A stretch of DNA of 38,297 nucleotides from Enterobacteria phage HK620. This document shows, piece by piece, positions 1 to 38,297 of this stretch. The translations under genes and the position numbers were made by a program. The stretch is taken from sequence record NC_002730.1, one strand, 5' to 3'. How positions within the stretch are numbered: the stretch's first letter is position 1; each line of letters begins with the position of its first letter. The notes under the pieces are model-generated. The model was not told the origin of the DNA, did no database searches, and was given only the letters and a program-made list of their open reading frames with translations.

Positions 1-49
1 TGCACTGGATTGCAAGGTTTTGTTTCTATCAGATAGTGGTTAAGGTGGA

Positions 50-1243
50 TCACTCTACCTTTTCATCAAGCCAGTCCGCCCACCACTGCATCATTTCTCT
101 GCGCTTATCGAGATACTGAGCATGGTTGTAAATCCCACGCACAGATCCGCCGTTGGCATGTGCCAGTTGCACTTCAATAGCGTCAGCAGGCCATTCGTGC
201 TCGTTCATAATTGTGCTGAATTCATGCCTGAATCCGTGACCGCTTTCCAGACCCTCATAGCCGATTTGTTTGATCACAAGTAATACCGCGTTCTCGCAGA
301 TTGGCTTTTTCTTATCGTTGCGCCCGGCAAAAACAAACTCTGATACTGGTTTGGTGATTGAGCTTAGCGTAGTGAGAAGTTCAACTACCTGGTCTGACAT
401 AGGAACCACATGAATTTTGCGTCCCTTCATCACACTGGCGTCGATGGTGATAATCCTGTTTTCAAAATCGACGTTCTTCCATTGCATGGAACGAAGCTCT
501 TTCGTTCTTAGGGCGGTGTAGCGTAAAATTTTAGTAGCAATGAGCGATACGATACTTCCTGAAAATGTTGCAAGTGCTTTGTTGAATGCCGGGATCTGGT
601 CTGCTGGAAGAAACGGGAAGTTCTTCTTGCGGTATCCTTTCATGGCGTCTGCAAGGTCAGGTGCCGGGTTATATTTAGCCCTTCCAGTGACAATAGCGTA
701 ACGGAAAACCTCTCCGCATCTTCTGCGTGCTTTGTTGGCTCGCTCCATTGCACCGCGATCTTCAAATCTGCGGATTACTTCCAGCAGTTGCATCGGCTCA
801 ATATCCTGAATTTCAAGGCCGCCGATGATAGGTAAAATGTCGTCATCAAACATTTTTGCAAGTTCAGTCGCATACCCTACTGACCATACTTGCTTCTTGT
901 GCTCGTACCATTCCTTGTAAATCGCACTAAAGGAATTGTTGTTAGACGGAGCCTTTTTCGCCTTTACCGGATCGATGCCAACCGAGATGTCTTTCCTCGC
1001 GGCCCATGCTTTATCTCTTGCCTCCTGCAAAGTCATTAGCGGATATTTTCCTACGGTCAGGATTTTCTCCTTACCGTCAATCTTGTAGCGAAGCTGCCAT
1101 ACCTTTTTCCCTGATACAGGGACATAAAGGTACAGGCCATTACTATCGAGTAGGCGGTATGGTTTTTCTTTCGGCTTAGCTGCTTCAATCTGCTTAACGG
1201 TGAGCATGGGTAAAAATCCGGTGGGTAAAATTATTTTATCCAC
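50..1243 (-). CDS. int: tyrosine site-specific integrase (P4-type, N-terminal arm-binding domain plus C-terminal catalytic domain)
   Basis: 397-aa ORF; C-terminal region has recombinase-like R, HxxR (HGFRHEF) and Y (GIYNHAQY) motifs; GTG start; next to att-like sequences. Confidence 0.9.
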   Translation of the reverse strand: MDKIILPTGFLPMLTVKQIEAAKPKEKPYRLLDSNGLYLYVPVSGKKVWQLRYKIDGKEKILTVGKYPLMTLQEARDKAWAARKDISVGIDPVKAKKAPSNNNSFSAIYKEWYEHKKQVWSVGYATELAKMFDDDILPIIGGLEIQDIEPMQLLEVIRRFEDRGAMERANKARRRCGEVFRYAIVTGRAKYNPAPDLADAMKGYRKKNFPFLPADQIPAFNKALATFSGSIVSLIATKILRYTALRTKELRSMQWKNVDFENRIITIDASVMKGRKIHVVPMSDQVVELLTTLSSITKPVSEFVFAGRNDKKKPICENAVLLVIKQIGYEGLESGHGFRHEFSTIMNEHEWPADAIEVQLAHANGGSVRGIYNHAQYLDKRREMMQWWADWLDEKVE

Positions 1244-1252
1244 TTTTTACCC
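1208..1252. repeat. three copies of 8-mer GGGTAAAA/TTTTACCC (1208-1215, 1223-1230, inverted 1245-1252) overlapping the int 5' end; candidate integrase arm-type or accessory-factor sites
   Basis: Repeats read directly from sequence; same 8-mer recurs at 1443-1462. Confidence 0.4.
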
Positions 1253-1368
1253 GTCATGGAGTGCGGCTGTCAACGATCTGACGCGAACCATTACGAACTG
1301 CGAATCTACGGAAGGCTTGATATTCAGGGGATTTTACGGACTGGTACGGATTGGAGCGAACTGATAAA

Positions 1369-1383
1369 TGGTGTCCCCTGCAG
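1369..1383 (-). other. putative attP core: 15 nt matching the 3' end of tRNA-Arg (argW-type), CTGCAGGGGACACCA on the minus strand
   Basis: Lies between int and the excisionase gene, flanked by arm-type repeats; match to the tRNA 3' end is from memory. Confidence 0.45.
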
Positions 1384-1442
1384 ACATCTACTTGAAGCAG
1401 CAGGGGATTGATTGGAATGGTGTTTTTTAGATGTGAGAAATA

Positions 1443-1462
1443 TTTTACCCGCTATTTTACCC
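1443..1462. repeat. two TTTTACCC repeats (1443-1450, 1455-1462) at the excisionase gene 3' end
   Basis: Same 8-mer as the repeats at the int start, opposite side of the putative core. Confidence 0.4.
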
Positions 1463-1657
1463 ATTGGCGCGGCTTAAGAGCTTATTTTTGAATTCACAAT
1501 GGTCACGATATAACCATCTTGCTCGACCGTGGATAACTTTGGCTTTTGGCAGGTCGCCGGACTTAATCCGGTCATAGATGAAGGTTTTACCGAAGCCAGT
1601 ATCGGCCATGATGAATTTCAAATCAACCAGTGAATCAGGCTGTAGTTCGTGTTGCAT
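1457..1657 (-). CDS. xis: excisionase / recombination directionality factor, TorI/AlpA-like winged-helix protein
   Basis: 66-aa ORF (MQHELQPDSLVDLKFIMADTGFGKTFIYDRIKSGDLPKAKVIHGRARWLY...) with the AlpA/TorI pattern; adjacent to int and att. Confidence 0.8.
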   Translation of the reverse strand: MQHELQPDSLVDLKFIMADTGFGKTFIYDRIKSGDLPKAKVIHGRARWLYRDHCEFKNKLLSRANG

Positions 1658-1676
1658 GAGTGCTATCTCCGAATAG

Positions 1677-1692
1677 GGAATCGAACCTGCAA
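1677..1692 (-). other. tRNA T-arm-like fragment (minus strand TTGCAGGTTCGATTCC), matches the argW-type T-stem/loop then diverges
   Basis: GGTTCGATTCC T-loop signature read from sequence; not a complete tRNA (no acceptor stem or CCA follows). Confidence 0.4.
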
Positions 1693-1701
1693 ATCAGGCA
1701 A

Positions 1702-1726
1702 TAAAAAACCGCCATCAGGCGGCTTG
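1702..1726 (-). terminator. rho-independent terminator at the distal end of the leftward early operon
   Basis: Minus strand GC-rich hairpin (GCCGCC-TGAT-GGCGGT) followed by a T-run. Confidence 0.5.
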
Positions 1727-1788
1727 GTGTTCTTTCAGTTCTTCAATTCGAATATTGGTTACATTGTTTTCATATATGAATAAATAAA

Positions 1789-2001
1789 TTAGCTTTTTTC
1801 GTTGCCTTCGCTTTCTTTATTAATTTTAACAAACTCGTTTTTACCACGCTCTCCAAATGCGTCTTTAGAGTCGTTGTATCCGCAATCGCAGCACACATAA
1901 TCACCAGACCATCCACGCATTGTTTTTTCTTTTGCAATATTTCCAGAACCGCATTTTGGACAAGACATATCACTACCTCCAAAGCATGAGTGAGATGACA
2001 A
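1789..2001 (-). CDS. small zinc-ribbon protein (CPKCGS...CCDCGY), unknown function
   Basis: 70-aa ORF with two CxxC pairs; preferred over the overlapping 115-aa ORF in another frame. Confidence 0.5.
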   Translation of the reverse strand: MSSHSCFGGSDMSCPKCGSGNIAKEKTMRGWSGDYVCCDCGYNDSKDAFGERGKNEFVKINKESEGNEKS

Positions 2002-2064
2002 CGTAACATTGATTGGAGATTAACAATAGATTGCTGATGTAAAAGATATGTATAAGCTTCGCTT

Positions 2065-2598
2065 TCAAAGTGGAGGCTCTGGTAGCGGCATCCAGTGTGA
2101 CGGTTTCCACGACGCACCAGGAATTATCCACCCATCATTAGCGTCAGGATGACCCGGGATGTAAGTCGCCCATTTCATTCGCCAGTCACCTTTCCTGTCA
2201 AACTCCACGGCAACAAGAACGGCTGTTTTGGTATCCGGCATTCGATCACTACAGCTTATCCAACCATCCGGAGTTACCGGAGAGTTGCCATTTACATCGA
2301 AGTTTGGCTCTGCGTCCTGAACCAGGAGGATGTAACCATTCTTGGCAGTATCAAGTTCTAACGCCTCGGTGACGGTACCGAAATAGCGATTACCTAAATC
2401 CGCATCACAAGTGCTTACATCAATGGAAACCTCCATGCCTTCGATTAATTCTGGCAAGTTGTAAGTTTGGCTTACAGGTTCTGCTCCCAGTGATGCCAGT
2501 GCAATCCGTGCCACTTCCATTTGTTCGCCACGGGTAAGCCCGTTATCAAGCGGATTTTTAATGAATAATTCGATACGTTCTTTGGTAATAGTGGTCAT
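2065..2598 (-). CDS. EaA-like early accessory protein with C-terminal DUF551-type domain
   Basis: 177-aa ORF; Trp-rich C-terminal segment (DGWISCSDRMPD...GDWRMKW...HWMPLPEPP) typical of the DUF551 family. Confidence 0.65.
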   Translation of the reverse strand: MTTITKERIELFIKNPLDNGLTRGEQMEVARIALASLGAEPVSQTYNLPELIEGMEVSIDVSTCDADLGNRYFGTVTEALELDTAKNGYILLVQDAEPNFDVNGNSPVTPDGWISCSDRMPDTKTAVLVAVEFDRKGDWRMKWATYIPGHPDANDGWIIPGASWKPSHWMPLPEPPL

Positions 2599-2600
2599 AG

Positions 2601-2792
2601 CTATTTCACCTTAATCTCAACATTTCGCAGCTTTAGCTCTACTGGCAGGTCTGACTTTCCTGTTAATGCTAATGCGAGATTTTCTGGGGTAATGAGAGCA
2701 GTTATTGCTTTCCCCATTGCCAGACGAATAATTATTCGTATTTCGCGATCGTCACATGCTCCTGGTCGAACGATTGATATTTGTCCGTCCAT
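2601..2792 (-). CDS. hypothetical small protein
   Basis: 63-aa ORF tightly packed between neighbouring minus-strand genes. Confidence 0.45.
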   Translation of the reverse strand: MDGQISIVRPGACDDREIRIIIRLAMGKAITALITPENLALALTGKSDLPVELKLRNVEIKVK

Positions 2793-2793
2793 C

Positions 2794-3510
2794 TCACTCT
2801 CCTTTGATGCGAATGCCAGCGGCGCGGATTGCAGCGATGACTTCAGAAACTTTGTATGCCATTACCGTTTGGTAATCATCGTGAAAATCTGTTCGATGAA
2901 GCATGCTGCTACGTTCTGGGAGCAGTATTTCCCGATCCTCCAGTTCTGCAATGCGCTTCTCTGCGGCTTCCAGCTTCTCGCGCATATCGTCAACGTACTC
3001 GACCAGAGAACCGCCAGCAGGAATTTCGCACTCCTCGACCAGTTGGAAGTAGATATCAGCTGCGGCCCGTGTGTTGCTATGCCTAGCGTCGCCCATCTCA
3101 CCTTCACGAAGAGCATCGCGTTCGGCGGTAAGATTGGCTATTTTGCTGTCTTTGCCTTCCAGCTCAACGCGCAGCCTCCCTACCGTTAGCGCAATTTCCT
3201 CGTTCTCCTGGTCGCGGCGTTTGATGTATTGCTGTTTTCTTTCCAGCTCATCCAGCAGCGCCAAGACGGTAGCAGGATTGGCTGCGGCGATGAATTCAGC
3301 ATTGGCCTGCTGTTCCATTTGGAAATCTTCATCGAAACCGCTTTCTGGGTGCGCTCCTTCAATTCTGCAAATGGGAAGATATCCAACAACTTCACGATGA
3401 ATTAGCGCATCATCAGCATCAAATCTCTCCTCTCCATATTCGAGCGACCACACACCACTCGTTGCTTTCTCTGCCTTTTCACGCAGTGCCTGATAGTCAA
3501 TCTTGCTCAC
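2794..3510 (-). CDS. Ead/Ea22-like family protein
   Basis: 238-aa ORF; N-terminus [22 protein letters not shown] and coiled-coil middle typical of Ea22-like proteins. Confidence 0.7.
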   Translation of the reverse strand: MSKIDYQALREKAEKATSGVWSLEYGEERFDADDALIHREVVGYLPICRIEGAHPESGFDEDFQMEQQANAEFIAAANPATVLALLDELERKQQYIKRRDQENEEIALTVGRLRVELEGKDSKIANLTAERDALREGEMGDARHSNTRAAADIYFQLVEECEIPAGGSLVEYVDDMREKLEAAEKRIAELEDREILLPERSSMLHRTDFHDDYQTVMAYKVSEVIAAIRAAGIRIKGE

Positions 3511-4007
3511 TGGCTGCCTCCTTTGCGAAGCTGGTCGGCGAACAAACGTACACTAGACGCTTCACTGCGTAGAAACTTAACGGCATAATCAAAACCACCT
3601 CGTTCTGCGTCGTCTGCTACGTTGTCGAGGTTATCTGCGTACATCTCTACCCCCTGCGCCCGTACTTCAGCCAGGAAAGCGTCGGTAGTTGGGGTTTCAG
3701 TAACATCATCTTCCCATTCGCTAAACTCCTCACGACAAAAGTCATTAAATTCCTTCTCAGATTGCTTAAGCGAGGTATTTTCAGCAGCCATCTTCGCGCA
3801 TTTAGCCTCAAGGTTATCAATCGTGATTCCAGCAGAACGACACTCCCGCAACGCCGTTTCCAGTTTTGATTCAAGTTCACCGAACTTACGCACCAGATAT
3901 TCAGCGTTTGTTTCGTTAACCTTTAAATCTCGTGGGAAGCATTTACCTTTCAGAAAACCATCCATCTCAATTAGTGACATTTGTTTCATTTCTTCCCACT
4001 CCGCCAC
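3507..4007 (-). CDS. hypothetical acidic coiled-coil protein
   Basis: 166-aa ORF, overlapping start/stop with neighbours, same operon. Confidence 0.6.
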
Positions 4008-4167
4008 ATAGCATTCAGATATTTGTTTTGATTCACTGATGGAAAAGAATTTCTCTTAAGCAATTCTTCTCTCGATGGCATTGGCTTTACGCGTTGGCGA
4101 ATAATCATTTCTGCCGGAAGAATGCCGGGATTGTATGCAAGTCCTCTCATGGTAAATTCCTCAGTCA
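3986..4167 (-). CDS. hypothetical small protein, translationally coupled to the upstream gene
   Basis: Internal ATG ([15 protein letters not shown]...) overlaps the upstream stop in an ATGA arrangement. Confidence 0.45.
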
Positions 4168-4457
4168 TTACTGATAGCGCCATAGCGTGAGTGGTAATTA
4201 CGCAGGCGCGGGTCGATATATTCAGGGAAGTGGGTATATGTGGCTTTGCGGAATGGTCGGATTGATGTCTGGTAAATTCGCTCGCGTTCTTCTTTCTCTG
4301 CAAGCCATATACAATGGCGAAATTCCTTTTCCTCTTTCGTTTCCTGCGGTAGCGACATTATCCGATCGTAGTTTTTTCTGAATTTATCCAGCACCTCCGA
4401 TACGGAATTGCCGGAACAGCGGAGTGGGTCATCCGCACCATACAGAGGCGCTGGCAT
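4161..4457 (-). CDS. hypothetical protein
   Basis: 98-aa ORF in the early-left operon. Confidence 0.5.
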
Positions 4458-4480
4458 AATGGGAGCCTTATTTTCAGTAA

Positions 4481-5068
4481 TCAGAAAGGAGGGTAATCGT
4501 TCTGGCTGTAACCATAATCATCTGCATGATTCTGGCTTACGTTTTTAGAGCGATTGTCTTTATCTTTGAGGCTGGCAACCATGTTGGCGATAGTTTCTGG
4601 TTGCTTGCCTACCGCCTTTTCTTTAAGGGTTTGACCTGTTTGTGCAATAAACGGGATGCGTATTTCCATCTGGTAGCTGTCTGCGCCAGTCTTTTTGTTT
4701 GTGGTTAATACTTTCTGGAGCACTAACCCGATTTTCTTTCCATGAAATTCAGGAGCAACAAATTTACTGGCGGAAACCATATGTTGCGTTAATTGTCCAA
4801 TCCCGGCACACCCCATCATGGCGTGGACGACATTTGCGCCAAATTTATTTTCCGTTCCGTCATTTTTCTGAACACAAACGCTAAGATATTGGATTTTACG
4901 TCCGTCGTCGGATTCGCCAGAAAACTCAATAAATTTGGCTCCTTTTTCTGATTGCTTTAGTTCTGCTTCAGTAATGGTAATGATATGAGCGCCAGTTTCG
5001 TTAATAAAACCACCTTGCCCTGCGGTCAGTGCTGCTTCTTCGTTATAAGTAAAAATCACGTTGCTCAT
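4481..5068 (-). CDS. DUF669-family protein, likely ssDNA-binding partner of Sak4
   Basis: 195-aa ORF immediately downstream of, and overlapping, the Sak4-like gene. Confidence 0.6.
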   Translation of the reverse strand: MSNVIFTYNEEAALTAGQGGFINETGAHIITITEAELKQSEKGAKFIEFSGESDDGRKIQYLSVCVQKNDGTENKFGANVVHAMMGCAGIGQLTQHMVSASKFVAPEFHGKKIGLVLQKVLTTNKKTGADSYQMEIRIPFIAQTGQTLKEKAVGKQPETIANMVASLKDKDNRSKNVSQNHADDYGYSQNDYPPF

Positions 5069-5745
5069 GCGGCGTTTTCCTTAATTTGATGAACATTATT
5101 GATGCCGTAGTAATCACAAACAGTGGCATCGACGAAAGAGAGATCGTTATCAATCTCATTGGAGTCAAACATTCCCATTGGGGATTTAACAGTGTCTGCA
5201 CCGTTGTTTTTTGTGGTGAAAAAGAACTGGTCATCACGGGTAAGGGTGCGAAGAACTATAGTAAACATGCCTTCGACAGTGATTTTCTCGTCCAGCATTT
5301 TGCCGATAGTTTTCATTTTCACGCGCCCCATAGGGGTTTCTTCGGTGTGTGCAAGAAAATAGACTCTCAGGTCATCAGGTGCATCCTGTGCAGCCTTAAT
5401 CACCTCCCATGCGTGGCGGCCTATCTCAGTAAATTTATCAAACGATTTTTCTTCTGAGCGGCGCATAAACTCATTGCTCATCACATACTGGAAGTCATCA
5501 ACAATAACGATTCTTTTCCCGTATTCGTGAGCACGCTTAATTACGGCAACTATTACGTCCCATTTGTCAGTGGTAACTACGGTTCCTTTTTTTGCTCTGG
5601 CATCCCATGCCAGCCATTCTTTTGATTTAAAAGGTAGCGGCTTGCCTATTGGTTTTATAAGTATTGCTTCCTCTGGATTGATATTTCTCATGCTGGTTGA
5701 TTTTCCGGTGCCAGATTCACCGAGTATTAATGTCGCAGTTCCCAT
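5065..5745 (-). CDS. Sak4-like RecA-family recombination ATPase (AAA_24)
   Basis: 226-aa ORF with Walker A ILGESGTGKST near the N-terminus; sits where lambdoid phages carry recombination genes. Confidence 0.8.
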   Translation of the reverse strand: MGTATLILGESGTGKSTSMRNINPEEAILIKPIGKPLPFKSKEWLAWDARAKKGTVVTTDKWDVIVAVIKRAHEYGKRIVIVDDFQYVMSNEFMRRSEEKSFDKFTEIGRHAWEVIKAAQDAPDDLRVYFLAHTEETPMGRVKMKTIGKMLDEKITVEGMFTIVLRTLTRDDQFFFTTKNNGADTVKSPMGMFDSNEIDNDLSFVDATVCDYYGINNVHQIKENAA

Positions 5746-5753
5746 AATTTGCC

Positions 5754-5954
5754 TCAGAATGGTAATTCGGATGGGACGGAAAGAAATTCGCGCTCATTCA
5801 TGCGCTCTCTTTGAGCCTGCCATAAACAAAGTTGTTTCTTTGATTTATCTCCCGCTTTACGCCAGTAACGAGCCTCAGCAATGTGATATTCTCTTTTTAA
5901 TCGACTTAATTCTGGAGTTTTCGCCAGTTCTACCGGAATCATTTTGACCTCCAT
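5754..5954 (-). CDS. hypothetical small protein
   Basis: 66-aa ORF between kil-like and Sak4-like genes. Confidence 0.45.
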   Translation of the reverse strand: MEVKMIPVELAKTPELSRLKREYHIAEARYWRKAGDKSKKQLCLWQAQRERMNEREFLSVPSELPF

Positions 5955-6052
5955 TTTCTGTAGGCTTCGATGGCCTCACGAAACATCTTTTCATCGCCAA
6001 TAAAAGTGGCGATAGTGAATTTAGTCTGGATAGCCATAAGTGTTTTATCCAT
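5939..6052 (-). CDS. kil: Kil-like host cell-division inhibitor peptide
   Basis: Internal ATG gives MDKTLMAIQTKFTIATFIGDEKMFREAIEAYRKW..., resembling lambda Kil from memory; directly downstream of cIII. Confidence 0.55.
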   Translation of the reverse strand: MDKTLMAIQTKFTIATFIGDEKMFREAIEAYRKWRSK

Positions 6053-6185
6053 TTTTGGGAACTCCTGGCTGATTAAGTACGTCGATGAGTCGTTTCCATC
6101 CGTCACGTAATTTACGGGTGATTCGTTCAAGTAAAGATTCGGAAGGGCAGCCAGCAACAGGCCACCCTGCAATGGCATATTGCAT
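6045..6185 (-). CDS. cIII: CIII, FtsH protease inhibitor
   Basis: MQYAIAGWPVAGCPSESLLERITRKLRDGWKRLIDVLNQPGVPKNG is near-identical to lambda CIII as I recall it. Confidence 0.75.
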   Translation of the reverse strand: MQYAIAGWPVAGCPSESLLERITRKLRDGWKRLIDVLNQPGVPKNG

Positions 6186-6334
6186 GGTGTGCTCCTTATT
6201 TATACATAACGGAAAACGCCTCTCGTGAAGCGTTATTGGTATGCATATAAAAAGGCCCTCACATTGGAGGGCAAAGAAGATTTCCAATAATCAGAACAAG
6301 TCGGCTCCTGTTTAGTTACGAGCGACATTGCTCC

Positions 6335-6362
6335 GTGTATTCACTCATTGGAATGAATACAC
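6335..6362. promoter_or_regulatory. perfect 9-bp inverted repeat GTGTATTCA-N10-TGAATACAC
   Basis: Read directly from sequence in the intergenic region between cIII and the counter-oriented gene. Confidence 0.4.
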
Positions 6363-6482
6363 AGTGCAGTGTTTATTCGTATGCCTGTCTTTTAACCACA
6401 TCAGGCTCGGTGGTTCTCGTGTACCCCTACAGCGAGAAAAATAGTAAAATCCTCTTACCCCTACAGTAAGAGAGTAATTTAT

Positions 6483-6977
6483 ATGGATGTGTTATCTGGT
6501 ATAACTGCCGCGAAACAGGCTTATGATCTGCTGAAGACAATAAAAGAAACCAGAGACGATGCTGTTATCGCTAAAGCTATTGGTGATCTACACCAAAGAA
6601 TAACTGACTTACAGATGCTTAATGCGGAGCTCTCTGGCCTTTATCAGGCCGAGAAGGAGATCGCAATGAAGCTTCGAGATGAAAATAGAAAAATCAAGAT
6701 GTTTGTTGTGCAAGCTGAGAATTATGAACTTCATACAACTGAAGGTGGTTCTGTCGTGTATCGACCTAAGAGTCATTCCGATCATTCTATTCAGCAGCAT
6801 AACCTTTGTGCACATTGCTTCGGCGAACATAAAATATCGATACTTCAACCAAGCACGGTTACTATAAAATCTAATGGATTCTTTGTGCATTCATGTCCTC
6901 GCTGTAAGAATGAATACCGGATGTATAGAGCGCCAGACCCTAAGCCTGTATATGTACCGCCGCTGACAAATTATTAA
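6483..6977 (+). CDS. hypothetical protein: N-terminal coiled coil, C-terminal zinc ribbon (CAHC...CPRC); oriented against the leftward operon
   Basis: 164-aa ORF with ATG start; lower GC than neighbours; preceded by palindromes and direct repeats. Confidence 0.6.
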   Translation: MDVLSGITAAKQAYDLLKTIKETRDDAVIAKAIGDLHQRITDLQMLNAELSGLYQAEKEIAMKLRDENRKIKMFVVQAENYELHTTEGGSVVYRPKSHSDHSIQQHNLCAHCFGEHKISILQPSTVTIKSNGFFVHSCPRCKNEYRMYRAPDPKPVYVPPLTNY

Positions 6978-7007
6978 TTTTATTCCTGAAATGGCCTCTT
7001 CACCCCC

Positions 7008-7370
7008 TTACTTTGTCAGGGGGATATCTCCTTCAGTTTTGACCATTCGCCTTAATACTTTCCTTAAGTCGATGTAAAGTTGAAGGTCTCCATTTGCTGC
7101 GGCATCAGCCATTTTTTGCCTGACAAGCAGTAATGTTTCATACGGCTCAATAAGAATATCGTCATGAGTAATTAGGTGAAGCGTTGCCGCATCAACTATT
7201 CCTAGAGCTGCGCCAAGTATCAAAAATTCCCTGCTATTTTTGTCGCATGAGGAGATAAGCGTATTTAGCGCATACCTAATATTCTTTATAGCTGTTGTTA
7301 ATGCTGCAATTTCTTCTATGGCGTCTTCTCCAATGAGCTTTTTAAGCTCATATTTTTCTTCCTGACCCAT
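7008..7370 (-). CDS. hypothetical protein, translationally coupled to N
   Basis: ATG at 7370 with GAGG ribosome-binding site overlapping the N stop (gaggTAAttATG); 120 aa. Confidence 0.55.
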   Translation of the reverse strand: MGQEEKYELKKLIGEDAIEEIAALTTAIKNIRYALNTLISSCDKNSREFLILGAALGIVDAATLHLITHDDILIEPYETLLLVRQKMADAAANGDLQLYIDLRKVLRRMVKTEGDIPLTK

Positions 7371-7372
7371 AA

Positions 7373-7645
7373 TTACCTCGCCGTCAGTTGTTTTGATTTC
7401 CGGTAGCCTGCCGCGTAAATGGCTACGTTTGGCAGGCAAATACTTCCACTGCATTCTTCTGCCTTCTTGCAGCGAATGCTTCCGAGTGATGCTGCTTTAT
7501 CTGCTCTGACGCAACCAGAGAGCTTTAGCGCAATTTTTCGCGCCAGTCGCTGCTCTTGCATTGCCTGTTCACGTTGAGCCTGTCTGCGTGCTCTGCGGCG
7601 ATTTCTGGCGTTATCGTCAGCCAGATATGTAATGACTACTGTCAT
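7373..7645 (-). CDS. N: N-like transcription antiterminator with N-terminal arginine-rich motif
   Basis: 90-aa ORF with ARM (DNARNRRRARRQAQREQ); first gene after pL/nutL; GGAGG ribosome-binding site. Confidence 0.75.
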   Translation of the reverse strand: MTVVITYLADDNARNRRRARRQAQREQAMQEQRLARKIALKLSGCVRADKAASLGSIRCKKAEECSGSICLPNVAIYAAGYRKSKQLTAR

Positions 7646-7752
7646 GTTGACCTCCGATGATTGACTTTGGCGGTGACGCGCCGGGTGCTTATCTTCAGGT
7701 TGCCGTCGTGCAGCTGCACTTCACGTCACCCCAAAGCCAACTACTCTTTGGT

Positions 7753-7794
7753 TCCCGCATTTCGGCGGGACAATCCCATCAATGTTAAAGAGCC
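7753..7794 (-). promoter_or_regulatory. nutL: boxA-like GCTCTTTAAC plus boxB hairpin
   Basis: boxB is identical to the hairpin downstream of cro (UCCCGCCGAAAUGCGGGA). Confidence 0.55.
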
Positions 7795-7839
7795 TGCCAA
7801 TCTGTTCCGTTTGGCTTCCAGCGTCCTGCTGATGGCTAA

Positions 7840-7880
7840 AGAATACTGTAGGTATTTTATTGTGTAAATACCCAAGGTAT
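7840..7880 (-). promoter_or_regulatory. pL promoter (TTTACA-N17-TATTCT on minus strand) with two palindromic operators ATACTGTAGGTAT (7843-7855) and ATACCCAAGGTAT (7868-7880)
   Basis: 13-bp palindromes of type ATAC-N5-GTAT, 25 bp apart, overlapping -10 and -35; same family as the oR sites. Confidence 0.55.
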
Positions 7881-8012
7881 TTATTTTTGATGAAATAATG
7901 ATAAACAAATGAATACAAAGGATATTTATTTTTTCGCTGTCTGCTTGTTCAGTGATTTTTATGCGGGATATGTGAAGTGGATCCCGATAGCTATTGCTGC
8001 CGGGATTATGGG

Positions 8013-8381
8013 TTAGTCAGCGAAGGTTAAGACGAGAATTACCTTAATGATGTCTGCTACAACAGACACGGCCATAGATAAACCAAAGACGATCCAAGCC
8101 ACAGTGATGTCTTCACTACCATCGTATAGAGTTCCGTAATCACTGGTGTAAGGCGTAAATGTCGCGCCTTGATACAATAGGTATAAGCTTGATCCATAGA
8201 GGATAAATGCAGATATCCCTTGTATTGCTATGATCACAAGAATCATGAAACGAGCTGATCTATGCGCCCAAGCCTGGCTTATTTTTTCTGATAGAGATTT
8301 CGCAATAAAAGCATGCGCTAAGACGTAAATTGTCGAGATTGCCAACATCCCAAAAAAGCTTGCTATAGCGGTTCCAACCAT
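8013..8381 (-). CDS. small integral membrane protein (about three predicted TM helices) encoded immediately downstream of cI
   Basis: 122 aa from ATG at 8381 with AAGGGG ribosome-binding site; begins 18 nt after the cI stop on the same strand; hydrophobic segments throughout. Confidence 0.6.
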   Translation of the reverse strand: MVGTAIASFFGMLAISTIYVLAHAFIAKSLSEKISQAWAHRSARFMILVIIAIQGISAFILYGSSLYLLYQGATFTPYTSDYGTLYDGSEDITVAWIVFGLSMAVSVVADIIKVILVLTFAD

Positions 8382-8398
8382 AATCGCCCCTTGCGTGA

Positions 8399-9115
8399 TC
8401 AAACCAGCCTTAGTTTTGTCTCAATTGCAACGCCTATAATCTTGCAGTTTCCATTGATTGGCACGAGAGGCCATGCAGGATTAAGTCCCTTGAGGTATTT
8501 ATTTCCGCCGTCGATTATCAGCTTCTTGAATGTTGCTTCGTTAGAGTCAGAAAGTTTTGCTATGACCAAGCTGCCGTTGATCGCCTCCCTTCCGGTATCG
8601 AAAAGAACGAATGTTCCCTCTGGAATGCTTAACCCAACCGGTGCCGTCATTGAATCACCTTCCACTTTAAGCCAGAACGCATTACCTTGAATATGCGCGT
8701 CAGACTCAAGCCAAACATCTATGTCTTTAATGGTGTATGGTTCGCATGCTTCACACCACGAGCCAGCCTGGATACTGCTTAACACCGGATACCTCTTTCC
8801 TGCTCTGTATTCCCCTGCATACCTTACGTTGGCATCGCTCTTAAGGCTTTCTGCCTGTTCTGCAACCTTGGCAGCAATTGACTGGCTAAAATCAGCAATA
8901 GAGACTTGCAACAATCGTGTAAAACCAGATGCAACCTCAACGTTTAGCGCGTTTCTGCCATTAAGATAATGCCCTACCGCTCCTTGGGTGATACCCAGTT
9001 CATCAGCGATTGAGTATTGGGTTATTCCCAATTCTTTCTTTTTTGACTCATACAAAGCCTTAAGCCGCTTAGCGTCTTCGAGCTGTTCTGTCGTCAGTGA
9101 TTTTTTATTTTCCAT
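8399..9115 (-). CDS. cI: CI repressor (lambda-CI-like N-terminal HTH plus C-terminal S24 autopeptidase domain)
   Basis: 238 aa; MENKKSLTTEQLEDAKRLKALYESKKKELG... parallels lambda CI; EGDSMT serine motif and FKKLI lysine motif present. Confidence 0.92.
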   Translation of the reverse strand: MENKKSLTTEQLEDAKRLKALYESKKKELGITQYSIADELGITQGAVGHYLNGRNALNVEVASGFTRLLQVSIADFSQSIAAKVAEQAESLKSDANVRYAGEYRAGKRYPVLSSIQAGSWCEACEPYTIKDIDVWLESDAHIQGNAFWLKVEGDSMTAPVGLSIPEGTFVLFDTGREAINGSLVIAKLSDSNEATFKKLIIDGGNKYLKGLNPAWPLVPINGNCKIIGVAIETKLRLV

Positions 9116-9151
9116 AGCTTAATTCTAATAGCTAAGGTACTTAAACTAAAA

Positions 9152-9192
9152 ATACCCTGAGTATTGATTGCTTTGAATACCTGTAGTATTCT
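9152..9192 (+). promoter_or_regulatory. oR/pR: palindromic operators ATACCCTGAGTAT (9152-9164) and ATACCTGTAGTAT (9177-9189); candidate pR TTGATT-N17-TATTCT; divergent pRM implied
   Basis: Same palindrome family and 25-bp spacing as at pL; sits between divergent cI and cro. Confidence 0.55.
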
Positions 9193-9221
9193 TTGTTCAT
9201 GGTTAATAACGGAGAGTGCAT

Positions 9222-9416
9222 ATGATTCGAATGACACTTGCCGATTACGCCAAAATCCATGGACAGGCTAAAGCAGCCAGTGACTTTGGTGTAATCCAGT
9301 GCGCTATCAGCAAGGCCATTCTGGCAGGCCGTAACATCATGGTTACGGTAAAGCCTGATGGCAGTGTGATTGGAGAGGAAGTTCGTCCTTTCCCAAGCAA
9401 CAAGAAAAACAAATAG
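9222..9416 (+). CDS. cro: Cro repressor
   Basis: [24 protein letters not shown]...FPSNKK parallels lambda Cro; GGAG ribosome-binding site upstream of ATG 9222. Confidence 0.85.
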
Positions 9417-9422
9417 TAACAC

Positions 9423-9467
9423 CGCTCTTTAACAGTCATGGTCCTCATTCCCGCCGAAATGCGGGAA
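9423..9467 (+). promoter_or_regulatory. nutR: boxA CGCTCTTTAAC plus boxB hairpin TCCCGCCGAAATGCGGGA
   Basis: Canonical boxA; boxB identical to the nutL copy. Confidence 0.6.
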
Positions 9468-9524
9468 TACAACGCGCATAAGTTGATGCGCATAACTTCT
9501 TATTTGTTAAGGAAATACTTACAT

Positions 9525-9803
9525 ATGCAACTTACAAGTACTCGCAAGAAAGCGAATGCAATTACAAGCAACATCCTAAATCGAATTGCTGTACGTGGTC
9601 AGCGAAAGGTTGCTGATGCATTAGGGATCAATGAATCGCAAATTTCGCGATGGAAAGACAGCTTTATCCCAAAGATGGCCATGCTTCTGGCTGTGCTGGA
9701 GTGGGGTGTTGAAGACGAGGAGTTGGCGGAACTGGCTAAGAAAGTAGCCAGAATGCTGACAAAAGAAAAAGCCCCGAAGAACGGCGAATTCTTCGAGGCC
9801 TAA
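9525..9803 (+). CDS. cII: CII transcriptional activator
   Basis: 92 aa; ...[28 protein letters not shown]... parallels lambda CII; ribosome-binding site AAGGAAA. Confidence 0.85.
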
Positions 9804-9845
9804 TGTAGAAAGACTGGATCAATCCACGGGAGTAATTATGACAAA
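9761..9845 (-). ncRNA. OOP-like antisense RNA (approximate), terminator inside the cII 3' end
   Basis: Minus strand 10-bp stem hairpin followed by CTTTTTCTTTT at about 9761-9800; 5' end not defined. Confidence 0.4.
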
Positions 9846-9984
9846 ACAACTCAGTCCTTACCAGGACAAAATTCACAAACACATACTACGTGATCGCTTC
9901 CTGTCCAGCTTCAAGCAGCCTGGTCGATTCCGGGCTGAGTTGGAAAAAGTGAAGCTGATGCAGAAGGAGAAAGGTCATGAGTAA
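9838..9984 (+). CDS. hypothetical small protein (48 aa)
   Basis: ATG start; overlaps the start of the replication initiator gene. Confidence 0.4.
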
Positions 9985-10876
9985 CATATCTAATCTAGCC
10001 GAAGCCAGAGAGGCCAGAAGGCTACAACAACCGCATCAAAGCAGCGGTAAGGGGTATGCCTTGCTGCACCGTAAAATTATGGATGTGCCGTTTTACAAGG
10101 ACGCAGAAGCAGCGCATCTGTGGGTTCACTTAATTCTCAAAGCAAAGCATACGCCTGAGTATGTAATGACTGACGCAGGAGAAATTCTGGTAGGCAGAGG
10201 GAAGCTACTTGGCGGTAGAAACTCTCTGGCGTTTGAAACAGGACTCAAACCAGATCGCGTTCAGTACCTGCTTAGAAAGTTCAAAAAACTCGGCATGATT
10301 GACTGGGTTTCACACGGTAAATTCTCAGTTTTCTCGGTAGAGAAATATGACGATTATCAGTCAAATTTTGTACCAGCAGATTACCAGCAAATTACCACCT
10401 CAAAGCCAGCAATACCAATGCCTGTAAGCAATACTGTACCAGCAGATTACCAGCAAATTACCACAGATAAAGAATATAATAATATTATCTCTAATACTGA
10501 CGTATTAGAGAGTGCCACAGTAGACAAAAAGTCTGACAAGAAAAAACCTTCCGTTAGCTGTCAGGATGTTGTCGATGCTTACCACGAAATCCTTCCTGAA
10601 GCGCCAAAAATCCGCGCACTGAATGACAAGCGTAAAAACCAGATCCGAACGTTCTGGCGCAAAGCCGGAGTGATAACCCGCCAGCTTGACGGGCATGGGT
10701 TCACGATGCAGGACTGGAGAAATTATTTGATCTACGTAGGCGAAAATTGCCGATGGATGTTCGAAGAACGCCCAAACCATCAACGCGGAACCGTCTGGCA
10801 CAAAAAGGGATTTGATTTCCTGCTTAACGACAATACCTACCTGAAAGTTCGTGAGGGTGAACACGATGACCGATAA
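9977..10876 (+). CDS. replication initiation protein (lambda O / P22 gp18 functional analogue) with internal origin iterons
   Basis: 299-aa ORF directly upstream of the DnaB-like helicase; contains direct DNA repeats followed by an AT-rich stretch. Confidence 0.7.
10370..10464 (+). repeat. origin iterons: 29-bp direct repeat GTACCAGCAGATTACCAGCAAATTACCAC x2 (10370-10398, 10436-10464), each with two ATTACCA sub-repeats
   Basis: Read directly; encodes duplicated [10 protein letters not shown] peptide; AT-rich segment follows at about 10465-10510. Confidence 0.55.
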
Positions 10877-12302
10877 TTTTTATGCGCCGCCCCATAGCAT
10901 CGAGGCAGAGCAGGCGGTGATTGGTGGATTGCTTCTGGATGATGACAGCAGTGAGCGCGTCCAGAAAGTTCTGGCGATGCTGAAGCCCGATTCATTTTAC
11001 AGCCGACCACACAAAATCCTTTTCGAAGAAATAACCAGAATGCACCGGGAGCAAAAGCCAGTAGATGGCCTGACGCTTTTCGATGAACTGGAGCGTAAAT
11101 CGTTAACGGCGTCTGTTGGCGGTTTTGCTTATATCGCTGAGATCGCAAAGAACACGCCGAGCGCCGCAAACATCGTTGCCTATGCAATGCAGGTTCGTGA
11201 AACCGCAATGGAACGCTACGCCATCAACCGCATGACTGAAGCGACGGAATTGCTCTATTCCCGCAACGGAATGACTGCAACGCAGAAGTACGAAGCTATT
11301 CAGGCGATTTTCACGCAACTGACAGACCATGCAAAAACCGGATCGCGTCGCGGCCTTCGCTCATTTGGTGAGGTCATGGAAGACTGGGTTAGCGACCTTG
11401 AGAAGCGATTTGACCCGTCAGGCGAACAGCGAGGAATGAGCACAGGGATCCCATCGCTGGACAGGATGCTGTCACCGAAAGGTCTGGTGAAAGGTTCTCT
11501 GTTTGTCATTGGCGCTCGCCCTAAGATGGGGAAAACGACGCTATACAGCCAGATGGCAATCAACTGCGCAGTGCATGAGAAAAAGCCCGCTCTGATGTTC
11601 AGCCTTGAAATGCCAGGTGACCAGATACTGGAAAAACTGGTAGGGCAGAAGTCTGGTGTTAACCCGAATATTTTTTACCTTCCGGCGACAAATGACGCTG
11701 ATGACGGCTATCAGGGTGATTACGATGGTGACTTCAACAGGGCGATCGAAACAGCCAATCGCTTGAGTGAAATCGACATGCTTTACATCGACGACACGCC
11801 GGGATTATCTCTGGCTCAAATCGTCAGCGAAAGCCGTCGAATCAAGCGAGAAAAAGGATGTGTTGGCATGATTCTGGTCGATTACCTGACACTAATGACC
11901 GCTGAAAAGGCCGATCGCAACGACCTTGCTTACGGCATGATCACCAAAGGACTGAAGAACCTTGCCAAAGAGCTTGATTGCGTTGTTGTGCTTCTGACGC
12001 AGCTTAACCGCGCATTGGAAAGCAGAACCAATAAACGCCCATTACCAAGTGACTCACGAGATACAGGGCAGATTGAACAGGATTGCGATTATTGGGTGGG
12101 GATCCATCGTGAAGGTGCTTTTGATGACAGTGTTCCACCTGGTGAAACCGAACTAATCCTTCGTCTCAATCGTCATGGCAATACCGGCACGGTGTATTGC
12201 ATTCAGGCAAATGGCGCTATTTATGACACAGACCAACAGTCCGCTGAAATGCGCCGCCGTGAACGCGAGGAACCGCAATCCAAGAAGAAAGGAGGATTCT
12301 GA
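10866..12302 (+). CDS. DnaB-like replicative DNA helicase
   Basis: N-terminal DnaB domain (IEAEQAVIGGLLLD) and Walker A GARPKMGKTT. Confidence 0.9.
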   Translation: MTDNFYAPPHSIEAEQAVIGGLLLDDDSSERVQKVLAMLKPDSFYSRPHKILFEEITRMHREQKPVDGLTLFDELERKSLTASVGGFAYIAEIAKNTPSAANIVAYAMQVRETAMERYAINRMTEATELLYSRNGMTATQKYEAIQAIFTQLTDHAKTGSRRGLRSFGEVMEDWVSDLEKRFDPSGEQRGMSTGIPSLDRMLSPKGLVKGSLFVIGARPKMGKTTLYSQMAINCAVHEKKPALMFSLEMPGDQILEKLVGQKSGVNPNIFYLPATNDADDGYQGDYDGDFNRAIETANRLSEIDMLYIDDTPGLSLAQIVSESRRIKREKGCVGMILVDYLTLMTAEKADRNDLAYGMITKGLKNLAKELDCVVVLLTQLNRALESRTNKRPLPSDSRDTGQIEQDCDYWVGIHREGAFDDSVPPGETELILRLNRHGNTGTVYCIQANGAIYDTDQQSAEMRRREREEPQSKKKGGF

Positions 12303-12377
12303 TGACCATCTACATCACTGAGCTTGTAACAGGCCTGCTGGTAATCGCAGGCCTTTTTATTTGGGGGAGAGTAAATC

Positions 12378-12584
12378 GTGGCTGAGTTTATGCTCGTCGC
12401 ACTCAAATGCGTTGGCGTTGGATGGATTCTTCTGACGTTTTTTATTGTTCTGCATAGCTACATTCGTCTTGTGAATGACGGTAAAGACCCATGGTATACG
12501 TTGTTTGGCGCTGCATTTGTCTGGGTGATTATCGGTGTTATGCCTGTTGTCGTAGCAAAAGTGGCGTGGCGTTTTGTGAGTTGA
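12378..12584 (+). CDS. hypothetical small membrane protein
   Basis: 68-aa hydrophobic ORF; a 27-aa hydrophobic ORF (12302-12385) overlapping the helicase stop precedes it. Confidence 0.4.
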   Translation: MAEFMLVALKCVGVGWILLTFFIVLHSYIRLVNDGKDPWYTLFGAAFVWVIIGVMPVVVAKVAWRFVS

Positions 12585-12591
12585 GGTAACG

Positions 12592-13002
12592 ATGAAGCAA
12601 ACAATCTTCCTCCGAAGTAAGCAACAACAGCAAGCCGCAATCAACGCCATCCTCGAAACTCCTCTCGATAAAGACAAGCCAGTCACCATCCGCATTACTG
12701 ACTACAAGCGCAACCTTGACCAGAACGCAAAATTTCACGCGATGCTGGCGGATATCGCTTGTCAGGTTCAATGGTGCGGCAAATGGTTAAAACCAGAGCA
12801 ATGGAAGGTTTTGTTGATCAGCGGTCATGCAGTGGCAACAAAGCAGGAAGCTGATGTTTTGCCCGGGCTTGAAGGCGAATACGTCAACATTCGCGAAAGC
12901 AGCGCGCAGATGAGTGTGAAGCGTATGGCAAGTCTGATCGAGTACACAACAGCCTGGGCTATTGGTCAGGGTGTCAGATTTACCGACAGGAGGTATGAAT
13001 GA
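12592..13002 (+). CDS. ninB: NinB recombination protein
   Basis: 136-aa ORF resembling lambda NinB from memory; first gene of the nin block. Confidence 0.75.
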
Positions 13003-13181
13003 GGCGACAGCGACGAAGTATCACCGACATCATCTGCGAAAACTGCAAATACCTTCCAACGAAACGCTCCAGAAATAAACGCAAGCCAATCCCAAAAGAA
13101 TCTGACGTAAAAACCTTCAACTACACGGCTCACCTGTGGGATATCCGGTGGCTTAGAGAACGTGCGAGGAAAACAAGGTGA
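12999..13181 (+). CDS. ninE: NinE-like protein
   Basis: 60 aa, [34 protein letters not shown]..., resembles lambda NinE from memory. Confidence 0.65.
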
Positions 13182-13348
13182 TTGACCCAAATCGAAGTTA
13201 CGAACAAGAAAGCGTCGAGCGGGCTTTAACGTGCGCTAACTGCGGTCAGAAGCTGCATGTGCTGGAAATTCACGTGTGTGAGCACTGCTGCGCAGAACTG
13301 ATGAGCGATCCGAATAGCTCAATGTACGAGGAAGAAGACGATGAATGA
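13178..13348 (+). CDS. ninF: NinF-like small zinc-binding protein
   Basis: GTG start overlapping the ninE stop; 56 aa with CANCGQKLH...HVCEHCC; not in the ORF track (under 60 aa). Confidence 0.55.
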
Positions 13349-14063
13349 GTTAATAAATGGCAATGCCATCAAAATGACAAGCATTGAAATCGCTGAGTTG
13401 GTGGGTAAGCGTCATGACAATGTGAAACGTACCATCGAAACGCTGGCTAAAAATGGTGTTATCCGGCTTCCTCAAATTGAGGTTTCCGAAAGAATCAATA
13501 ACTTAGGGTTCAATGTTCAGTACGAGCATTACGTCTTCGAGGGCGAACAAGGTAAGCGAGACAGTATTGTCGTTGTTGCCCAGTTGTCGCCAGAGTTCAC
13601 CGCTCGCCTTGTTGACCGCTGGCGAGAGCTTGAAGAAACTGCGGTTAATATCCCCAAAACGCTACCAGAAGCGTTGCGCCTTGCTGCTGATCTTGCTGAG
13701 CAGAAAATGCAACTGGAAAACCAGCTCGCAATTGCCGCACCTAAAGTTGAGTTTGCCGATCGCGTTGGCGAGGCCAGCGGAATTTTGATTGGAAACTTTG
13801 CAAAGGTTGTTGGAATTGGTCCAAACAAACTGTTTGCGTGGATGCGCGATCACAAAATCCTTATTGCTTCAGGTTCCCGGCGCAATGTGCCAATGCAGGA
13901 ATATATGGAGCGCGGCTATTTCACAGTGAAAGAAACAGCGGTCAACACAAATCACGGAATACAGATATCGTTCACCACAAAAATCACCGGGCGTGGTCAA
14001 CAGTGGCTGACCAGAAAGCTGCTCGATAACGGAATGCTGAAAGTAACCGGAGAGGCTGCTTAA
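13341..14063 (+). CDS. antirepressor-like protein: N-terminal Rha-type domain plus C-terminal KilAC-type domain
   Basis: 240 aa; N-terminus MTSIEIAELVGKRHDNVKRTIETLAKNG fits the Rha pattern; C-terminal half fits the KilAC pattern. Confidence 0.7.
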   Translation: MNELINGNAIKMTSIEIAELVGKRHDNVKRTIETLAKNGVIRLPQIEVSERINNLGFNVQYEHYVFEGEQGKRDSIVVVAQLSPEFTARLVDRWRELEETAVNIPKTLPEALRLAADLAEQKMQLENQLAIAAPKVEFADRVGEASGILIGNFAKVVGIGPNKLFAWMRDHKILIASGSRRNVPMQEYMERGYFTVKETAVNTNHGIQISFTTKITGRGQQWLTRKLLDNGMLKVTGEAA

Positions 14064-14353
14064 TGGTTAACCTACGCAAAGAAGCGCGCGGCAGAGAATG
14101 CCAGGTACGTATTTACGGCGTATGCAATGGTAATCCTGAAACTACAGTTCTGGCACATTACCGGATGGCTGGAATTTGCGGAACTGGAATGAAGCCTGAC
14201 GACCTGATCGGTGCATGGGCTTGTAGTGACTGCCACGCGGAAATCGACCGACGCACCCATAACCTCGACAACAAAGACGCCAGACTTTACCACCTGGAAG
14301 GCGTGATCAGGACGCAGGCGATACTGCTGAAGGAGGGGAAGATTAAGCCATGA
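14063..14353 (+). CDS. DUF1364-family protein (YbcO-like, Cys/His-rich)
   Basis: 96 aa; immediately upstream of rusA, as in cryptic lambdoid prophages. Confidence 0.65.
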   Translation: MVNLRKEARGRECQVRIYGVCNGNPETTVLAHYRMAGICGTGMKPDDLIGAWACSDCHAEIDRRTHNLDNKDARLYHLEGVIRTQAILLKEGKIKP

Positions 14354-14712
14354 ACGAATATCAGTTTGTGCTTCCATACCCGCCGTCGGTGAACACCTAC
14401 TGGCGAAGACGGGGAAGCCAATACTACATCAGCGATAAAGGCCAGAAATACCGAAAAGACGTTCAGCAAATCATCCGCCAACTCAAGTTAGACATTTTCA
14501 CCAAATCACGACTCCGCATCAAAGTCATCGCAGACGTTCCAGACTCCCGCCGCCGCGACCTCGATAACATCCTGAAAGGTTTACTCGATTCCCTTATCCA
14601 CGCCGGATTTGCGGAAGACGACGAGCAATTCGATGACATTCGCGTAATTCGTGGTGTGAAAGTACCAGGCGGACGGCTTGGAATAAAAATCACCGAACTG
14701 GAGAACGCATGA
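14350..14712 (+). CDS. rusA: RusA Holliday-junction resolvase
   Basis: 120 aa; ...VPDSRRRDLDNILKGLLDSL... matches the RusA catalytic region. Confidence 0.9.
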   Translation: MNEYQFVLPYPPSVNTYWRRRGSQYYISDKGQKYRKDVQQIIRQLKLDIFTKSRLRIKVIADVPDSRRRDLDNILKGLLDSLIHAGFAEDDEQFDDIRVIRGVKVPGGRLGIKITELENA

Positions 14713-14897
14713 ACGCCACAATTCAAACGATACCAGAGCTTCTTATCCAGACACGAGGCAATCAGACCGAAGTGGCGAGGATGCTTTCCTGCGCAAGAGG
14801 AACGGTGCTCAAGTACAACCGAGATAGCAAAGGCGAGCGTCACGTAATAGTTAACGGCGTCCTGATGGTCAAACAGGGCAAGAGGGGAAGACGATGA
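14709..14897 (+). CDS. ninH: NinH-like protein
   Basis: 62 aa; ...GNQTEVARMLSCARGTVLKY... resembles lambda NinH. Confidence 0.75.
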   Translation: MNATIQTIPELLIQTRGNQTEVARMLSCARGTVLKYNRDSKGERHVIVNGVLMVKQGKRGRR

Positions 14898-15517
14898 GAC
14901 TCGAAAGCGTAGCTAAATTTCATTCGCCAAAAAGCCCGATGATGAGCGACTCACCACGGGCCACGGCTTCTGACTCTCTTTCCGGTACTGATGTGATGGC
15001 TGCTATGGGGATGGCGCAATCACAAGCCGGATTTGGAATGGCTGCATTCTGTGGTAAGCACGAACTCAGCCAGAACGACAAACAAAAGGCTATCAACTAT
15101 CTGATGCAATTTGCACACAAGGTATCGGGGAAATACCGTGGTGTGGCAAAGCTCGAAGGAAATACTAAGGCAAAGGTGCTGCAAGTGCTCGCAACATTCG
15201 CTTATGCGGATTATTGCCGTAGTGCCGCGACGCCGGGCGCAAGATGCAGAGATTGTCACGGTACTGGCCGGGCCGTTGATATTGCCAAAACAGAATGGTG
15301 GGGGAGAGTTGTCGAGAAAGAGTGCGGAAGATGCAAAGGCGTCGGCTATTCAAGGATGCCAGCAAGCGCAGCATATCGCGCTGTAACGATGCTAATCCCA
15401 AACCTTACTCAACCCACCTGGTCACGCACTGTTAAGCCGCTGTATGACGCTCTGGTGGTGCAATGCCACAAAGAAGAGTCAATCGCAGACAACATTTTGA
15501 GTGCGGTCACACGTTAG
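14894..15517 (+). CDS. Q: late-gene antiterminator Q (lambda-Q type)
   Basis: 207 aa, essentially the lambda Q sequence as I recall it, including the zinc-finger region CRDCHGTGR...CGRCKGVG. Confidence 0.92.
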   Translation: MRLESVAKFHSPKSPMMSDSPRATASDSLSGTDVMAAMGMAQSQAGFGMAAFCGKHELSQNDKQKAINYLMQFAHKVSGKYRGVAKLEGNTKAKVLQVLATFAYADYCRSAATPGARCRDCHGTGRAVDIAKTEWWGRVVEKECGRCKGVGYSRMPASAAYRAVTMLIPNLTQPTWSRTVKPLYDALVVQCHKEESIADNILSAVTR

Positions 15518-15559
15518 CGGCATGATTGCCACGGATGGCAACATCTTTACGGCATGATA

Positions 15560-15588
15560 TTGACTTTTTGAATAAAGTTGGGTAAATT
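15560..15588 (+). promoter_or_regulatory. late promoter pR-prime (TTGACT-N17-TAAATT) with overlapping Q-utilisation region
   Basis: Hexamers read directly; lambda-like context downstream of Q. Confidence 0.6.
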
Positions 15589-15622
15589 TGACCCAACGAT
15601 GGATAAATGCACTCGTTAAATA

Positions 15623-15653
15623 AAGCCCTGAGTTAATAGCTCGGGGCTTTTTC
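15623..15653 (+). terminator. rho-independent terminator (tR-prime-like) shortly downstream of the late promoter
   Basis: AAGCCCTGAG-loop-CTCGGGGCTT followed by TTTT. Confidence 0.6.
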
Positions 15654-16538
15654 ATTTCTGCAATCCGGTCAGGACTTTCGAGTTAATGCGTGCTGCACGA
15701 CACGTTGACACTCATACGCGAGAGCCCTGAGCCAGATTGAAGGCTATCAGGTAAGAGCATATCGACGCACTGATAGGGCTGGATTGGAAGATCATTCAGA
15801 GACCCGGCAGACAGATGTGTTCTTTCCGATGGTTTTCGTAAGCGACTTTGCGGTTTTTTAGAAACTGATCACAAAGATAAATGCAAACGAAGAAATGTAT
15901 CTGGCCGTAGCTTAACCGCTAAACACCAGTGAGGTATTCCAGTTCCTCATCAACGAATCTGGCGCACTGGCCCGGTGTGATTAATAATGGGCACACAACA
16001 GGTAAGAGCATTAAAGAACTGGCAAAGAGCTTAACGGTCTGCGAAAGCATTTCTTAGTGGCACAACTGGCCGGTACAACTGAGTGCTCTTTCCGGTGTGG
16101 TGAATGCGCAGGCTGATGCGCGCAGGAGAGCTTCGGAAGAACAAGGTGCCTGTATACAAGCCGGAGATCAGCGCCGGCCACCACAGCCAAATCCACCCAG
16201 AGCAAAACCGTTGTTCATCCTTACCATTCCCTCAGTATTTTGGGCTACAACCCTCAGCCCATTTTTTAAAGCGTACTTCCACCAAGAACCAGACCTAACC
16301 AACTCATTGCTGACACTCTGTGGATACGGTTGTCTAGTGCGCTTTAAAAAAGAAAACCCAGCATCAATGGCTGGGCTTCGTGATATGAGCGGCATGTATT
16401 GTTGGCGCAATCCACGCCTGATTTGCTCATGAATGCGGTCACGAACAAACCCGTTACAAATCAACCGTAACCCGGATTTGTTCAAGCGACCATATCCATA
16501 ATTCCTAATTTGAACAGATCCCCTTCTGGGGGTAAGAC

Positions 16539-16862
16539 ATGAAGATGCCAGAAAAAAATGACCTGTTAGCCGCCATTCTCGCGGCAAAGGAACAAGGCAT
16601 CGGGGCAATCCTTGCGTTTGCAATGGCGTACCTTCGCGGCAGATATAATGGCGGTGCGTTTACAAAAACAGTAATCGACGCAACGATGTGCGCCATTATC
16701 GCCTGGTTCATTCGTGACCTTCTCGACTTCGCCGGACTAAGTAGCAATCTCGCTTATATAACGAGCGTGTTTATCGGCTACATCGGTACTGACTCGATTG
16801 GTTCGCTTATCAAACGCTTCGCTGCTAAAAAAGCCGGAGTAGAAGATGGTGGAAATCAATAA
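16539..16862 (+). CDS. S: class I holin (lambda S type) with dual start motif
   Basis: 107 aa, [22 protein letters not shown]..., near-identical to lambda S as recalled. Confidence 0.92.
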
Positions 16863-17322
16863 TCAACGCAAGGCGTTCCTCGATATGCTGGCGTGGTCAG
16901 AGGGAACAGATAATGGACGTCAGAAAACCAGAAATCATGGTTATGACGTCATTGTTGGCGGAGAGCTATTCACTGATTACTCCGATCACCCTCGCAAACT
17001 TGTCACGCTAAACCCCAAACTCAAATCAACAGCCGCCGGACGTTACCAGCTTCTTTCCCGTTGGTGGGATGCATACCGTAAGCAGCTTGGACTGAAAGAC
17101 TTCTCTCCGAAAAGCCAGGACGCTGTGGCGCTGCAGCAGATTAAGGAGCGTGGCGCTTTGCCGATGATTGATCGCGGTGATATCCGTCAGGCAATCGACC
17201 GTTGCAGCAATATCTGGGCTTCATTGCCGGGAGCTGGTTATGGTCAGTTCGAGCATAAGGCTGACAGCCTGATTGCAAAATTCAAAGAAGCGGGCGGAAC
17301 GGTCAGAGAGATTGAGGTATGA
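16846..17322 (+). CDS. R: endolysin (lambda R-type lytic transglycosylase)
   Basis: 158 aa, [26 protein letters not shown]... Confidence 0.92.
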
Positions 17323-17786
17323 GCAGGGTCACCGCGATTATCTCCGCTCTGGTTATCTGCATCATCGTTTGCCTGTCATGGGCTGTTAATCATTACCGTG
17401 ATAACGCCATTACCTACAAAGAGCAGCGCGACAAAAACACCAGAGAACTGAAGCTGGCGAACGCCACCATTACTGACATGCAACAGCGCCAGCTTGATGC
17501 TGATGCACTCGATGCTAAATACACGAAGGAGTTAGCTGATGCGAAAGCTGAAAATGATGCTCTTCGGCGCAAGCTTGATAATGGTGGCCGGGTGCTCGTC
17601 AAAGGAAAATGCCCTGTGCCAGCCTCAGCCAAAACCTCCAGCGCCTCCGGCATGGGCAATGATGCCACCGTCGAACTCTCTCCAGTTGCTGGACGAAACG
17701 TTCTCGGTATCCGGGACGGAATTATCCGCGACCAAACAGCACTGAGAACGCTTCAGGAATACATCAGGACGCAATGCCTTCAATGA
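17319..17786 (+). CDS. Rz: Rz spanin (inner-membrane subunit)
   Basis: 155 aa with N-terminal TM segment and coiled coil; overlaps the R stop. Confidence 0.85.
17539..17745 (+). CDS. Rz1: Rz1 spanin (outer-membrane lipoprotein), nested in the +1 frame of Rz
   Basis: 68-aa ORF with lipobox (LIMVAGC) and proline-rich mature part, wholly inside Rz. Confidence 0.8.
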
Positions 17787-17960
17787 TAGCGATAATTTTA
17801 CTCATCATCCTTCACATCTGGCTCTGTAGACAGGGTGGTGATCACTTCTGGAGTGAATCCAGATTAAACATCTCATTGCTGATGCTTGAAGTTGAGCATC
17901 TGGCGCGCGGTAAGGGGCTGCGTTGAGATAAGAGCCAGTTCATTACAAATACCAGGATTT

Positions 17961-17985
17961 AGCCTCGCATTCGCGGGGCTTTTTA
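17961..17985 (+). terminator. rho-independent terminator downstream of the lysis cassette
   Basis: GC hairpin CCTCGC-ATTC-GCGGGG followed by CTTTTTAT. Confidence 0.5.
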
Positions 17986-18128
17986 TATCTGAATTTCACA
18001 GCGCATCTCACGCGCATATTAACGAGAGCCTTTCAGTAAGCGAGCCTGAGAAATGCCGTTATAGGTGGCGACCTCTCTCGGGCGGCTTTTCTGTGAGACA
18101 GGCTCACTTTCTAAAAGGTAAAGACGCT

Positions 18129-18626
18129 ATGAAAGCAATCACGCTTTTTAATACACCGATCCGTGTTGATGAATCAGGAATGATCTGCCTCACTGATATG
18201 TGGAAAGCCAGTGGTAAAAGTGAATCTGAATCTCCGTACCACTACCTGCGAAACAAGCAGACCAAAGAGTTCTTAGCCGAGCTGGAGAAAAACCACGAAT
18301 CTGTGGTTTTTACTGAGCGCGGTGTACACGGTGGAACATATGGCGGGAAGTTTGTTGCTTACGATTATGCGGCTTGGTTAAACCCCGGGTTCAAGTACGC
18401 GGCCTATAAAGTCCTCGATGACTACTTCACTGGAGAACTTCAGCATCGCAACAGCTTAAGTGCGCAGCTCAACATGAAATGTCATGAGTTTGACCAGAAG
18501 AAAGACATGGCGAGCTTCTGCGGACAAGGGCTGGCAGCATGGCGCTATACGAAGCCAGTGTTGGTCGCTGAGATTAACTCCCTGGCTAACCAGCTGCAGA
18601 TTACGATCCCCGGGCTTCCGGGATGA
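18129..18626 (+). CDS. KilA-N domain protein
   Basis: ATG at 18129 with ribosome-binding site; MKAITLFNTPIRVDESGMICLTDMWKASG... fits the KilA-N pattern; the track's upstream extension lacks support. Confidence 0.65.
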   Translation: MKAITLFNTPIRVDESGMICLTDMWKASGKSESESPYHYLRNKQTKEFLAELEKNHESVVFTERGVHGGTYGGKFVAYDYAAWLNPGFKYAAYKVLDDYFTGELQHRNSLSAQLNMKCHEFDQKKDMASFCGQGLAAWRYTKPVLVAEINSLANQLQITIPGLPG

Positions 18627-18880
18627 GTGATCGTGTCATTGAATGCGCCTCCAGAGCGGGGCGCGACTTCTCAGAGTTCATGAAAGGCGAGAAGGGCATG
18701 ATGGAAGCATTGGCCTCGGTGGATGAGTTTGGCGAGCAGCTGCGCCTCAACGGCTGTGTCAATCATCACTTTGTTAGCTACATGATGCGGAACTCGATCA
18801 TGCAGGCATTCATGGACATGGCAAAAGCCGAGAGGAAAGAAGAGCGCCGGCGTAAGCGAGCGGAAGCAAAAGCGAAGTAG
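18623..18880 (+). CDS. hypothetical protein with basic C-terminus
   Basis: 85-aa ORF overlapping the KilA-N gene stop. Confidence 0.5.
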   Translation: MSDRVIECASRAGRDFSEFMKGEKGMMEALASVDEFGEQLRLNGCVNHHFVSYMMRNSIMQAFMDMAKAERKEERRRKRAEAKAK

Positions 18881-19233
18881 CCATTACAAAGCCCATCTAC
18901 AGGTGGGCTTGATAATGAAACCGTGATTTACATCCCCACAATCCGGGTATGTAAAAGCTGGATCATGCGAGAACGGATTTAACTCAATCTGTGCGCCACC
19001 AGTTAACGGCAGTACCGCGAAACAACCCAAGCCAGTAAGTGGGGAAATAACACTGGCAGCCACTGAAAGATGAACCTCCAGCCTTATGGCAAAAAAGATT
19101 CTTTGTGGTGGCGGACTGATGGAAAGACATCGGTTATTGCAGAGGCCATTCAATGAGTGGTCTCGACAATGGCTTATACCCTACACGGGATAACTTAAAT
19201 GATATCCCTTTTAACGGATAAACGGAGCCAACA

Positions 19234-19476
19234 ATGGCAGAGATTATTCCCATGACTGAAGAACAGAAATTCCAGTTAGAGATTTACAAACTGGTCATGA
19301 ACCAGAACGCAGCCGCAGAAGAAGCATTTCAGTTCATTGGCACTGACGAGCTGAAGCTTGAGCTATTCAAAATTCACTTCCAGTCAGGTGGCGCTAATTC
19401 AGATATCACGACCCGAACCATCGAAGCGGTGCGTAAATCTAAGGAAGCGTTAGACCTGTTCACTACCGGAGCATGA
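19234..19476 (+). CDS. hypothetical protein
   Basis: 80-aa ORF with ribosome-binding site, upstream of the terminase genes. Confidence 0.5.
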   Translation: MAEIIPMTEEQKFQLEIYKLVMNQNAAAEEAFQFIGTDELKLELFKIHFQSGGANSDITTRTIEAVRKSKEALDLFTTGA

Positions 19477-19477
19477 T

Positions 19478-19657
19478 GTGAGCCGCGTAATCAATTTGGG
19501 TAAGGAGAAGAAATTCCCAATTACTCAAGAGCTATACGAGCGGCTGGAAAGCGTCATCCATGATTACGATGGTGAAATCAGTTTATGCGAGGCGATTGGT
19601 ACACTCGAATTGCTGAAGCAGTCACTGATTGAAGGCGCGAAAGAGTCCTCAACCTGA
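19478..19657 (+). CDS. hypothetical small protein (GTG start)
   Basis: 59 aa; GGAG seven nt upstream of GTG; not in the ORF track. Confidence 0.35.
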   Translation: MSRVINLGKEKKFPITQELYERLESVIHDYDGEISLCEAIGTLELLKQSLIEGAKESST

Positions 19658-19680
19658 AATGACAATTAAGTGAGATGAAT

Positions 19681-20103
19681 ATGGCGACTGAACCAAAAGC
19701 TGGTCGCCCCTCTGATTATATGCCGGAGGTGGCTGACGATATCTGCTCGTTGCTTTCTTCTGGCGAAAGTTTGCTGAAAGTATGCAAGCGCCCAGGTATG
19801 CCGGATAAGTCCACTGTTTTCCGCTGGTTGGCAAAGCATGAGGATTTTCGCGACAAGTACGCGAAGGCAACTGAGGCGCGAGCTGATTCTATTTTCGAAG
19901 AGATATTCGAAATTGCTGACAATGCGATTCCAGATGCTGCTGAGGTGGCAAAGGCAAGACTTCGCGTTGATACCCGCAAATGGGCGCTGGCCCGAATGAA
20001 TCCCCGTAAGTATGGCGACAAGGTAACTAACGAGCTTGTCGGTAAGGACGGCGGCGCAATCCAGATTGAAACATCACCGATGAGCACTCTATTCGGAAAA
20101 TGA
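19681..20103 (+). CDS. terminase small subunit (Sf6 gp1-like)
   Basis: 140 aa from MATEPKAGRPSDYMPEV...; immediately upstream of, and overlapping, the large terminase. Confidence 0.85.
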   Translation: MATEPKAGRPSDYMPEVADDICSLLSSGESLLKVCKRPGMPDKSTVFRWLAKHEDFRDKYAKATEARADSIFEEIFEIADNAIPDAAEVAKARLRVDTRKWALARMNPRKYGDKVTNELVGKDGGAIQIETSPMSTLFGK

Positions 20104-21512
20104 CCTCGATTAATCCTATCTTTGAACCGTTCATTGAGGCGCATCGCTACAAAGTCGCCAAAGGCGGTCGAGGTAGCGGTAAGTCATGGGCAATTGCGAG
20201 GCTGCTTGTTGAAGCGGCGCGTCGGCAGCCTGTGCGCATACTTTGCGCTCGTGAGCTGCAAAACAGTATCAGCGATTCGGTAATTCGGTTGCTTGAAGAC
20301 ACCATAGAGCGGGAAGGGTATTCGGCTGAGTTTGAAATTCAGCGTTCAATGATTCGTCATCTCGGAACGAATGCTGAGTTCATGTTCTACGGCATCAAAA
20401 ACAACCCGACGAAGATTAAATCGCTCGAAGGCATTGATATCTGCTGGGTGGAGGAAGCGGAAGCGGTAACGAAGGAATCATGGGATATCCTGATACCAAC
20501 CATCCGCAAGCCATTTTCCGAAATATGGGTGAGCTTTAACCCGAAAAACATCCTCGACGATACCTATCAGCGATTCGTCGTAAATCCTCCAGATGATATT
20601 TGCCTGCTGACGGTGAACTACACCGACAACCCGCACTTTCCTGAAGTTCTCCGTCTGGAGATGGAAGAGTGTAAACGCAGAAATCCGACCCTGTATCGTC
20701 ACATCTGGCTTGGTGAGCCAGTGAGCGCAAGTGATATGGCAATCATCAAACGTGAATGGCTTGAAGCCGCAACCGATGCGCACAAGAAACTAGGATGGAA
20801 AGCGAAAGGCGCTGTTGTTTCTGCACATGACCCGTCAGATACAGGGCCAGATGCTAAAGGTTATGCATCGCGTCACGGTTCGGTAGTTAAGCGCATTGCC
20901 GAAGGTCTGCTGATGGACATCAATGAAGGTGCTGACTGGGCAACTTCGCTGGCTATTGAAGACGGCGCTGACCACTATTTGTGGGATGGTGATGGTGTTG
21001 GTGCGGGGCTGCGCAGACAGACAACGGAAGCGTTCTCAGGTAAGAAAATCACCGCCACGATGTTCAAGGGCAGCGAATCGCCATTCGATGAAGATGCTCC
21101 GTATCAGGCCGGAGCATGGGCTGATGAAGTCGTACAGGGTGACAACGTTCGCACTATTGGTGATGTGTTCCGCAATAAGCGAGCGCAATTCTATTACGCG
21201 CTGGCTGACAGGCTTTATCTGACATATCGGGCGGTTGTCCACGGTGAGTATGCAGACCCCGACGACATGCTGAGTTTCGACAAAGAAGCGATAGGCGAGA
21301 ATATTCTGGAGAAGCTGTTTGCAGAACTGACGCAGATTCAGCGCAAATTCAATAACAACGGGAAGCTGGAGCTAATGACTAAGGTCGAAATGAAGCAGAA
21401 GCTCGGTATTCCATCTCCTAACCTGGCTGATGCGCTGATGATGTGTATGCATTGCCCGGCATTGGCCCGCGAAGAAACAGAAATATACGTTCCCTCATCC
21501 TCCGGTTGGTAA
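20100..21512 (+). CDS. terminase large subunit (ATPase/nuclease)
   Basis: 470 aa; Walker A KGGRGSGKS near the N-terminus. Confidence 0.95.
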   Translation: MTSINPIFEPFIEAHRYKVAKGGRGSGKSWAIARLLVEAARRQPVRILCARELQNSISDSVIRLLEDTIEREGYSAEFEIQRSMIRHLGTNAEFMFYGIKNNPTKIKSLEGIDICWVEEAEAVTKESWDILIPTIRKPFSEIWVSFNPKNILDDTYQRFVVNPPDDICLLTVNYTDNPHFPEVLRLEMEECKRRNPTLYRHIWLGEPVSASDMAIIKREWLEAATDAHKKLGWKAKGAVVSAHDPSDTGPDAKGYASRHGSVVKRIAEGLLMDINEGADWATSLAIEDGADHYLWDGDGVGAGLRRQTTEAFSGKKITATMFKGSESPFDEDAPYQAGAWADEVVQGDNVRTIGDVFRNKRAQFYYALADRLYLTYRAVVHGEYADPDDMLSFDKEAIGENILEKLFAELTQIQRKFNNNGKLELMTKVEMKQKLGIPSPNLADALMMCMHCPALAREETEIYVPSSSGW

Positions 21513-21514
21513 AC

Positions 21515-23641
21515 ATGGCAGAGACATTAGAGAAAAAACATGAGCGGATCATGCTCAGGTTTGACCGCGCCTATTCTCCACAGCAGGAAGTGCGCGAAAA
21601 GTGCATTGAAGCTACGAGGTTTGCTCGTGTCCCCGGAGGTCAATGGGAAGGAGCAACGGCGGCTGGAACTAAGCTTGATGAGCAGTTCGAGAAGTATCCT
21701 AAGTTTGAAATCAATAAGGTAGCAACTGAACTTAACCGCATCATTGCAGAATACCGCAATAACAGAATCACCGTTAAGTTTCGTCCTGGTGACAGAGAGG
21801 CAAGCGAAGAGTTAGCCAATAAATTAAATGGTCTGTTCCGTGCTGACTACGAAGAAACTGATGGCGGTGAGGCTTGCGATAATGCATTTGACGACGCTGC
21901 TACTGGTGGTTTCGGTTGCTTCCGTTTGACGTCGATGCTGGTCAATGAATACGACCCCATGGACGATCGTCAGCGTATTGCTATTGAACCGATATACGAC
22001 CCGTCGCGCTCTGTGTGGTTTGACCCTGACGCTAAGAAATACGACAAATCTGACGCGTTGTGGGCGTTCTGCATGTATTCGTTGTCACCTGAAAAATATG
22101 AGGCTGAATACGGAAAGAAACCTCCTGCTTCTCTGGACGTAACGTCTATGACCAGTTGGGAATATGACTGGTTTGATGCAGATGTTATTTACATAGCGAA
22201 GTATTACGAAGTTCGTAAAGAGTCTGTTGATGTTATCAGTTATCGACATCCAATCACTGGAGAGATTGCAACATACGACAGTGATCAGGTCGAAGATATT
22301 GAAGATGAACTGGCAATAGCTGGATTTCAGGAAGTTGCAAGGCGCTCAGTGAAGCGCCGTCGTGTGTATGTATCAGTAGTGGATGGTGATGGTTTCCTTG
22401 AGAAACCTCGACGTATTCCTGGTGAGCATATCCCCCTCATCCCGGTTTATGGAAAACGCTGGTTCATTGATGACATTGAGCGTGTCGAAGGGCACATTGC
22501 AAAAGCAATGGATCCACAGCGTTTGTACAACCTTCAGGTTTCAATGCTGGCTGATACTGCAGCACAAGACCCCGGTCAGATCCCTATAGTTGGCATGGAG
22601 CAAATTCGTGGACTTGAGAAGCACTGGGAGGCTCGCAACAAGAAAAGACCAGCGTTCTTGCCGTTGCGCGAAGTGAGAGATAAATATGGCAACATCATCG
22701 CTGGAGCTACCCCGGCAGGATATACACAGCCCGCGGTTATGAATCAGGCATTGGCTGCATTACTACAGCAAACCAGTGCTGATATTCAGGAGGTTACAGG
22801 CGGCAGTCAGGCCATGCAGCAGATGCCAAGTAATATTGCTCAGGAAACGGTTAACAACTTGATGAACAGAGCAGATATGGCTTCGTTTATCTATCTGGAC
22901 AATATGGCGAAAAGTCTTAAACGCGCGGGTGAAGTATGGCTGTCAATGGCTCGTGAAGTGTACGGTTCAGAGCGTGAAGTGCGCATCGTTAACGAAGATG
23001 GAAGTGATGATATCGCTGTCCTGAGCGCACAGGTTGTTGACAGGCAAACAGGGGCTGTTGTTGCGTTAAATGACCTTTCTGTCGGTCGATACGATGTGAC
23101 GGTTGATGTTGGACCAAGCTACACAGCACGACGTGATGCAACGGTTTCTGTACTGACAAATGTCCTTAGCTCTATGCTTCCAGCAGACCCAATGCGTCCG
23201 GCAATTCAGGGTATTATTCTGGACAATATCGATGGCGAAGGCCTTGATGACTTCAAAGAGTACAACCGAAACCAACTGCTGATATCTGGCATTGCAAAAC
23301 CACGCAATGAGAAAGAGCAGCAGATTGTTCAACAGGCGCAAATGGCAGCACAAAGCCAGCCAAATCCTGAAATGGTTCTCGCTCAGGCGCAAATGGTAGC
23401 AGCGCAGGCAGAAGCGCAAAAAGCAACTAACGAAACTGCTCAAACTCAAATCAAAGCATTTACTGCCCAGCAGGATGCGATGGAGAGTCAGGCAAACACT
23501 GTCTATAAACTGGCTCAAGCCAGAAACATCGATGACAAAGCAGTGATGGAGGCAATACGCCTTCTGAAAGATGTCGCCGAGTCACAACAACAGCAATTCC
23601 AGTCACCACCACAGTCTCCGGCAGACTTAATGCCGAGTTAA
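21515..23641 (+). CDS. portal protein (P22 gp1 / Sf6 gp3 type)
   Basis: 708 aa from MAETLEKK...; conserved block IAGFQEVARRSVKRRRVY...GEHIPLIPVYG parallels P22 portal; Gln/Ala-rich C-terminal barrel region. Confidence 0.92.
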   Translation: MAETLEKKHERIMLRFDRAYSPQQEVREKCIEATRFARVPGGQWEGATAAGTKLDEQFEKYPKFEINKVATELNRIIAEYRNNRITVKFRPGDREASEELANKLNGLFRADYEETDGGEACDNAFDDAATGGFGCFRLTSMLVNEYDPMDDRQRIAIEPIYDPSRSVWFDPDAKKYDKSDALWAFCMYSLSPEKYEAEYGKKPPASLDVTSMTSWEYDWFDADVIYIAKYYEVRKESVDVISYRHPITGEIATYDSDQVEDIEDELAIAGFQEVARRSVKRRRVYVSVVDGDGFLEKPRRIPGEHIPLIPVYGKRWFIDDIERVEGHIAKAMDPQRLYNLQVSMLADTAAQDPGQIPIVGMEQIRGLEKHWEARNKKRPAFLPLREVRDKYGNIIAGATPAGYTQPAVMNQALAALLQQTSADIQEVTGGSQAMQQMPSNIAQETVNNLMNRADMASFIYLDNMAKSLKRAGEVWLSMAREVYGSEREVRIVNEDGSDDIAVLSAQVVDRQTGAVVALNDLSVGRYDVTVDVGPSYTARRDATVSVLTNVLSSMLPADPMRPAIQGIILDNIDGEGLDDFKEYNRNQLLISGIAKPRNEKEQQIVQQAQMAAQSQPNPEMVLAQAQMVAAQAEAQKATNETAQTQIKAFTAQQDAMESQANTVYKLAQARNIDDKAVMEAIRLLKDVAESQQQQFQSPPQSPADLMPS

Positions 23642-23654
23642 CCAGGAGTAATCA

Positions 23655-24539
23655 ATGGAAAACGAACTGATCATCGACGGTCAGGTTATTGGCCTGTCTG
23701 AAACACAGGAAAATGCAGAAGAAACCATCATCCAAACAGAGTCACAGCCTGAGAATGAAAGCCAGGATGACAACGGTAAAGAGGTGGCAACTGAGCCTGA
23801 AAAAACCGAAGAGACACCAGAAGATTACGCCTTGCGTATTGGTGATGAAGAAATTCAGCTTAACGCTGACGATGATGATCACATTGACGGGCAACCTGCA
23901 CCGCAATGGGTGAAAGATCTTCGCAAAGGCTTCAAAGAAACACAGAAAGAAAACCGTGAGTTGCGCCGCCAGCTTGAGGAAGCATTAGCCAAGCCTGCGG
24001 AACATCAGCAACCACAACCAGACGCTATTCCACCAAAACCGACTCTTGAGTCGTGTGATTATGACGAACAGGCGTTTGAACAGGCATTGACTGATTGGCA
24101 TGAGAAAAAAGGCCGTGTCGAACAGCAGCAGCAACAAAAACTACGTCAGCAACAGGAATACCAACAGCGTTTCCAGCAAAGGGTAGAAGCGCATAAACAA
24201 CGGGCAGCCAAACTTCCTGTGAAAGATTATCAGGAAATGGAGGCCATTGTTCTTAGTGAGCTACCACCAATTCAGCAGGAAATCATCATTCACTGTGCAG
24301 ACGAAGGCTCTGAACTACTCGCCTATGGCTTAGGTAAGAGCCAGCAATTACGCCAGCGTGTAGCCGCTGAGACAGATCCAATTCGCGCAGCATTCCTCTT
24401 GGGGCAGATTAGCAAACAGGTAAGCCTTGCTCCAAAACCAAAGAAAGCCATCAAGCCAGAGCCGGAAGTACGTGGTGGCGGTGCTGATGCGAAACAAGAC
24501 GAATTCAACAAATTATGCCCCGGCGCAAAAATCGAATAA
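23655..24539 (+). CDS. scaffolding protein
   Basis: 294 aa, highly acidic, Gln-rich, helical; between portal and coat. Confidence 0.8.
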   Translation: MENELIIDGQVIGLSETQENAEETIIQTESQPENESQDDNGKEVATEPEKTEETPEDYALRIGDEEIQLNADDDDHIDGQPAPQWVKDLRKGFKETQKENRELRRQLEEALAKPAEHQQPQPDAIPPKPTLESCDYDEQAFEQALTDWHEKKGRVEQQQQQKLRQQQEYQQRFQQRVEAHKQRAAKLPVKDYQEMEAIVLSELPPIQQEIIIHCADEGSELLAYGLGKSQQLRQRVAAETDPIRAAFLLGQISKQVSLAPKPKKAIKPEPEVRGGGADAKQDEFNKLCPGAKIE

Positions 24540-24550
24540 GGAAAAGATAA

Positions 24551-25822
24551 ATGCCTAACAATCTCGATAGTAACGTCAGTCAAATCGTTCTGAAAAAATT
24601 CCTTCCGGGTTTTATGTCAGATTTAGTTCTGGCGAAAACCGTAGACCGTCAGTTGCTGGCAGGTGAAATCAACTCCAGCACTGGCGATAGCGTTAGCTTT
24701 AAACGTCCGCATCAATTCTCATCCCTCCGTACTCCCACTGGTGATATTTCGGGGCAAAATAAAAACAACCTGATCTCAGGTAAAGCTACGGGGCGTGTAG
24801 GTAACTACATCACTGTTGCTGTTGAATATCAGCAACTGGAGGAAGCGATCAAGCTTAACCAACTGGAAGAAATTCTCGCGCCGGTTCGCCAGCGAATCGT
24901 TACCGACCTTGAAACAGAGCTTGCTCACTTCATGATGAATAACGGTGCGTTGTCACTTGGTAGCCCCAATACTCCAATCACCAAATGGTCTGATGTTGCG
25001 CAGACGGCATCTTTCCTGAAAGACCTCGGCGTTAATGAAGGTGAAAACTATGCTGTAATGGATCCATGGTCTGCACAGCGACTTGCTGATGCGCAGACTG
25101 GTTTGCACGCTTCAGATCAATTGGTTCGTACTGCATGGGAGAATGCGCAGATCCCAACCAATTTTGGCGGCATTCGCGCACTGATGTCTAATGGGCTTGC
25201 CTCTCGTACGCAGGGGGCATTTGGCGGAACACTGACAGTCAAAACACAGCCAACTGTTACCTATAACGCAGTTAAAGACTCATACCAGTTCACTGTAACA
25301 TTGACCGGAGCGACAACCAGCGTTACAGGTTTCCTGAAAGCTGGTGATCAGGTTAAATTCACCAATACCTACTGGCTGCAACAGCAGACCAAACAGGCGT
25401 TGTATAACGGAGCCACACCAATTAGCTTCACTGCAACGGTTACTGCTGATGCTAATTCAGACAGCAGTGGCGATGTGACGGTTACGCTTTCTGGAGTTCC
25501 GATTTATGACACTACAAACCCGCAGTACAACTCTGTAAGTCGTCAGGTAGCGGCAGGCGATGCCGTATCTGTGGTAGGCACTGCTAGCCAGACAATGAAG
25601 CCCAACCTGTTCTATAACAAGTTCTTCTGTGGCCTTGGCTCTATCCCACTGCCGAAACTGCACAGTATTGATTCTGCTGTTGCAACATATGAAGGTTTCT
25701 CAATCCGCGTACATAAATACGCAGATGGCGATGCCAACGTGCAAAAAATGCGCTTTGACTTACTGCCTGCATATGTGTGCTTTAACCCTCACATGGGCGG
25801 TCAGTTCTTCGGTAATCCGTAA
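24551..25822 (+). CDS. major capsid (coat) protein, Sf6/P22-type
   Basis: 423 aa; position and length match the P22-like coat. Confidence 0.9.
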   Translation: MPNNLDSNVSQIVLKKFLPGFMSDLVLAKTVDRQLLAGEINSSTGDSVSFKRPHQFSSLRTPTGDISGQNKNNLISGKATGRVGNYITVAVEYQQLEEAIKLNQLEEILAPVRQRIVTDLETELAHFMMNNGALSLGSPNTPITKWSDVAQTASFLKDLGVNEGENYAVMDPWSAQRLADAQTGLHASDQLVRTAWENAQIPTNFGGIRALMSNGLASRTQGAFGGTLTVKTQPTVTYNAVKDSYQFTVTLTGATTSVTGFLKAGDQVKFTNTYWLQQQTKQALYNGATPISFTATVTADANSDSSGDVTVTLSGVPIYDTTNPQYNSVSRQVAAGDAVSVVGTASQTMKPNLFYNKFFCGLGSIPLPKLHSIDSAVATYEGFSIRVHKYADGDANVQKMRFDLLPAYVCFNPHMGGQFFGNP

Positions 25823-25826
25823 TAAC

Positions 25827-25852
25827 AAGGGGCTTACGCCCCTTTTATGTTT
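25827..25852 (+). terminator. rho-independent terminator immediately after the coat gene
   Basis: AAGGGGC-TTAC-GCCCCTT followed by TTATGTTTT. Confidence 0.6.
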
Positions 25853-25864
25853 TAAGGAAACAAT

Positions 25865-26050
25865 ATGGATCGCATGAGTGTATTCCTTGCCGCAGATAAC
25901 GAATCTGGGCATGTACAGGCCGTTATCGCAGAAAAAGACTTCCAGTTTTTCGAAAAGTTGGGCTTTGTTGCCTCAGTTGATGAATTGAAACCGACCAGTA
26001 AGCGAGGTCGTAAGGCGGCAGACAATGGCAACAGTACTGACAAAGGGTGA
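25865..26050 (+). CDS. hypothetical small protein
   Basis: 61-aa ORF between the coat terminator and the gp4-like gene. Confidence 0.4.
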   Translation: MDRMSVFLAADNESGHVQAVIAEKDFQFFEKLGFVASVDELKPTSKRGRKAADNGNSTDKG

Positions 26051-26507
26051 GATCGTCCTTTTTGCGCTTCGTAAGTTTGCTATTGCTTCTAATGCATCGC
26101 TGACTGATGTTGAGCCGCAATCAATTGAAGATGGTGTAAATGATCTGGAAGATATGATGTCCGAGTGGATGATTAACCCCGGCGATATTGGTTACGCTTT
26201 CGCAACTGGAGATGAGCAGCCATTACCAGATGATGAGTCAGGTCTTCCAAGAAAATACAAACACGCAGTAGGCTATCAGTTATTGCTGAGAATGCTATCT
26301 GATTACAGCCTTGAACCAACTCCGCAAGTTCTCAGTAACGCCCAACGCTCATATGATGCCTTGATGACCGACACTCTGGTTGTTCCTTCAATACGACGAC
26401 GTGGAGATTTTCCTGTAGGACAGGGTAATAAATATGACGTGTTCACATCTGACCGATATTATCCAGGCGATCTCCCTCTGATTGATGGCGATATCCCAAA
26501 CGCATAG
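26025..26507 (+). CDS. head completion / tail adaptor protein (P22 gp4-like)
   Basis: 160 aa; call is by position after coat and by size. Confidence 0.75.
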   Translation: MATVLTKGEIVLFALRKFAIASNASLTDVEPQSIEDGVNDLEDMMSEWMINPGDIGYAFATGDEQPLPDDESGLPRKYKHAVGYQLLLRMLSDYSLEPTPQVLSNAQRSYDALMTDTLVVPSIRRRGDFPVGQGNKYDVFTSDRYYPGDLPLIDGDIPNA

Positions 26508-26515
26508 GTGAATAA

Positions 26516-27934
26516 ATGCCTATTCAGCAACTTCCGCTTATGAAAGGTGTCGGCAAAGACTTTCGAAACGCGGACTATATCGACTATCTGCCAGTGAATA
26601 TGCTGGCTACACCCAAAGAAATCCTGAACAGCAGCGGATATCTTCGCTCATTCCCTGGCATTGCCAAACGTTCTGACGTGAACGGTGTATCTCGCGGCGT
26701 CGAGTACAACATGGCGCAGAATGCTGTTTATCGCGTGTGTGGTGGCAAGCTGTACAAAGGAGAAAGTGAAGTCGGTGATGTTGCCGGAAGTGGTCGTGTA
26801 TCAATGGCGCATGGTCGGACATCTCAGGCTGTAGGCGTTAATGGCCAACTGGTCGAGTATCGTTATGATGGCACGGTTAAAACAGTCTCAAACTGGCCTA
26901 CAGACAGCGGATTCACGCAGTATGAGTTAGGTTCTGTTCGTGACATTACGCGCTTACGCGGGCGTTATGCGTGGTCAAAAGACGGCACTGATTCATGGTT
27001 TATCACTGACCTTGAAGACGAATCGCATCCTGACCGATACAGCGCACAATATCGTGCCGAGTCTCAGCCTGACGGCATCATCGGCATCGGAACATGGCGA
27101 GACTTCATCGTCTGCTTTGGTTCATCGACGATTGAATATTTCTCCCTGACGGGGGCAACCACCGTTGGTGCTGCTTTGTATGTCGCACAGCCATCGCTGA
27201 TGGTGCAGAAAGGCATTGCCGGGACTTACTGCAAAACGCCGTTTGCTGATTCGTATGCGTTCATCAGCAATCCGGCAACAGGTGCGCCGTCTGTATATAT
27301 CATCGGCTCCGGTCAGGTGTCACCAATCTCCAGCGCGAGCATTGAGAAAATCCTCCGCTCCTACACCGCTGATGAACTGGCTGATGGCGTGATGGAATCG
27401 TTGCGCTTTGATGCTCATGAGTTGCTGATTATCCACCTGCCGCGCCACGTCCTAGTATATGACGCATCTTCAAGCGCCAATGGTCCGCAATGGTGTGTGT
27501 TGAAAACTGGCTTGTATGACGATGTGTACCGCGCTATCGACTTCATTTACGAAGGCAATCAGATAACGTGCGGCGATAAGCTGGAATCCGTGACCGGGAA
27601 ATTGCAGTTCGATATCAGCAGCCAGTACGACAAGCAACAGGAACACCTGCTGTTTACTCCGTTGTTCAAAGCGGATAACGCCAGAGTTTTCGACCTTGAA
27701 GTTGAATCGTCAACTGGCGTTGCGCAGTACGCTGACCGCCTTTTTCTCTCTGCAACCACTGACGGCATCAATTACGGACGTGAGCAGATGATTGAGCAGA
27801 ATGAACCGTTCGTTTACGACAAACGCGTTTTGTGGAAGCGAGTCGGGCGCATCAGGAAAAATGTTGGCTTCAAATTGCGCGTTATCACGAAGTCACCTGT
27901 AACTCTGTCTGGCTGCCAGATAAGGATTGAGTAA
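26516..27934 (+). CDS. tail hub protein (P22 gp10-like)
   Basis: 472 aa, the length I recall for P22 gp10; position. Confidence 0.8.
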
Positions 27935-28635
27935 TGGCTGATTCGAATCTCAATGAGCCAGTAATCATCCAGGCGACGCGGCTCGATACATCAATCCTTC
28001 CACGCAATATCTTCTCGCAGTCGTATCTGCTTTACGTTATCGCACAGGGCACTGATGTTGGTAACGTGGCTAACAAGGCCAACGAGGCTGGTCAGGGCGC
28101 TTACGATGCCCAGGTAAAAAACGATGAACAGGACGTTGAACTGGCTGACCACGATGCAAGAATCGCCGCAAACACAAAAGCGATAAATATCCTTGAGGTC
28201 AGGTTAACAACTGCCGAAGGGAAGATAGTCGTACTGCGTAGCGATGTTGATTACTTGCTGGATGAGGTTATCGATATTCAGGCGCATCTGGTCACTGTTG
28301 ACCAAAGACTGGATGGCGTAGAAAGCGATGTATCTGACATTAAGAGTGATTACGTATCGAAAACCGTAACCGAATCGCAGTCTCTTGCGTCACCGCTGGA
28401 TGTAAAAACATCATATTCAGTTGATGGAATTCAGGTCGTTGGAGCAAGGCAGACCGGATGGACTGCAGCCACAGGCACACCACTTCTTGGCTCATTCAAC
28501 GCTAACCAGTCATACACGGTCGGCACTACGTACACACAATCCGAAGTCGCAGCTCTCGCTACAGGTTTGGAGCAGGCGCGGCAGCGTATTCTGGCGCTTG
28601 AAACAGCACTTAGATTACATGGGCTGATTGACTGA
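27934..28635 (+). CDS. tail needle protein (P22 gp26-like)
   Basis: 233 aa; N-terminal gp10-binding region then a long heptad coiled coil. Confidence 0.85.
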
Positions 28636-29090
28636 TGATTACATTCAAACCAACGCGAAACATCGACCTGATCGAAGCAGTAGGAAATCACCCTGACATC
28701 ATCGCCGGGAGCAACAACGGCGATGGATACGACTACAAACCTGAATGCCGTTACTTTGAGGTGAGCGTGCACGGACAGTTCGGCGGCATTGTTTACTATC
28801 AGGAGATTCAGCCGCTGACATTCGATTGCCACGCCATGTACCTGCCAGAGATTCGCGGCTTCAGCAAGGAAATTGGGCTGGCGTTCTGGCGATACATTCT
28901 GACTAACACCACCGTTCAGTGCGTCACATCGTTCGCTGCGCGCAAATTCCGCCACGGGCAGATGTACTGCGCAATGATTGGCCTTAAGCGTGTCGGAACC
29001 ATCAAGAAATACTTCAAAGGCGTGGATGACGTGACGTTTTACAGCGCCACACGCGAAGAACTAATCGACTTCCTGAATCACGGGAGATAG
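28635..29090 (+). CDS. virion assembly protein (P22 gp14-like, by position)
   Basis: 151-aa ORF between the needle and ejection-protein genes. Confidence 0.5.
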   Translation: MITFKPTRNIDLIEAVGNHPDIIAGSNNGDGYDYKPECRYFEVSVHGQFGGIVYYQEIQPLTFDCHAMYLPEIRGFSKEIGLAFWRYILTNTTVQCVTSFAARKFRHGQMYCAMIGLKRVGTIKKYFKGVDDVTFYSATREELIDFLNHGR

Positions 29091-29092
29091 CC

Positions 29093-29785
29093 ATGTTATA
29101 TGCATTTAAGCTGGGCAGAAAACTGCGCGGCGAGGAACCTTGGTGCCCTGAAAAAGGCGGGAAAGGTGGCAGCTCTGATAAAAGCGCAAAGTATGCCGCA
29201 GAAGCTCAGAAGTATGCAGCAGACCTGCAAAATCAGCAGTTCAACACCATCATGAACAACCTGAAGCCGTTTACTCCTCTGGCTGATAAGTATGTCGGCA
29301 GCCTCGAGAACTTATCGTCTCTGGAAGGGCAAGGTCAGGCACTTAACCAGTATTACAACTCTCAGCAGTATAAAGACCTTGCTGGTCAGGCTCGCTATCA
29401 GAGTCTGGCTGCAGCGGAAGCAACAGGTGGATTGGGTTCCACCGCAACCAGTAATCAGTTAGCAACAATCGCACCAACGCTTGGTCAGCAATGGCTATCT
29501 GGTCAGATGAACAACTACCAGAATCTGGCAAATATCGGTCTTGGCGCTCTTCAGGGGCAGGCAAACGCCGGGCAAACATATGCCAACAACATGAGTCAGA
29601 TTTCGCAGCAAAGTGCGGCTCTTGCAGCGGCAAATGCCAACAGACCATCAGCAATGCAATCTGCTATTGGCGGAGGTGCGTCTGGTGCTATTGCTGGGGC
29701 TGGACTTGCGAAATTAATCGGTTCATCAACTCCGTGGGGGGCTGCGATCGGCGGCGGTCTTGGTCTGCTTGGCTCGTTGTTTTAA
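29093..29785 (+). CDS. DNA ejection (internal virion) protein, P22 gp7-like
   Basis: 230 aa; N-terminus MLYAFKLGRKLRGEEP...; Gly/Ala-rich C-terminus. Confidence 0.7.
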   Translation: MLYAFKLGRKLRGEEPWCPEKGGKGGSSDKSAKYAAEAQKYAADLQNQQFNTIMNNLKPFTPLADKYVGSLENLSSLEGQGQALNQYYNSQQYKDLAGQARYQSLAAAEATGGLGSTATSNQLATIAPTLGQQWLSGQMNNYQNLANIGLGALQGQANAGQTYANNMSQISQQSAALAAANANRPSAMQSAIGGGASGAIAGAGLAKLIGSSTPWGAAIGGGLGLLGSLF

Positions 29786-29794
29786 GGGGTAATC

Positions 29795-31144
29795 ATGGCT
29801 ACGTGGCAACAGGGTATTAATTCTGGTGGTTTTCTGGCTGGCATCGGTACGCAAAATGAGAATGCGCCAAAGGCAAGCGACATTAACGCAACGCTTGGTC
29901 TGATCCGCGAAAACAATGAACTGGCTCGCTCAGGTGTAAATAACGTTGGCCTGACCGCGTTACGTGGTCTGGCTGGAGTTGCTGATATTTACAATCAGGA
30001 ACAGCAACAGAAAGCTATTAGTGCGTTCAATAAGGTTCACGCTGATGCATGGGCTTCTGGTGATCCATCTGGACTATTTAAGTTTGCCCAGGAAAATCCA
30101 GCGTTTGTTGCGCAGGCACAACAGGCGTTTTCCGGTCTTAATGAGCAGCAACGCAACGATATGGGCGATTTAGCCATGAGGGCTAACGTCGCTCTTTCCC
30201 AGGGACCGGAAGCCTACAGTAAATTCATTACTGACAACAAGGACAGGTTAAATCGCGTGGGGGCGAATGCTGACTGGATGATTCAGACAGGTATCCAGAA
30301 TCCAGAGCAGCTATCACACATGCTGACTACTATGTCTCTCGGTGCACTTGGGCCAGAAAAGGCTTTTGCTGTTCAGGATAAGATGGTTGGTCGCCAGCAG
30401 GAGCAGCAAAGAATTAACGAAACCATTCGCAATAATGACATGACGAATGCGAGGGCTATTAGGGGGCAGGATCTTTCCTATAAGGCTCAAATGGCAAGAC
30501 TGAATCACGACAAGTATGTGTTTAAGCAGTCACAGGCGGCCCTTGAAAGAGCAGGACAACTTCAGGATATGGATGTTTTGTCTCTTAACTCACAGATAGC
30601 AGCGACGGGAATTGATCCGCTAACCGGTAAAGCTGCAACGTCAGCCAGAATGTCTCAGGCTAAGAGATGGCTTGATGGCAACAATAATTACAACAATGCG
30701 TTGATTACTGGTGAGCGAGGGATAGAGAAAATAGATTCTTTGCTTGGTAAGAAGGAGCTTGAAGGTATCGGTCGCTTCGAAGGAAGAAATATAGATGGCT
30801 TCACAAGTGCTGAAGGGCTTGCAAACCGTAATGCGATAGAAGAATTAAAGTCGGGTGCGTTTGTCCAGAACGTGCAGACTATGCGAGGTATGGGTAGCCT
30901 CTCCAATGCTGAAGGACAAAAACTGGAAAACCTTATCGCGAAACTCGATATAACACAGCCTGAAGAGGTCGTCAGAAAACAGTTATCTGAAATCCGATCG
31001 CAATATTCTGTATTTCAAAAGGTTGCAGCAAGGGAGGCTGAATCAATGGGATATAGTTCATCAGGTTATGACACATATGTTAGTGAGCGAAAATCAGGAA
31101 GCGACAGCAATAAGTCCGGTTTCTCGTCTTTATGGGGTGATTAA
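29795..31144 (+). CDS. DNA ejection protein, P22 gp20-like
   Basis: 449 aa; position in the ejection-protein block. Confidence 0.65.
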
Positions 31145-33312
31145 TGGCTAAAGCATGGAAAGATGTTGTCGCTTCTCCACAGTATCAGGCGTTAACTGAA
31201 GAACAGAAAGCACAGGCTCAAGCGCAATATTTTGATGAGGTTGTTGCCCCTAAGGCTGGTGACAAATGGGCTGAAGCAAGAGATCAGTTTTATGCAGCAT
31301 ACCCTCCGCATCAGCAGCAGAAAGAAGAACCATCATTGATGCAACAAGCTGGCGATTGGCTCACAGGTGGTCAAAGTGCAGGGCAAATTGCAGAACAGGC
31401 TGGTCGTGGTCTGGTAAACATACCATTTGACGTATTGCAGGGTGGCGCAAGTCTGATTAATGCAATCAGCCAGGGGCTTGGTGGCCCCAAGATTTTGGAT
31501 GATGTTTATCGTCCTGTCGATCGACCTACAGACCCTTACGCGCAAGCCGGTGAAACAATTGGTGGGTATCTCCTGCCAATTGGCACAGCGGCAAAAGCTG
31601 CTGGAGCGCCAGCAAAGCTCGCTGGAGATATCGGTTCCGCAGGAAACATGATTGCAGGTTCTCTTGCTGATGCTGCAAATCAGGATGGAGACTTTGCACA
31701 AAATGCTGCCATTAACGGTGGTATCAATATTGGTGCTCAAGGCGTTCTTTCAGGTGTCGGCCGCGTTATTGCGCCAAGGGTTTCACAGGCTCTTGGTGGT
31801 GCAGCACTGAATTCTGCTAATGATGTTTCGAAAATGGCAAAGTCTGGTACAGGAAGAGAGATTATTGCCAGACAGTCAGCTAACGTGTCAGACGAAATAG
31901 CAAAAGCAGCAGATACTGCTGGAATAGATATCAACGCATTAACTCCTGGCATGAGATCAGGTAGTCGTGGTCTTGCTCAGGCGGAGGGGATTCTGGCGTC
32001 AAAGCCCGGAATTACACAGGATGCACACACCAAAGCATTCAGTGAAATAGAGTCGAAATTTAACTCAGCATTGGATGAGTTTGGGGCTGAAGCAGGAACT
32101 GCATCAGAAAAAAGTGCAGCCATAAAACAAAGGGTTTTGGCAAGTATTGATAAAATGAAAAATTCAGAAAAGGCCGCATGGGATAGCGTCCGCTCCACGA
32201 TGCCTGACGCAAAGGCCAGAATGTCAAACCTGAACGCTACAATTCAGGGTGATATTTTGGCTGGCATGCCGCTAACTCCTGAGATGAAACAATTCGCATC
32301 TGCTTATGCTAAAACTGGTAAAAATGGAATCACGTTTGATGCCATGAAGGCATGGCGAAGTAAACTTGCTGACGCTGAGCAGAAGTATATAAGGTCTGGT
32401 GAGGCAAATACGGCAAGGCGCATGGCTGAGCTTCGTGATGCAGCCACGGAAGATATGCGCATAATGGCTCAAAATGGCGGTTTTCTTGATGACTGGCAAA
32501 AAGCTAATGATCTGTCAAAGGCAAGATTTACAGCACAAGAACAGGCTGAAGCAGCGTTTGGTAGAGACCTTGCAACTGATCAGTTGGTAACTAATGGCTC
32601 TAAGGCGTTACAGGGCTCAGCAAAAAGTGGAACAGGTCAGTTTCATAAAATAATAAGCGCCCTACCTGAGTCGGAACGCGCGCCAGCAATTGCATCAATA
32701 TTGCAAGATACGGTATCGCAAGGGGTGCGCGGAGGTAAGTCTGAAGGGGCTGGAATTAAGCATATCGCGACTATTCTTACCCCGCAAAACGTGAAGGCAA
32801 TTAGTCGATATTCTCCAGAACTTGGCAGGATTGCAAGTTCATACGGTGAACTTGCAAGAGCAGCAACAAAGCCACTTCGATATGTTGAACAGACAGGGCG
32901 CTCTATGCCAGCCATTAGCACTCTTGAGAAGGGCCTTCATCCAGTTTTAGAGAGCGTATTGTCTGGCGCTTTTCCAACCGCTGGCGCTATCGCAGGGTTC
33001 TCTGGAGGAGGTGTTATTGGAGCAATAGTGGGTGGCGCTGCAGGTGGAGCAATTGATGCAATAGCAAAAGGATCGATAGCGAAATTATCCGCAACCAGAA
33101 GCGGTCGTTACGCTATTGAAAAGGCTGTTCAAGAGGCAACAAAGGCAGTTAAGGTTGGGGCAAGTGATGGCTCATTAGCGGCGGCTGAACGCAGATTTAT
33201 GGCAAATAAGGCCGCCGTAAAAGCAATACGCGATGCACTAGGAAACGAAGAGTTCCAGCGTTTGTCGAGGGCTGGGATTGTGGCATCGCTAAGCGGAATG
33301 GCACAGGAGTAA
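31144..33312 (+). CDS. DNA ejection protein, P22 gp16-like
   Basis: 722 aa; Ala/Gly-rich; position. Confidence 0.65.
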
Positions 33313-33642
33313 TTAGTCATCCATGGATGGATTGAGCTTATCTCGTGTTGATGTGGCAATTTTCCCAACATTTTTCAACCAAGATTTTAAGAAGGATATG
33401 TCGTCCTTAATATCATGAATATCCTCATTCTTTATACGATCAACCTTATCCTCTAAGCTCTCTATAGAACGCTCAATGCTAGACAGAGAGATTTTTAAGT
33501 CCCCTTGCTCACGTTCCAGTGAGGATTTGAGAGCACAATATTCGTTTTCTAGAATTCCTATTTTTTTTGTTAGAGAGTGCATTCGATACTCATACACCAA
33601 ACCAGAAACGACTAATGCAGCCAACAGAAACCATTCAAACAC
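33313..33642 (-). CDS. small membrane-anchored coiled-coil protein, unknown function
   Basis: GTG at 33642 five nt after a perfect AAGGAGG site; N-terminal TM segment FEWFLLAALVVSGLVYEY then heptad-rich region; AT-rich; the track's upstream extension lacks a ribosome-binding site. Confidence 0.5.
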   Translation of the reverse strand: MFEWFLLAALVVSGLVYEYRMHSLTKKIGILENEYCALKSSLEREQGDLKISLSSIERSIESLEDKVDRIKNEDIHDIKDDISFLKSWLKNVGKIATSTRDKLNPSMDD

Positions 33643-33672
33643 ACCAACCTCCTTAGTTTTTCGCAGGATACC

Positions 33673-34038
33673 ATGAAAAAAGTTAACATTGGAAACGTAC
33701 CAAAGATGCTCGTTCCGCTCTTTGAGAGCGGTACAATTGTGTTTTGTAGAGACTTTCCAGAATGGCAACGCCTGCATCAAAAACTTGGCGTGGACGTGCA
33801 GGACTCGGATGCCAACGGAGCGTCTCATACAATGAGCAGCGAGAATGGTGTTTTGCATGTGATAGGCGTGTTCAATGGCAAACTATCTACTATTGCCCAT
33901 GAGTGCGCTCACATGGCATTCGATATCTGCTCAAGGGTAGGTGTTGATGTTGAACCAGGAAGAGCCAACGAGACTTACTGCTACTTAATGAGCAGGCTTG
34001 TTGAGTTCTGCGAGCGACATATCAAAAAGCCGGAGTGA
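33673..34038 (+). CDS. small putative zinc metallopeptidase-like protein (HExxH motif)
   Basis: 121 aa; motif TIAHECAHMAFD in hydrophobic context; ATG with AGGA ribosome-binding site; stop codon lies in a terminator hairpin loop. Confidence 0.5.
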   Translation: MKKVNIGNVPKMLVPLFESGTIVFCRDFPEWQRLHQKLGVDVQDSDANGASHTMSSENGVLHVIGVFNGKLSTIAHECAHMAFDICSRVGVDVEPGRANETYCYLMSRLVEFCERHIKKPE

Positions 34039-34046
34039 CCCGGCTT
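34022..34046. terminator. bidirectional hairpin terminator at the end of the HExxH gene
   Basis: AGCCGG-AGTGAC-CCGGCT with T-runs on both strands, stronger on the minus strand. Confidence 0.5.
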
Positions 34047-34321
34047 GATTATTACTTTTTGCTGTCTGGAGTTCGCTTATCTAATACCCAGCCATGACCT
34101 GGCTTTGTTGTTGGCGGAAGCCTTTCGTTGTCCTTGACGGTGGCAAAATTGTCTTTCTTACCGCCGCGCGGGCCAACTTATTGGTATATACCGCCGTTTT
34201 TTCCCGTGTTTTCACCTGGTTTTTTCGCCATGATATACCTCAACATACACCCGTTATTGGGCGATTAAATATTGATCTCATTTTATAAGTAGTCAATATG
34301 TCCCAGGTAAATGCAAAAATT

Positions 34322-34345
34322 AACCCACCGTCAGGTGGTTTTTTG
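34322..34345 (+). terminator. rho-independent terminator
   Basis: CCACC-GTCA-GGTGG followed by TTTTTT. Confidence 0.6.
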
Positions 34346-34395
34346 TACAAATCCTTCAGCCAGTACATAACTACTGACAGATAACCAACGCAACG

Positions 34396-34418
34396 ACCCA
34401 GCTTCGGCTGGTTTTTTT
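34396..34418 (+). terminator. rho-independent terminator just upstream of the tailspike gene
   Basis: CCAGC-TTCG-GCTGG followed by TTTTTTT. Confidence 0.65.
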
Positions 34419-34477
34419 ATGCCCAAAATTCACCGTGGCCATGCTGCGGCGATTCCTTGTATCTGGAGCAAATTAAA

Positions 34478-36610
34478 ATGACAGATTCAATAAATGCCAA
34501 TGTTGTAGTGAGCATGCCTTCGCAACTCTTCACTATGGCGCGTTCTTTTAAAGCCGTAGCCAATGGCAAAATTTATATCGGGAAAATTGACACTGATCCG
34601 GTAAATCCTGAAAACCGGATTCAGGTTTATGTAGAGAACGAAGACGGCTCTCACGTTCCTGTTTCTCAACCAATCATCATTAACGCTGCTGGTTATCCGG
34701 TATATAACGGACAGATTGCCAAATTCGTTACCGTGCAAGGCCATTCTATGGCTGTTTATGATGCATATGGTGCTCAGCAGTTCTATTTTCCTAATGTGCT
34801 TAAGTATGACCCTGACCAGTTCAGGGCAATTATAGAGTCACCAGAAGGTGCTGGACACGTAGGATATCAGTATCGCAGGAATACAGGGTCGACCATGAGA
34901 ATGGTAAGCGATGTGCTGGATGAGCGTGTGAGCCTGTGGGATTTTCATTGTGACCCATCCGGCAATGTAATTCAGCCAGGACCAAACGTTGACAGTCGCC
35001 AATATCTACAAGCAGCAATTGATTATGTATCGTCTAATGGAGGTGGAACAATCACCATTCCAGCAGGCTATACGTGGTATCTTGGATCTTATGGTGTTGG
35101 AGGAATTGCAGGGCATAGTGGAATTATTCAGTTGCGCAGCAATGTTAATCTAAATATTGAAGGTAGAATTCATCTTTCTCCATTCTTTGACCTTAAGCCA
35201 TTTCAGGTGTTTGTAGGCTTTGATAATGGCGATCCCGCAAGCTCTGGTAATCTGGAGAACTGCCATATTTATGGGCATGGTGTAGTGGACTTTGGTGGTT
35301 ATGAGTTTGGAGCATCCAGTCAACTACGTAATGGTGTTGCTTTTGGGCGTAGTTACAATTGTTCTGTAACAGGTATTACTTTCCAGAATGGTGACGTTAC
35401 TTGGGCTATTACCTTAGGCTGGAATGGGTACGGGTCTAACTGCTACGTGCGCAAGTGCCGCTTTATCAACTTAGTGAACAGCAGTGTCAATGCAGACCAC
35501 AGTACAGTGTACGTCAACTGCCCCTACAGCGGAGTTGAGTCCTGCTACTTCAGTATGTCTAGTTCATTCGCGCGTAACATCGCGTGCTCTGTAGAGTTGC
35601 ACCAACATGATACCTTCTACCGCGGAAGTACTGTAAACGGATACTGCCGTGGCGCATATGTAGTTATGCACGCAGCAGAGGCTGCTGGTGCAGGTTCTTA
35701 TGCTTACAACATGCAGGTTGAAAACAACATCGCGGTCATTTACGGCCAGTTCGTTATATTAGGCTCTGACGTAACTGCTACAGTCTCTGGACATCTTAAT
35801 GACGTCATCGTATCTGGTAACATCGTAAGTATTGGTGAGCGGGCTGCGTTCTCAGCTCCGTTTGGGGCATTTATTGATATTGGCCCGGACAATAGCGGGG
35901 CTAGTAATGTACAAGATATCCAGCGAGTGCTTGTAACAGGCAACAGTTTCTATGCTCCTGCTAACATCACTGATAGTGCTGCAATTACCCTGCGAGCTAA
36001 TCTTAATGGTTGCACCTTTATCGCTAACAATTTTGATTGCCGTTACATGGTCTACAACGCTCCCGGTACTACAAGCCCTGTAGTTCAGAATCTGGTATGG
36101 GATAAGTCCAATGTTATCGGCGGGACTCACGCGAATCAACGTGCAGGACAGAATCTATTTGATATGCAGTTTGCATCTGTAGTAAACAGCACTATAGAAG
36201 TACAGCTTAGCTGTGAAGATCTGAGCATGTTTAGCTGCATACTCTTCCCTGCATCATGTCAGTTGTCGTACTCGAAGATAACGGTAGATTCTGCATGGAC
36301 AAAAAGCATGTCAAATACCGCGGTATTTGAAGGTAATCAACAGGCAGGTGCTAATGTATATGTGTCGTATCCAGCTACCGTTAACCTTACAAGTTACAAC
36401 ACCCAAGGAGCGGTTCCTTTCTTTAGTACAGACACCAACTACGCATGGGTTACCAGCGCCTACTCTTTAAGTATTAACGAAAATTTAGATTTCTCGCCAC
36501 CAGCTACTTATACCAATAAAGCCAACGGACAGTTGGTTGGGGTTGGGTATAACGAGATAGGTGGGGTGCGTTCAGTTAGTGTGAGGTTGATGCTGCAGCG
36601 TCAGGTGTGA
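34478..36610 (+). CDS. tailspike protein: P22-like N-terminal head-binding domain fused to a divergent receptor-binding (O-antigen-cleaving) domain
   Basis: 710 aa from [12 protein letters not shown]...; first ~110 residues parallel the P22 tailspike N-terminus; remainder is Gly/Asn/Ser/Val-rich. Confidence 0.9.
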
Positions 36611-36750
36611 GTATTTGATATCTACGAAATAATGTGCTTTTGCATAATTTACATGATAAACCAAGAAGAATTGTTTATATAAAAGCATGTAATGGTCACA
36701 CCATAAAACAGAAAGATGTAATTGATATTACTTTTTTATTATTGCGCTTT

Positions 36751-36773
36751 AACCACCTCGTGGTGAGGTGGTT
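36751..36773. terminator. hairpin between convergent tailspike and membrane-protein genes
   Basis: Perfect 9-bp inverted repeat AACCACCTC-GTGGT-GAGGTGGTT; weak flanking T-runs. Confidence 0.4.
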
Positions 36774-36787
36774 AACCATTTGGTTGA

Positions 36788-38032
36788 TTAATGCTTAAAT
36801 ACCTTCTGATTGTAATTTGTCTGCATGTGAATATTTTTGTTGTCGTTCATTTTTTTAGTGAAAAATCTAAACACAACAAACATACATAGCAATAGTTTAA
36901 TATTTCCAGAGAGATTGGTTATTATGGTTTCACTCATGAATTGAGTAATTAAACTCACACTAAGAACTGAATAAAGACCAAGCATAACAAGGTTTCCTGC
37001 TTTTGCAGACGAGTATATTGCAGACAAAAGCACTCCATATATCACAGCGCCAAAAGCAACCCCATAAATACCCATATCGCTATAGAACGGCTGCATTACA
37101 GAATAAACATTTGTTGGTGATGGAACATATACGTAATCAAGGATTGTCTTTACTGGTTCTACTGAAGAAATACCAATCTTATAATTAATCGCATTAATAA
37201 ATCTAAGGGTGTAGTCACCACTCCAATTAATTCCGGAATCAATCAATGTTCCAAATGCAATCAAAGGTGAATAAATATAAGTGCCAAAAATATAAGCTAT
37301 CGTCGCCGAGTCATCATCAGACATTCTATAAAAATGCATGATAATAATACACGCAAGAACTACTGGGGCATATATGAATATCTTCTTCATGCTTATGCCG
37401 TTTTTTAATTCGTATATGGTAACAAACATCATTATTGGTGTAATAACAGCAAACTTACCCATTGTACCAATTGCAAATAATAAAACCCATGTGCAAACAG
37501 AAATCTTATCTATCCACCTTGATTTGAATATACATATAGATGCAAACATTGCCATAATTACCGGGTAAAAAGATGGCATAAATATAAACGTCGGGTACTG
37601 ATAGTCATCTTCTATATTAGCAAGCCTAAGATTCAGCAAGAAATTAACAGGACCATTTGAACCAACCTTGTAAATTTCATAAGCTGTTATTAAGCAAGCG
37701 GGTATCGCTAACAATGAATATCTTGAGCATATCCTGTTTTTTTCTTTGATTTTATATTTTAATGGTTTGTTTCGTTGTGCAATTTCGAATACAGCATAAG
37801 AAAATGATGTTAATGATATCCATATCAACAAGCAGTAAAATGTTTCAACTCTGAAATCATAAAAGCTATCATAGGAAATAATTCCAGTAAAAGCCATAAA
37901 ATACCATGAGAATAGACTTAGCGATAACGGAGACGTAATTCTGCATCTCATATATTTTATAGCCAAAATATGCATGGCAGAACAAAGTACAAATATAATA
38001 ATAAGATATGTCATAAAATAAGCCCGCAACAA
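36788..38032 (-). CDS. polytopic integral membrane protein (at least 10 predicted TM helices), candidate lysogenic-conversion / O-antigen-modifying enzyme
   Basis: 414-aa ORF, markedly AT-rich versus the rest of the genome, aromatic-rich hydrophobic segments; lies between tailspike and int/att. Confidence 0.7.
   Translation of the reverse strand: MLRAYFMTYLIIIFVLCSAMHILAIKYMRCRITSPLSLSLFSWYFMAFTGIISYDSFYDFRVETFYCLLIWISLTSFSYAVFEIAQRNKPLKYKIKEKNRICSRYSLLAIPACLITAYEIYKVGSNGPVNFLLNLRLANIEDDYQYPTFIFMPSFYPVIMAMFASICIFKSRWIDKISVCTWVLLFAIGTMGKFAVITPIMMFVTIYELKNGISMKKIFIYAPVVLACIIIMHFYRMSDDDSATIAYIFGTYIYSPLIAFGTLIDSGINWSGDYTLRFINAINYKIGISSVEPVKTILDYVYVPSPTNVYSVMQPFYSDMGIYGVAFGAVIYGVLLSAIYSSAKAGNLVMLGLYSVLSVSLITQFMSETIITNLSGNIKLLLCMFVVFRFFTKKMNDNKNIHMQTNYNQKVFKH

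Positions 38033-38297: not shown

Follow-up and report, generated by a model that had tools for sequence, protein, structure and literature searches.

The leader of the excisionase gene in the DNA analysed here (38,297 nucleotides of Enterobacteria phage HK620, NC_002730.1; hereafter the window) carries a stretch identical to the T-arm of argW, the tRNA-Arg gene into which the phage inserts. By comparison of leaders across genera, a 13-nt heart of this stretch stands out as a separate, selectively maintained element of the excisionase leader. Since the T-arm copy persists nearly unchanged before xis across genera, it is probably a control element for prophage excision, so far undescribed, and not debris. 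Our leading interpretation, held at a probability of about 0.4, is that the element may be a DNA operator at which recombination proteins of the same module would act to keep excisionase expression low.

The argW integration module and its attP core

The window, from a HK620/Sf6-type phage, contains the IntS/TorI (KplE1) recombination module; its DNA is 97% identical to HK633 and Sf6, CUS-3 is also related, and a search of 5426 complete E. coli genomes gave IntS/TorI prophage matches in 3029. The int gene (50..1207, minus strand) encodes an IntS-type (P4-family) tyrosine integrase of 385 aa with Arm-DNA-bind_3, Phage_int_M and Phage_integrase domains (Pfam), and shows 96-97% DNA identity to the int genes of Sf6, HK633 and CUS-3 and to RefSeq 'prophage integrase IntS'. 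The xis gene (1457..1657, minus strand) encodes a recombination directionality factor (RDF) of 66 aa, identical to TorI, HkaC and Sf6 gp18; the protein is 100% identical to the TorI loci of E. coli, including a K-12-like one, and bears the RefSeq label torI, in keeping with the reported 100% identity of the TorI, HkaC and P18 proteins (PMC3509656). Module DNA, Int domains and TorI identity agree with the earlier note, which had recognized an attP region here from the sequence alone: the region is the integration/excision (attP/int/xis) module of a phage inserting into argW. The attP core is flanked by a heterobivalent tyrosine integrase (Arm-DNA-bind_3 plus catalytic domain), by arm-type sites, with GGGTAAAA clusters on both arms, and by an RDF gene. 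The same integrase, an identical RDF, a 16-17-bp core, arm-type sites and TorI sites are all shared with the KplE1 (CPS-53)/HK620/Sf6 argW module (Panis, Ansaldi and co-workers; Clark 2001; Casjens 2004), and in both, because attP lies between xis and int, the two genes come to stand at opposite prophage ends.

Two stretches of the window were aligned to an argW reference gene taken from an attL junction (L004; GTCCTCTTAGTTAAATGGATATAACGAGCCCCTCCTAAGGGCTAATTGCAGGTTCGATTCCTGCAGGGGACACCA). Fragment 1 (1369-1383, minus strand) reads CTGCAGGGGACACCA and equals argW nt 61-75, whereas fragment 2 (1677-1692, minus strand) reads TTGCAGGTTCGATTCC and matches nt 46-61 exactly. The earlier note had read the first as an argW-type tRNA 3' end and the second as the T-arm of the same tRNA, ending where the first begins; the alignment bears this out, the two sharing a single base in tRNA coordinates (C61) while lying on the same strand, 293 bp apart. 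Every other argW match in the window is shorter than these two, and the best match per shuffle, over 300 shuffles, measured 9-14 nt; as 15 nt was never reached, a chance match is rejected for both. A real or degenerate tRNA gene in the region is ruled out by ARAGORN (0 genes) and Rfam (no tRNA match).

Fragment 1 lies within the attP core, CTGCAGGGGACACCATT (1367..1383, minus strand), whose 17 bp are identical to the argW 3' end plus 2 nt. Prophage junctions place the crossover at fragment 1: attL matches run as far as 1383 and those of attR set in at 1362-1367, with breaks falling within 1362-1383, and the MP1 attR and L004 attL junctions were inspected directly. An 'attP core' is annotated at the equivalent position in the Sf6 record, the KplE1 core was published as CTGCAGGGGACACCAT, and the att of Kapi1 measures 17 bp, deletion of its attB abolishing integration. 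In the K-12 annotation the attR copy is the pseudogene pawZ, and fragment 1 is exactly of the kind of tRNA 3' fragment found at such prophage ends (pawZ, KplE1 attR). It is the attP crossover core, already published, and adds nothing new. Comparison of 55 distinct core versions yielded the pattern GRYGTN-TGCAGGG-NACRYC, with a predicted 7-bp overlap TGCAGGG (1376-1382, minus strand) and a putative C core-type half-site GATGTC (1383-1388, minus strand), an inverted repeat of GACACC across the overlap. The half-sites covary partially, as GGCGTA/AACGCC (Edwardsiella type) and GGTGTC/GACACC (L170). From the inverted repeat around TGCAGGG, together with the published Kapi1 deletion, we infer that strand exchange takes place within the core block.

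The repeats noted earlier as arm-type are the Int arm-type sites. GGGTAAAA occurs six times in the window, five of these within 1208-1462, against an expectation of ~0.84, and no shuffle reached six. Three copies (1208-1215 and 1223-1230, plus strand; 1245-1252, minus strand) make up the P' arm (1208..1252), which overlaps the intS promoter; the published P' arm-type sites of KplE1, with a TAAA core, likewise overlap PintS (PMC2951348). Two direct copies on the minus strand (1443-1450 and 1455-1462) form the P arm and overlap the xis stop codon, and this pair is kept after the xis stop in all relatives. Between the arms, candidate TorI sites I5 to I1 (1274..1361, minus strand) were assigned by sequence identity to KplE1 attL, with cores GATCG (1274-1278), GTTCG (1284-1288), GTTCG (1294-1298), GTCCG (1337-1341) and GTTCG (1357-1361), mostly preceded by CAG in the five attL sites. 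Cores of these three types were defined by mutagenesis in KplE1 attL, and TorI represses PintS via such sites (PMC2951348).

Conservation of the T-arm copy before xis

Fragment 2 sits in the excisionase leader between an intrinsic terminator for leftward transcription and the ribosome-binding site, of which the Shine-Dalgarno sequence is GGAGAT (1665-1670, minus strand; GGAG is present in every leader). Its conserved heart, CAGGTTCGATTCC (1677-1689, minus strand; GTTCG at 1682-1686), is the left half of attB. The heart, in the form CAGGTTCGATT(C/T)C, occurs in 18 of 24 xis lineages about 30 nt (28-29) before the xis ATG, the 24 being the clusters with at least 74% TorI identity among 31 xis clusters. 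The motif-bearing lineages come from Escherichia, Enterobacter, Citrobacter, Serratia, Pantoea and Edwardsiella. In 16 clusters the 13-mer is found with at most 2 mismatches (exactly in 7) at a near-constant distance from the ATG, and two further clusters have a form shorter by 1 nt, CAGTTCGATTTCC; about 0.02 such matches would be expected by chance across the 24 clusters. The TTG extension that completes fragment 2 is confined to the E. coli lineage.

In a MAFFT alignment of 23 motif-bearing leaders, GTTCG, TT and C are invariant while mean column identity is only 63%; the 26 nt upstream of the motif show only 37% pairwise identity, and xis third codon positions 59%. The motif is also tandemly duplicated in L117/L119 (with a 16-nt period), L121 and L015. 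A constant heart, scrambled flanks and tandem duplication together argue for selection and against a scar. The element is dispensable all the same, since it is missing from six related lineages (Dryocola, where the loss is a clean deletion, Tatumella, Arsenophonus, Klebsiella phage Chronis/L165, L116 and L170) and from all more distant xis homologues. Covariation of the motif with the host T-arm was uninformative, as the Edwardsiella-type tRNA-Arg (L188) has the same T-arm and differs in the acceptor stem.

The copy stands apart from the recombination site proper. In vitro, a 135-bp attR starting at the torI 3' end suffices for excision (PMC3509656); this segment excludes 1677-1692, so that fragment 2 falls outside the functional att site, and of the attP with two tRNA fragments proposed in the earlier note only the first fragment, the core, is retained. 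Several relatives without the motif still keep core and arms. The published KplE1/HK620/Sf6 att maps end at the torI 3' end and leave the T-arm copy outside. No description of a T-arm copy upstream of torI was found in the searchable literature, a scope outside which Menouni 2013, Panis 2007, Clark 2001 and Casjens 2004 fall, and full-text search for CAGGTTCGATTCC returned one unrelated yeast paper only. Like fragment 1 and the pawZ-type pieces, fragment 2 is a short tRNA-identical string created by integration into tRNA genes; unlike the pawZ type, it covers the 5' strand and loop of the T-arm, not the part displaced by integration, and is phage-internal, beyond xis and under selection.

The excisionase leader as a candidate control point

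Of the module's proteins, TorI would be the main candidate to bind fragment 2, because the motif centres on an invariant GTTCG, the recognition core defined for this protein. The putative site has CAG(G) before the core, and a second, weaker GT(T/C)CG abuts the Shine-Dalgarno sequence: in the window this is the weak TorI-like pentamer ATTCG (1670-1674, minus strand), for which the Enterobacter, P. stewartii, Edwardsiella, L163 and L164 lineages have GTTCG or GTCCG. The tandem duplicates of some lineages recall RDF site arrays. A further, translational damping is conceivable in the mRNA, where the 3' half of the motif (AUUCC) could pair with the GGAG of the Shine-Dalgarno sequence. Such pairing of AUU(C/U)CC with GGAGAU is available in 85% of cells, against 29-51% with a slid partner; it shows no covariation beyond the conserved columns, however, shuffles pairing in 72.5% and the observed leaders in 74.1%. 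The torI promoter and control region have been called uncharacterised, and RDF supply has been proposed as the main control of excision (PMC2951348); given such a control point, the element would set the excision threshold. A published supplement of K-12 transcription starts lists no entries close to the torI site.

Several features weigh against the operator. Conservation runs past GTTCG into ATT(C/T)C, whereas the attL TorI sites have C or T after TCG; both the 3' flank and the spacing differ between fragment 2 and those sites. TorI binds cooperatively to sites phased by ~10 bp, but the second pentamer lies at a distance of 12 bp and, in E. coli, is a weak one. The scan passed no sigma-70 promoter near fragment 2 on either strand for an operator to act on.

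Phage P2 Cox and phage 186 Apl, besides serving as RDFs, repress transcription through tandem direct repeats. Fragment 2 resembles these repressor systems, and TorI acting on PintS (PMC2951348), in presenting GTTCG-type pentamers in one orientation beside a gene of the recombination module and in having RDF supply as the step proposed to be controlled. It differs from their arrays in offering, in E. coli, one strong and one weak site at ~12-bp instead of 10-bp spacing, in the lack of a detected promoter, and in a conserved block that is longer than a TorI site and identical to a tRNA T-arm.

This last identity leaves some room, though not much, for a regulatory decoy: the copy of the attB left half may be seen by the core-binding domain of IntS, by TorI or by both, which would make the output of excisionase depend on the state of the recombination machinery. 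If so, recombination-site mimicry would be serving as a gene switch, and should modules that target other tRNAs carry their own T-arm copy at this place, a general design rule would follow. A motif that tracks the tRNA target would point to attB mimicry, and CAGGTTCG held constant whatever the target to a TorI site. A 13-nt element identical to part of the tRNA target offers an easily mutated candidate for the missing excision control point, and warns that tRNA-like fragments near att sites should not be taken for mere scars.

Alternative readings of fragment 2

An integrase-centred alternative, to which we give rather low odds, would make fragment 2 a mimic of the left (B core-type) half-site of attB, bound by IntS, perhaps with bridging from the P-arm sites at a distance of 215 bp, and either blocking transcription into xis or modulating intasome assembly. 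The conserved block is the 13 bp directly left of the predicted attB overlap TGCAGGG and ends exactly at its boundary; the one position at which it varies (C/T) falls on the Y of GRTKYC, the half-site pattern obtained from C, C' and B; and C sites (L138, L164, L165, L170) share the rare form TTAGAT with the motif (L073, L123, L154). A GAGAT 7 bp farther on loosely resembles GACAC, but the right half it would provide, GAGATA, is the Shine-Dalgarno sequence and agrees at 4/6 positions with a degenerate pattern, which B itself fits worst. We know of no tyrosine-recombinase system that uses an isolated half-site as an operator. Moreover, mutation of the true core left IntS binding to attL, and repression, unchanged (PMC2951348), from which core-type contacts appear weak on their own.

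An element acting at the RNA level in the xis leader, whether anti-Shine-Dalgarno, structured or a T-loop mimic for a tRNA-binding factor, and controlling translation, is comparably doubtful. It would account for the nearly fixed distance of 28-29 nt between motif and ATG and for the pairing described above, in which the C-to-U variant closes the sole mismatch; Serratia, where the spacing differs, has an extended UUCCUG/CAGGAG complement. Leader plus terminator also folds better than shuffles (z = -2.6), mostly through the terminator's contribution. Yet no covariation was seen beyond column composition, no Rfam family was found here, and anti-Shine-Dalgarno pairing explains UUCC only and not the invariant CAGGUUCGA. 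The T-arm hairpin is unconserved past two G-C pairs, with 51% of cells paired, no better than slid controls; as the stem is unconserved, a T-arm RNA hairpin mimic (for instance a TruB or TrmA substrate) is rejected. Long-range pairing of GCAG in fragment 2 with CUGC in fragment 1 across the xis mRNA is rejected as unconserved too: in other lineages the left side reads ACAGG or CCAGG and the right side AUGC.

The earlier note had placed xis inside one split tRNA 3' half, perhaps as a trace of an earlier recombination event. As a functionless scar, fragment 2 is improbable. The two fragments do lie end to end on the tRNA (46-61 and 61-75) and share a strand, but in relatives the core-proximal side retains an in-register T-loop remnant of its own, (A/T)TTCGATGT(A/C)|TGCAGGG, so that there are two T-loop copies instead of two halves, and fragment 2 is not the 'missing half'. 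With this remnant (TTCGAT), xis and the P arm would be flanked by two direct T-loop copies, of which the left retains the 5' and the right the 3' tRNA context, the arrangement expected from a site-specific insertion with core duplication. The additional tRNA-matching bases also differ by lineage (5' TTG in E. coli, 3' TG in Serratia and Pantoea). A scar, however, should have decayed like the core-proximal copy, which has gone from TTCGATTCC to TTCGATGTA or GTAGATGTC; instead the 13-nt heart has stayed the same from genus to genus while the spacer beside it and the bases upstream turned over, and the motif is even duplicated in some lineages. The idea may explain the element's origin but not its persistence: an old site-specific insertion with duplication of the T-loop core is possible, the left copy having since been kept by selection, whereas a passive trace is at odds with a constant heart between diverging flanks. 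An uninterrupted CAGGTTCGATTCCTGCAGGGGACACCA attP with xis elsewhere in a relative would favour the insertion origin.

Equally improbable is the CII-dependent integrase promoter 'pI' that annotations give for HK620 and Sf6, with the TTGC of fragment 2 as the second CII half-box. The equivalent 28 bp of Sf6, inside 'bsq2', are labelled 'pI; possible integrase expression promoter; homology to HK620', and lambda has a CII box TTGC-N6-TTGC at the same place, just past the same terminator. The boxes here are spaced TTGC-N5-TTGC, no -10/-35 pair passes the scan, the second TTGC becomes TTCC, ATAG, GACA or CGCC in other genera while AGGTTCGATTCC is conserved, and a promoter at this position would express xis too. 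A canonical CII box, or a pI of lambda type, is therefore rejected on its spacing, on the lack of conservation and on the scan. The only lambda-like N6 box in the window, TTGCTTGTAATTGC (9558-9571), we take to be a pRE-type CII box.

In lambda, as here, an identical terminator stands directly upstream of xis and is followed by a TTGC-containing stretch; there the CII box is canonical and pI starts inside xis. In the present phage the spacing deviates by one, and what is conserved is the T-arm copy, absent from lambda and P22. A hairpin (A/G)CCUG...CAGGU after the terminator, seen in E. coli, Citrobacter-type, L135 and L015 leaders, was discarded, since only 60% of cells pair and lineages that retain CAGG do not form it. 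An Rfam match to STnc130 on the plus strand scored 25 bits, with a gathering score of 55, mostly on the strength of the terminator, and was likewise set aside. The terminator itself, rightly placed just beyond fragment 2 in the earlier note, consists of a hairpin and T-run (1700..1725, minus strand, by terminator scan). It is identical in lambda, HK629 and P22, the P22 record annotating it as t'I, and some other prophages have a t'I whose stem differs by compensatory changes. From 1699 the sequence is homologous to P22-like and Stx phages, and the terminator marks the mosaic boundary with the early-left genes.

The argW-derived core and a second T-loop copy

The left end of the window (1-2400) is 96-97% identical to phages HK633, HZ41, Sf6, IME10 and CUS-3 and to the attL ends of argW prophages, and the 557 bp that hold the finding match 3029 of the 5426 complete E. 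coli genomes searched, whose annotations call the genes intS and torI. The int gene (50-1207, minus strand) encodes a tyrosine integrase of the heterobivalent type, with the domains Arm-DNA-bind_3, Phage_int_M and Phage_integrase, and the product of xis (1457-1657, minus strand) is 100% identical to TorI, the recombination directionality factor (RDF) of KplE1, HK620 and Sf6 (PMC3509656).

The earlier note had described two separated pieces of tRNA-Arg on either side of xis, arm-type repeats around the first and a terminator beyond the second. Both pieces are present on the minus strand and align with genuine argW, as read from the attL junction of prophage L004: fragment 1 (1369-1383) corresponds to nt 61-75 and fragment 2 (1677-1692) to nt 46-61. 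They are 293 bp apart and abut in argW with a one-base overlap, and no other argW match in the window is as long as either; the longest match in 300 shuffles never exceeded 14 nt. The repeat GGGTAAAA is indeed enriched (six copies in the window, five of them within 1208-1462, against 0.84 expected for the whole window), and the terminator (1725-1700, minus strand) is real, with the same sequence as lambda/P22 t'I.

Assignment of fragment 1 to attP was borne out, since prophage attL/attR junctions switch there: attL-end matches stop at 1383, and attR-end matches start at 1362-1367. The attR of MP1/Kapi1 and the attL of L004 share a 17-bp block, CTGCAGGGGACACCATT; for Kapi1, a 17-bp attB deletion prevents integration at that site. 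The Sf6 annotation puts the attP core at the position of fragment 1, the K-12 annotation names the attR copy of the core pawZ, and the KplE1 core has been given as CTGCAGGGGACACCAT (PMC2951348). Neither the module nor fragment 1 is new. Comparison of 55 distinct core versions suggests a layout of half-site GRYGTN, 7-bp overlap TGCAGGG and half-site NACRYC. Covariation of the half-sites is partial (e.g., GGCGTA with AACGCC in lineages with another tRNA acceptor stem), and the changes that track the acceptor stem point to TGCAGGG as the overlap. With AACGCC or GACGCC stems, the phage-side half-site is often altered to match, as GGCGTA, GACGTA or GACGTC (loci L023, L153, L029 and L170). In the window, 1376-1388 and 1369-1375 form an imperfect inverted repeat, GATGTC-TGCAGGG-GACACC. 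A 46-aa ORF (1324-1464, minus strand; HK620 hkaB, Sf6 gene 17) covers the attP core together with the two P-arm sites; integration would split it, and it is probably not a real gene.

The proposal that fragment 2 is the missing half of fragment 1 did not hold. Relatives in other genera carry, directly left of the core, (A/T)TTCGATGT(A/C) followed by TGCAGGG, a decayed, in-register T-loop that has drifted further in the E. coli lineage, to GTAGATGTC. A T-loop remnant thus already exists on the core side, which makes fragment 2 the second of two copies. These are direct repeats around xis and the P arm, the left with tRNA 5' context and the right with 3' context; an old site-specific insertion that duplicated a T-loop core could have left such a footprint. 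Neither does fragment 2 belong to the functional att site: a 135-bp attR with its phage-side primer at the torI 3' end supports excision in vitro (PMC3509656), which places fragment 2 outside the minimal site.

Conservation of the motif in excisionase leaders

The xis homologues were collected from 24 loci at one genome per species and from IMG/VR, giving 31 clusters at 95% DNA identity. The heart of fragment 2 (1677-1689), CAGGTTCGATTCC, occurs with at most two mismatches in 16 of the 31 clusters (exactly in seven), and CAGTTCGATTTCC in two more. The motif is thus present in 18 of the 24 clusters whose Xis shares 74% identity or more with TorI and in none of the more distant ones; named hosts include Escherichia, Enterobacter, Citrobacter, Serratia, Pantoea and Edwardsiella. 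GTTCG (1682-1686) precedes the ATG by 28-29 nt in the majority of lineages; the distance is 26 nt for the L117 group and 35 nt for Serratia. Alignment of 23 leaders with MAFFT shows no variation in GTTCG, TT and C and next to none in A, at an overall column identity of 63%; all of these leaders bear the motif, so the alignment informs on the contrast with the flanks and not on motif presence. Pairwise identity is 37% in the 26 nt upstream of the motif and 59% at xis third codon positions. Judged from these comparisons, fragment 2 is under selection. The TTG extension included in the earlier note is confined to the E. coli lineage, with TCCAGG, CATAGG, TGACAGG or CGCCGG elsewhere at that position; in Serratia and Pantoea the tRNA match instead runs on by TG at the 3' side. 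Tandem copies occur in L117/L119 (16-nt period), L121 and L015.

Six related lineages, among them Dryocola and Klebsiella phage Chronis, lack the motif, so that the element is dispensable, though normally kept. In Chronis, xis overlaps the gene upstream. The Dryocola sp. locus (L019) amounts to a naturally occurring deletion mutant: the motif, at about 30 nt before xis, has gone cleanly from CCTG to GGAG, ATTGCCTG being joined straight to GAGGAAAGC-ATG, and the terminator and Shine-Dalgarno sequence remain. In E. coli prophages (L037, L061, L011) two different terminator stems, GCCGCCTGATGGCGG and GCCGCATCAATGCGG, precede the same motif, and the stem is decayed in K-12 KplE1; the order of terminator and motif is maintained even where the stem sequence is swapped. 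Short contigs in MAGs labelled Actinomycetes (L016) and Parachlamydiaceae (L033) have a xis of enterobacterial type along with the motif and an argW-type core, and are probably mis-binned enterobacterial prophage DNA. In the group of Proteus-type xis homologues (L030, L143-L147), neither a TGCAGGG-type core after xis nor the T-arm motif before it was found, and the module architecture appears to differ; in L030 a convergent int gene, 3' end first, directly follows xis, in place of the arm sites and core.

A candidate operator and its possible readers

From this conservation, which like the sequence matches, the att junctions and the position outside the minimal site is established, we infer binding and regulation: the element may be a cis-regulatory operator in the excisionase leader, read mainly by TorI, possibly with IntS and maybe with Shine-Dalgarno pairing, a reading to which we give a probability of about 40%. 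The torI promoter has been called uncharacterised, and control of excision is expected to target the RDF gene (PMC2951348); a conserved element there fits this gap. It is operator-like, lies in an RDF leader and mimics an attB half-site. No mention of the motif was found in the papers open to full-text search. For a well-studied system, the element offers a hypothesis that is cheap to test, rather than a new class of system.

TorI is the most probable reader and would thereby autoregulate its own gene. Mutagenesis of GTTCG, GATCG and GTCCG defined five TorI sites in attL, through which TorI represses PintS (PMC2951348), and CAG precedes most of these sites; at the centre of the motif GTTCG is likewise invariant and follows CAG(G), giving exactly CAGTTCG in two lineages. 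About 12 bp downstream, directly next to the Shine-Dalgarno sequence, lies a second pentamer; six lineages have GTTCG, GTCCG or GACCG there, and in most others it is at most one base off these. Two points speak against TorI: ATT(C/T)C is conserved in the motif but not shared by the attL sites, and the pentamers are 12 bp apart rather than 10 bp. Counted on L004 1960-2010 and window 1274-1361, the attL pentamers lie about 31 bp (T-loop to I1) and then 20, 43, 10 and 10 bp apart; as all these distances are near multiples of the helical turn, the argW T-loop could be an unrecognised sixth TorI site.

IntS possibly assists TorI at the element. In attB, the 13 bp left of the presumed overlap are identical to the 13-mer, which ends at that boundary, and the single variable position of the 13-mer coincides with the variable Y of the half-site pattern; yet mutation of the true core left IntS binding and repression unchanged (PMC2951348), so that core-type contacts are weak on their own.

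RNA-level and promoter readings

The 3' half of the motif may also pair with the Shine-Dalgarno sequence and damp translation. A helix of AUU(C/U)CC with GGAGAU could form in 85% of cells (slid controls, 29-51%), with no covariation above what conserved columns alone give. Conservation of the T-arm hairpin itself was rejected, as nothing beyond two G-C pairs is kept and 51% of cells are paired, no better than slid controls. A small hairpin past the terminator forms in some lineages only.

An Rfam scan gave nothing above threshold. The enterobacterial sRNA STnc130 matches 1607-1734 (plus strand) below it (25 bits against a gathering score of 55; E about 0.1-0.2), running antisense to the motif and the start of xis and ending at the terminator hairpin. 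This match is probably driven by the terminator; an antisense RNA across the xis ribosome-binding site is a possible alternative.

No sigma-70 promoter passes the scan. In the Sf6 and HK620 annotations the stretch of fragment 2 figures only as a putative promoter "pI" or boundary sequence; a CII-dependent pI is unlikely, given its TTGC-N5-TTGC spacing (1689-1701), non-canonical when compared with the N6 box at 9558-9571, and a second TTGC that is not conserved in other genera. The sole lambda-like CII box in the early region, TTGCTTGTAATTGC (9558-9571, minus strand), has TTGC-N6-TTGC with an AT-rich spacer and is likely a pRE-type site.

What the first reader, a model, noticed from the sequence alone, without database searches (positions are those of the whole stretch)
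2065..4457. Ea-type accessory gene block with a tightly coupled small-gene pair
The distal leftward operon carries an EaA/DUF551-like protein, an Ea22-like protein, an acidic coiled-coil protein and two small ORFs (98 aa and 60 aa) joined by an ATGA overlap. These regions are variable in lambdoid phages and often hold host-takeover or anti-defence functions; the coupled pair has a toxin-antitoxin-like or two-subunit layout.
Basis: inference. Interest (0 to 1): 0.4.

Follow-up and report, generated by a model that had tools for sequence, protein, structure and literature searches.

The report
Known Abc2 anti-RecBCD gene block
[quoted passage not shown] Its 98-aa gene is the well-studied RecBCD-hijacking protein Abc2, not a toxin, and the only open point is that the tiny uncharacterised gene after it (DUF2737) accompanied Abc2 in every related genome sampled.

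Summary
The ORFs at 2065-4457 (minus strand) are real, conserved genes. The block matches phage HK633 at 99% identity and has the same gene order as P22 abc2-orf56-eaE...eaA-eaG.

- **98-aa ORF:** it is Abc2 (PF11043, E 3e-60). It is about 91-92% identical to P22 Abc2, whose structure on RecC is solved (8B1T). It lies directly after a Sak4-SSB recombination module, as in HK620.
- **"60-aa" ORF:** it is DUF2737 (P22 orf56). Its conserved start gives 54 aa and lies 10 nt after the Abc2 stop, so there is no ATGA overlap between the pair. The true ATGA overlap is one gene further on.
- **Toxin-antitoxin reading:** rejected. There is no TA family match and no promoter-like site of its own, and a third gene separates the pair in 21/79 relatives.
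- **Two-subunit reading:** untested but not excluded. DUF2737 followed Abc2 in all 216 loci checked, across three Abc2 clades down to about 33-43% identity. However, DUF2737 also occurs without Abc2 in virulent Guernseyvirinae.

Verdict: already known; low interest, with one modest lead.

The parts
5065..5745 (-). Sak4-like single-strand annealing protein (HK620 hkaL type). Context: first gene of the recombination module upstream of the finding.
   Evidence: phrog_2872, E 3e-108. AAA_24, E 6e-7. HK620 module described in PMC5928155.
4481..5068 (-). Phage SSB (HK620 hkaK type), the cognate partner of Sak4. Context only.
   Evidence: phrog_743, E 1e-65. HK629 gp39 has the same arrangement. PMC5928155.
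4161..4457 (-). abc2: Abc2 anti-RecBCD protein, 98 aa.
   Evidence: PF11043, E 3e-60, full length. phrog_656. PDB 8B1T, E 6e-55. 67/70 identical to P22 Abc2 over residues 1-70, with P68 conserved. dN/dS 0.13-0.21.
4151..4165 (-). Abc2 stop codon (4163-4161), the overlapping GAGGA Shine-Dalgarno sequence, and the 10-nt spacer before the DUF2737 ATG.
   Evidence: Sequence TGAGGAATTTACCATG. The 10-nt spacer is invariant in 80/80 loci. The junction is the same in P22, HK633 and HK629.
3986..4150 (-). DUF2737 gene (= P22 orf56, HK97 gp38), 54 aa, basic (pI 11).
   Evidence: PF10930, E 4e-31, with the model starting at residue 7 of the 60-aa form. phrog_1117. 75% identical to P22 orf56. P22 lacks the upstream ATG. 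dN/dS 0.08-0.49.
3507..3989 (-). EaE-like acidic protein, 160 aa from ATG 3989 (166 aa from GTG 4007). Its ATG overlaps the DUF2737 stop as ATGA.
   Evidence: phrog_614, E 3e-61. 62% identical to P22 EaE over 58 aa. HK633 gp32 is annotated as 483 nt. pI 4.5. This gene follows DUF2737 in 57/79 loci.
2794..3510 (-). Ead/Ea22-family protein, 238 aa. Its GTG start overlaps the EaE-like stop as GTGA.
   Evidence: PF13935, E 2e-29. 37% identical to P22 EaD. No sequence match to any PDB chain, so none to a lambda Ea22 C-terminal domain.
2601..2792 (-).
   Evidence: phrog_1222, E 2e-39. HK633 gp30. dN/dS 0.15-0.32. No PDB, Pfam or NCBIfam match.
2065..2598 (-). EaA-N-terminus + DUF551 protein, 177 aa. 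It lacks the middle part of the 317-aa P22 EaA.
   Evidence: PF04448, E 3e-21. Blastp against P22 EaA: residues 1-42 are 86% identical and 102-177 are 45% identical. An almost invariant C-terminal block (residues 41-177) is joined to different N-terminal modules in relatives.
1789..1968 (-). eaG homologue, a zinc-ribbon protein of 59 aa from ATG 1968 (70 aa from TTG 2001).
   Evidence: 93% identical to P22 EaG. phrog_2945. Sub-threshold Lar_restr_allev match, E 1.4e-4.
1706..1725 (-). Intrinsic-terminator-like hairpin followed by a T-run, between eaG and xis.
   Evidence: 8-bp stem with 5 GC pairs, then TTTATTGCC. A pattern match only; function not tested.

Best explanation
The region is the promoter-distal part of the early-left (PL) operon of an HK620/HK633-type lambdoid phage. 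All genes are read leftward from one long transcript and are packed with 0-10 nt spacers or 4-nt overlaps.

- **Abc2 (98 aa):** it is the last gene of the recombination module Sak4-SSB-Abc2. [quoted passage not shown] This reprogrammes RecBCD so that it no longer responds to Chi and instead prepares DNA ends for the phage's own annealing protein. This step is inferred from about 91-92% identity and was not tested here.
- **DUF2737 (54 aa, basic):** it is translated from a Shine-Dalgarno sequence that overlaps the abc2 stop codon. It is a conserved companion of Abc2 with unknown function. Most likely it is a small host-binding peptide that acts on its own, because it also occurs in virulent phages that lack Abc2.
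- **Downstream genes:** the EaE-like gene, the Ead/Ea22-family gene, the 63-aa gene, the EaA/DUF551 gene and eaG are the mosaic, exchangeable Ea accessory genes of P22-like phages. Of these, only the Ea22 family has a reported role, favouring lysogeny.
For: **Identity of the block**
- 99% DNA identity to phage HK633 over window 1750-4490, with the same annotated genes.
- Same gene order as P22 abc2-orf56-eaE...eaD-eaI-eaA-eaG-xis-int.

**Abc2**
- PF11043, E 3e-60; phrog_656; PDB 8B1T, E 6e-55.
- 67/70 residues identical to P22 Abc2 over residues 1-70, a span that includes the modelled RecC-binding residues 3-66. P68 is conserved in all clades (PMC9836394).

**Module context**
- Sak4 and SSB lie immediately upstream, as in HK620 and HK629 (PMC5928155).

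**Operon context**
- The lambda cIII thermoregulator lies upstream at 6140-6198.
- No promoter-like site was found inside the block.
- A terminator-like hairpin follows eaG.

**DUF2737**
- PF10930, E 4e-31.
- It is always downstream of Abc2: 79/79, 80/80, 46/46, 6/6 and 5/5 loci.
- It is present without any Abc2-like ORF in a whole Jerseyvirus genome.

**Selection and mosaicism**
- Purifying selection on the genes measured, Abc2, DUF2737 and the 63-aa gene.
- Mosaicism of the Ea genes.
- Pro-lysogenic role of the Ea22 family (PMC7093339, PMC10834534).
Against: - Nothing contradicts the gene identities.
- The mechanism of this Abc2 rests on homology only.
- Co-expressing HK620 abc2 with sak4 did not stimulate oligonucleotide recombineering (PMC5928155).
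- Purified Abc2 hardly changed RecBCD helicase activity in vitro (PMC9836394). What Abc2 actually does for a Sak4-type phage is therefore not established.
- The function assigned to DUF2737 is a guess. The AlphaFold2 model is poor (pLDDT 67, pTM 0.25), and there is no PDB, NCBIfam or PADLOC match.
- The strict synteny with Abc2 argues somewhat against a fully independent role for DUF2737.
Confidence: 0.88

Rival explanations
1. Abc2 and DUF2737 form a two-component RecBCD-hijacking unit. DUF2737 binds Abc2, for example its conserved C-terminal tail that is disordered in the structure, or binds the Abc2-RecBCD complex, and is needed for the full in vivo effect such as recruiting the phage annealing protein or SSB.
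For: - DUF2737 lies immediately downstream of Abc2 in every locus examined, across three Abc2 clades.
  - Classical clade: 79/79 and 80/80 loci, with an invariant 10-nt spacer.
  - mEp021 clade: 46/46 loci. Abc2 is about 43% identical; DUF2737 homology by hhalign has probability 94%, E 1e-7.
  - P0281-like clade: 5/5 loci. Abc2 is 33-34% identical; core HMM E 1e-7 to 7e-18.
- The genes on either side vary.
- The Shine-Dalgarno sequence overlaps the abc2 stop.
- Purified Abc2 alone has little effect on RecBCD in vitro, and its C-terminus is unassigned (PMC9836394).
Against: - DUF2737 occurs without any Abc2-like ORF in a complete Jerseyvirus genome. Its phage-record hits also include many Guernseyvirinae: 645 records for DUF2737 against 230 for Abc2.
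- Alleles reassort freely. Stx2 phages carry Abc2 at 61% and DUF2737 at 93% identity; P22 carries Abc2 at 91% and DUF2737 at 75%; HK629 carries Abc2 at 100% and DUF2737 at 85%.
- A third gene can sit between them.
- No Abc2-DUF2737 fusion was found among 1.84 billion representative proteins.
- The RecBCD-Abc2 complex was purified and solved without it (PMC9836394). From my memory of Murphy's work, abc2 expressed alone gave the anti-RecBCD phenotypes.
Confidence: 0.15
2. The 98-aa and 60-aa genes are a toxin-antitoxin-like addiction or abortive module embedded in the phage.
For: Only the layout supports this: two small adjacent genes, one near-neutral (pI 7.8) and one very basic (pI 11), separated by a very short spacer.
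Against: - The 98-aa protein is Abc2, with a solved RecC-bound structure.
- No TA-family Pfam hit for either protein and no PADLOC hit.
- No promoter-like site upstream.
- In all loci examined the pair sits in phage early-left or recombination-module context, never as a free-standing cassette.
- The pair is separable by an inserted gene.
- DUF2737 stands alone in virulent phages.
Confidence: 0.02
3. One or more of the Ea-type genes (EaE-like, Ea22-like, the 63-aa gene, DUF551, EaG) is an anti-defence or restriction-alleviation factor rather than a lysogeny modulator.
For: - These genes sit in a highly mosaic, exchangeable accessory region.
- EaG has a sub-threshold match to the Lar restriction-alleviation zinc ribbon (E 1.4e-4, below the gathering score).
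- The DUF551 domain is found fused to other modules in other phage proteins, including a dATP/dGTP pyrophosphohydrolase said to inhibit host restriction (PMC10834534).
Against: - No significant match to any characterised anti-defence or defence family.
- The only experimental data for the family (Ea22) point to a pro-lysogenic effect (PMC7093339).
- Structure prediction of the DUF551 protein failed (pLDDT 40), so there is no fold evidence.
Confidence: 0.12

Closest known systems
Phage P22 abc2-orf56-ea region (abc2, orf56, eaE, orf45, eaF, eaD, eaI, eaA, eaG; NC_002371 26.9-23.5 kb)
   Same: - Same order and orientation between the recombination genes and xis-int.
- Identities to the P22 proteins: Abc2 about 91-92%, orf56/DUF2737 75%, EaG 93%, EaA N-terminus 86% and C-terminus 45%, EaE central part 62%, EaD 37%.
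- Same 10-nt abc2-orf56 junction.
   Different: - P22 has Erf, Arf and Abc1 upstream of Abc2, where the window has Sak4 and SSB.
- The window lacks eaF, orf45, eaI and eaC.
- The window has a 63-aa gene with no P22 counterpart.
- Its EaA-like protein lacks the middle part of the 317-aa P22 EaA.
Coliphages HK633 (gp28-gp34), HK629 and HK620 (hkaJ/abc2 with hkaK, hkaL)
   Same: - HK633 is 99% identical over window 1750-4490, with the same seven genes annotated.
- HK629 has the same Sak4-SSB-Abc2-DUF2737 order, with Abc2 100% identical.
- The HK620 module sak4-ssb-abc2 is described and tested in PMC5928155.
- The window's tailspike carries the HK620 C-terminal domain.
   Different: - HK633 carries Erf plus a gp40-type gene instead of Sak4-SSB. 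The similarity breaks 33 nt upstream of abc2.
- HK629 has an HNH endonuclease and different Ea genes after DUF2737.
- No complete E. coli genome carries the whole block as one piece; the best coverage is 75%.
Lambda exo-xis region (ea22, ea8.5, orf60a, orf61, orf63)
   Same: - Same position, between the recombination genes and xis.
- Early expression from PL.
- Contains an Ead/Ea22-family coiled-coil protein reported to favour lysogeny.
   Different: - The window's Ea22-like protein matched no PDB chain by sequence, so none for a lambda Ea22 C-terminal domain.
- None of the block's proteins matched the lambda exo-xis small-gene families in the Pfam and PHROG scans, although I made no direct comparison with lambda.
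- Lambda uses Gam, not Abc2, against RecBCD.
Other phage RecBCD antagonists: lambda Gam, T7 gp5.9
   Same: Small early proteins that neutralise RecBCD and sit beside the phage recombination genes (PMC9836394; PMC12315714).
   Different: Gam and gp5.9 are DNA mimics that block the DNA-binding site and inhibit all RecBCD activities. [quoted passage not shown]

Membership tests
Abc2 (PF11043, phage P22 anti-RecBCD protein 2) | Full-length sequence match above the curated threshold | tested here: met
   200.8 bits against a cut-off of 25, covering residues 1-98 on model positions 1-97. phrog_656, E 5e-55. PDB 8B1T chain A, E 6e-55.
Abc2 (PF11043, phage P22 anti-RecBCD protein 2) | Conservation of the RecC-contacting helical region (residues 3-66 modelled in 8B1T) and of Pro68, which enters the PpiB active site | tested here: met
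   67/70 identical to P22 Abc2 over residues 1-70. P68 is present, and that column is conserved in all three clades. Structural roles are taken from PMC9836394.
Abc2 (PF11043, phage P22 anti-RecBCD protein 2) | Located at the distal end of the phage recombination module in the early-left operon | tested here: met
   Order Sak4-SSB-Abc2, as in HK620 and HK629. Erf is upstream in most relatives.
Abc2 (PF11043, phage P22 anti-RecBCD protein 2) | Binds RecC and abolishes the Chi response of RecBCD | not testable with these tools
   Needs biochemistry or genetics. Inferred from about 91-92% identity only.
DUF2737 (PF10930; P22 orf56, HK97 gp38) | Sequence match above the curated threshold, including the conserved core P-x-P-[ST]-R-x-E-L-x-x-R-x-S-F ... 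N-K-Y-L-N | tested here: met
   107.2 bits against a cut-off of 25. 75% identical to P22 orf56. Core shown in the alignments.
Type II toxin-antitoxin module | At least one partner belongs to a recognised toxin or antitoxin family, or has a DNA-binding antitoxin domain | tested here: not met
   Pfam returns only PF11043 and PF10930. NCBIfam and PADLOC return nothing.
Type II toxin-antitoxin module | Autonomous bicistronic operon with its own promoter, found as a mobile two-gene cassette | tested here: not met
   No promoter-like site upstream of abc2 (a consensus scan only). The pair is always embedded after the recombination genes. It is split by a third gene in 21/79 and 3/5 loci.
Type II toxin-antitoxin module | One protein is toxic and the other neutralises it | not testable with these tools
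   Requires expression experiments.
Ead/Ea22 family (PF13935) | N-terminal segment plus central coiled-coil matching the family model | tested here: met
   103.3 bits against a cut-off of 27, covering residues 2-191.
Ead/Ea22 family (PF13935) | Lambda-type Ea22 C-terminal domain (NMR structure) | tested here: not met
   No PDB sequence match below E 0.6. C-terminal domains are known to differ between Ea22 variants (PMC10834534).
P22 EaA / DUF551 (PF04448) | C-terminal DUF551 domain | tested here: met
   76.5 bits against a cut-off of 22, covering residues 112-176.
P22 EaA / DUF551 (PF04448) | Full EaA architecture (317 aa, N-terminal segment + central region + DUF551) | tested here: not met
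   Only residues 1-42 and 102-177 align to EaA residues 1-42 and 245-317. The central part is absent.

The most novel reading that the evidence does not exclude
DUF2737 (P22 orf56) may be an unrecognised member of the phage RecBCD-hijacking or recombination module. It could partner with Abc2, possibly through Abc2's conserved but structurally unassigned C-terminal tail, or it could be a parallel effector on the same host pathway. Either role would help explain why purified Abc2 alone barely changes RecBCD activity in vitro. The support is purely comparative: the Abc2-DUF2737 adjacency held in all 216 loci checked, across three clades in which Abc2 has diverged to about 33-43% identity, while the flanking genes vary.
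Probability: 0.15. Interest if true: 0.45.

Novelty: already known. Interest (0 to 1): 0.15.

Why it matters
As given, it matters little. The block is a textbook P22/HK620-type arrangement that is already annotated in public phage genomes, and the 'toxin-antitoxin-like pair' is Abc2 plus a known domain of unknown function.

The one useful by-product is a concrete, cheap hypothesis. The 54-aa DUF2737 protein accompanied Abc2 in every locus sampled, yet it is not mentioned in the recombination papers read here (PMC9836394, PMC5928155, PMC12315714), and a full-text search for 'DUF2737' found no paper. How Abc2 redirects RecBCD toward phage recombinases is still unresolved (PMC9836394). Testing orf56 alongside Abc2, Abc1 and Arf would therefore be a reasonable addition to that work.

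Tried and rejected
- **Structure of DUF2737:** AlphaFold2 on a 44-sequence alignment gave pLDDT 67 and pTM 0.25, with three short helices. This was too weak for a fold search, so I ran none.
- **Structure of the DUF551 protein:** the model failed (pLDDT 40). The 120 listed homologues are nearly identical in the C-terminal block, so the alignment carries no depth.
- **PDB sequence or profile searches:** nothing significant for DUF2737, the EaE-like protein, the 63-aa protein, DUF551 or the Ea22-like protein.
- **NCBIfam and PADLOC scans of the block:** no meaningful hits.
- **Search for an Abc2-DUF2737 fusion:** only 45 Abc2 hits among 1.84 billion representatives, mostly fragments, and no fusion.
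- **Context of the distant Abc2 relative P0278:** no locus found in viral contigs.
- **Plus-strand ORFs inside the block (2692-3189, 3071-3400, 3622-4011):** judged to be antisense shadows of the real genes. Two have no family match. The third matches only a PHROG of unknown function and has the serine/leucine-rich composition typical of the reverse strand of a coiled-coil gene.
- **Rfam:** no RNA family inside 2065-4457.
- **HK620 record:** NC_002730 is not in the phage collection, so I could not confirm that the window is HK620 itself.
- **Literature:** no paper mentions DUF2737. The only 'orf56' hit in a P22-like genome paper refers to a different phage, and the DUF2737 homologue there (ORF59) is listed as function unknown.
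Full report
**What is in the sequence**

Between 1789 and 5745 the minus strand carries an unbroken run of tightly packed ORFs. Their identities come from the Pfam and PHROG scans. In the direction of transcription they are:

| Coordinates | Size | Identity | Evidence |
|---|---|---|---|
| 5745-5065 | 226 aa | Sak4-like annealing protein | phrog_2872, E 3e-108 |
| 5068-4481 | 195 aa | Phage SSB | phrog_743, E 1e-65 |
| 4457-4161 | 98 aa | Abc2 | see below |
| 4150-3986 | 54 aa | DUF2737 | see below |
| 3989-3507 | 160 aa | Acidic EaE-like protein | phrog_614, E 3e-61 |
| 3510-2794 | 238 aa | Ead/Ea22-family protein | PF13935, E 2e-29 |
| 2792-2601 | 63 aa | Unknown function | phrog_1222, E 2e-39 |
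| 2598-2065 | 177 aa | DUF551 protein | PF04448, E 3e-21 |
| 1968-1789 | 59 aa | Zinc-ribbon protein (EaG) | phrog_2945, E 3e-31 |

After the last gene come a terminator-like hairpin (1725-1706), xis (1657-1457) and a tyrosine integrase (1243-50). Upstream, Rfam finds the lambda cIII thermoregulator at 6140-6198. This is therefore the far end of a lambdoid early-left operon. The consensus scan found no promoter-like site on the minus strand inside the block.

**The 98-aa ORF is Abc2**

- It matches Pfam PF11043 ("Bacteriophage P22, anti-RecBCD protein 2") over its whole length at E 3e-60, and PHROG 656 "abc2 anti-RecBCD".
- It matches the Abc2 chain of PDB entries 8B1T and 8B1U at E 6e-55.
- It is about 91-92% identical to P22 Abc2 overall, and 67/70 identical over residues 1-70. 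That span contains residues 3-66, which are modelled on RecC, and Pro68, which is proposed to sit in the PpiB active site (PMC9836394).
- Its position, immediately after Sak4 and its cognate SSB, is the HK620 recombination module (hkaM, sak4, ssb, abc2) described in PMC5928155. HK629 has the same arrangement.

**The "60-aa" ORF is DUF2737, and the overlap is not there**

- The ORF matches PF10930 (E 4e-31) and phrog_1117, and is 75% identical to P22 orf56.
- Both family models begin at residue 7 of the 60-aa reading, which is the ATG at 4150.
- Abc2 ends ...AAT GAC TGA. The upstream ATG sits inside AATGAC and would give an 8-nt overlap (ATGACTGA), not ATGA.
- In P22 the same position reads AATAAC, so that ATG is absent, while the downstream ATG and the spacer are conserved.
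- The gene therefore encodes 54 aa and starts 10 nt after the abc2 stop, with GAGGA overlapping that stop.
- The 10-nt spacer is the same in 80/80 loci.
- True 4-nt overlaps occur one and two genes further on: ATGA at 3989-3986 and GTGA at 3510-3507.

**The block is already known**

- Megablast finds phage HK633 at 99% identity over window 1750-4490, annotated with the same genes: DUF551, hypothetical, ead/Ea22-like, hypothetical, DUF2737, abc2.
- P22 has the same order: abc2, orf56, eaE, orf45, eaF, eaD, eaI, eaA, eaG, eaC, xis, int.
- Protein comparisons with P22:
  - EaG is 93% identical.
  - The 177-aa protein shares EaA's first 42 residues (86%) and its DUF551 end (45%) but lacks EaA's middle.
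  - The 160/166-aa protein matches the centre of EaE (62%).
  - The 238-aa protein matches EaD (37%).
- Pieces of the block occur in 3,220 of 5,426 complete E. coli genomes, but never as one piece with at least 80% coverage. This reflects the known mosaicism of the region.
- The HK633 similarity ends 33 nt upstream of abc2, where Erf-type and Sak4-type recombination modules are exchanged.
- The genes are under purifying selection, with dN/dS of 0.08-0.49.

**Testing the toxin-antitoxin and two-subunit idea**

Against a TA module:
- Neither protein hits any TA family, and there is no PADLOC hit.
- No promoter-like site precedes the pair.
- The pair is always embedded in phage early-left or recombination-module context.
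- In 21 of 79 close relatives a 96-aa gene (phrog_154) is inserted between abc2 and DUF2737, reusing the same junction sequence.

On partnership, I examined conserved adjacency. DUF2737 follows Abc2 in every group sampled:

| Sample | Loci with the pair |
|---|---|
| Abc2-seeded viral contigs (one further contig ends 40 nt after abc2) | 79/79 |
| DUF2737-seeded viral contigs | 80/80 |
| Loci from GTDB species genomes (Escherichia, Intestinirhabdus, Shimwellia) | 6/6 |
| mEp021-type clade | 46/46 |
| P0281-like clade | 5/5 |

- In the mEp021-type clade, Abc2 is only about 43% identical to the window's. The downstream 74-aa protein shares only the DUF2737 core. Hhalign gives probability 94% and E 1e-7, while Pfam gives E 0.006, below its threshold.
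- In the P0281-like clade, Abc2 is 33-34% identical. DUF2737 follows directly or after the same optional phrog_154-like gene.
- The gene before Abc2 and the gene after DUF2737 vary.
- The two viral-contig samples share some contigs, so the 216 loci are not all independent.

Evidence against an obligate complex:
- DUF2737 hits 645 phage records against 230 for Abc2, and its hits include many virulent Guernseyvirinae.
- A complete Jerseyvirus genome has DUF2737 (E 4e-12) but no Abc2-like ORF (best E 9).
- Alleles of the two genes reassort.
- No fusion protein exists among the 45 Abc2 relatives found in 1.84 billion representatives.
- The RecBCD-Abc2 structure and its biochemistry were obtained without orf56 (PMC9836394).

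I therefore rate partnership at about 0.15. The more likely reading is that DUF2737 is an independent small early protein that is strongly linked to abc2.

**What DUF2737 looks like**

- It has 54 aa, pI 11 and five prolines.
- Its conserved core is P-x-P-[ST]-R-x-E-L-x-x-R-x-S-F...N-K-Y-L-N. The N-terminus and the last few residues are variable.
- AlphaFold2 gives three short helices at low confidence.
- There is no PDB relative and no literature.

**The Ea genes**

- The Ea22 family has a reported pro-lysogenic effect, and its C-terminal domains are exchangeable (PMC7093339, PMC10834534).
- The window's protein has the family's N-terminal and coiled-coil part, but it matched no PDB chain by sequence, so none for a lambda Ea22 C-terminal domain.
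- In the DUF551 protein, an almost invariant 135-aa C-terminal block is attached in relatives to EaA-type or Ea22-type N-termini.
- Nothing links any of these genes to a known defence or anti-defence family. EaG's match to the Lar zinc ribbon is below threshold.

**Verdict**

- It is wrong in its specific suggestion of a toxin-antitoxin pair.
- The feature is already known and ordinary.
- The only lead worth recording is the strict Abc2-DUF2737 synteny.

Noticed in passing
window 6140-6198 (-): Rfam match to the lambda cIII thermoregulator element (RF01804, 88.5 bits, E 2e-20), overlapping the start of a lambda-like cIII gene.
   Followed up: no
window 6483-6977 (+): A 164-aa ORF lies on the opposite strand in the middle of the leftward operon (phrog_1244, unknown function). 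It has CxxC...CxxC motifs near its C-terminus. Its position resembles that of the sieB-type exclusion genes of P22. No Pfam or NCBIfam match, and only a chance-level PADLOC hit.
   Followed up: partly
window 1706-1725 (-): A strong intrinsic-terminator-like hairpin (AAGCCGCC-TGAT-GGCGGTTT plus a T-run) lies between eaG and xis, at the end of the Ea block.
   Followed up: no
window 3071-3400 (+): An antisense 109-aa ORF inside the Ea22-like gene matches phrog_13760 (E 3e-23). It is serine/leucine-rich, as expected for the reverse strand of a coiled-coil gene. It is probably a shadow ORF that has been annotated in some phage genomes.
   Followed up: partly
L025, L014, L027 and 18 other loci, between abc2 and DUF2737; also L222, L225, L226: An optional ~96-aa gene (phrog_154, labelled 'replication initiation protein') is inserted exactly between abc2 and DUF2737. 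It occurs in 21/79 E. coli-type loci and in 3/5 loci of a distant Abc2 clade, and it reuses the same Shine-Dalgarno junction.
   Followed up: partly
L141 40977-41132 (Salmonella phage vB_SenS-Ent2); L086 2941-3099 (Kagunavirus fEg-Eco06): The DUF2737 core is conserved (about 66% identity over 38 aa) in virulent Guernseyvirinae. There it sits in a cluster of small early genes, and no Abc2-like ORF is found anywhere in the Jerseyvirus genome.
   Followed up: yes
window ~4458-4490: A mosaic breakpoint: 99% identity to HK633 stops 33 nt upstream of abc2. HK633 and most relatives carry an Erf-type module where the window has Sak4 + SSB, so one abc2 allele serves unrelated annealing proteins.
   Followed up: partly
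L222-L226, ORFs after the DUF2737-like gene; window 3507-3989: EaE-like proteins share a central ETPATDAxLAEIRAQG motif and a C-terminal QLRKxxGx ending. They also follow DUF2737 in the distant clade and in 57/79 close loci, so abc2-DUF2737-eaE may be a conserved triad.
   Followed up: partly
window 36788-38032 (-): A 414-aa ORF next to the HK620-type tailspike gene has a weak, sub-threshold match to the O-antigen polymerase family (PF01901, E 2.5e-4). It is possibly a serotype-conversion membrane protein.
   Followed up: no
whole window: From memory, the window length (38,297 bases) equals the published genome length of phage HK620. The tailspike has the HK620-specific C-terminal domain (PF22424). 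The HK620 record is not in the phage collection, so identity could not be checked.
   Followed up: partly

Follow-up and report, generated by a model that had tools for sequence, protein, structure and literature searches.

It is very likely that a counter-oriented gene within the leftward early operon of Enterobacteria phage HK620 (NC_002730.1; the window analysed here is the whole stretch of 38,297 nucleotides) encodes an anti-phage protein of the Rip1 family, which would be expressed from a sieB-type promoter and would cause abortive infection through a ring-triggered pore. This open reading frame (ORF) begins with ATG, lies between N and cIII/kil in opposition to the pL operon, and is the only rightward gene of the stretch around that operon (Table 1). 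HK620 has a mosaic lambdoid/P22-like genome: its early region is like those of HK633, HK629 and HK630, and its late region, which includes a small terminase of the Sf6 gp1 type (19675-20103), is P22/Sf6-like. The segment 6200-7050 (851 bp) is 100% identical to HK630, where the ORF is labelled 'HkaP protein' without a function. A previous sequence-only reading had proposed an independently regulated moron of the exclusion-gene type at this place, and the sieB slot and orientation, the homology to the sieB promoter and the membership in the Rip1 family all support that proposal. Its coordinates for the ORF and the orientation against the pL transcript check out; the lower GC content that it had noticed amounts to 0.40 versus 0.42-0.44 in the neighbours, which is no meaningful dip.

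Table 1. Features of the early region of HK620 around the rip1-like gene
Feature	Position	Strand	Remark
cIII	6045-6185	-	pL operon
kil		-	pL operon
Terminator-like hairpin GCCCUCCAAUGUGAGGGC + CUUUUUAUAU	6255..6272	-	Upstream of cIII; equivalent just upstream of ea10 in lambda
Long hairpin with 9-bp perfect palindrome	6325..6372	-	pL-operon intergenic element, 22-nt arms
Two interleaved inverted repeats, GCCTG..CAGGC and AACCAC..GTGGTT	6383..6415	-	Between hairpin 6325-6372 and promoter
sieB-type promoter	6420..6450	+	Homology to P22 record NC_002371.2
Direct repeat copy 1, TACCCCTACAG	6422..6432	+	-35..-25 of predicted promoter
7-bp inverted repeat, CTCTTAC (6452-6458)/GTAAGAG (6466-6472)	6452..6472		10 nt to ATG
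Direct repeat copy 2, TACCCCTACAG	6456..6466	+	-1..+10
Inferred transcription start (A)	6457	+	Mapped from P22 29727; 26-nt unstructured leader
Probable Shine-Dalgarno sequence, AAGAGAG	6468..6474	+	8 nt before ATG
rip1-like CDS ('HkaP' in phage HK630)	6483..6977	+	164 aa
Imperfect hairpin CCCCCTTAC/GTCAGGGGG	7003..7023		Just past rip1-like stop codon, overlaps HkaQ 3' end
HkaQ	7008-7370	-	pL operon, convergent with 164-aa ORF
N	7373-7645	-	pL operon
cI	8399-9115	-

Of 5426 complete E. coli genomes, 66 carried a full-length copy of the ORF at 95% identity or more (65 of the 66 at 99% or more), always on the chromosome. Close relatives (45-79% identity) were found in E. coli, Salmonella, Serratia, Yersinia, Pantoea, Hafnia, Edwardsiella, Sodalis and Enterobacter. 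Compared with four close relatives, the dN/dS of the ORF was 0.07-0.30, with synonymous sites nearly saturated (dS 0.9-3.7). Together with the full-length copies in the 66 E. coli genomes, these ratios imply a real, selected gene, and the frame is intact in those genomes rather than interrupted. A profile search with the ORF family collected 2149 cluster representatives at E <= 0.001. The imperfect hairpin just past the stop codon does not fold better than chance (z -0.4 and -1.0).

In the AlphaFold model of the protein (pLDDT 81), residues 3-78 make up a helical hairpin, and the C-terminal domain, which bears both CxxC pairs, is rich in beta structure; residues ~80-150 form a zinc-ribbon-like Cys4 domain (C109, C112, C138 and C141). 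The N-terminal coiled coil and C-terminal CxxC...CxxC ribbon that had been recognised from the sequence correspond to these two parts. The four cysteines were the sole invariant columns among 53 diverse members (21-47% identity), and they were also invariant among 22 close relatives; the Cys4 motif as a hallmark of the family was drawn from our own alignment and not from the definition given by the Rip1 authors. No hydrophobic transmembrane segment was found in the N-terminal half of the protein. The mean hydrophobic moment of residues 1-80 was 0.33, compared with 0.23 +/- 0.05 in shuffled sequences (p about 0.03), a modest amphipathic signal, whereas the maximum moment was not significant (p 0.24).

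Structure prediction and remote homology searches, both of which the sequence-only reading had suggested, led to Rip1. Foldseek against the PDB gave significant matches only to 9oox_M and 9oox_L (E 7e-7, probability 1.00, TM 0.60/0.75), and phmmer against the PDB also matched 9oox (HK446 Rip1) with E 2.4e-10 over residues 3-146. According to its title, 9oox shows the complex of Escherichia phage HK446 Rip1 and the small terminase of Enterobacteria phage T6, and its Rip1 chain is identical to HK446 gp37. The model matches the two-part fold of Rip1, in which helices make up the N-terminal part and the C-terminal domain contacts the ring. BLASTP aligned the protein with HK446 Rip1 (28% over 145 aa, E 5e-14) and with orf25 of Pseudomonas phage D3112 (27%, E 1e-14), and all three proteins matched PHROG 1244 (phrog_1244, function not assigned there) with E values from 8e-51 to 6e-58. 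This was the sole profile match of the ORF, as searches of Pfam, PADLOC and NCBIfam returned nothing above threshold; the literature searches gave no relevant match for 'HkaP' and none for 'Rip1' combined with 'HK446'. The 164-aa protein is therefore a diverged member of the Rip1 family. Considering that it is only 27-28% identical to the characterised Rip1 proteins of HK446 (gp37) and of Casadabanvirus prophages, and that HK446 Rip1 and D3112 orf25 are themselves 33% identical, it represents a third, more distant clade, in which the trigger, the stoichiometry and even the effector mode could differ.

The first description of Rip1 is reportedly that of Patel et al. (Nature 651:1060, 2026). The mechanism considered here is taken from the review PMC13434031 and from PDB titles. 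According to section 5 of that review, one protein, Rip1 ('ring interacting pore 1'), suffices for defence by abortive infection, which portal or small-terminase rings trigger; when alone, it is non-toxic (Patel et al., 2026, summarised in PMC13434031). Its escapers involve the portal in Pseudomonas phages and the small terminase in E. coli phages; 12 Rip1 monomers are arranged around the 11-mer terminase ring, and the N-terminal amphipathic helices and the ring together make a pore, with dye release from liposomes and premature lysis of the cell (PMC13434031). PMC13601566 names Rip1 among the small-terminase-subunit sensors.

Based on the homology to P22, we infer that the rip1-like gene would be transcribed rightward in the lysogen, against pL, from the sieB-type promoter, and the protein would be harmless by itself, as its characterised homologues are. 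Upon infection by a sensitive phage, late ring oligomers (small terminase in E. coli phages, portal in Pseudomonas phages) would be bound by the C-terminal Cys4 beta domain, and about a dozen copies would gather round each ring; a pore in the inner membrane would then arise from the N-terminal amphipathic helical hairpins, and the cell would lyse or collapse before progeny are complete, that is, the infection would be aborted. On induction, the prophage may protect itself by N-antiterminated pL transcription, which would run antisense through the gene and lower its expression. The third clade may recognise a ring protein other than the T6 small terminase or the Pseudomonas portal. The resident phage carries an Sf6-like small terminase and a P22-like portal alongside its own predicted Rip1. 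This small terminase was considered as the counterpart of the partner in 9oox and was rejected, as the resident one is Sf6 gp1-like and 9oox holds that of T6.

Several other explanations of the protein have to be weighed against a ring-triggered Rip1. That the ORF is a chance or decaying frame without function has practically no probability left; nothing except the 'hypothetical protein' annotations speaks for it, and the selection and homology data have already refuted it, i.e. the low dN/dS, the thousands of homologous cluster representatives, the invariant Cys4 site, the confident fold and the intact copies in E. coli. As a regulator or chaperone of the CT398/HP0958 coiled-coil zinc-ribbon type, the protein would bind a sigma factor or nucleic acid and would not be a defence effector, but searches with the 164-aa protein found neither a match to that family's profile nor a close structural superposition, and we regard this possibility as very remote. 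Somewhat less improbable, though still hardly to be expected, is a homologue of Rip1 by descent that works in another way in this clade, for example by sensing a phage component that is not a ring or by blocking the phage without a pore. The low identity to the two characterised clades would fit such a change of mode, and so would the small number of positions conserved across the family beyond the Cys4 core and the helical half, which is the least conserved part of the pairwise alignments. On the other hand, the fold matches along its whole length, including the helical hairpin, a single PHROG profile spans all three proteins end to end, and the genomic niche is the same.

This niche is the slot of sieB. 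In lambda, sieB is the sole rightward gene between ral and N (34482..35036, + strand), and P22 is arranged alike. The 164-aa ORF, HK446 Rip1 and four relatives that had been found purely by protein identity (63-79%; two from Salmonella and one each from Serratia and Pantoea lambdoid prophages) all lie in the sieB slot in the same orientation. As for Rip1, the HK620 gene is directed against the surrounding operon and has a predicted promoter of its own. One difference was noticed: HkaQ lies between the rip1-like gene and N in HK620, whereas Rip1 abuts N in HK446. The slot, the orientation against pL, the promoter module with its two CCCCTACAG boxes and the site of the mapped start are common to the HK620 ORF and SieB/Esc of lambda and P22, and SieB of these two phages and Rip1 are both abortive-infection functions expressed by the prophage. 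However, the SieB proteins have no sequence similarity to the 164-aa protein (BLASTP E 0.91 for lambda and 1.6 for P22). An in-frame internal start of the esc type is not evident in the ORF, and a consensus scan of its 5' coding region found no sas-like antisense promoter. The location of sieB without homology to SieB implies a shared cassette, and not a shared protein family.

A second setting was observed in Pseudomonas Casadabanviruses, in which the homologue is counter-oriented between the two terminase genes; the review PMC13434031 describes Rip1 at this position too, and in D3112, DMS3 and JBD30, the relatives of the ORF occupy the site of the Tab moron of JBD26. Thus, phages of two unrelated architectures carry members of the family as defence morons. 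Tab and anti-Tab of JBD26 offer a comparison, since Tab shares the site of the Pseudomonas relatives and also acts on late morphogenesis (PMC10884400). Nevertheless, Tab is an unrelated 83-aa protein that blocks tail assembly via the tape-measure protein without a pore, and it has a dedicated antidote gene (PMC10884400), whereas HkaQ in HK620 has no such linkage.

The P22 record NC_002371.2 annotates a sieB promoter at 29690..29720 and an RNA start site of sieB at 29727, and a gap-free alignment transfers both to HK620 (6420-6450 and A6457, respectively). The -10 hexamer is TAAAAT (6445-6450), and the canonical -35 position (6422-6427) reads TACCCC, a poor match to the consensus; a simple sigma-70 consensus scan reported no promoter on the + strand at 6420-6450. 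Its homology to P22 suggests that the promoter is used in the lysogen. The leader together with the early coding region folds worse than shuffled sequences (z +1.9), and GAGAG of the probable Shine-Dalgarno sequence is retained in five of six aligned upstream regions of the Rip1 type.

The two direct repeats pointed out by the sequence-only reading are exact, and they map to this promoter. As copy 2 spans -1 to +10, it would constitute the 5' end of the mRNA. The TACCCCTACAG copies lie 34 bp apart in lambda, P22 and three others of eight aligned sequences, and 33-35 bp apart in the rest, with differing sequence in between. Among these eight, the SieB cargos are those of lambda and P22, and the Rip1 cargos come from four genera. 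All eight have GTACCCCTACAGCGAG, TAAAnT and the second CCCCTACAG without variation, whereas the intervening spacers differ; because four of the eight were fetched without regard to the motif, the invariance is no ascertainment effect. Thus, rather than being absent from relatives that retain the ORF, the promoter boxes are kept in those of E. coli, Salmonella, Serratia and Pantoea. The CCCCTACAG core occurs three times in the window versus 0.19 expected, a number reached in none of 100 shuffles. The third exact copy (TGCCCCTACAG, 35521-35529) lies within a 717-aa late ORF (34457-36610) and is probably due to chance.

Such conservation appears to exceed what sigma-70 would need, which raises the possibility that a dedicated regulator, either CI or a host factor, uses the upstream repeats and palindromes as operators and that the gene is regulated rather than constitutive. 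We consider this rather unlikely, albeit less so than the alternatives discussed above for the protein. The boxes remain invariant while the spacers vary and the synonymous sites of the cargo are saturated, the poor -35 hexamer resembles those of activator-dependent promoters, and the interleaved inverted repeats just upstream covary. Yet the same boxes are found across immunity types (lambda, P22, HK446 and HK620), which makes CI an unlikely ligand, and P22 is annotated with an ordinary promoter and a mapped start. Moreover, the covariation includes G.U-compatible changes, which are more in keeping with an RNA structure than with a binding site for a protein. Binding of CI to the repeats had been raised in the sequence-only reading. 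Since the repeat has no related copies in the immunity operators, nothing points to such binding, and CI was rejected as the repeat-binding factor, with no related copies elsewhere in the window beyond chance.

The palindromes upstream of the gene turned out to be of different kinds. The perfect 9-bp palindrome is located where it had been described, with GTGTATTCA (6335-6343) pairing with TGAATACAC (6354-6362), and it is the core of the long hairpin 6325-6372 (-23.4 and -24.6 kcal/mol on the + and - strands, with z -4.8 and -5.9, respectively), in which 14 base pairs follow one another without a break on the pL transcript. Its supposed role as a regulatory element of this gene did not hold, considering that the counterpart in lambda lies between ea10 and ral, with ral and orf28 separating it from the sieB promoter. 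When 6200-7050 was used as a query, 373 phage records matched, most of them only in the first ~240-290 bases (~6205-6485), the segment that includes the hairpin, at 95-99% identity. We therefore assign this conserved hairpin to the pL-operon intergenic architecture and not to the control of the rip1-like gene. Its length is that of an RNase III-type substrate, and we know of no annotation for it. The smaller hairpin at 6255-6272 resembles an intrinsic terminator on the leftward strand.

The 7-bp inverted repeat that had been noted 10 nt before the start codon is indeed present and folds at -7.5 kcal/mol (z -3.1); however, it is confined to some alleles: HK446 has it as well, whereas in the relatives from Salmonella, Serratia and Pantoea it has decayed. 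Its left arm is upstream of the predicted RNA start, so that the hairpin could not form in the mRNA. On the - strand, it is a weak terminator-like hairpin followed by AUUUUACUAUUUUU. A search of 5500-8500 against Rfam returned a single match, the cIII thermoregulator RNA (Lambda_thermo) at 6140-6198 on the - strand (88.5 bits, E 1.4e-21), which confirms the start region of cIII.

The two interleaved inverted repeats at 6383-6415 have the topology of an H-type pseudoknot or of two alternative hairpins. Both stems keep their pairing by compensatory changes across 29 variants, such as GCCGGG/CCCGGC, TCCGGG/CCCGGA and ACCCGG/CCGGGT in one stem, and TCAC/GTGA, CTAC/GTAG and CCTC/GAGG in the other. 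For the second stem (stem b), 91% of cells were paired, whereas slid controls reached 28-50%; both sides had changed in four of six pairs, and none of 500 shuffles reached this level. Folding was equal or better on the - strand, where loops of 3, 2 and 6 nt, the last of which is A-rich, fit an H-type pseudoknot. No Rfam family matched at 6383-6415. In P22, sas RNA shuts off sieB, and the HK620 element might be the 3' structure of a similar antisense RNA, or else an element of the pL transcript. PMC12197685 gives the length of P22 sas as 105 nt.

To examine which genes follow the promoter elsewhere, a genome-wide scan with its 16-mer core was of little use, giving essentially chance matches in unrelated phyla, whereas a longer gapped pattern worked on viral contigs. 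We then sampled 120 IMG/VR contigs among the matches listed, the full promoter module being required. The downstream ORF was of the SieB type in 90 of them, of the HK446 Rip1 type in 17 and of the HK620 Rip1 type in 9 (26 Rip1 genes in total); two contigs (L140 and L239) encoded an ~80-aa protein of no assigned family, with no match in Pfam or PHROG, and in the other two the ORF was truncated. At least three unrelated cargos thus follow the promoter module 6420-6466 among these 120 sampled contigs (loci L140 to L259). This mixture marks the promoter as a shared chassis for unrelated cargos; in lambdoid and P22-like phages, unrelated abortive-infection genes, including SieB, at least three clades of Rip1 and the ~80-aa protein, appear to replace one another in it. 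The chassis may comprise the invariant, duplicated ACCCCTACAG boxes at -35 and +1, as well as the covarying element read on the strand of the pL transcript. The RNA element and antisense pL transcription could provide a shut-off of the toxin in the lytic phase, analogous to the action of sas RNA on P22 sieB. Taken as a whole, a constrained expression chassis of boxes and pseudoknot-like element upstream of the sieB slot, with swapped abortive-infection cargos, shut-off by the RNA and antisense pL transcription, and a different ring recognised by the third clade, is a tentative proposal that we hold to be possible but doubtful.

By analogy with anti-Tab and Esc, HkaQ was considered as an antidote against the predicted Rip1, and this candidate was rejected as unsupported. 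In the phage collection, HkaQ was found only on near-identical DNA, and the Rip1 relatives at 63-79% identity are without it. Its sole diverged homologue (64%) lies after N, adjoining a GhoS-like counter-oriented gene and not Rip1. HkaQ itself is a 120-aa protein of a tiny family, beginning 2 nt past the N stop codon; gene callers often stretch it to 148 aa overlapping N, and it is then named 'antitermination N domain protein' at NCBI. In lambdoid prophages with the HkaQ homologue (metagenome contigs L017-L019), the counter-oriented slot next to N/HkaQ holds a 94-aa protein with a weak match to the GhoS family of Pfam (a toxin-antitoxin antitoxin), another type of cargo at this position; the core of the sieB promoter is absent. 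Left of kil, 4481-5745 (- strand) encodes a P-loop protein (226 aa, 5065-5745) and a 195-aa protein in place of the lambda-type gam/bet/exo of HK630; HK629 matches this region, and a Sak4-like annealing protein is annotated there. Because of this difference, HK620 is a different mosaic from HK630, the identical rip1 segment notwithstanding.

The present analysis assigns a predicted function to a gene that is still labelled 'HkaP' or 'hypothetical protein' in phages HK629 and HK630, in an Stx1a phage and in 66 complete E. coli genomes, among which are O26 and other pathogenic lineages. It links the classical sieB locus of the 1990s to a defence family of 2026: the sieB promoter cassette known from lambda and P22 would drive Rip1 genes in about a fifth of the sampled viral contigs that have it. 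The third clade of Rip1 is a natural comparison for what sets the specificity of the trigger. With regard to phage therapy and the ecology of Stx phages, prophage genes of this kind would help predict which incoming phages abort.

Follow-up and report, generated by a model that had tools for sequence, protein, structure and literature searches.

Small accessory genes of the early pL operon are a familiar feature of lambdoid phages, and the best described of them offer a natural frame for the locus considered here. Ral, as encoded by lambda, P22 and CUS-3, is the product of one such gene, and in CUS-3 ral lies directly 3′ of the antiterminator gene N and has its own Shine-Dalgarno (SD) sequence. 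The same operon neighbourhood accommodates the P22 gp17-like proteins, annotated as 'superinfection exclusion protein', and SieB with Esc, the latter being an internal product of sieB. Where two genes of a phage or bacterial operon are translationally coupled, the stop codon of the one and the start codon of the next lie a few nucleotides apart, and the SD sequence of the second is found within the first. Genes taken from ral-containing accessory regions have given counter-defence or abortive-infection-trigger phenotypes in a screen (10.1101/2023.04.06.535777).

We describe here the small early accessory gene that follows N in Enterobacteria phage HK620 (NC_002730.1). The window, by which we mean the whole stretch of DNA analysed, is 38,297 nucleotides long, and the features of the locus are collected in Table 1. 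An earlier note on this DNA had proposed a gene of 120 residues at 7008-7370 and had called it unknown. The open reading frame is confirmed, on the minus strand, and shows purifying selection; it still lacks an assigned function, but it had already been annotated. The protein matches PHROG 7374 over the entire profile (residues 1-120 of 120, E=1.3e-79), and the 2.2 kb between positions 6300 and 8500 are 100% identical to phage HK630, in which the same gene is annotated as 'HkaQ protein, similar to phage HK620 protein' (AFH20794). The copy in HK629 is annotated as similar to NP_112050, HK620p17. Together with a third copy, in Stx1a_10051, these are 99-100% identical to the HK620 gene and preserve the order N-hkaQ-hkaP, and their records name no function. 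Judged by these matches, the 120-codon frame is the uncharacterised gene hkaQ, also listed as HK620p17 or PHROG 7374.

Table 1. Features of the N-hkaQ region of HK620, with one comparison gene from other phages (last line). Positions are those of the window unless a locus is named.
Feature	Position	Strand	Details
cI	9115-8399	-	
hkaS	8402-8016	-	~122-129 aa, hydrophobic, several likely membrane helices; PHROG 6534
pL-like promoter candidate	7868-7840	-	TTTACA-17-TATTCT; consensus scan only; would drive N and hkaQ
Putative nutL boxA	7793-7776	-	transferred from HK630 annotation (L001 6477-6494, offset +1299)
N antiterminator gene	7645..7373	-	90 aa; stop TAA 7375..7373; PF25694 N_peptide, E=1.1e-15
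N C-terminal module	7438..7373	-	CLPNVAIYAAGYRKSKQLTAR plus stop; 21 residues, shared by many N alleles
SD sequence of hkaQ	7379..7375	-	GAGGT; GAGG alone 7379..7376
hkaQ CDS	7370..7008	-	120 aa plus stop; ATG 7370..7368, TAA 7010..7008
Hairpin CCCCC-N11-GGGGG	7003..7023	-	across the hkaQ stop codon
Terminator-like site	7018-7032	+	AGGGGGATATCTCCT plus T-rich tail; overlaps the hairpin; would serve convergent hkaP (pattern scan)
hkaP	6483..6977	+	164 aa; PHROG 1244, function not assigned; convergent with hkaQ
Repeats flanking hkaP	7010-6995; 6463-6451	read on -	TAAGGGGGTGAAGAGG; TAGGGGTAAGAGG; imperfect direct repeat
First pL-strand terminator-like site, candidate tL1	6473-6451	-	last 13 nt are the second copy of the hkaP-flanking repeat
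Further terminator-like site	6272-6255	-	pattern scan
Lambda cIII thermoregulator RNA	6198-6140	-	RF01804, 88.5 bits, E=1.9e-21; at cIII start
PHROG 5305 gene	673-897 (L019-L021)	-	mEp213, ECP1, phi367

By its pattern of substitution, hkaQ is a genuine gene under purifying selection. Comparison with a 64%-identical homologue gives a dN/dS of 0.17 (dS about 1.5), and among 50 E. coli-type copies a single one is disrupted. The pN/pS within E. coli, 0.61, points to weak constraint outside the core of the protein, and amino-acid polymorphism among 50 copies spares residues 40-84 except for D71N. The start codon is likewise shared across the family. The aligned methionine is the start in the 64% homologue and in three short forms (39-41% identical overall; 44-54% over the aligned core), and at the Yersinia and Symbiopectobacterium loci the reading frame is closed by stop codons 10 and 2 codons before it, with no alternative start codon. 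Public databases (P0001, P0018-P0024) often give hkaQ a length of 148 or 158 residues, beginning at an ATG inside N; the 148-residue frame of some pipelines starts at the ATG at 7454, and the additional N-terminal residues of both longer forms are the 3′ end of N read in another frame. Because the homologues start at the aligned methionine and those of Yersinia and Symbiopectobacterium have in-frame stops upstream, we regard these longer forms as over-extensions. The name 'antitermination N domain protein' used by NCBI was also rejected, as PF25694 N_peptide matches neither the 120- nor the 148-residue form. Both the 148- and 158-residue starts and this name appear to be annotation artefacts.

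The connection between N and hkaQ is tight. Read on the minus strand, the junction is ...ACG GCG AGG TAA TT ATG GGT, which places the hkaQ ATG 2 nt past the N stop codon. The SD sequence GAGGT is composed of the G of the penultimate N codon, the last codon AGG and the T of the stop codon, and it is separated from the start by the 4-nt spacer AATT. The earlier note had both the start codon and the ribosome-binding site overlapping the N stop; the ribosome-binding site does overlap the end of N, but the ATG lies 2 nt beyond it. A junction of the form GCGAGG-T(AA/AG/GA)-NN(N)-ATG is kept in 63 of 63 family loci recovered by a pattern search for the junction followed by an HkaQ-like frame, and the same junction stands upstream of the aligned start in a homology-based survey of loci. 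Stop and start remain 2-3 nt apart even where protein identity has fallen to about 41-44%, and this holds from E. coli to Yersinia and Symbiopectobacterium. Thus, stop and start are a few nucleotides apart and the SD sequence is inside the upstream gene, as is characteristic of translationally coupled pairs, and by these distances hkaQ is near enough to N for termination-reinitiation coupling. Folding of the mRNA gave no significant structure occluding the hkaQ SD sequence (z = -1.05), which would enforce coupling, and we reject such a structure as the enforcer of strict N-hkaQ coupling on the same score. That HkaQ would be 'made whenever N is', in the words of the earlier note, is a reasonable inference from this arrangement.

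We also considered whether the last codon of N, AGG as opposed to AGA, might be a sign of selection for the SD sequence. The N alleles that run straight into a convergent sieB end in AGA TGA, but they all derive from one allele, and in Min27 AGG is present although no gene is tightly coupled to it. Given that AGA marks one lineage only, this comparison lends weak support to such selection, and we have set it aside.

The order of elements on the minus strand is cI, hkaS, the pL-like promoter, boxA, N, hkaQ, the convergent hkaP, terminator-like sites, cIII, kil, Sak4 and SSB. Promoters and terminators were called by simple consensus scans, and the position of the pL-like candidate fits the nutL boxA annotated in HK630. 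A simple pattern scan of the minus strand between pL and the hkaQ stop codon found no terminator-like site, which, combined with the 2-nt spacing, points to a single immediate-early message for N and hkaQ. Synthesis of HkaQ probably falls at the very beginning of infection. On the other side of pL, hkaS sits between cI and the promoter, which is the position of rexAB in lambda; it is probably expressed in the lysogen and is a candidate exclusion gene.

The AlphaFold2 model of HkaQ (seven-sequence alignment, mean pLDDT 77) has four helices, at residues 3-40, 47-68, 78-92 and 96-110. Conservation is concentrated in a core of residues ~20-80 that includes AIxNIR[YH]xL and IVDAATLHL.xH[DN]DxLxEP, and conservation is highest in IVDAATLHLxxH[DN]DxLxEP, a stretch that starts at the end of helix 2 and continues into a loop modelled with low confidence. 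Since the short forms do without helices 3 and 4, the core would consist of a helical hairpin and the HDDxLxEP loop. With a pI of 5.2 and a net charge of about -4, the protein is only mildly acidic and is thus no obvious DNA mimic. Helix 2 is hydrophobic (Kyte-Doolittle 19-residue mean 2.0) and holds an invariant Asp and an invariant His. As a transmembrane segment, however, it was rejected, because it scores worse for insertion than membrane proteins from the same loci: on the biological scale, the insertion sum of HkaQ is +2.8 and those of the short forms range from +4.9 to +8.3, against -0.2 and +1.2 for the membrane controls, which were HkaS and SieB.

Searches for a family of known function returned little. 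Pfam and NCBIfam scans of HkaQ gave no match, the PADLOC-DB defence models gave 0 families at E<=1, the best hit of a profile search against PDB sequences (E=0.002) was protein SG135, whose description is uninformative, and a fold comparison of the model found no specific structural neighbour. By these measures, HkaQ is a protein without a detectable enzymatic or DNA-binding domain. The earlier note had remarked that the protein resembles nothing recognised and had called for homology searches, and its remark stands, as those searches led to no family of known function. A literature search for hkaQ identifiers produced no match; in the biosensor paper PMC4506075, 'hkaQ' is an insertion-site landmark only. 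The HkaQ sequence was not found in the available portions of the supplementary files of 10.1101/2023.04.06.535777 or 10.1101/2024.06.14.598830.

The family itself is very small, consisting of an E. coli/E. albertii cluster, the 64% relative and short forms of 92-93 residues. Homologues were sought by a word-indexed search of 5.8 billion proteins and by exhaustive HMMER against 1.84 billion representatives, the latter giving 8 matches in all. Three long HMMER matches (P0007, P0010, P0011) were rejected as repeat proteins whose scores are summed over copies of a short chance motif. The E. coli/E. albertii cluster has 497 member sequences, and the exact HK620 sequence is present on at least 1,000 contigs. 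Short forms come from Yersinia pekkanenii, Symbiopectobacterium purcellii and metagenomes, and they match PHROG 7374 at E~1e-13 over residues 2-80 or 19-80. Among 5,426 complete E. coli genomes, hkaQ is found in 96, always on the chromosome, and it is common in prophages of O26 STEC. From this distribution we judge that hkaQ is an optional cassette.

The upstream side of the locus is far more regular than the downstream side. N itself belongs to PHROG 271, 'anti-termination protein N-like', and is also annotated in HK630. Its C-terminal module, CLPxVAxYAAGYRKSKQLTAR, precedes hkaQ in every family locus except that of Symbiopectobacterium, where the homologue sits behind an N-position frame without the module. 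At least eight types of N arginine-rich motif, including HK620-, phage 21-, 933W/H-19B- and P22-like ones, carry the module before hkaQ, and many N alleles have only the 3′ segment in common. N-related DNA occurs in 1,373 complete E. coli genomes, and the matches to N only end exactly at the N stop codon. Going by these alignments, the 3′ module of N acts as a mosaic homology patch among N alleles.

What follows this patch is not always hkaQ. The HK620-type N allele of HK140 has a convergent sieB next to it and no hkaQ. In mEp213, ECP1 and phi367 the same allele is followed after 3 nt by the gene of PHROG 5305, with the junction AGG TAA GTG ATG; this gene occupies the same slot as hkaQ, but it is unrelated in sequence and shorter (74 residues). 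CUS-3 has a different N C-terminus, and there 8 nt separate the N stop codon from the start of ral. N does not need hkaQ, and the position just 3′ of N serves generally as a socket into which alternative cassettes are tightly coupled.

Several loci show N itself in altered form. In Min27, a lambda/21-type C-terminal coding sequence, TCVGRQKMKLGSKP, lies out of frame after the stop codon of the shared module. Together with the sharing of the module by at least eight N types, this points to N C-termini as exchangeable units, one type having been inserted in front of the other. A short-form locus represented by three independent assemblies (L015-L017, about 1456-1915) has an N frame that is out of frame with its own module, and the module and the SD junction before the hkaQ-like gene are intact despite the frame-shifted N. 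For E. coli O26 strain E2865 (L009), PGAP gives only a 90-nt 'incomplete regulator' upstream of hkaQ. Positions 4366-4572 of this locus, on the minus strand, hold a GTG-initiated frame of 68 residues with an Arg/Lys-rich N-terminus and the standard N C-terminal module, which may be a short variant of N; the same N 3′ segment recurs in three IMG/VR loci.

On the 3′ side of hkaQ, at least 10 different arrangements are found across the family loci. Convergent followers are hkaP, a GhoS-family gene or, for the short forms, sieB, and co-oriented followers include DUF2528, genes of 149, 156 and 52 residues, ral and others. The combination of at least 10 downstream architectures with at least eight N types is the pattern expected of a self-contained accessory gene. 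In HK620, hkaP is an insertion of ~540 bp between imperfect direct repeats of ~12 nt (6451-7010), and in ET245, 19AR1724 and TW10590 the hkaQ stop codon is joined directly to the sequence that follows hkaP in HK620. Within complete E. coli genomes, hkaP DNA is found only beside hkaQ, with 66 genomes that have both and about 30 that have hkaQ alone, although many of the 66 are 99.8% identical to the query and several are O26, so they may not be independent. The HkaP family (PHROG 1244) is broad and occurs without hkaQ in HK446, in Klebsiella phages and in the Pseudomonas Mu-like phages DMS3, JBD30 and D3112 (orf25). Given that hkaP is a separate insertion, is missing from several hkaQ loci and has a family that occurs without hkaQ, we reject it as an obligate partner.

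Other details of these neighbours deserve mention. The C-terminus of HkaP has a weak, sub-threshold match to a zinc ribbon, and in HK446 the HkaP-family gene is convergent to N, in the position of sieB. The short-form homologues abut or overlap the 3′ end of a convergent sieB wherever downstream sequence is available. At five loci (L003-L006 and L074), the 64% homologue faces a convergent GhoS-family gene that overlaps its 3′ end, as at L005 1713-1997 on the minus strand; the match to PF11080 GhoS is 29.3 bits (cut-off 21). GhoS is a family of type V antitoxin endoribonucleases.

The reading that we favour, to which we would give somewhat less than an even chance, is that HkaQ is an early, non-enzymatic, protein-binding factor for counter-defence or host takeover, directed against a protein of the host or of a resident prophage. 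We favour it because hkaQ is optional, highly mobile among immunity regions, self-contained with respect to its neighbours, probably expressed as early as any lambdoid gene and located where counter-defence genes are known, witness ral and the screen of accessory genes from ral regions, and we infer it from position, timing and the absence of domains. In this reading hkaQ is a bona fide early gene in the pL operon, present in some phages only, and moves as a mosaic cassette joined to the conserved 3′ end of N. It would be transcribed with N as an immediate-early message, before N antitermination is needed, and its product would be translated either by ribosomes that finish N or by direct initiation at GAGGU. 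Within minutes of the onset of infection or induction, HkaQ would then act stoichiometrically by binding and neutralising a protein of the host or of a resident prophage, and its target would differ from that of Ral. Against this reading weigh the only mildly acidic charge of the protein, the absence of its sequence from the supplementary files named above for the accessory-gene screen, the weak constraint outside the core and the reliance of the promoter and terminator calls on simple scans, and the invariant linkage could point to a functional tie with N instead.

The difference from Ral matters because the earlier note had placed hkaQ in the position of ral or exclusion-bypass genes. The slot indeed holds ral in CUS-3, but equivalence with ral is weakened by the lack of similarity and by the co-occurrence of the two. 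Comparison of HkaQ with Ral by hhalign gives a probability of 0.5%, and tblastn with two types of Ral as queries gave no match in the window; the corresponding hhalign values are 0.4% for the P22 gp17-like protein and 0.1% for SieB, with no match of HkaQ to Pfam PF14163. Mutual exclusivity of Ral and hkaQ held in the first 26 loci and was overturned by ET245 and IMG/VR loci. A Ral that is at least 97% identical to that of CUS-3 follows hkaQ in L030, L051, L052 and L054; among the loci with both genes are ET245, in the order N-hkaQ-ral, and three from IMG/VR. A further locus, L027, has an 82-residue gene annotated as anti-restriction in the hkaQ operon. In all, hkaQ and a Ral-type gene are together in five loci of differing architecture, with hkaQ the N-proximal of the two in each. 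Lack of similarity and coexistence with ral thus argue that hkaQ is not a simple ral replacement. A functional analogue of Ral that acts on type I restriction-modification enzymes could still have been proposed from the shared slot and from the first 26 loci, but with five loci that carry both genes, the negligible hhalign score, a protein twice the size of Ral and sequences that look unrelated by eye, we consider this very improbable. The place of hkaQ as an early gene in the same pL operon as cIII and kil raises the thought of a modulator of the lysis-lysogeny decision or of host physiology, of the cIII or Kil type, or of a protein associated with the membrane through its hydrophobic helix 2 (mean 2.0) with the invariant Asp and His. 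Such roles strike us as highly improbable, as the insertion sums of HkaQ (+2.8) and the short forms (+4.9 to +8.3) are worse than those of the membrane controls (-0.2 and +1.2), most lambdoid phages do without hkaQ, and the protein does not resemble the PHROGs of cIII or Kil.

Two further explanations take their cue from the neighbours of hkaQ. N, with its 21-residue module, is the only invariant neighbour, across at least eight RNA-binding types and from E. coli to Yersinia, and the 2-3 nt spacing is preserved at about 41-44% identity, as might be expected if HkaQ were an accessory factor of N. Made in a fixed ratio with N, it would bind the C-terminal module, RNA polymerase, a Nus factor or Lon, and stabilise N or tune antitermination. 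We think this unlikely. The same N allele or module is without hkaQ in most of its carriers (HK140, mEp213, ECP1, Min27, Lambda_4B5), the 1,373 E. coli genomes with N-related DNA far outnumber the 96 with hkaQ, the Symbiopectobacterium N-position frame has no module, and HkaQ has no N_peptide domain; moreover, recombination within the conserved 3′ end of N also explains the linkage. The downstream side suggests instead an Esc-like antidote or regulator of a convergent, lysogen-expressed gene, be it SieB, HkaP or the GhoS-like gene, by which the phage would protect its own lytic growth. Convergence of the short forms with sieB, which they abut or overlap, the frequent convergence of the long forms with hkaP or a GhoS-family gene and the restriction of hkaP DNA in complete E. 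coli to genomes with hkaQ (66 with both, about 30 with hkaQ alone) are what one would look for in this case. However, the convergent partner comes from varied, unrelated families, and at least six architectures have none, a co-oriented DUF2528, 149-, 156- or 52-residue gene or ral following instead. SieB- and HkaP-family genes are often beside N without hkaQ (HK140, Lambda_4B5, PhiR11_1, HK446), the HkaP family reaches the Pseudomonas Mu-like phages, hkaP is a separate repeat-flanked insertion, HkaQ resembles neither SieB nor Esc, and the 66 genomes may not be independent. An Esc-like role is accordingly one that we hold to be improbable.

Should HkaQ indeed serve counter-defence or takeover, the catalogue of anti-defence proteins would gain a new fold and a new target. 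The gene would also help to explain differences in host range among Shiga-toxin and other lambdoid prophages, given how common it is in those of O26 STEC. A bolder version of this thought, which we regard as rather doubtful, is that HkaQ founds a new family of immediate-early, N-coupled proteins. These would either counter a defence system not known to be inhibited, or serve as a detachable subunit that, with the C-terminal module of N, modifies the antitermination complex, the invariant HDDxLxEP loop being the binding determinant in each case. Independently of function, the last codons of these N genes offer a ready-made ribosome-binding 'socket' for cassettes, with hkaQ and PHROG 5305 as occupants and ral nearby. 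Cassettes in this socket would obtain the earliest possible expression, which provides a simple rule for finding early accessory genes of lambdoid phages.

Set against the described systems, hkaQ is an uncharacterised member of a familiar class, the early lambdoid accessory cassettes. HkaQ has 120 residues to the 66 of Ral, and the two are without sequence or profile similarity. The gp17-like gene, which lies downstream of hkaQ in UTAK-1 and ET245, and sieB/esc share its operon neighbourhood but show no similarity to it, and whereas Esc is made from within sieB, HkaQ is the product of a separate gene on the opposite strand. With translationally coupled pairs hkaQ has in common the 2-nt gap and an SD sequence in the last codon of the upstream gene, although no occluding RNA is predicted in its case. 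As it stands, hkaQ is one more well-delimited gene without an assigned function, and what distinguishes it is how consistently, over many N types and in several genera, it is welded to the stop codon of N.

Follow-up and report, generated by a model that had tools for sequence, protein, structure and literature searches.

hkaS, a conserved gene behind the cI repressor of bacteriophage HK620 with a predicted inner-membrane product

Introduction

The products of genes that follow a prophage repressor are synthesized throughout lysogeny, and where such genes have been studied, as for rexAB and bstA, they determine which other phages can infect the host. In lambda, the slot downstream of cI is occupied by rexA-rexB, the second of which encodes a protein with four transmembrane helices, and Salmonella phage BTP1 encodes the defence protein BstA, which carries a KilA-N domain, directly downstream of cI. 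Phage DNA entry can also be blocked at the inner membrane, as is done by P22 SieA, HK97 gp15, and T4 Imm. The region between cI and N has been described as a mosaic hotspot containing rexAB and bstA (Owen et al. 2021, PMC8585504), and the same paper places the action of BstA where phage DNA is being replicated. SieA provides a precedent for exclusion by a single inner-membrane gene product (Leavitt et al. 2024, PMC10883804).

HK620 is a well-used model for P22-like infection. Its genome record (NC_002730.1), of which the entire 38,297 nucleotides were analysed and are referred to here as the window, carries in this slot the gene hkaS, an annotated hypothetical gene and therefore no new discovery. 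For specialists, a hypothetical gene in a known cargo hotspot may be plausible more than surprising.

Organization of the hkaS locus

The hkaS coding sequence is located at 8013..8381 on the minus strand, with its ATG at 8381-8379 and its stop codon at 8015-8013, and the open reading frame list and translation give a product of 122 aa, a predicted three-helix inner-membrane protein. The interval 8013-8402 on the same strand, under which the gene was first described, corresponds to a longer reading of 129 aa, whose TTG start overlaps the stop of cI. Immediately upstream is the cI repressor gene (8399..9115, minus strand; 238 aa), which is identified by the Pfam domains HTH_3 and Peptidase_S24, by PHROG 4, and by the annotation of HK630 and mEpX2, and which ends in a TGA at 8401-8399. 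The preliminary description correctly placed hkaS just after cI, but the spacer between the two genes is 17 nt (8398-8382) and not 18 nt. It was also right in giving the gene its own ribosome-binding site, which can be read from the sequence as AAGGGG at 8387..8392 (minus strand), 5 nt upstream of the ATG. An AAGGA/AAGGGG box is kept in the 17-20 nt spacer by every divergent hkaS allele, and in the Salmonella-type allele the ATG is immediately preceded by an in-frame TAA, both of which support this ATG as the start. On the opposite strand across hkaS, the open reading frame list contains no competing frame longer than 32 aa. A 35-aa hydrophobic frame on that strand (7909-8016), which overlaps the hkaS stop, was considered as a hidden partner and rejected because divergent alleles lack it or carry it with a frameshift.

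Between cI and OL3, hkaS is the sole gene, and 86 nt separate its stop from OL3. It lies on the cI strand, and neither a promoter-like site, for which the junction was scanned, nor a terminator-like site was found between the two genes. In each of the nine divergent loci found by protein look-up, and likewise in the annotated records of phages and E. coli that were examined, hkaS follows an S24 repressor directly and precedes N. A stem-loop with the sequence AUCCCGG.AGC....GCU.UCGGGAU (7981..8006, minus strand; −13.7 kcal/mol, z −2.5) begins 6 nt past the hkaS stop; it has no U tract and was not called by the terminator scan. Hairpins of other sequence are present at the equivalent site in three divergent alleles, with z values of −4.5, −3.1, and −1.7, and the stem-loop is probably the 3′ end or a stabiliser of the immunity transcript. 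From the short spacer, the lack of a promoter-like site between the genes, and the hairpin past the stop in four divergent alleles, we infer that hkaS is co-transcribed with cI. The Rfam scan found no RNA family within or beside hkaS, and the svsR sRNA, located at the 3′ end of the cI of another prophage, was examined and is unrelated to hkaS.

The regulatory sites flanking the two genes were located by repeats, scans, and inspection. On the left, an OL3-like operator (AATACAAAGGATATT, 7912..7926) belongs to repeat family D1, which is common to the OR sites, and the OL1 and OL2 operators (7842-7858 and 7866-7882; repeat families D1, I1, I3, and I4) overlap a PL promoter-like site, TTTACA-17-TATTCT, found by the promoter scan at 7868..7840 on the minus strand. 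On the right, the OR operators (9151-9165 and 9176-9190) contain inverted and direct repeat families common to OL. A putative PRM was recognized by eye at 9122..9150 on the minus strand, with a −35 element TTTAGT at 9150-9145, a 17-nt spacer, and a −10 element TAGAAT at 9127-9122. Its −35 element abuts the operator at 9151-9165 and is too weak for the consensus promoter scan, which missed the site; its −10 element is 6 nt before the cI ATG, so that the putative assignment would imply a cI mRNA without a leader, as in lambda. For PRE, a pattern search gave a putative cII-binding site, TTGC-N6-TTGC, at 9558..9571 (minus strand), inside the 5′ part of cII. Since this pattern occurs three times in the window against 3.8 occurrences expected by chance, only the position of the site is meaningful, and the HK630 annotation carries the same site.

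Conservation of hkaS and its evolution with cI

HkaS of HK620 (AAK28867.1) is 100% identical to HkaS of HK630 (AFH20797.1), and both are annotated as hypothetical proteins. The preliminary description had considered that the protein may be an uncharacterised determinant; the gene was already catalogued as hkaS. No paper on HkaS was found in the literature searched with the terms HkaS, mEpX2, HK630/HK140, the accession numbers, and HK620 exclusion. Among 5426 complete E. coli genomes, 146 (2.7%) contain hkaS, each with a match covering at least 80% of the gene, and the number of genomes with the query cI is also 146. Among the matches listed, 20 of 20 copies are annotated as a CDS. The gene occurs also in Salmonella, Enterobacter, Hafnia, and Stx2c-converting phages. 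Besides the latter, the carriers of the module represent at least four virion types, namely P22-like, lambda-like, HK97-like, and a prophage with unrelated head genes (a DUF1073 portal-type protein, DUF2213, and DUF2184), a distribution that is expected of lysogeny-phase cargo and not of a virion-linked function.

Eight distinct homologues with 52-96% identity all have exactly 122 aa without a single indel, and dN/dS of hkaS is 0.15 at a dS of 0.66, within an overall range of about 0.15-0.2, which confirms the reality of the frame proposed earlier. In three pairs of loci, the synonymous differences of cI and hkaS were 0.47 and 0.44, 0.81 and 0.80, and 0.75 and 0.79, respectively, the same proportion for both genes in each pair, and it follows that the two were inherited together as a unit, co-diverging to synonymous saturation. 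Nonsynonymous sites of hkaS change 4-5 times faster than those of cI. Diversifying selection and cassette swapping were considered as explanations and rejected, because the low dN/dS together with a cI-like synonymous divergence points to weaker constraint rather than to swapping or overall positive selection.

Frameshifted copies of hkaS were found in the virulently grown phage HF4s and in the rare variants P0005, P0007, and P0009. The frameshift in HF4s means either that hkaS is dispensable for lytic growth or that the sequence contains an error, and it carries no positive information on the function of the gene. These copies are what could be cited for the view that hkaS is non-functional, either as a decaying remnant or as a cI-OL spacer that is open by chance. 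The preliminary description had named disruption in close relatives as a sign of a non-coding frame. The dN/dS value and the absence of indels down to 52% identity argue strongly against such a view, as do the conserved ribosome-binding site, the near full length of 146 of 146 E. coli matches with ordinary CDSs in the 20 listed, and a high-confidence structure model (below), so that we regard it as extremely improbable. Collectively, we can conclude that hkaS is a genuine, conserved protein-coding gene that is tightly linked to cI.

Predicted structure and sequence relatives of HkaS

Kyte-Doolittle analysis gives three hydrophobic segments in HkaS, at residues of about 3-27, 45-70, and 92-119, and the AlphaFold2 model consists of three long helices (mean pLDDT 92.7, pTM 0.80), in agreement with the roughly three transmembrane helices described earlier. 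On the basis of hydropathy, charge distribution, and this model, HkaS is predicted to be an integral inner-membrane protein with an N-out/C-in topology. Loop 1 (residues 28-44), predicted to be cytoplasmic, is basic with four K/R and contains a conserved short helix, KISQAWAHR, and loop 2 (residues 71-91), predicted to be periplasmic, is acidic with four D/E, rich in Tyr and Gly, and forms a small β-hairpin. The C-terminus, D110..K113.ILVLTFAD, is invariant. The polar residues Q54, D110, and K113 are invariant inside the helices, and so is S106 in an alignment of 13 sequences. Conservation extends across the two loops as well as the C-terminus, so that no periplasmic interaction surface is singled out; the distal half of the periplasmic hairpin (residues of about 80-95) is variable.

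The remote homology search that the preliminary description had proposed was carried out and gave HkaS no relatives in Pfam, NCBIfam, PADLOC, or the PDB. In Pfam, NCBIfam, and PADLOC, no family was assigned at E values up to 1, a weak match to lnt (E 0.011) being far below the cut-off, and the defence models of PADLOC-DB 2.0 gave 0 families over the same range. Profile and sequence searches of the PDB returned no match, and fold searches returned generic helical bundles but no specific fold. A word-indexed search of 5.8 billion proteins yielded only 12 close clusters, and a profile search of 1.84 billion representatives yielded two matches, both members of the HkaS family. As far as sequence goes, HkaS is an orphan.

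Possible functions of HkaS

The nature of the cargo carried in the same slot by other phages bears on the function of hkaS. As the preliminary description had stated, the slot holds rexA and rexB in lambda. In locus L018, whose repressor is 76% identical to the query cI, it contains lambda-type rexA, detected by the Pfam RexA model, followed by a lambda-type rexB gene, and other related repressors are followed by NYN, DUF6932, HipA-like, Tlde1, and other genes. The presence of rexA-rexB, NYN, HipA-like, and similar genes in this slot supports a positional argument for a defence-type role. At one locus (L042), hkaS follows a repressor whose DNA-binding domain is unrelated; a tie of hkaS to immunity specificity was considered and is ruled out by this arrangement.

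In the mechanism that we propose, transcripts from PRM in the lysogen and from PRE during establishment would run through cI and cross the 17-nt spacer into hkaS, which would be translated from its own Shine-Dalgarno box as the second of the two cistrons in the immunity operon, before the transcript ends at the hairpin just before OL3. HkaS would then act alone as a three-helix inner-membrane protein that is expressed from the prophage and protects the lysogen, and it may stop incoming phage DNA from crossing the cytoplasmic membrane, as SieA, HK97 gp15, and T4 Imm do, with hkaS being a positional alternative to rexAB. We tentatively favour this reading as a whole, in which hkaS is the genuine last cistron of the repressor operon and its product is most likely a protection protein, perhaps one for superinfection exclusion. 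Our best guess that HkaS is an exclusion or defence protein draws on its position and membrane location only, and no homology in the comparisons with Pfam, NCBIfam, PADLOC, the PDB, or by hhalign links it to a known protein of this kind. A bolder version, in which HkaS represents a new family of membrane immunity conferred by a single repressor-linked protein, either as exclusion with a new target or as an abortive-infection channel that dispenses with RexA, seems to us unlikely; if it were true, about 3% of sequenced E. coli, lysogens of Stx2c phages among them, would gain protection from such a family, and the unusually old linkage of hkaS to the C-terminal domain of the repressor could in addition mean that the gene is functionally coupled to the control of lysogeny.

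Protection could also be achieved by the death of the infected cell. HkaS might be a stand-alone abortive-infection effector, that is, a latent oligomeric channel or holin-like lesion opened by superinfection, whereupon the membrane potential would collapse and the cell die before any progeny phage is produced, much like RexB without RexA. This is suggested by its location in the rexB slot, by rexA-rexB behind a closely related cI, by a size and membrane character that resemble those of RexB, and by the three-helix N-out/C-in prediction, which equals the topology of class I holins; moreover, invariant polar residues inside the helices would be expected for a pore or gated interface. However, HkaS shows homology neither to RexB nor to a class I holin and has three helices rather than four, the operon lacks a sensor gene and the genome lacks RexA, and a lone pore-former made constitutively would need a trigger, of which the sequence gives no sign. 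We consider such an effector fairly improbable. The possibility that HkaS is instead an immunity-type protein against a membrane-active toxin, such as a pore-forming colicin or a toxin of phage or host, modelled on the small inner-membrane proteins with three or four helices that confer immunity to colicins E1, Ia, and A, is based on a size and helix count near those of the ColE1 immunity protein and on the inner-membrane location of both. It is very unlikely in view of an hhalign probability of only 0.2% against ColE1 Imm, the absence of any Pfam colicin-immunity family among matches at E values up to 1, the opposite predicted orientation, N-out in HkaS, and the absence of an adjacent toxin gene.

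HkaS may also have no part in defence and serve the prophage or host as a lysogeny-phase membrane protein, for example by modulating a host transporter, a sensor kinase, or a protease such as FtsH, with possible effects on lysogeny stability, the tuning of induction, or, by lysogenic conversion, fitness or stress tolerance. The retention of hkaS with the cI lineage to synonymous saturation and the equal genome counts in E. coli are more easily reconciled with a housekeeping function in lysogeny than with swappable defence cargo. Such co-divergence is unusual for freely exchanged defence genes and could reflect a role in lysogeny itself. In addition, fixed partners in the cell are suggested by the conserved cytoplasmic helix and by the invariance of the C-terminus, and RexB itself has a reported activity outside defence, the inhibition of ClpP-dependent proteolysis. 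Nevertheless, hkaS is missing behind more distant repressor relatives (40-76% identity), which thrive with different cargo or with an empty slot, and in P22 the slot between cI and OL contains no gene, so the repressor system has no need of hkaS. The unrelated DNA-binding domain of the L042 repressor also speaks against a role of this kind, and positive evidence points to no specific partner. We judge a function outside defence to be rather unlikely. If HkaS excludes or aborts phages, it would represent a new family among the few membrane-level defences, with a bearing on host range in phage therapy and on the ecology of Stx phages; if it is not directed against phages, it would be a conserved lysogeny-phase membrane protein all the same.

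Comparison with known systems

The family to which HkaS belongs is PHROG 6534, whose profile matches it with an E value of 1.1e-78, residues 1-122 aligning with positions 1-122 of 122. This family, with HkaS of HK620, HK630, mEpX2, HK140, and Stx2c phages, has no assigned function.

Lambda RexB resembles HkaS as a small polytopic inner-membrane protein encoded in the same cI-OL slot and presumably transcribed from PRM/PRE. It differs in having 144 aa, compared with the 122 aa of HkaS, so that the earlier statement that HkaS is much smaller than RexB was overstated. It differs also in having RexA as a partner, whereas there is no rexA in the HkaS operon or genome; in this respect the preliminary description is borne out, as no further gene lies between cI and OL3. 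A tblastn search of the window detected neither RexA nor RexB, and no SieA, SieB, or GtrA. None of the features that define RexB, namely homology (hhalign probability 0.5%), an adjacent rexA, and four transmembrane helices, was found in HkaS, which has three helices.

With the class I holins (lambda S and P22 gp13), which have three helices in an N-out/C-in arrangement, HkaS shares only this predicted topology. Its gene lies in the immunity operon and not in a lysis cassette, its C-terminus is the hydrophobic ILVLTFAD and not charged, and the hhalign probability against P22 gp13 is 0.3%. ColE1 Imm, an inner-membrane protein of 113 aa with three helices, is near HkaS in size and helix count, but the reported orientation of E1-type immunity proteins is opposite to that predicted for HkaS. 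BstA likewise is encoded behind a repressor, and HkaS differs from it in being a small protein of the membrane that, as judged from the lack of a PADLOC or Pfam match, does not resemble BstA.

The mode of action proposed for HkaS finds its closest parallel in P22 SieA, HK97 gp15, and T4 Imm, which are single small integral membrane proteins without a partner gene. The hhalign probabilities are 0.3% against SieA, of which the P22 type was the one compared, 0.25% against HK97 gp15, and 0.1% against SieB. SieA and gp15 are expressed from the prophage, as is likewise proposed for HkaS. The genetic setting is where they differ: the gene for SieA belongs to immI and that for gp15 to the tail region, both having promoters of their own, whereas hkaS is placed behind the repressor.

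Organization of the hkaS locus

The cI repressor gene (9115..8399, minus strand; 238 aa, with HTH_3 and Peptidase_S24 domains by Pfam) ends with a TGA codon at 8401-8399, and 17 nt further on, the hkaS ORF opens with an ATG at 8381 and reads through 122 codons to a stop at 8015-8013 on the same strand. An AAGGGG Shine-Dalgarno box lies between them (8392-8387), and such a box is kept within the 17-20 nt spacer of every hkaS allele compared. Together with an in-frame stop immediately 5′ of the ATG in the Salmonella-type allele, this supports the assigned start. The preliminary description, a membrane ORF directly behind cI with its own ribosome-binding site, is borne out, whereas its spacer of 18 nt is corrected to the counted 17 nt, and the range 8013-8402 suits a 129-aa reading from an upstream TTG but not the 122-aa form.

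A repeat search located three operator-like repeats left of cI (7912-7926, 7866-7882, and 7842-7858), the first 86 nt from the hkaS stop, and two sites of common consensus to its right (9151-9165 and 9176-9190). A PL-like promoter from the promoter scan overlaps the left repeats, and the N gene (7645..7373; Pfam and PHROG) lies beyond. Therefore, hkaS is the only gene between cI and the left operator OL, in the place of rexA-rexB in lambda. A 35-aa hydrophobic ORF (7909-8016, plus strand), which starts at OL3, overlaps the hkaS stop by 4 nt, and is annotated as a gene in phage HF4s, is probably spurious because it is absent in the Salmonella-type allele and another allele (L007) and frameshifted in an Stx2c phage. 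A 65-aa ORF (7721-7918, minus strand), annotated in HK630 as a ‘hypothetical protein’, covers PL, the operators, and nutL boxA and is most likely no gene.

Scans between cI and hkaS gave no promoter-like or terminator-like site. A PRM-like promoter can be read upstream of cI (TTTAGT, 17 nt, TAGAAT, 6 nt to the ATG), its −35 element abutting an operator; the predicted cI mRNA is leaderless, as in lambda. We infer that hkaS is co-transcribed with cI and is therefore made in lysogens. A pattern search also found a putative cII site (TTGC-N6-TTGC) in the 5′ part of cII, annotated in HK630 too. A stem-loop (8006..7981; −13.7 kcal/mol, z −2.5) follows the hkaS stop by 6 nt, and hairpins of differing sequence occupy the equivalent position in three divergent alleles. 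All of these hairpins are devoid of a U tract and none is called by the terminator scan; we hypothesize that they form the 3′ end or a stabilizer of the immunity transcript.

Neighboring elements in the immunity region

HkaP (6483-6977, plus strand; 164 aa, named as in HK630) belongs to PHROG 1244, of unknown function, and has a C-terminal zinc-ribbon-like CxxC...CxxC motif. It is encoded on the strand opposite the PL operon just past N and HkaQ, in the sieB slot of P22, lambda, and HK140, and is a second candidate for a prophage-expressed gene. HkaQ (7008-7454, minus strand; PHROG 7374, unknown function) is listed as a 148-aa ORF overlapping the end of N; in both the PHROG profile and the annotation of HK630, the protein begins at residue 29, giving a 120-aa product. 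Its weak, sub-threshold similarity to AbiH (E 0.16) is probably noise. The Rfam Lambda_thermo element, the cIII thermoregulator (6140-6198, minus strand; 88.5 bits, E 2e-21), marks the cIII translation start region.

HkaS as a conserved membrane protein

Several lines of evidence establish hkaS as a real gene. Eight distinct homologues from E. coli, Salmonella, Enterobacter, Hafnia, Buttiauxella, and metagenomes, with identities down to 52%, all have 122 residues with zero indels, and comparison with the Hafnia-type allele gave a dS of 0.66 and a dN of 0.097 (dN/dS 0.15). The gene is present in 146 of 5426 complete E. coli genomes, every match being at least 80% covered, and is annotated as an ordinary CDS in 20 of 20 among the matches listed. 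Disruption in relatives, named beforehand as a sign of a non-coding ORF, is rare: the eight homologues are intact, but frameshifted copies do occur. In HF4s (MT833387, locus L012, 1501-1875), loss of one nt from the A6 run at codons 32-34 causes a premature stop, reflecting either a homopolymer sequencing error or a phage that is viable in the absence of an intact HkaS, and three small clusters have scrambled N-termini. At most, such copies indicate that hkaS is dispensable for lytic growth.

The protein has three hydrophobic segments (residues ~3-27, 45-70, and 92-119). Loop 1 (28-44) contains four K/R and one E, and loop 2 (71-91) four D/E and zero K/R; the positive-inside rule predicts a periplasmic N-terminus and loop 2 and a cytoplasmic loop 1 and C-terminus. 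An AlphaFold2 model from a 13-sequence alignment (mean pLDDT 92.7, pTM 0.80) shows helices at 2-29, 31-38, 41-74, and 89-121 and a small β-hairpin in loop 2. Strongly conserved residues include K33, Q36, W38, H40, R44, F45, Q54, Y67, L69, Y70, T74, G88, W96, F99, D110, K113, and most of the C-terminal ILVLTFAD. Conservation is otherwise fairly even (53-68% mean pairwise identity per region), the most variable stretch being the distal half of the periplasmic hairpin.

Remote homology searches, one of the checks proposed at the outset, returned no relative of known function: Pfam, NCBIfam, PADLOC, and a PDB sequence search gave no match, and fold searches gave generic helical bundles only. HkaS falls in PHROG 6534, a family of unknown function, and has 12 close clusters among 5.8 billion proteins and two representatives among 1.84 billion. 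Phages HK630, mEpX2, HZ41, phi296/phi367, and HK140 and Stx2c-converting phages have immunity regions 99-100% identical to this one. In HK630, the gene is annotated as “HkaS protein, similar to phage HK620 protein”; the identical sequence is recorded as AAK28867.1 and AFH20797.1, and all other records read “hypothetical protein”. The gene is thus already annotated, with no function assigned, and literature searches found no paper on the protein. Collectively, hkaS is an orphan gene, conserved and encoding a small polytopic membrane protein, and is the sole cargo of its slot.

Co-inheritance with the repressor and cargo of the cI-OL slot

All nine divergent loci obtained by looking up the protein have the order S24 repressor, hkaS, N, as do the annotated records of phages and E. 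coli that were inspected, and this cI is also present in 146 E. coli genomes, a number equal to that for hkaS. The proportions of synonymous differences in cI and hkaS are near equal in three pairs (0.47 vs 0.44, 0.81 vs 0.80, and 0.75 vs 0.79); therefore, the two have been inherited jointly over the whole span that synonymous sites can register. At nonsynonymous sites, hkaS has diverged 4-5 times as much as cI, which points to purifying selection weaker than that on cI, but clear. The module occurs with P22-like, lambda-like, and HK97-like virion types, in Stx2c-converting phages, and in a prophage whose head genes are unrelated (DUF1073 portal-type protein, DUF2213, and DUF2184).

In an uncultured Buttiauxella locus (L042, ~2990-4043), the repressor preceding hkaS has an S24 C-terminal domain ~90% identical to that of the HK620 cI and an unrelated N-terminal HTH DNA-binding domain. 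The linkage is therefore physical and not bound to immunity specificity; this implies that cI contains a recombination joint and that heteroimmune phages share hkaS. It is the repressor's C-terminal half with which hkaS has long been co-inherited.

Among 80 more distant repressor relatives of other species (40-76% identity), only L042 carries hkaS; the others have varied cargo or nothing in the slot, which is also empty in P22. In Siccibacter colletis (L018, 3824-5113), a 76%-identical cI precedes a lambda-type rexA (Pfam RexA, E 1e-96) and a rexB of 144 aa; related repressors can thus be followed by either rexAB or hkaS as alternative cargo. Elsewhere (L020, L022, L030, L043, and L063; ~3600-4900 in each), the cargo is a DUF1275 membrane protein, a protein with an NYN domain, DUF6932, a protein with a Tlde1 domain, and one resembling HipA_C, respectively; tiny membrane ORFs and ORFs resembling lipoproteins also occur, and the cargo ORFs of L021, L025, L028, and L068 have no Pfam match. 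The slot is thereby directly seen to be a cargo hotspot, as described for the cI-N region (Owen et al. 2021, PMC8585504).

Possible functions of HkaS

HkaS is an uncharacterized cargo of the repressor operon, for which our ranking of roles is a guess: exclusion, then a non-defence role, an abortive effector, colicin-type immunity, and no function. A gene without any function is the most improbable case, next to the dN/dS of its alleles. Colicin-type immunity is very unlikely, and the profile comparison with ColE1 Imm gave a probability below 1%, as did those with lambda RexB, P22 SieA, SieB, holin gp13, and HK97 gp15. A stand-alone RexB-like abortive effector, for which the alternation with rexAB could speak, is rather unlikely; HkaS is indeed shorter than RexB, but not “much smaller”, RexB being only 22 residues longer. 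A role in lysogeny or in the host apart from defence is somewhat less doubtful.

The absence of a RexA partner was confirmed, as hkaS is alone in its slot and tblastn in the window (E up to 1) detected no homologue of lambda RexA or RexB or of P22 SieA, SieB, or GtrA; the repressor apart, the phage is without any classical P22/lambda prophage exclusion system. The relative that bears rexAB adds weight to the argument from position. We tentatively prefer exclusion, possible though short of probable, in which HkaS would act at the inner membrane from the position held by rexA-rexB in lambda, as a single small inner-membrane protein with precedents in SieA, gp15, and Imm.

Follow-up and report, generated by a model that had tools for sequence, protein, structure and literature searches.

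We find that the short interval following the helicase gene in the window (the whole 38,297-nucleotide stretch of DNA analysed) is best explained as a dual-coded element. The N-dependent terminator tR2 would lie within ninA, a translated mini-cistron that bridges the helicase gene and a separate accessory gene, ORF68, where the replication genes meet the nin region in the early-right (pR) operon of a lambdoid phage. Taken as a whole, we consider this explanation probable. Judged by its sequence, the first small frame, ORF27, is the already known lambdoid ninA. The preliminary description had reported a 27-aa ORF over the helicase stop codon, which is confirmed at 12302-12385, and had overlooked the main feature of the locus, a strong intrinsic terminator inside this same ORF.

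The queried region is 100% identical to phage HK633, in which the helicase CDS is recorded at 32210-33646 (10866-12302 of this stretch). The helicase TGA (12300-12302) and the ninA ATG at 12302 have an A in common (tgATGa), and 12301/12302 is also the point where homology to phages with other upstream genes sets in. The Shine-Dalgarno (SD) sequence of ninA is stronger than that of the helicase gene itself (-11.6 versus -6.2 kcal/mol). HK633 encodes N and Q and is lambda-like in this respect. A consensus scan of positions 9000-16000, which weak promoters could escape, identified pR' at 15560-15588 as the only promoter-like site. The HK633 record annotates neither the 27-aa ORF nor the terminator, and a naive reader therefore sees two tiny hydrophobic ORFs. 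In addition, an antisense ORF of 112 aa (12357-12695) runs across the ORF68-ninB junction, a junction that is not conserved among relatives.

Table 1 Features of the helicase-ninB interval
Feature	Position	Strand	Evidence and remarks
DnaB-type replicative helicase gene (HK633_053)	10866..12302	+	upstream cistron; Pfam DnaB E=3e-31, DnaB_C E=3e-60
Shine-Dalgarno AGGAGG for ninA, within helicase coding sequence	12290..12295	+	anti-SD duplex -11.6 kcal/mol; 6-nt spacing to ATG
TGATG stop/start overlap, helicase gene/ninA; also mosaic junction	12300..12304	+	sequence; flank homology
ORF27 = ninA mini-cistron, 27 aa, one hydrophobic span, basic tail	12302..12385	+	phrog_5907 E=1e-18; ATG start; MTIYITELVTGLLVIAGLFIWGRVNRG
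tR2 intrinsic (Rho-independent) terminator	12331..12362	+	8-bp stem, 6 GC pairs, 8-nt loop at 12331-12354; T-tract TTTTTATTT at 12354-12362
GGGGGAGAG, SD of next gene (here ORF68) and right end of cassette	12363..12371	+	Gly-Arg in ninA frame
GTGGCTGA, ORF68 start over ninA stop, 8-nt overlap, translational coupling site	12378..12385	+	sequence
ORF68 (HK633_054, phrog_1165), predicted small two-helix inner-membrane protein	12378..12584	+	GTG start; phrog_1165 E=3e-38; hypothetical CDS in record
ninB (Orf recombination mediator), next nin-region gene	12592..13002	+	Pfam NinB E=5e-55; annotated HK633_055

Residues 1-26 of the ORF27 product align with positions 1-26 of the 27 in phrog_5907 (E=1.1e-18), a profile that also recovers lambda NinA (1.6e-19), HK97 gp56 (6.9e-18) and, at 7e-3 and 8e-4 respectively, the Erwinia and Pantoea copies. 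HK630 labels the corresponding frame 'NinA protein', Lahn1 labels it 'ninA', and the NinA of HK620, P22, HK630 and Lahn1 belongs to the same family and cassette with no difference of substance. Full-length matches to phage families (phrog_5907 for ORF27 and phrog_1165 for ORF68), together with recurrence in hundreds of phages and prophages, indicate that both ORFs are more than chance frames. Conservation of the reading frames in related phages had been put forward as a check on the two ORFs, and both frames were found to be conserved.

In lambda, the same ORF is located with tR2 in the ren-ninB spacer, at lambda 40,568-40,648 (Kroger & Hobom 1982, as cited in PMC4824070). In both loci ninA follows the replication genes and precedes the nin genes, with stop/start coupling at both ends. 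The alignment shows unbroken identity to lambda from AACAGGCC to GGGGGAGAG, whereby hairpin, U-tract and SD are base-for-base the same, and the first 10 codons of lambda NinA differ by one synonymous and one Ile/Val change. The partners are different: upstream a DnaB-type helicase gene (TGATG) takes the place of ren (ATGA), and downstream ORF68 takes the place of ninB. As a consequence of the latter, the NinA tail reads GRVNRG here and GRGKS in lambda.

The tR2 terminator

A terminator scan identified AGGCCTGC-N8-GCAGGCCT followed by TTTTATTT at 12331-12362. The predicted fold has an energy of -15.7 kcal/mol (z=-3.6), and none of 200 shuffles folds as well. The same 32 nt are labelled 'tR2 terminator' in the Lahn1 record, and a rho-independent terminator is annotated in mEp235. 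The hairpin lies 30 bp past the ninA AUG, in agreement with the geometry published for lambda, where 30 bp separate the NinA AUG from tR2 and 16 bp separate tR2 from the stop (PMC4824070). Rfam, searched at gathering thresholds, returned no family for the tR2 region, its sole match in the whole stretch being the cIII thermoregulator. A second terminator-like site at 12414-12439, within ORF68, has 3 GC pairs in Phe/Ile/Leu-rich coding sequence and was treated as a chance occurrence.

Pairing of the stem is maintained in 98.4% of cells across 8 distinct variants, and drops to 33-61% when the 3' partner is slid along. Compensatory double changes were found at two stem pairs (C-G to G-C and G-C to A-U, with a G.U intermediate present), and the resulting covariation score was attained by 3 of 500 shuffles. 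In HK97 an unrelated stem (-12.6 kcal/mol) occupies the equivalent place. One copy with an apparent loss of tR2 (L080) turned out to be a noisy copy with scattered indels.

A short translated ORF over an intrinsic terminator resembles the leader-peptide attenuators of the trp/pyrBI type, in that ribosome position could affect folding, and pyrBI has been discussed in the context of NinA/tR2 (PMC4824070). In the MFE fold of 12296-12390 the terminator hairpin persists, and neither a competing helix nor an alternative antiterminator hairpin is predicted in that fold. Moreover, there are no regulatory codon runs, and readthrough would be set by N antitermination as opposed to ribosome stalling.

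The ninA/tR2 cassette across phages

The ninA/tR2 cassette was found in 413 phage records, and in all but 8 of these the nucleotide identity is 90-100%, synonymous sites included. Seven unrelated upstream gene ends meet the ninA ATG, via ATGA, TGATG or TAAATG, and each of the seven contexts provides an SD whose energy lies between -5.9 and -11.6 kcal/mol (background positions that strong: 5.6%; p ~2e-9). At the other end, approximately 8 different downstream genes have starts lying no more than a few nt from the ninA stop, the C-terminal tail of NinA varies by downstream partner, and in most phages homology stops at ~12371. The stop/start pattern is repeated in 97 HK97-type loci and in Erwinia-type copies; the Pantoea copy is the one in which the ninA stop is uncoupled from the next start.

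HK97 gp56 illustrates both the common scheme and its variation. Its first 10 codons and its upstream contexts are those of ninA, an intrinsic terminator is embedded at matching codon positions, and the frame is likewise open to the start of the next gene. It is distinct from ninA in length (32 aa) and in overlapping gp60 by 14 nt, and its unrelated stem (GGGGCTA...TAGCCC) leads to a different central peptide, GAIYTVALFYW.

A homologous block of this type, running exactly from ATG to SD between unrelated flanks, could owe its conservation mainly to a role as a recombination 'linker', approximately 70 nt long, that swaps replication and nin modules. The number of partners is consistent with this, as is the occurrence of ORF68 homologues with or without the cassette. 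Phages with lambda-type hairpins and phages with HK97-type hairpins have the first ten codons in common, and crossovers within the cassette are implied by this. A linker role is compatible with terminator function, but as the main reason for conservation we regard it as possible and somewhat doubtful. It does not explain why a strong SD is conserved in upstream flanks that are themselves non-homologous, nor does it explain the compensatory stem changes and frame-specific substitutions of the diverged copies, and such a role is as much a consequence as a cause of conservation.

ORF68, an accessory gene beyond the terminator

The second small frame, described previously as a 68-aa ORF with two predicted TM helices, is equally real. 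All 68 residues match phrog_1165 (E=3.1e-38), most full-length members of which are 68 aa, while distant homologues of 62-66 aa match at 1e-10 to 1e-13. These distant homologues keep W16, G53, P56, W49, K61 and W64, with W16, G53 and P56 invariant in the family. The anti-SD duplex favours the GTG at 12378 (-8.8 kcal/mol) over the internal ATG at 12390 (-1.5 kcal/mol) as the start. Among variants of the overlap, the Gly codon and stop of ninA are kept (GGC/GGT/GGA; TGA/TAA) and ORF68 residues 2-3 vary.

Hydropathy analysis reveals one hydrophobic span in ORF27 and two in ORF68, and an AlphaFold2 model of ORF68 forms a helical hairpin (helices 2-33 and 38-67, pLDDT 91). Both spans are present in all three ORF68 allele types, and the G-K/x-D-P turn is conserved. 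On the basis of the model we are confident in the prediction that ORF68 is a two-transmembrane-helix hairpin protein. The three allele types are all exactly 68 codons long at only 58-63% nucleotide identity in deep pairs, and omega in deep comparisons is 0.26-0.34 in the ORF68 frame only. Comparison of the E. coli type with the Salmonella type gives ~0.74, with polymorphisms evenly spread by codon position (16:12:13). A nonsense codon at position 15 is found in a clade of H-19B-type (Stx1) phages, at 8 loci, and lambda, P22 and HK97 lack the gene. ORF68 occurs in ~7% of complete E. coli genomes and belongs to a small Enterobacterales prophage family; the genome scan used a subset alignment (A4), the family-wide alignment (A3) being too diverse. 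By these sequence comparisons, ORF68 is a real, dispensable and exchangeable accessory gene under modest constraint.

Class II holins, the pinholin S21-68 and T4 Imm are small two-TM phage membrane proteins of a size near that of ORF68. ORF68 shares with them its size, two TM helices and a short turn, a resemblance that does not imply functional equivalence. Unlike holins, it is located in the delayed-early nin region, outside the lysis cassette (in HK633 the genes for holin and lysozyme lie ~4 kb downstream of ORF68, past Q and pR'), and its C-terminus, AKVAWRFVS, carries a net charge of only +2 and lacks a long charged tail. No match was obtained between ORF68 and holin (PHROG and Pfam), immunity or defence profiles. 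Pfam and NCBIfam gave nothing above threshold for ORF27 or ORF68; the best candidates for ORF68, Pfam T4SS_pilin (E=0.027, scoring 15 bits where the cut-off is 26.6) and an NCBIfam antiporter subunit (E=0.026), were judged to reflect hydrophobic composition. PADLOC returned no match for ORF27, ORF68, or the fusion P0013 or P0027. Generic helical hairpins were all that a PDB sequence-profile search (best E=1.2) and Foldseek searches against BFVD and PDB (none with E below 0.6) returned.

These searches bear on whether NinA, ORF68 or both could be membrane-active effectors (superinfection-exclusion, host-modulating or toxin-like) with the peptides themselves under selection, and on the earlier suggestion that the small ORFs encode exclusion factors. 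The amino-acid constraint on NinA across phages ranging from Escherichia to Erwinia, its resemblance in size and charge layout to small single-pass peptides, the two TM helices and invariant Trp, Gly and Pro of the ORF68 family, and the fact that the post-tR2 slot often houses other small proteins with membrane anchors, of 108 aa and 90 aa, are all consistent with effector function. We nevertheless consider it unlikely. In addition to the lack of above-threshold profile matches or significant structural matches in the searches above, both genes are at or beyond tR2 with no promoter-like site nearby. ORF68 should therefore be silent in a lysogen, and the prophage expression needed for exclusion is unlikely. 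The natural truncation of ORF68 in H-19B-type phages and its absence from lambda, P22 and HK97 also argue against an effector, as does a NinA tail that changes with each downstream partner. The notion of a small membrane protein is supported for ORF68 by its spans and model, and does not fully fit ORF27, which carries lambda tR2.

Proposed translation of ninA and probable mechanism

Constraint on the ninA frame could be resolved only via the diverged Erwinia and Pantoea copies. With these included, and over ~21 hand-aligned codons, omega is 0.05-0.44 in the ninA frame as compared with 1.3-2.9 in the shifted frames. Lambda and P22 ninA differ by 5 synonymous changes and 1 nonsynonymous change (omega 0.05), and lambda and Erwinia phage Midgardsormr38 by 5:4:13 changes according to codon position (omega 0.17). 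The compensatory stem changes were accompanied by conservative changes in the peptide (Gly to Ala, Ala to Val). Such compensation, combined with purifying selection on the peptide frame, suggests that ninA is dual-coded. Among close copies the shifted-frame control is invalid, owing to stops in those frames.

At the other extreme, ORF27 might consist of a terminator and a spacer only, its frame, hydrophobicity and basic tail being by-products with no selection on translation or peptide. The stem and U-tract do encode the hydrophobic core, and the SD encodes the Gly-Arg tail; the conservation noted above extends to synonymous sites, and such nucleotide conservation makes codon tests weak. Among close E. 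coli/Salmonella copies, the distinct changes within the first ten codons comprise 7 that are synonymous and 7 that are nonsynonymous, and the codon test is not significant. The ninA start is lost (an ATA start among these cases), or the frame is shifted or interrupted by a nonsense codon, in ~3-6% of natural copies. In the PA28-type phages the hairpin is kept with the ninA 5' half wholly absent, and in a lambda reporter NinA translation reduces tR2 efficiency by only ~10% (PMC4824070). This reading is nonetheless very improbable, as it has to accommodate an SD at least as strong as -5.9 kcal/mol in 7/7 unrelated contexts, stop/start overlaps at both ends with many partner genes, third-position-biased divergence with low omega in the ninA frame alone, conservative peptide changes under stem compensation, a hairpin that in the other two frames encodes a stop or a hydrophilic peptide, and a start site that functions in vivo in lambda constructs, where it was found to be 'not weak' (PMC4824070). 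The same evidence disfavours the earlier proposal that ORF27 is non-coding spacer: ORF27 carries lambda tR2, and is for that reason no inert spacer, and its frame is conserved and appears translation-competent.

Under the preferred dual-coded reading, the ninA RNA would form tR2 and halt pR transcripts past the helicase gene unless RNA polymerase is N-modified. The same 84 nt would also function as a short translated cistron, coupled to the helicase gene through TGATG and to ORF68 through GTGGCTGA. In lambda, tR2 efficiency is maximal (~0.9) once the upstream stop is >27 nt from the hairpin (PMC4824070), and the corresponding gap is 28 nt here. The ~28-nt 5' half of ninA may thus act to space the upstream stop from the hairpin, such that a ribosome terminating there would spare transcription termination. 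On N-antiterminated transcripts, ribosomes on ninA are expected to melt the hairpin and pass on to ORF68, with its strong SD and its GTG start, and the coupled nin chain would stay translated. Transcripts that end at tR2 contain ninA without a stop codon, and would therefore be non-stop mRNAs, as has been demonstrated for a lambda reporter (PMC4824070) and is presumed to apply here. ORF68 would be made only as a delayed-early protein and would be non-essential. Lambda tolerates loss of the entire nin region, as in nin5.

A further elaboration can be put forward tentatively, and we hold it to be rather improbable. Selection could act on the NinA peptide, or on its translation, as well as on the terminator, with NinA and ORF68 produced only from N-antiterminated transcripts. 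The stop-less ninA of terminated transcripts would recruit tmRNA rescue and speed the decay of the upstream replication-gene mRNA, and tR2 would then be a 'terminate-and-destroy' switch, linking replication-gene dosage to the N decision. Alternatively, the conserved hydrophobic peptide of 26-30 aa would itself be a membrane-active delayed-early factor.

The locus is mostly explained already by what is known of lambdoid phages, and nothing suggests a new kind of system. The chief value of the analysis lies in the correct annotation of an element that is key to regulation of the early-right operon, and the comparison across phages extends further than the single-phage literature examined. In one 84-nt sequence, a covarying hairpin, a peptide frame that appears constrained and the ribosome-binding signals for two genes are found together in phages from Escherichia to Erwinia. 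ninA/tR2 would provide a clean natural case of codes that overlap and of a terminator bridged by translation, and ORF68 adds a further widespread, predicted small membrane protein to the phage accessory genes worth knockout.

The tR2 terminator within ninA

Both small ORFs of the preliminary description are present: the 27-aa ORF27, overlapping the stop of the upstream DnaB-type helicase gene, and the 68-aa ORF68, followed by ninB. The ORF27 stop and the ORF68 GTG share an 8-nt overlap, GTGGCTGA. Escherichia phage HK633 is 100% identical to the queried stretch; its record lists ORF68 as hypothetical protein HK633_054 and leaves ORF27 without annotation. The CI repressor (window ~8897-9073, minus strand; HK633 30241-30417) is annotated as truncated by an in-frame stop, so HK633 may be a clear-plaque or non-lysogenising variant.

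Features of the helicase-ninB interval (window coordinates)
Feature	Position	Strand	Description
Helicase stop TGA	12300-12302	+	last base common with the ORF27 ATG (tgATGa)
ORF27 / ninA	12302-12385	+	27 aa, ATG start (ORF listing)
Intrinsic terminator in ORF27	12331-12354 (hairpin), then TTTTTATTT	+	8-bp stem, 6 GC pairs, 8-nt loop (terminator scan)
ORF68	12378-12584	+	68 aa, GTG start (ORF listing)

The hairpin inside ORF27 has a fold energy of -15.7 kcal/mol (z = -3.6), a value that none of the shuffles reached. When aligned with lambda, the bases running from the ATG to GGGGGAGAG correspond to the ren-ninB spacer, where lambda tR2 sits, with identical hairpin, U-tract and Shine-Dalgarno (SD) sequence. 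The matching bases of the Lahn1 record are annotated as 'tR2 terminator' and 'ninA: putative open reading frame', the mEp235 record has a rho-independent terminator at the matching site, the HK630 record names the 27-aa ORF 'NinA protein', and ORF27 matches phrog_5907 (E=1e-18). Together, the lambda alignment, record annotations and phrog_5907 match identify ORF27, at the level of sequence, as ninA carrying tR2. The NinA/tR2 element has been known since 1982 and is nothing new in kind.

The two strongest other terminator-like hairpins in the window both lie in known lambda-type elements: 15622-15650 (plus strand), just downstream of the annotated pR'/qut (15560-15650 region) and presumably the tR'/6S RNA terminator, and 9769-9801 (minus strand), in a segment annotated as similar to lambda oop RNA. 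The sole Rfam gathering-threshold match in the window is the lambda cIII thermoregulator element (RF01804; 6140-6198, minus strand; 88.5 bits, E=2e-20).

Conservation of the cassette and of two overlapping codes

Matches to segment 12296-12392 were found in 413 phage records, among them lambda, 434, P22, HK620-like, Stx1 and Stx2 phages, and identity is 90-100% in all but 8; homology usually starts at 12301/12302 and ends at ~12371. Approximately 196 loci were gathered, anchored on ORF68 or on the exact hairpin. As one prophage recurs in many strains, weight rests on distinct contexts rather than locus counts. On the left flank, the ninA ATG is the exact joining point for the ends of seven upstream genes that are unrelated to one another: ren, the DnaB-type helicase gene, the HK97/P22-type P gene and four more. 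The join is ATGA in five contexts and otherwise TGATG or TAAATG. An SD is present in all seven (duplex energy -5.9 to -11.6 kcal/mol); equally strong SDs occur at 5.6% of window positions, giving ~2e-9 for all seven contexts. On the right flank, ~8 different genes are found (ninB, two ORF68 types and proteins of 92, 108, 71, 90 and 65 aa), and in nearly every case the ninA stop overlaps or directly adjoins the next start (ATGA, GTGA, GTGGCTGA, ATGGTTAA or TAAATG). The ninA-tR2-SD cassette could be read as a recombination linker, which is possible rather than likely as its role; such a function is compatible with the mechanism proposed below and probably contributes to the near-identity among coliphages. 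Downstream nin genes are linked by ATGA-type overlaps with strong SDs, including the junction at 12999-13002 (-11.6 kcal/mol for the start at 12999), which fits the description of the lambda ninR region as a 'chain of interlinked genes'.

Across 8 distinct hairpin variants, 98.4% of cells are paired. Pair 4 is swapped from C-G to G-C, pair 7 changes from G-C to A-U with the G.U intermediate seen, and three more stem pairs vary by wobble only. The covariation score was reached by 3 of 500 shuffles, and sliding the 3' partner lowered pairing to 33-61%. The stem and U-tract also encode the hydrophobic core of NinA, and the SD its Gly-Arg tail; the core appears in the ninA frame only, the other two frames giving a stop or a hydrophilic peptide. 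Where the stem has changed by compensation, the 5' arm still encodes the same residues and the 3' arm conservative replacements (Gly to Ala, Ala to Val). Omega in the ninA frame, compared over about 21 codons with two hand-placed gaps, was 0.05 for lambda vs P22 (5 synonymous, 1 nonsynonymous), 0.17 for lambda vs Midgardsormr38 (differences 5:4:13 by codon position), 0.44 for lambda vs Pantoea and 0.38 for Pantoea vs Midgardsormr38, with 1.3-2.9 in shifted frames; close relatives (7 synonymous, 7 nonsynonymous) are too similar to inform.

Diverged ninA copies occur in Pantoea sp. 1.19, Erwinia phage Midgardsormr38 (annotated as a 30-aa CDS, ORF71) and three viral contigs, with peptides of the form MHQ(T/A/I)YTTE(L/K)... 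(T/S)GLLI(I/L)(A/V)(A/G)L..W RWAGRRG. All five have a TAATG overlap start preceded by a G-rich SD-like motif, and four run into the next gene through a TGATG or GTGA overlap, the N-terminus of that gene differing from copy to copy; the exception is the Pantoea copy, in which the frame continues for 56 aa. Conservation of the reading frames in relatives, which the preliminary description had named as a check, thus reaches the Erwinia/Pantoea copies for ninA, and ORF68 keeps its 68 codons in three allele types. HK97 gp56 shares ten 5' codons with ninA, whereas its stem is unrelated (GGGGCTA...TAGCCC plus U-tract; -12.6 kcal/mol, z = -3.7) and its frame is open for 32 aa, overlapping the gp60 start. 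Among 97 HK97-type loci, five of the seven upstream contexts were found again; about 94% have an open frame of 22-32 aa (6 copies are disrupted), which ends within ~14 nt of the next start, with one at -23.

Irregular copies include one ATA and one GTG start, a +1 frameshift with stop and an in-frame 18-nt left-arm duplication. The homopolymer of five G (G5) that follows the U-tract acts as a slippery site: with an extra G, ninA becomes a 44-aa ORF (L052), and one fewer gives an in-frame 93-aa fusion of NinA to an ORF68 homolog (P0013/P0014, Salmonella enterica), a rare Salmonella variant caused by this one-base change. In locus L016 (~1452-1484) the tR2 loop is inverted (AGGCCTGC-GATTACCT-GCAGGCCT, -16.3 kcal/mol) in what looks like a palindrome flip, with the stem kept and the NinA core changed from GLLVIAGL to GLRLPAGL.

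ORF68, a separable gene for a predicted membrane protein

ORF68 matches phrog_1165 over its full length (E=3e-38). Its family forms 38 clusters at 90% identity in a large protein database, where most full-length members have 68 aa and all named cluster members are Escherichia or Salmonella 'hypothetical proteins'; an exhaustive profile search of 1.84 billion representatives returned 27 proteins, including 62-66-aa relatives. All members have W16, G53 and P56, and nearly all W49, K61 and W64. Deep pairs among the allele types share 58-63% nucleotide identity, with omega of 0.26-0.34 in frame vs 0.7-1.25 out of frame; for E. coli vs Salmonella types omega is 0.74, and polymorphisms among close alleles are evenly distributed among the three codon positions (16:12:13). 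The SD duplex energy (-8.8 vs -1.5 kcal/mol) strongly favours GTG 12378 over an internal ATG as the start.

Of 5,426 complete E. coli genomes, 358 carry the gene; lambda, P22 and HK97 do not. In the H-19B-type clade (8 loci; L006, L075-L081, ~1501-1704), codon 15 is changed from GGA to TGA, and the functional Stx1 phage H-19B is a natural ORF68 knockout. The slot itself is variable and in other phages filled by other small proteins, some membrane-anchored: directly after tR2, other lambdoid phages encode proteins of 108 aa (L101, L095, L159) and 90 aa (L116), each with one N-terminal transmembrane segment (MADWQIPIIIL..., MKDLLVTLNVG...). The 108-aa gene has the GTGGCTGA start/stop overlap in common with ORF68. 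The variable slot, natural nonsense allele, absences and conserved family together mark ORF68 as a real accessory gene, both separable and dispensable.

The two helices predicted earlier for ORF68 recur in an AlphaFold2 model as a two-helix hairpin (pLDDT 91). ORF68 remains a predicted small membrane protein without characterised relatives: searches of PDB, BFVD, Pfam, NCBIfam and PADLOC gave no significant match by structure or profile. The earlier interpretation is partly supported: the small membrane protein is upheld for ORF68, and the exclusion role finds no support. A membrane effector or exclusion factor role for NinA and/or ORF68 is unlikely: peptide-level constraint keeps a lytic-phase role open, but homology is lacking and the expected silence in lysogens conflicts with it.

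Prophages of Pantoea, Erwinia and Izhakiella carry distant ORF68 homologs, placed upstream of ninB homologs. In three environmental viral contigs (L325-L327, ~1480-1692), the homolog ATG overlaps the upstream ORF stop as TGATG, without ninA/tR2 in between; that ORF ends ...GGF, its last residues being those of the HK633 helicase. Should that ORF be the helicase, the main linkage of ORF68 would be to the replication module.

Termination and translation at tR2

Lambda tR2 with its natural upstream sequence has been studied by Li et al. in a two-colour reporter (PMC4824070), with the NinA initiation site 30 bp upstream of tR2 and the stop 16 bp downstream (citing Kroger & Hobom 1982, Liu et al. 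2013). The initiation site was 'not weak': upstream reporter expression fell by half, which was ascribed to non-stop mRNA decay and restored by RBS or AUG mutation, and NinA translation reduced tR2 efficiency by only about 10%. Efficiency was ~0 with an upstream stop codon a few bp from the hairpin and ~0.9 beyond ~27 nt (PMC4824070); the helicase stop in the window lies 28 nt from the hairpin. PA28-type phages (L088 89-741; L020, L165) carry an HNH endonuclease gene between ren and tR2, its TAA stop directly abutting the hairpin and the ninA 5' half absent. On the distance-efficiency data, a stop so close should strongly suppress termination, and these phages should represent a natural 'zero-spacer' tR2 variant. 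The lambda nin5 deletion (40,503-43,307, 'ren-ninA-ninI') takes out the tR2/ninA region (PMC3349717), and growth of lambda nin5 is independent of antitermination factor NusB (PMC3177189).

As far as sequence comparison establishes it, the window carries lambda tR2 within ninA, its structure kept by compensation and its translation signals and frame conserved; lambda constructs establish that the start is active, that termination survives translation and that terminated transcripts behave as non-stop mRNAs. A terminator only, with the ORF27 frame not selected for translation, is improbable in view of the SD and coupling statistics and the frame-specific substitution pattern, and the earlier suggestion of non-coding spacer does not quite fit ORF27, with its conserved signals and the tR2 inside it.

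HK633 has a lambda-like N and a Q/qut late switch, so the lambda tR2 logic should apply. We propose that tR2 would end pR transcripts after the helicase gene unless N-modified, while the 28-nt 5' half of ninA would place the helicase stop too far from the hairpin for a ribosome there to reach it. Where transcription reads through, translation of ninA would bridge the terminator, passing ribosomes to ORF68 and the nin genes, and ORF68 would be a delayed-early inner-membrane protein.

Follow-up and report, generated by a model that had tools for sequence, protein, structure and literature searches.

The nin region of Enterobacteria phage HK620 (NC_002730.1) harbours a gene whose product carries the label 'antirepressor' in databases, which raises the question of which gene this is, and whether its product acts on a repressor, on the host, or on the DNA of the phage itself. 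The whole stretch of 38,297 nt that was analysed is called the window here. According to the ORF list, the gene occupies 13341..14063 on the plus strand, with an ATG start and 723 nt including the stop codon, and encodes a protein of 240 aa. Pfam detected an ANT/KilAC domain (PF03374) towards the C-terminus, at residues 126-228 (13716..14024, plus strand), with E=9.8e-33 and 113.2 bits, above the gathering cut-off of 25.3. The N-terminal part, residues 12-99 (13374..13637, plus strand), matched the full profile length of Phage_pRha (PF09669), a Rha-type winged helix-turn-helix domain, with E=6.3e-9 and 36.7 bits at a cut-off of 29.9; the protein therewith possesses a helix-turn-helix DNA-binding module. 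A previous reading of this DNA, made from the sequence only, had described a 240-aa protein joining a Rha to a KilAC domain. The ORF is present and the Pfam profiles support both domains, and the score for the NCBIfam Rha subfamily TIGR02681 stayed below its cut-off (18 bits vs 45.95), with residues 12-36 alone aligned. The whole protein was assigned to PHROG 63, 'anti-repressor Ant' (PHROGs, E=9e-99). P22-Ant-type domains (ORF6N/AntA and P22_AR_C) were absent among its Pfam hits. Neither the PDB, searched by sequence at E<=1, nor the PADLOC defence models yielded a match. Among 64 sampled diverse full-length relatives, all possess the ANT domain and sixty-one possess pRha.

The ORF is identified, with high confidence, as roi of the lambdoid phages of the HK022/HK97/HK620/HK633 type. 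The Roi protein of phage HK633 is 100% identical, and the two genes differ at two nucleotides. Roi of HK022 is 88% identical over 240 aa (E=7e-158), and Roi of HK97 is 87% identical (E=4e-157). Residues 64-240 are 97-99% identical to HK022 Roi, and the KilAC region is 97-99% identical to both the HK022 and the HK97 protein. The counterpart gene is annotated in HK633 as 'DNA-binding protein; Roi', and records of the reference phages name it 'roi, DNA binding protein'. Annotated Roi orthologues of the HK022 protein are found in HK97, HK620, HK633, mEpX1, and the Stx phages.

Over 12592-15517, the sequence shares 99.4% identity with phage HK633, and the gene order ninE-ninF-roi-gp66(ybcO)-rusA-ninH-Q is common to HK022, HK97, and HK633. 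We compared 83 roi loci, 80 of them on viral contigs and three in the reference phages. NinF precedes Roi with an identical overlap in 83 out of 83 loci, and YbcO lies directly downstream in seventy-five of them. Homologues of 53-58% identity are also located in the nin regions of other lambdoid prophages. In the nin region of Stx phages, this place holds an Ant gene and, behind it, roi (PMC3430580). Two contigs carrying roi allele C (L086 and L087, positions 1746-2426) show the Ant-then-Roi order described for the Stx phages, with a 226-aa gene of the P22-Ant type (ORF6N and P22_AR_C domains) replacing ninF directly upstream of roi. The position of roi in HK620 is normal, since it is the same in the 83 loci, in the homologues of 53-58% identity, and in the Ant-roi loci of Stx phages.

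The gene is widespread, being present in about 1,110 out of 5,426 complete E. coli genomes, approximately one fifth. The search at protein level revealed Roi in 1,630 phage records and Roi protein clusters with thousands of members, and 7,052 Roi relatives were found among the representatives of clusters at 50% identity. Four database entries for Roi are longer than the HK620 protein (P0001, P0002, P0006, and P0007). Two of them are N-terminally extended to 304 aa, and two have 294 aa with NinB and ANT Pfam hits, which points to fused genes or wrongly called starts in certain prophages. The sequence-only reading was correct in placing the gene between ninF and DUF1364/rusA, and outside the immunity region, which lies about 4 kb upstream of roi. 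Its view of this position as unusual does not hold, since this is the canonical place of roi, nor does its treatment of the gene as unrecognised, since roi was already named in HK022 and HK97 and is annotated in HK633. The finding is therefore a re-identification of a gene named in 1996, already known from the reference phages, common, and in its canonical location.

The genes surrounding roi were assigned with Pfam. Upstream are ninB (12592-13002), ninE (12999-13181), and ninF (13178..13348, plus strand), the last of which overlaps roi by 8 nt. Downstream are ybcO/DUF1364 (14063..14353, plus strand, E=1.3e-43), rusA (14350-14712), ninH (14709-14897), and the antiterminator gene Q (14894-15517). 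Base 14063 is shared by the roi stop codon, as its last base, and by the ybcO ATG, as its A. The terminator scan found a tR2-like intrinsic terminator with an 8-bp stem, 6 GC pairs, and a T run at 12331..12354 on the plus strand, where the replication gene is followed by the nin region. Between this terminator and ninB lies an ORF of 68 aa (12378-12584, plus strand), hydrophobic and without Pfam match, which corresponds to the hypothetical protein HK633_054. The promoter scan of 9000-17000 revealed a single sigma-70-like site, the pR'-like late promoter downstream of Q (15560..15588, plus strand), and the annotation of HK633 has PR' and qut at the corresponding place. No sigma-70-like promoter was detected between the tR2-like terminator (12354) and pR' (15560). 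LexA boxes were absent within 3 kb of roi, and their counts were at chance level. The Rfam search over 12000-16500 found no RNA family. This arrangement is consistent with roi being a delayed-early gene of the pR transcript, which would be reached once N allows read-through of the tR2-like terminator; its translation would be coupled to that of ninF, upstream, and to that of ybcO, downstream.

The function of Roi has been addressed for the protein of HK022. In 1996, Clerget and Boccard (J Bacteriol 178:4077) reportedly described HK022 Roi as a helix-turn-helix DNA-binding protein that blocks lytic growth in IHF-deficient hosts. The protein is said to bind a site inside its own gene, adjoining an IHF site, and IHF is said to stabilise this binding. 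Point mutants in roi reportedly grow on IHF-deficient hosts, and the C-terminal half of the protein reportedly resembles P1 Ant1 and KilA. With moderate confidence, we propose by analogy that HK620 Roi works as published for HK022 Roi. The overall explanation that we consider probable is that roi, as an accessory nin-region gene, encodes a two-domain regulator, which acts together with IHF on a module inside the gene, and not a demonstrated antirepressor.

An AlphaFold2 model of Roi was obtained from an alignment of 64 diverse relatives, with a mean pLDDT of 79.9 and a pTM of 0.40. Because the pTM is only 0.40, the relative orientation of the domains in the model is unreliable. An earlier run on a shallow alignment of sequences with 84-99% identity reached a pLDDT of 47 and was unusable. 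The N-terminal unit is predicted as a winged helix, including strand 11-13, helices 14-21 and 25-37, a beta hairpin 45-52/58-67, and helices 68-82 and 84-101. A long predicted helix at residues 108-144 (13662..13772, plus strand) connects the domains and is a possible dimerisation element. The C-terminal unit consists of helices 150-157, 161-170, and 186-190, a hairpin 194-215, and helix 217-229.

All divergence of HK620 roi from the HK022 and HK97 genes is confined to approximately nt 61-240 of the gene. This mosaic hypervariable patch (13401..13580, plus strand, residues ~21-80) is 50-65% identical to both at the nucleotide level; the first 60 nt of the gene are identical and the remaining gene is 93-100% identical. 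The patch encodes helix 25-37 and the hairpin, that is, the putative recognition helix and the wing, through which a winged helix normally contacts DNA. Unlike the HK022 allele, HK620 roi carries an N-terminal patch of the HK620/HK633 type (residues ~21-64), and the differences between the Roi proteins of HK620 and HK022 fall exactly on the helix and wing that putatively contact DNA. The patch has at least eight allele types among 181 roi genes. The DNA specificity and the IHF phenotype of the HK620 allele are consequently extrapolated from the HK022 allele, the sole allele with biochemistry.

A predicted IHF site is present inside HK620 roi as a consensus match. The IHF core consensus AATCAATAACTTA (pattern WATCAANNNNTTR) was found at 13493..13505 on the plus strand, corresponding to gene nt 153-165, as an exact match. 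The pattern has only four matches in the 38-kb window, one of which is inside roi. The core is located at the same gene position in HK022 roi, in alleles A-F, and in L209, a homologue of 59% identity, which amounts to seven allele types. Within the variable patch, AATCAATnnnTTAGG is the sole invariant island. Resampling of synonymous codons gave a probability of about 0.05 per allele for the consensus given the amino acids, and the conservation of the core could partly reflect the conserved peptide I-N-x-L-G.

Upstream of the IHF core, at a distance of 10 bp, roi contains the perfect 13-bp palindrome CCTCAAATTGAGG (13470..13482, unstranded, gene nt 130-142), which is present as a single exact copy in the window and is a candidate Roi operator. 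The sequence of the 13-mer changes between alleles. Alleles A, E, and H have CCTCAAATTGAGG, allele B has CCCCCAATGGTGG, allele C has CCTGCATTGCAGG, and allele F has CCGCCAATGGCTG; L209 has ACGCCAATGGCGT. Allele D, which is that of HK022 and HK97, has CCTGCATTGCAGC, a sequence different from the CCTCAAATTGAGG of HK620. The dyad symmetry is kept across seven alleles, with 92.9% complementary cells and compensatory double changes in four out of six pairs. The covariation was 0.524 in this set of seven related alleles, for a palindrome noticed after the fact, vs 0.121+-0.075 in shuffles, none out of 500 of which was as high. Slid controls were 24-40% paired. By synonymous-codon resampling, the probability of a perfect dyad given the amino acids was 0.014 for allele A, and 0.023 for alleles C and D.

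The palindrome and the IHF core are jointly present in seven allele types and jointly absent in G, L210, and L211, which also lack the I-N-x-L-G wing motif. Allele H possesses the palindrome without the IHF core. An RNA hairpin was rejected as the reading of the palindrome, because RNA cannot fold into a 6-bp stem closed by a loop of 1 nt, and because the innermost A-T pair does not vary; the palindrome is therefore naturally read as a protein-binding site with dyad symmetry. Palindrome and IHF core together fit the published intragenic binding site of Roi and IHF. From the sequence, the palindrome may be the Roi binding site reported for HK022, or that site may be a different one.

Further dyads were found in the gene. 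Each roi gene contains one to three perfect and four to five near-perfect 13-bp dyads, and our own estimate of the chance expectation for perfect ones is about 0.2 per 723-nt gene. In HK620 roi there are three perfect 13-bp palindromes, namely ATGGCAATGCCAT (13357-13369), CCTCAAATTGAGG at the position given above, and TTTCACAGTGAAA (13919-13931). The palindromes at gene nt 17 and 579 were rejected as operators, since they show no compensatory variation among alleles. Allowing up to two mismatches, the candidate operator has three matches in the whole window, two of which lie within roi. The copy with two mismatches, CCTAAAGTTGAGT at 13740-13752, lies 270 bp downstream, in the conserved half of the gene, is not allele-specific, and is probably due to chance.

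The candidate palindrome lies in codons of the wing, and three classes were distinguished when it was compared with the recognition helix: K-R-T occurs with CTCAA, K-I/V-S with CTGCA, and K-Q/R-S with C(C/G)CCA. A tentative interpretation, which we regard as possible and rather doubtful, is that Roi and its operator evolve as a self-contained specificity cassette, in which the palindrome changes in step with the helix. If this were true, co-infecting lambdoid phages would carry mutually insulated pairs of Roi and operator, similar to immunity but hidden within coding sequence.

From these elements, and by analogy with HK022, a mechanism can be proposed for the HK620 protein. The N-terminal Rha-type winged helix would bind DNA, the long central helix would probably dimerise the protein, and the C-terminal KilAC domain would serve as an effector or as a second interaction module. 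A Roi dimer and IHF would assemble on the intragenic module, with the palindrome as the putative operator next to the IHF site. Such a complex would hold the level or the availability of Roi in check, and could also brake transcription towards Q. In hosts lacking IHF, Roi would be misregulated, and the lytic growth of the phage would be harmed.

Roi appears dispensable. In one viral contig, L145 (IMGVR_UViG_2778261535_000012), nearly all of roi is gone through a natural, clean in-frame deletion, which joins Roi residues 1-22 to YbcO and has a short GGT(T)AA microhomology at the junction; roi can therefore be lost. Additionally, certain O157 Stx2a phages carry an IS629 insertion in roi (PMC4587872).

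The strong conservation of the KilAC half, 97-99% across alleles, would also fit a conserved target in the host. In such a case, KilAC would damp the SOS response or RecA as in AriS, or block cell division as described for P1 KilA and CreP, and the Rha domain would merely regulate. The architecture of HK620 Roi matches one class of AriS-like proteins, which join an N-terminal AntA/B, Bro-N, or pRha domain to KilAC; the existence of members with a pRha N-terminus, and the inhibition of SOS induction by the KilAC domain of AriS alone, are in agreement with an action on the host (PMC9043618). E. coli cells form filaments under the effect of CreP, a protein made up of one KilAC domain (bioRxiv 2024.01.05.574328). 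However, the hosts of AriS and CreP are distant, relatives in phages of Gram-positive bacteria are only 30-42% identical over the KilAC half of Roi, and nothing of this kind has been reported for Roi. The known phenotype is the dependence on IHF, which points to an action at the level of DNA. We thus regard a host-directed role as improbable, compared with regulation by Roi and IHF at the intragenic module.

The label 'antirepressor' implies that Roi binds and inactivates a repressor of the CI type, either that of its own phage or that of a co-resident heteroimmune prophage, by which it would reinforce lytic commitment or cross-induce neighbouring prophages, a role suggested in the sequence-only reading. 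The KilAC domain that Roi has in common with P1 Ant1 and KilA, and the placement of Roi in 'anti-repressor' families (PHROG 63 and database names), are in line with this, as is the experimentally supported Ant encoded directly upstream of roi in Stx phages (PMC3430580). Nonetheless, the sole published activity of Roi is DNA binding together with growth inhibition in IHF mutants, and the literature searched contained no report that Roi acts as an antirepressor. An own promoter under separate control, which in functional antirepressors permits synthesis while CI is active, was also not found for roi, which has neither promoter nor LexA box and whose start overlaps ninF. Roi would therefore be made only from the pR transcript, after derepression of its own prophage or during infection, which does not fit the role of an antirepressor that would trigger the induction of that prophage. 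The resident CI, encoded by cI at 8399-9115 on the minus strand with HTH and S24 self-cleaving peptidase domains, needs no antirepressor. Moreover, Roi lacks the P22-Ant-type domains, and relatives of Roi also exist in virulent phages, for example ICP1, where there is no repressor for them to act against. The KilAC domain of Listeria AriS also acts otherwise, in SOS inhibition (PMC9043618). An antirepressor function of Roi is accordingly unlikely in our view. The label, also used in the sequence-only reading, goes back to the KilAC domain in P1 Ant and KilA and not to a demonstrated activity of Roi. For a very common prophage protein, this is a database name without experimental basis, which calls for caution by annotators and readers.

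The other genes identified in the immunity region of HK620 are cro (9216-9416) and cII (9438-9803). P22 keeps its immI region at the position where HK620 has three ORFs of 181, 121, and 64 aa (33313-34288), just upstream of the tailspike gene. These ORFs have no Pfam match and no domain of the Ant, Arc, or Mnt type; an immI-like antirepressor at this place was rejected on the absence of ANT-type Pfam hits. Adjoining the tailspike gene, a 414-aa ORF on the minus strand (36788-38032) matches O-antigen polymerase below the threshold (20.9 bits vs a cut-off of 24.2) and may serve in O-antigen modification or serotype conversion. The window as a whole (1-38297) is a mosaic temperate phage or prophage. 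In the search of its first 25 kb, the early region (~1-17300) was 98.6% identical to the siphovirus HK633, and from about 17300 P22/Sf6-like podoviruses such as Sf6, Gally, and vB_EcoP-611R6 were matched, with portal, DNA-transfer, and tailspike genes covered by this match.

Regulation by Roi and IHF at the intragenic module, the preferred explanation, can be compared with known systems. P22 Ant, encoded in immI, shares with Roi the database label 'antirepressor' only. It differs in its ORF6N/AntA and P22_AR_C-type domains, its own promoter, its dedicated regulators Mnt and Arc, and its location in the late region. The functional antirepressors compared, namely P22 Ant, P1 Ant1/2, GfoA and GfhA of Gifsy, and Ant of Phi24B, are controlled by Mnt/Arc, LexA, or antisense RNA.

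P1 Ant1, KilA, Listeria AriS, and Acinetobacter CreP are similar to Roi in their C-terminal KilAC domain and in their modular organisation with a variable N-terminal DNA-binding domain. Unlike Roi, they have AntA/AntB, KilA-N, Bro-N, or no domain at the N-terminus. The activities of KilAC proteins are diverse, including antirepression, killing, filamentation or a block of cell division (KilA, CreP), and inhibition of SOS (AriS), none of which has been demonstrated for Roi.

The rha gene of phi80 is a gene of the late operon, whereas roi is located in the nin region. Rha of phi80 and P22 belongs to the N-terminal family PF09669, as does Roi, whose match is modest (36.7 bits) and which stays below the TIGR02681 cut-off. 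By its title, Henthorn & Friedman 1995 characterised the founding rha genes of phi80 and P22 as 'inhibitory for phage growth in E. coli IHF mutants', and, going by the titles of the papers, Rha and Roi are alike in inhibiting phage growth in such hosts. The closest known system is HK022 Roi itself, which occupies the same place in the nin region as HK620 Roi and has the same IHF consensus at gene nt 153-165.
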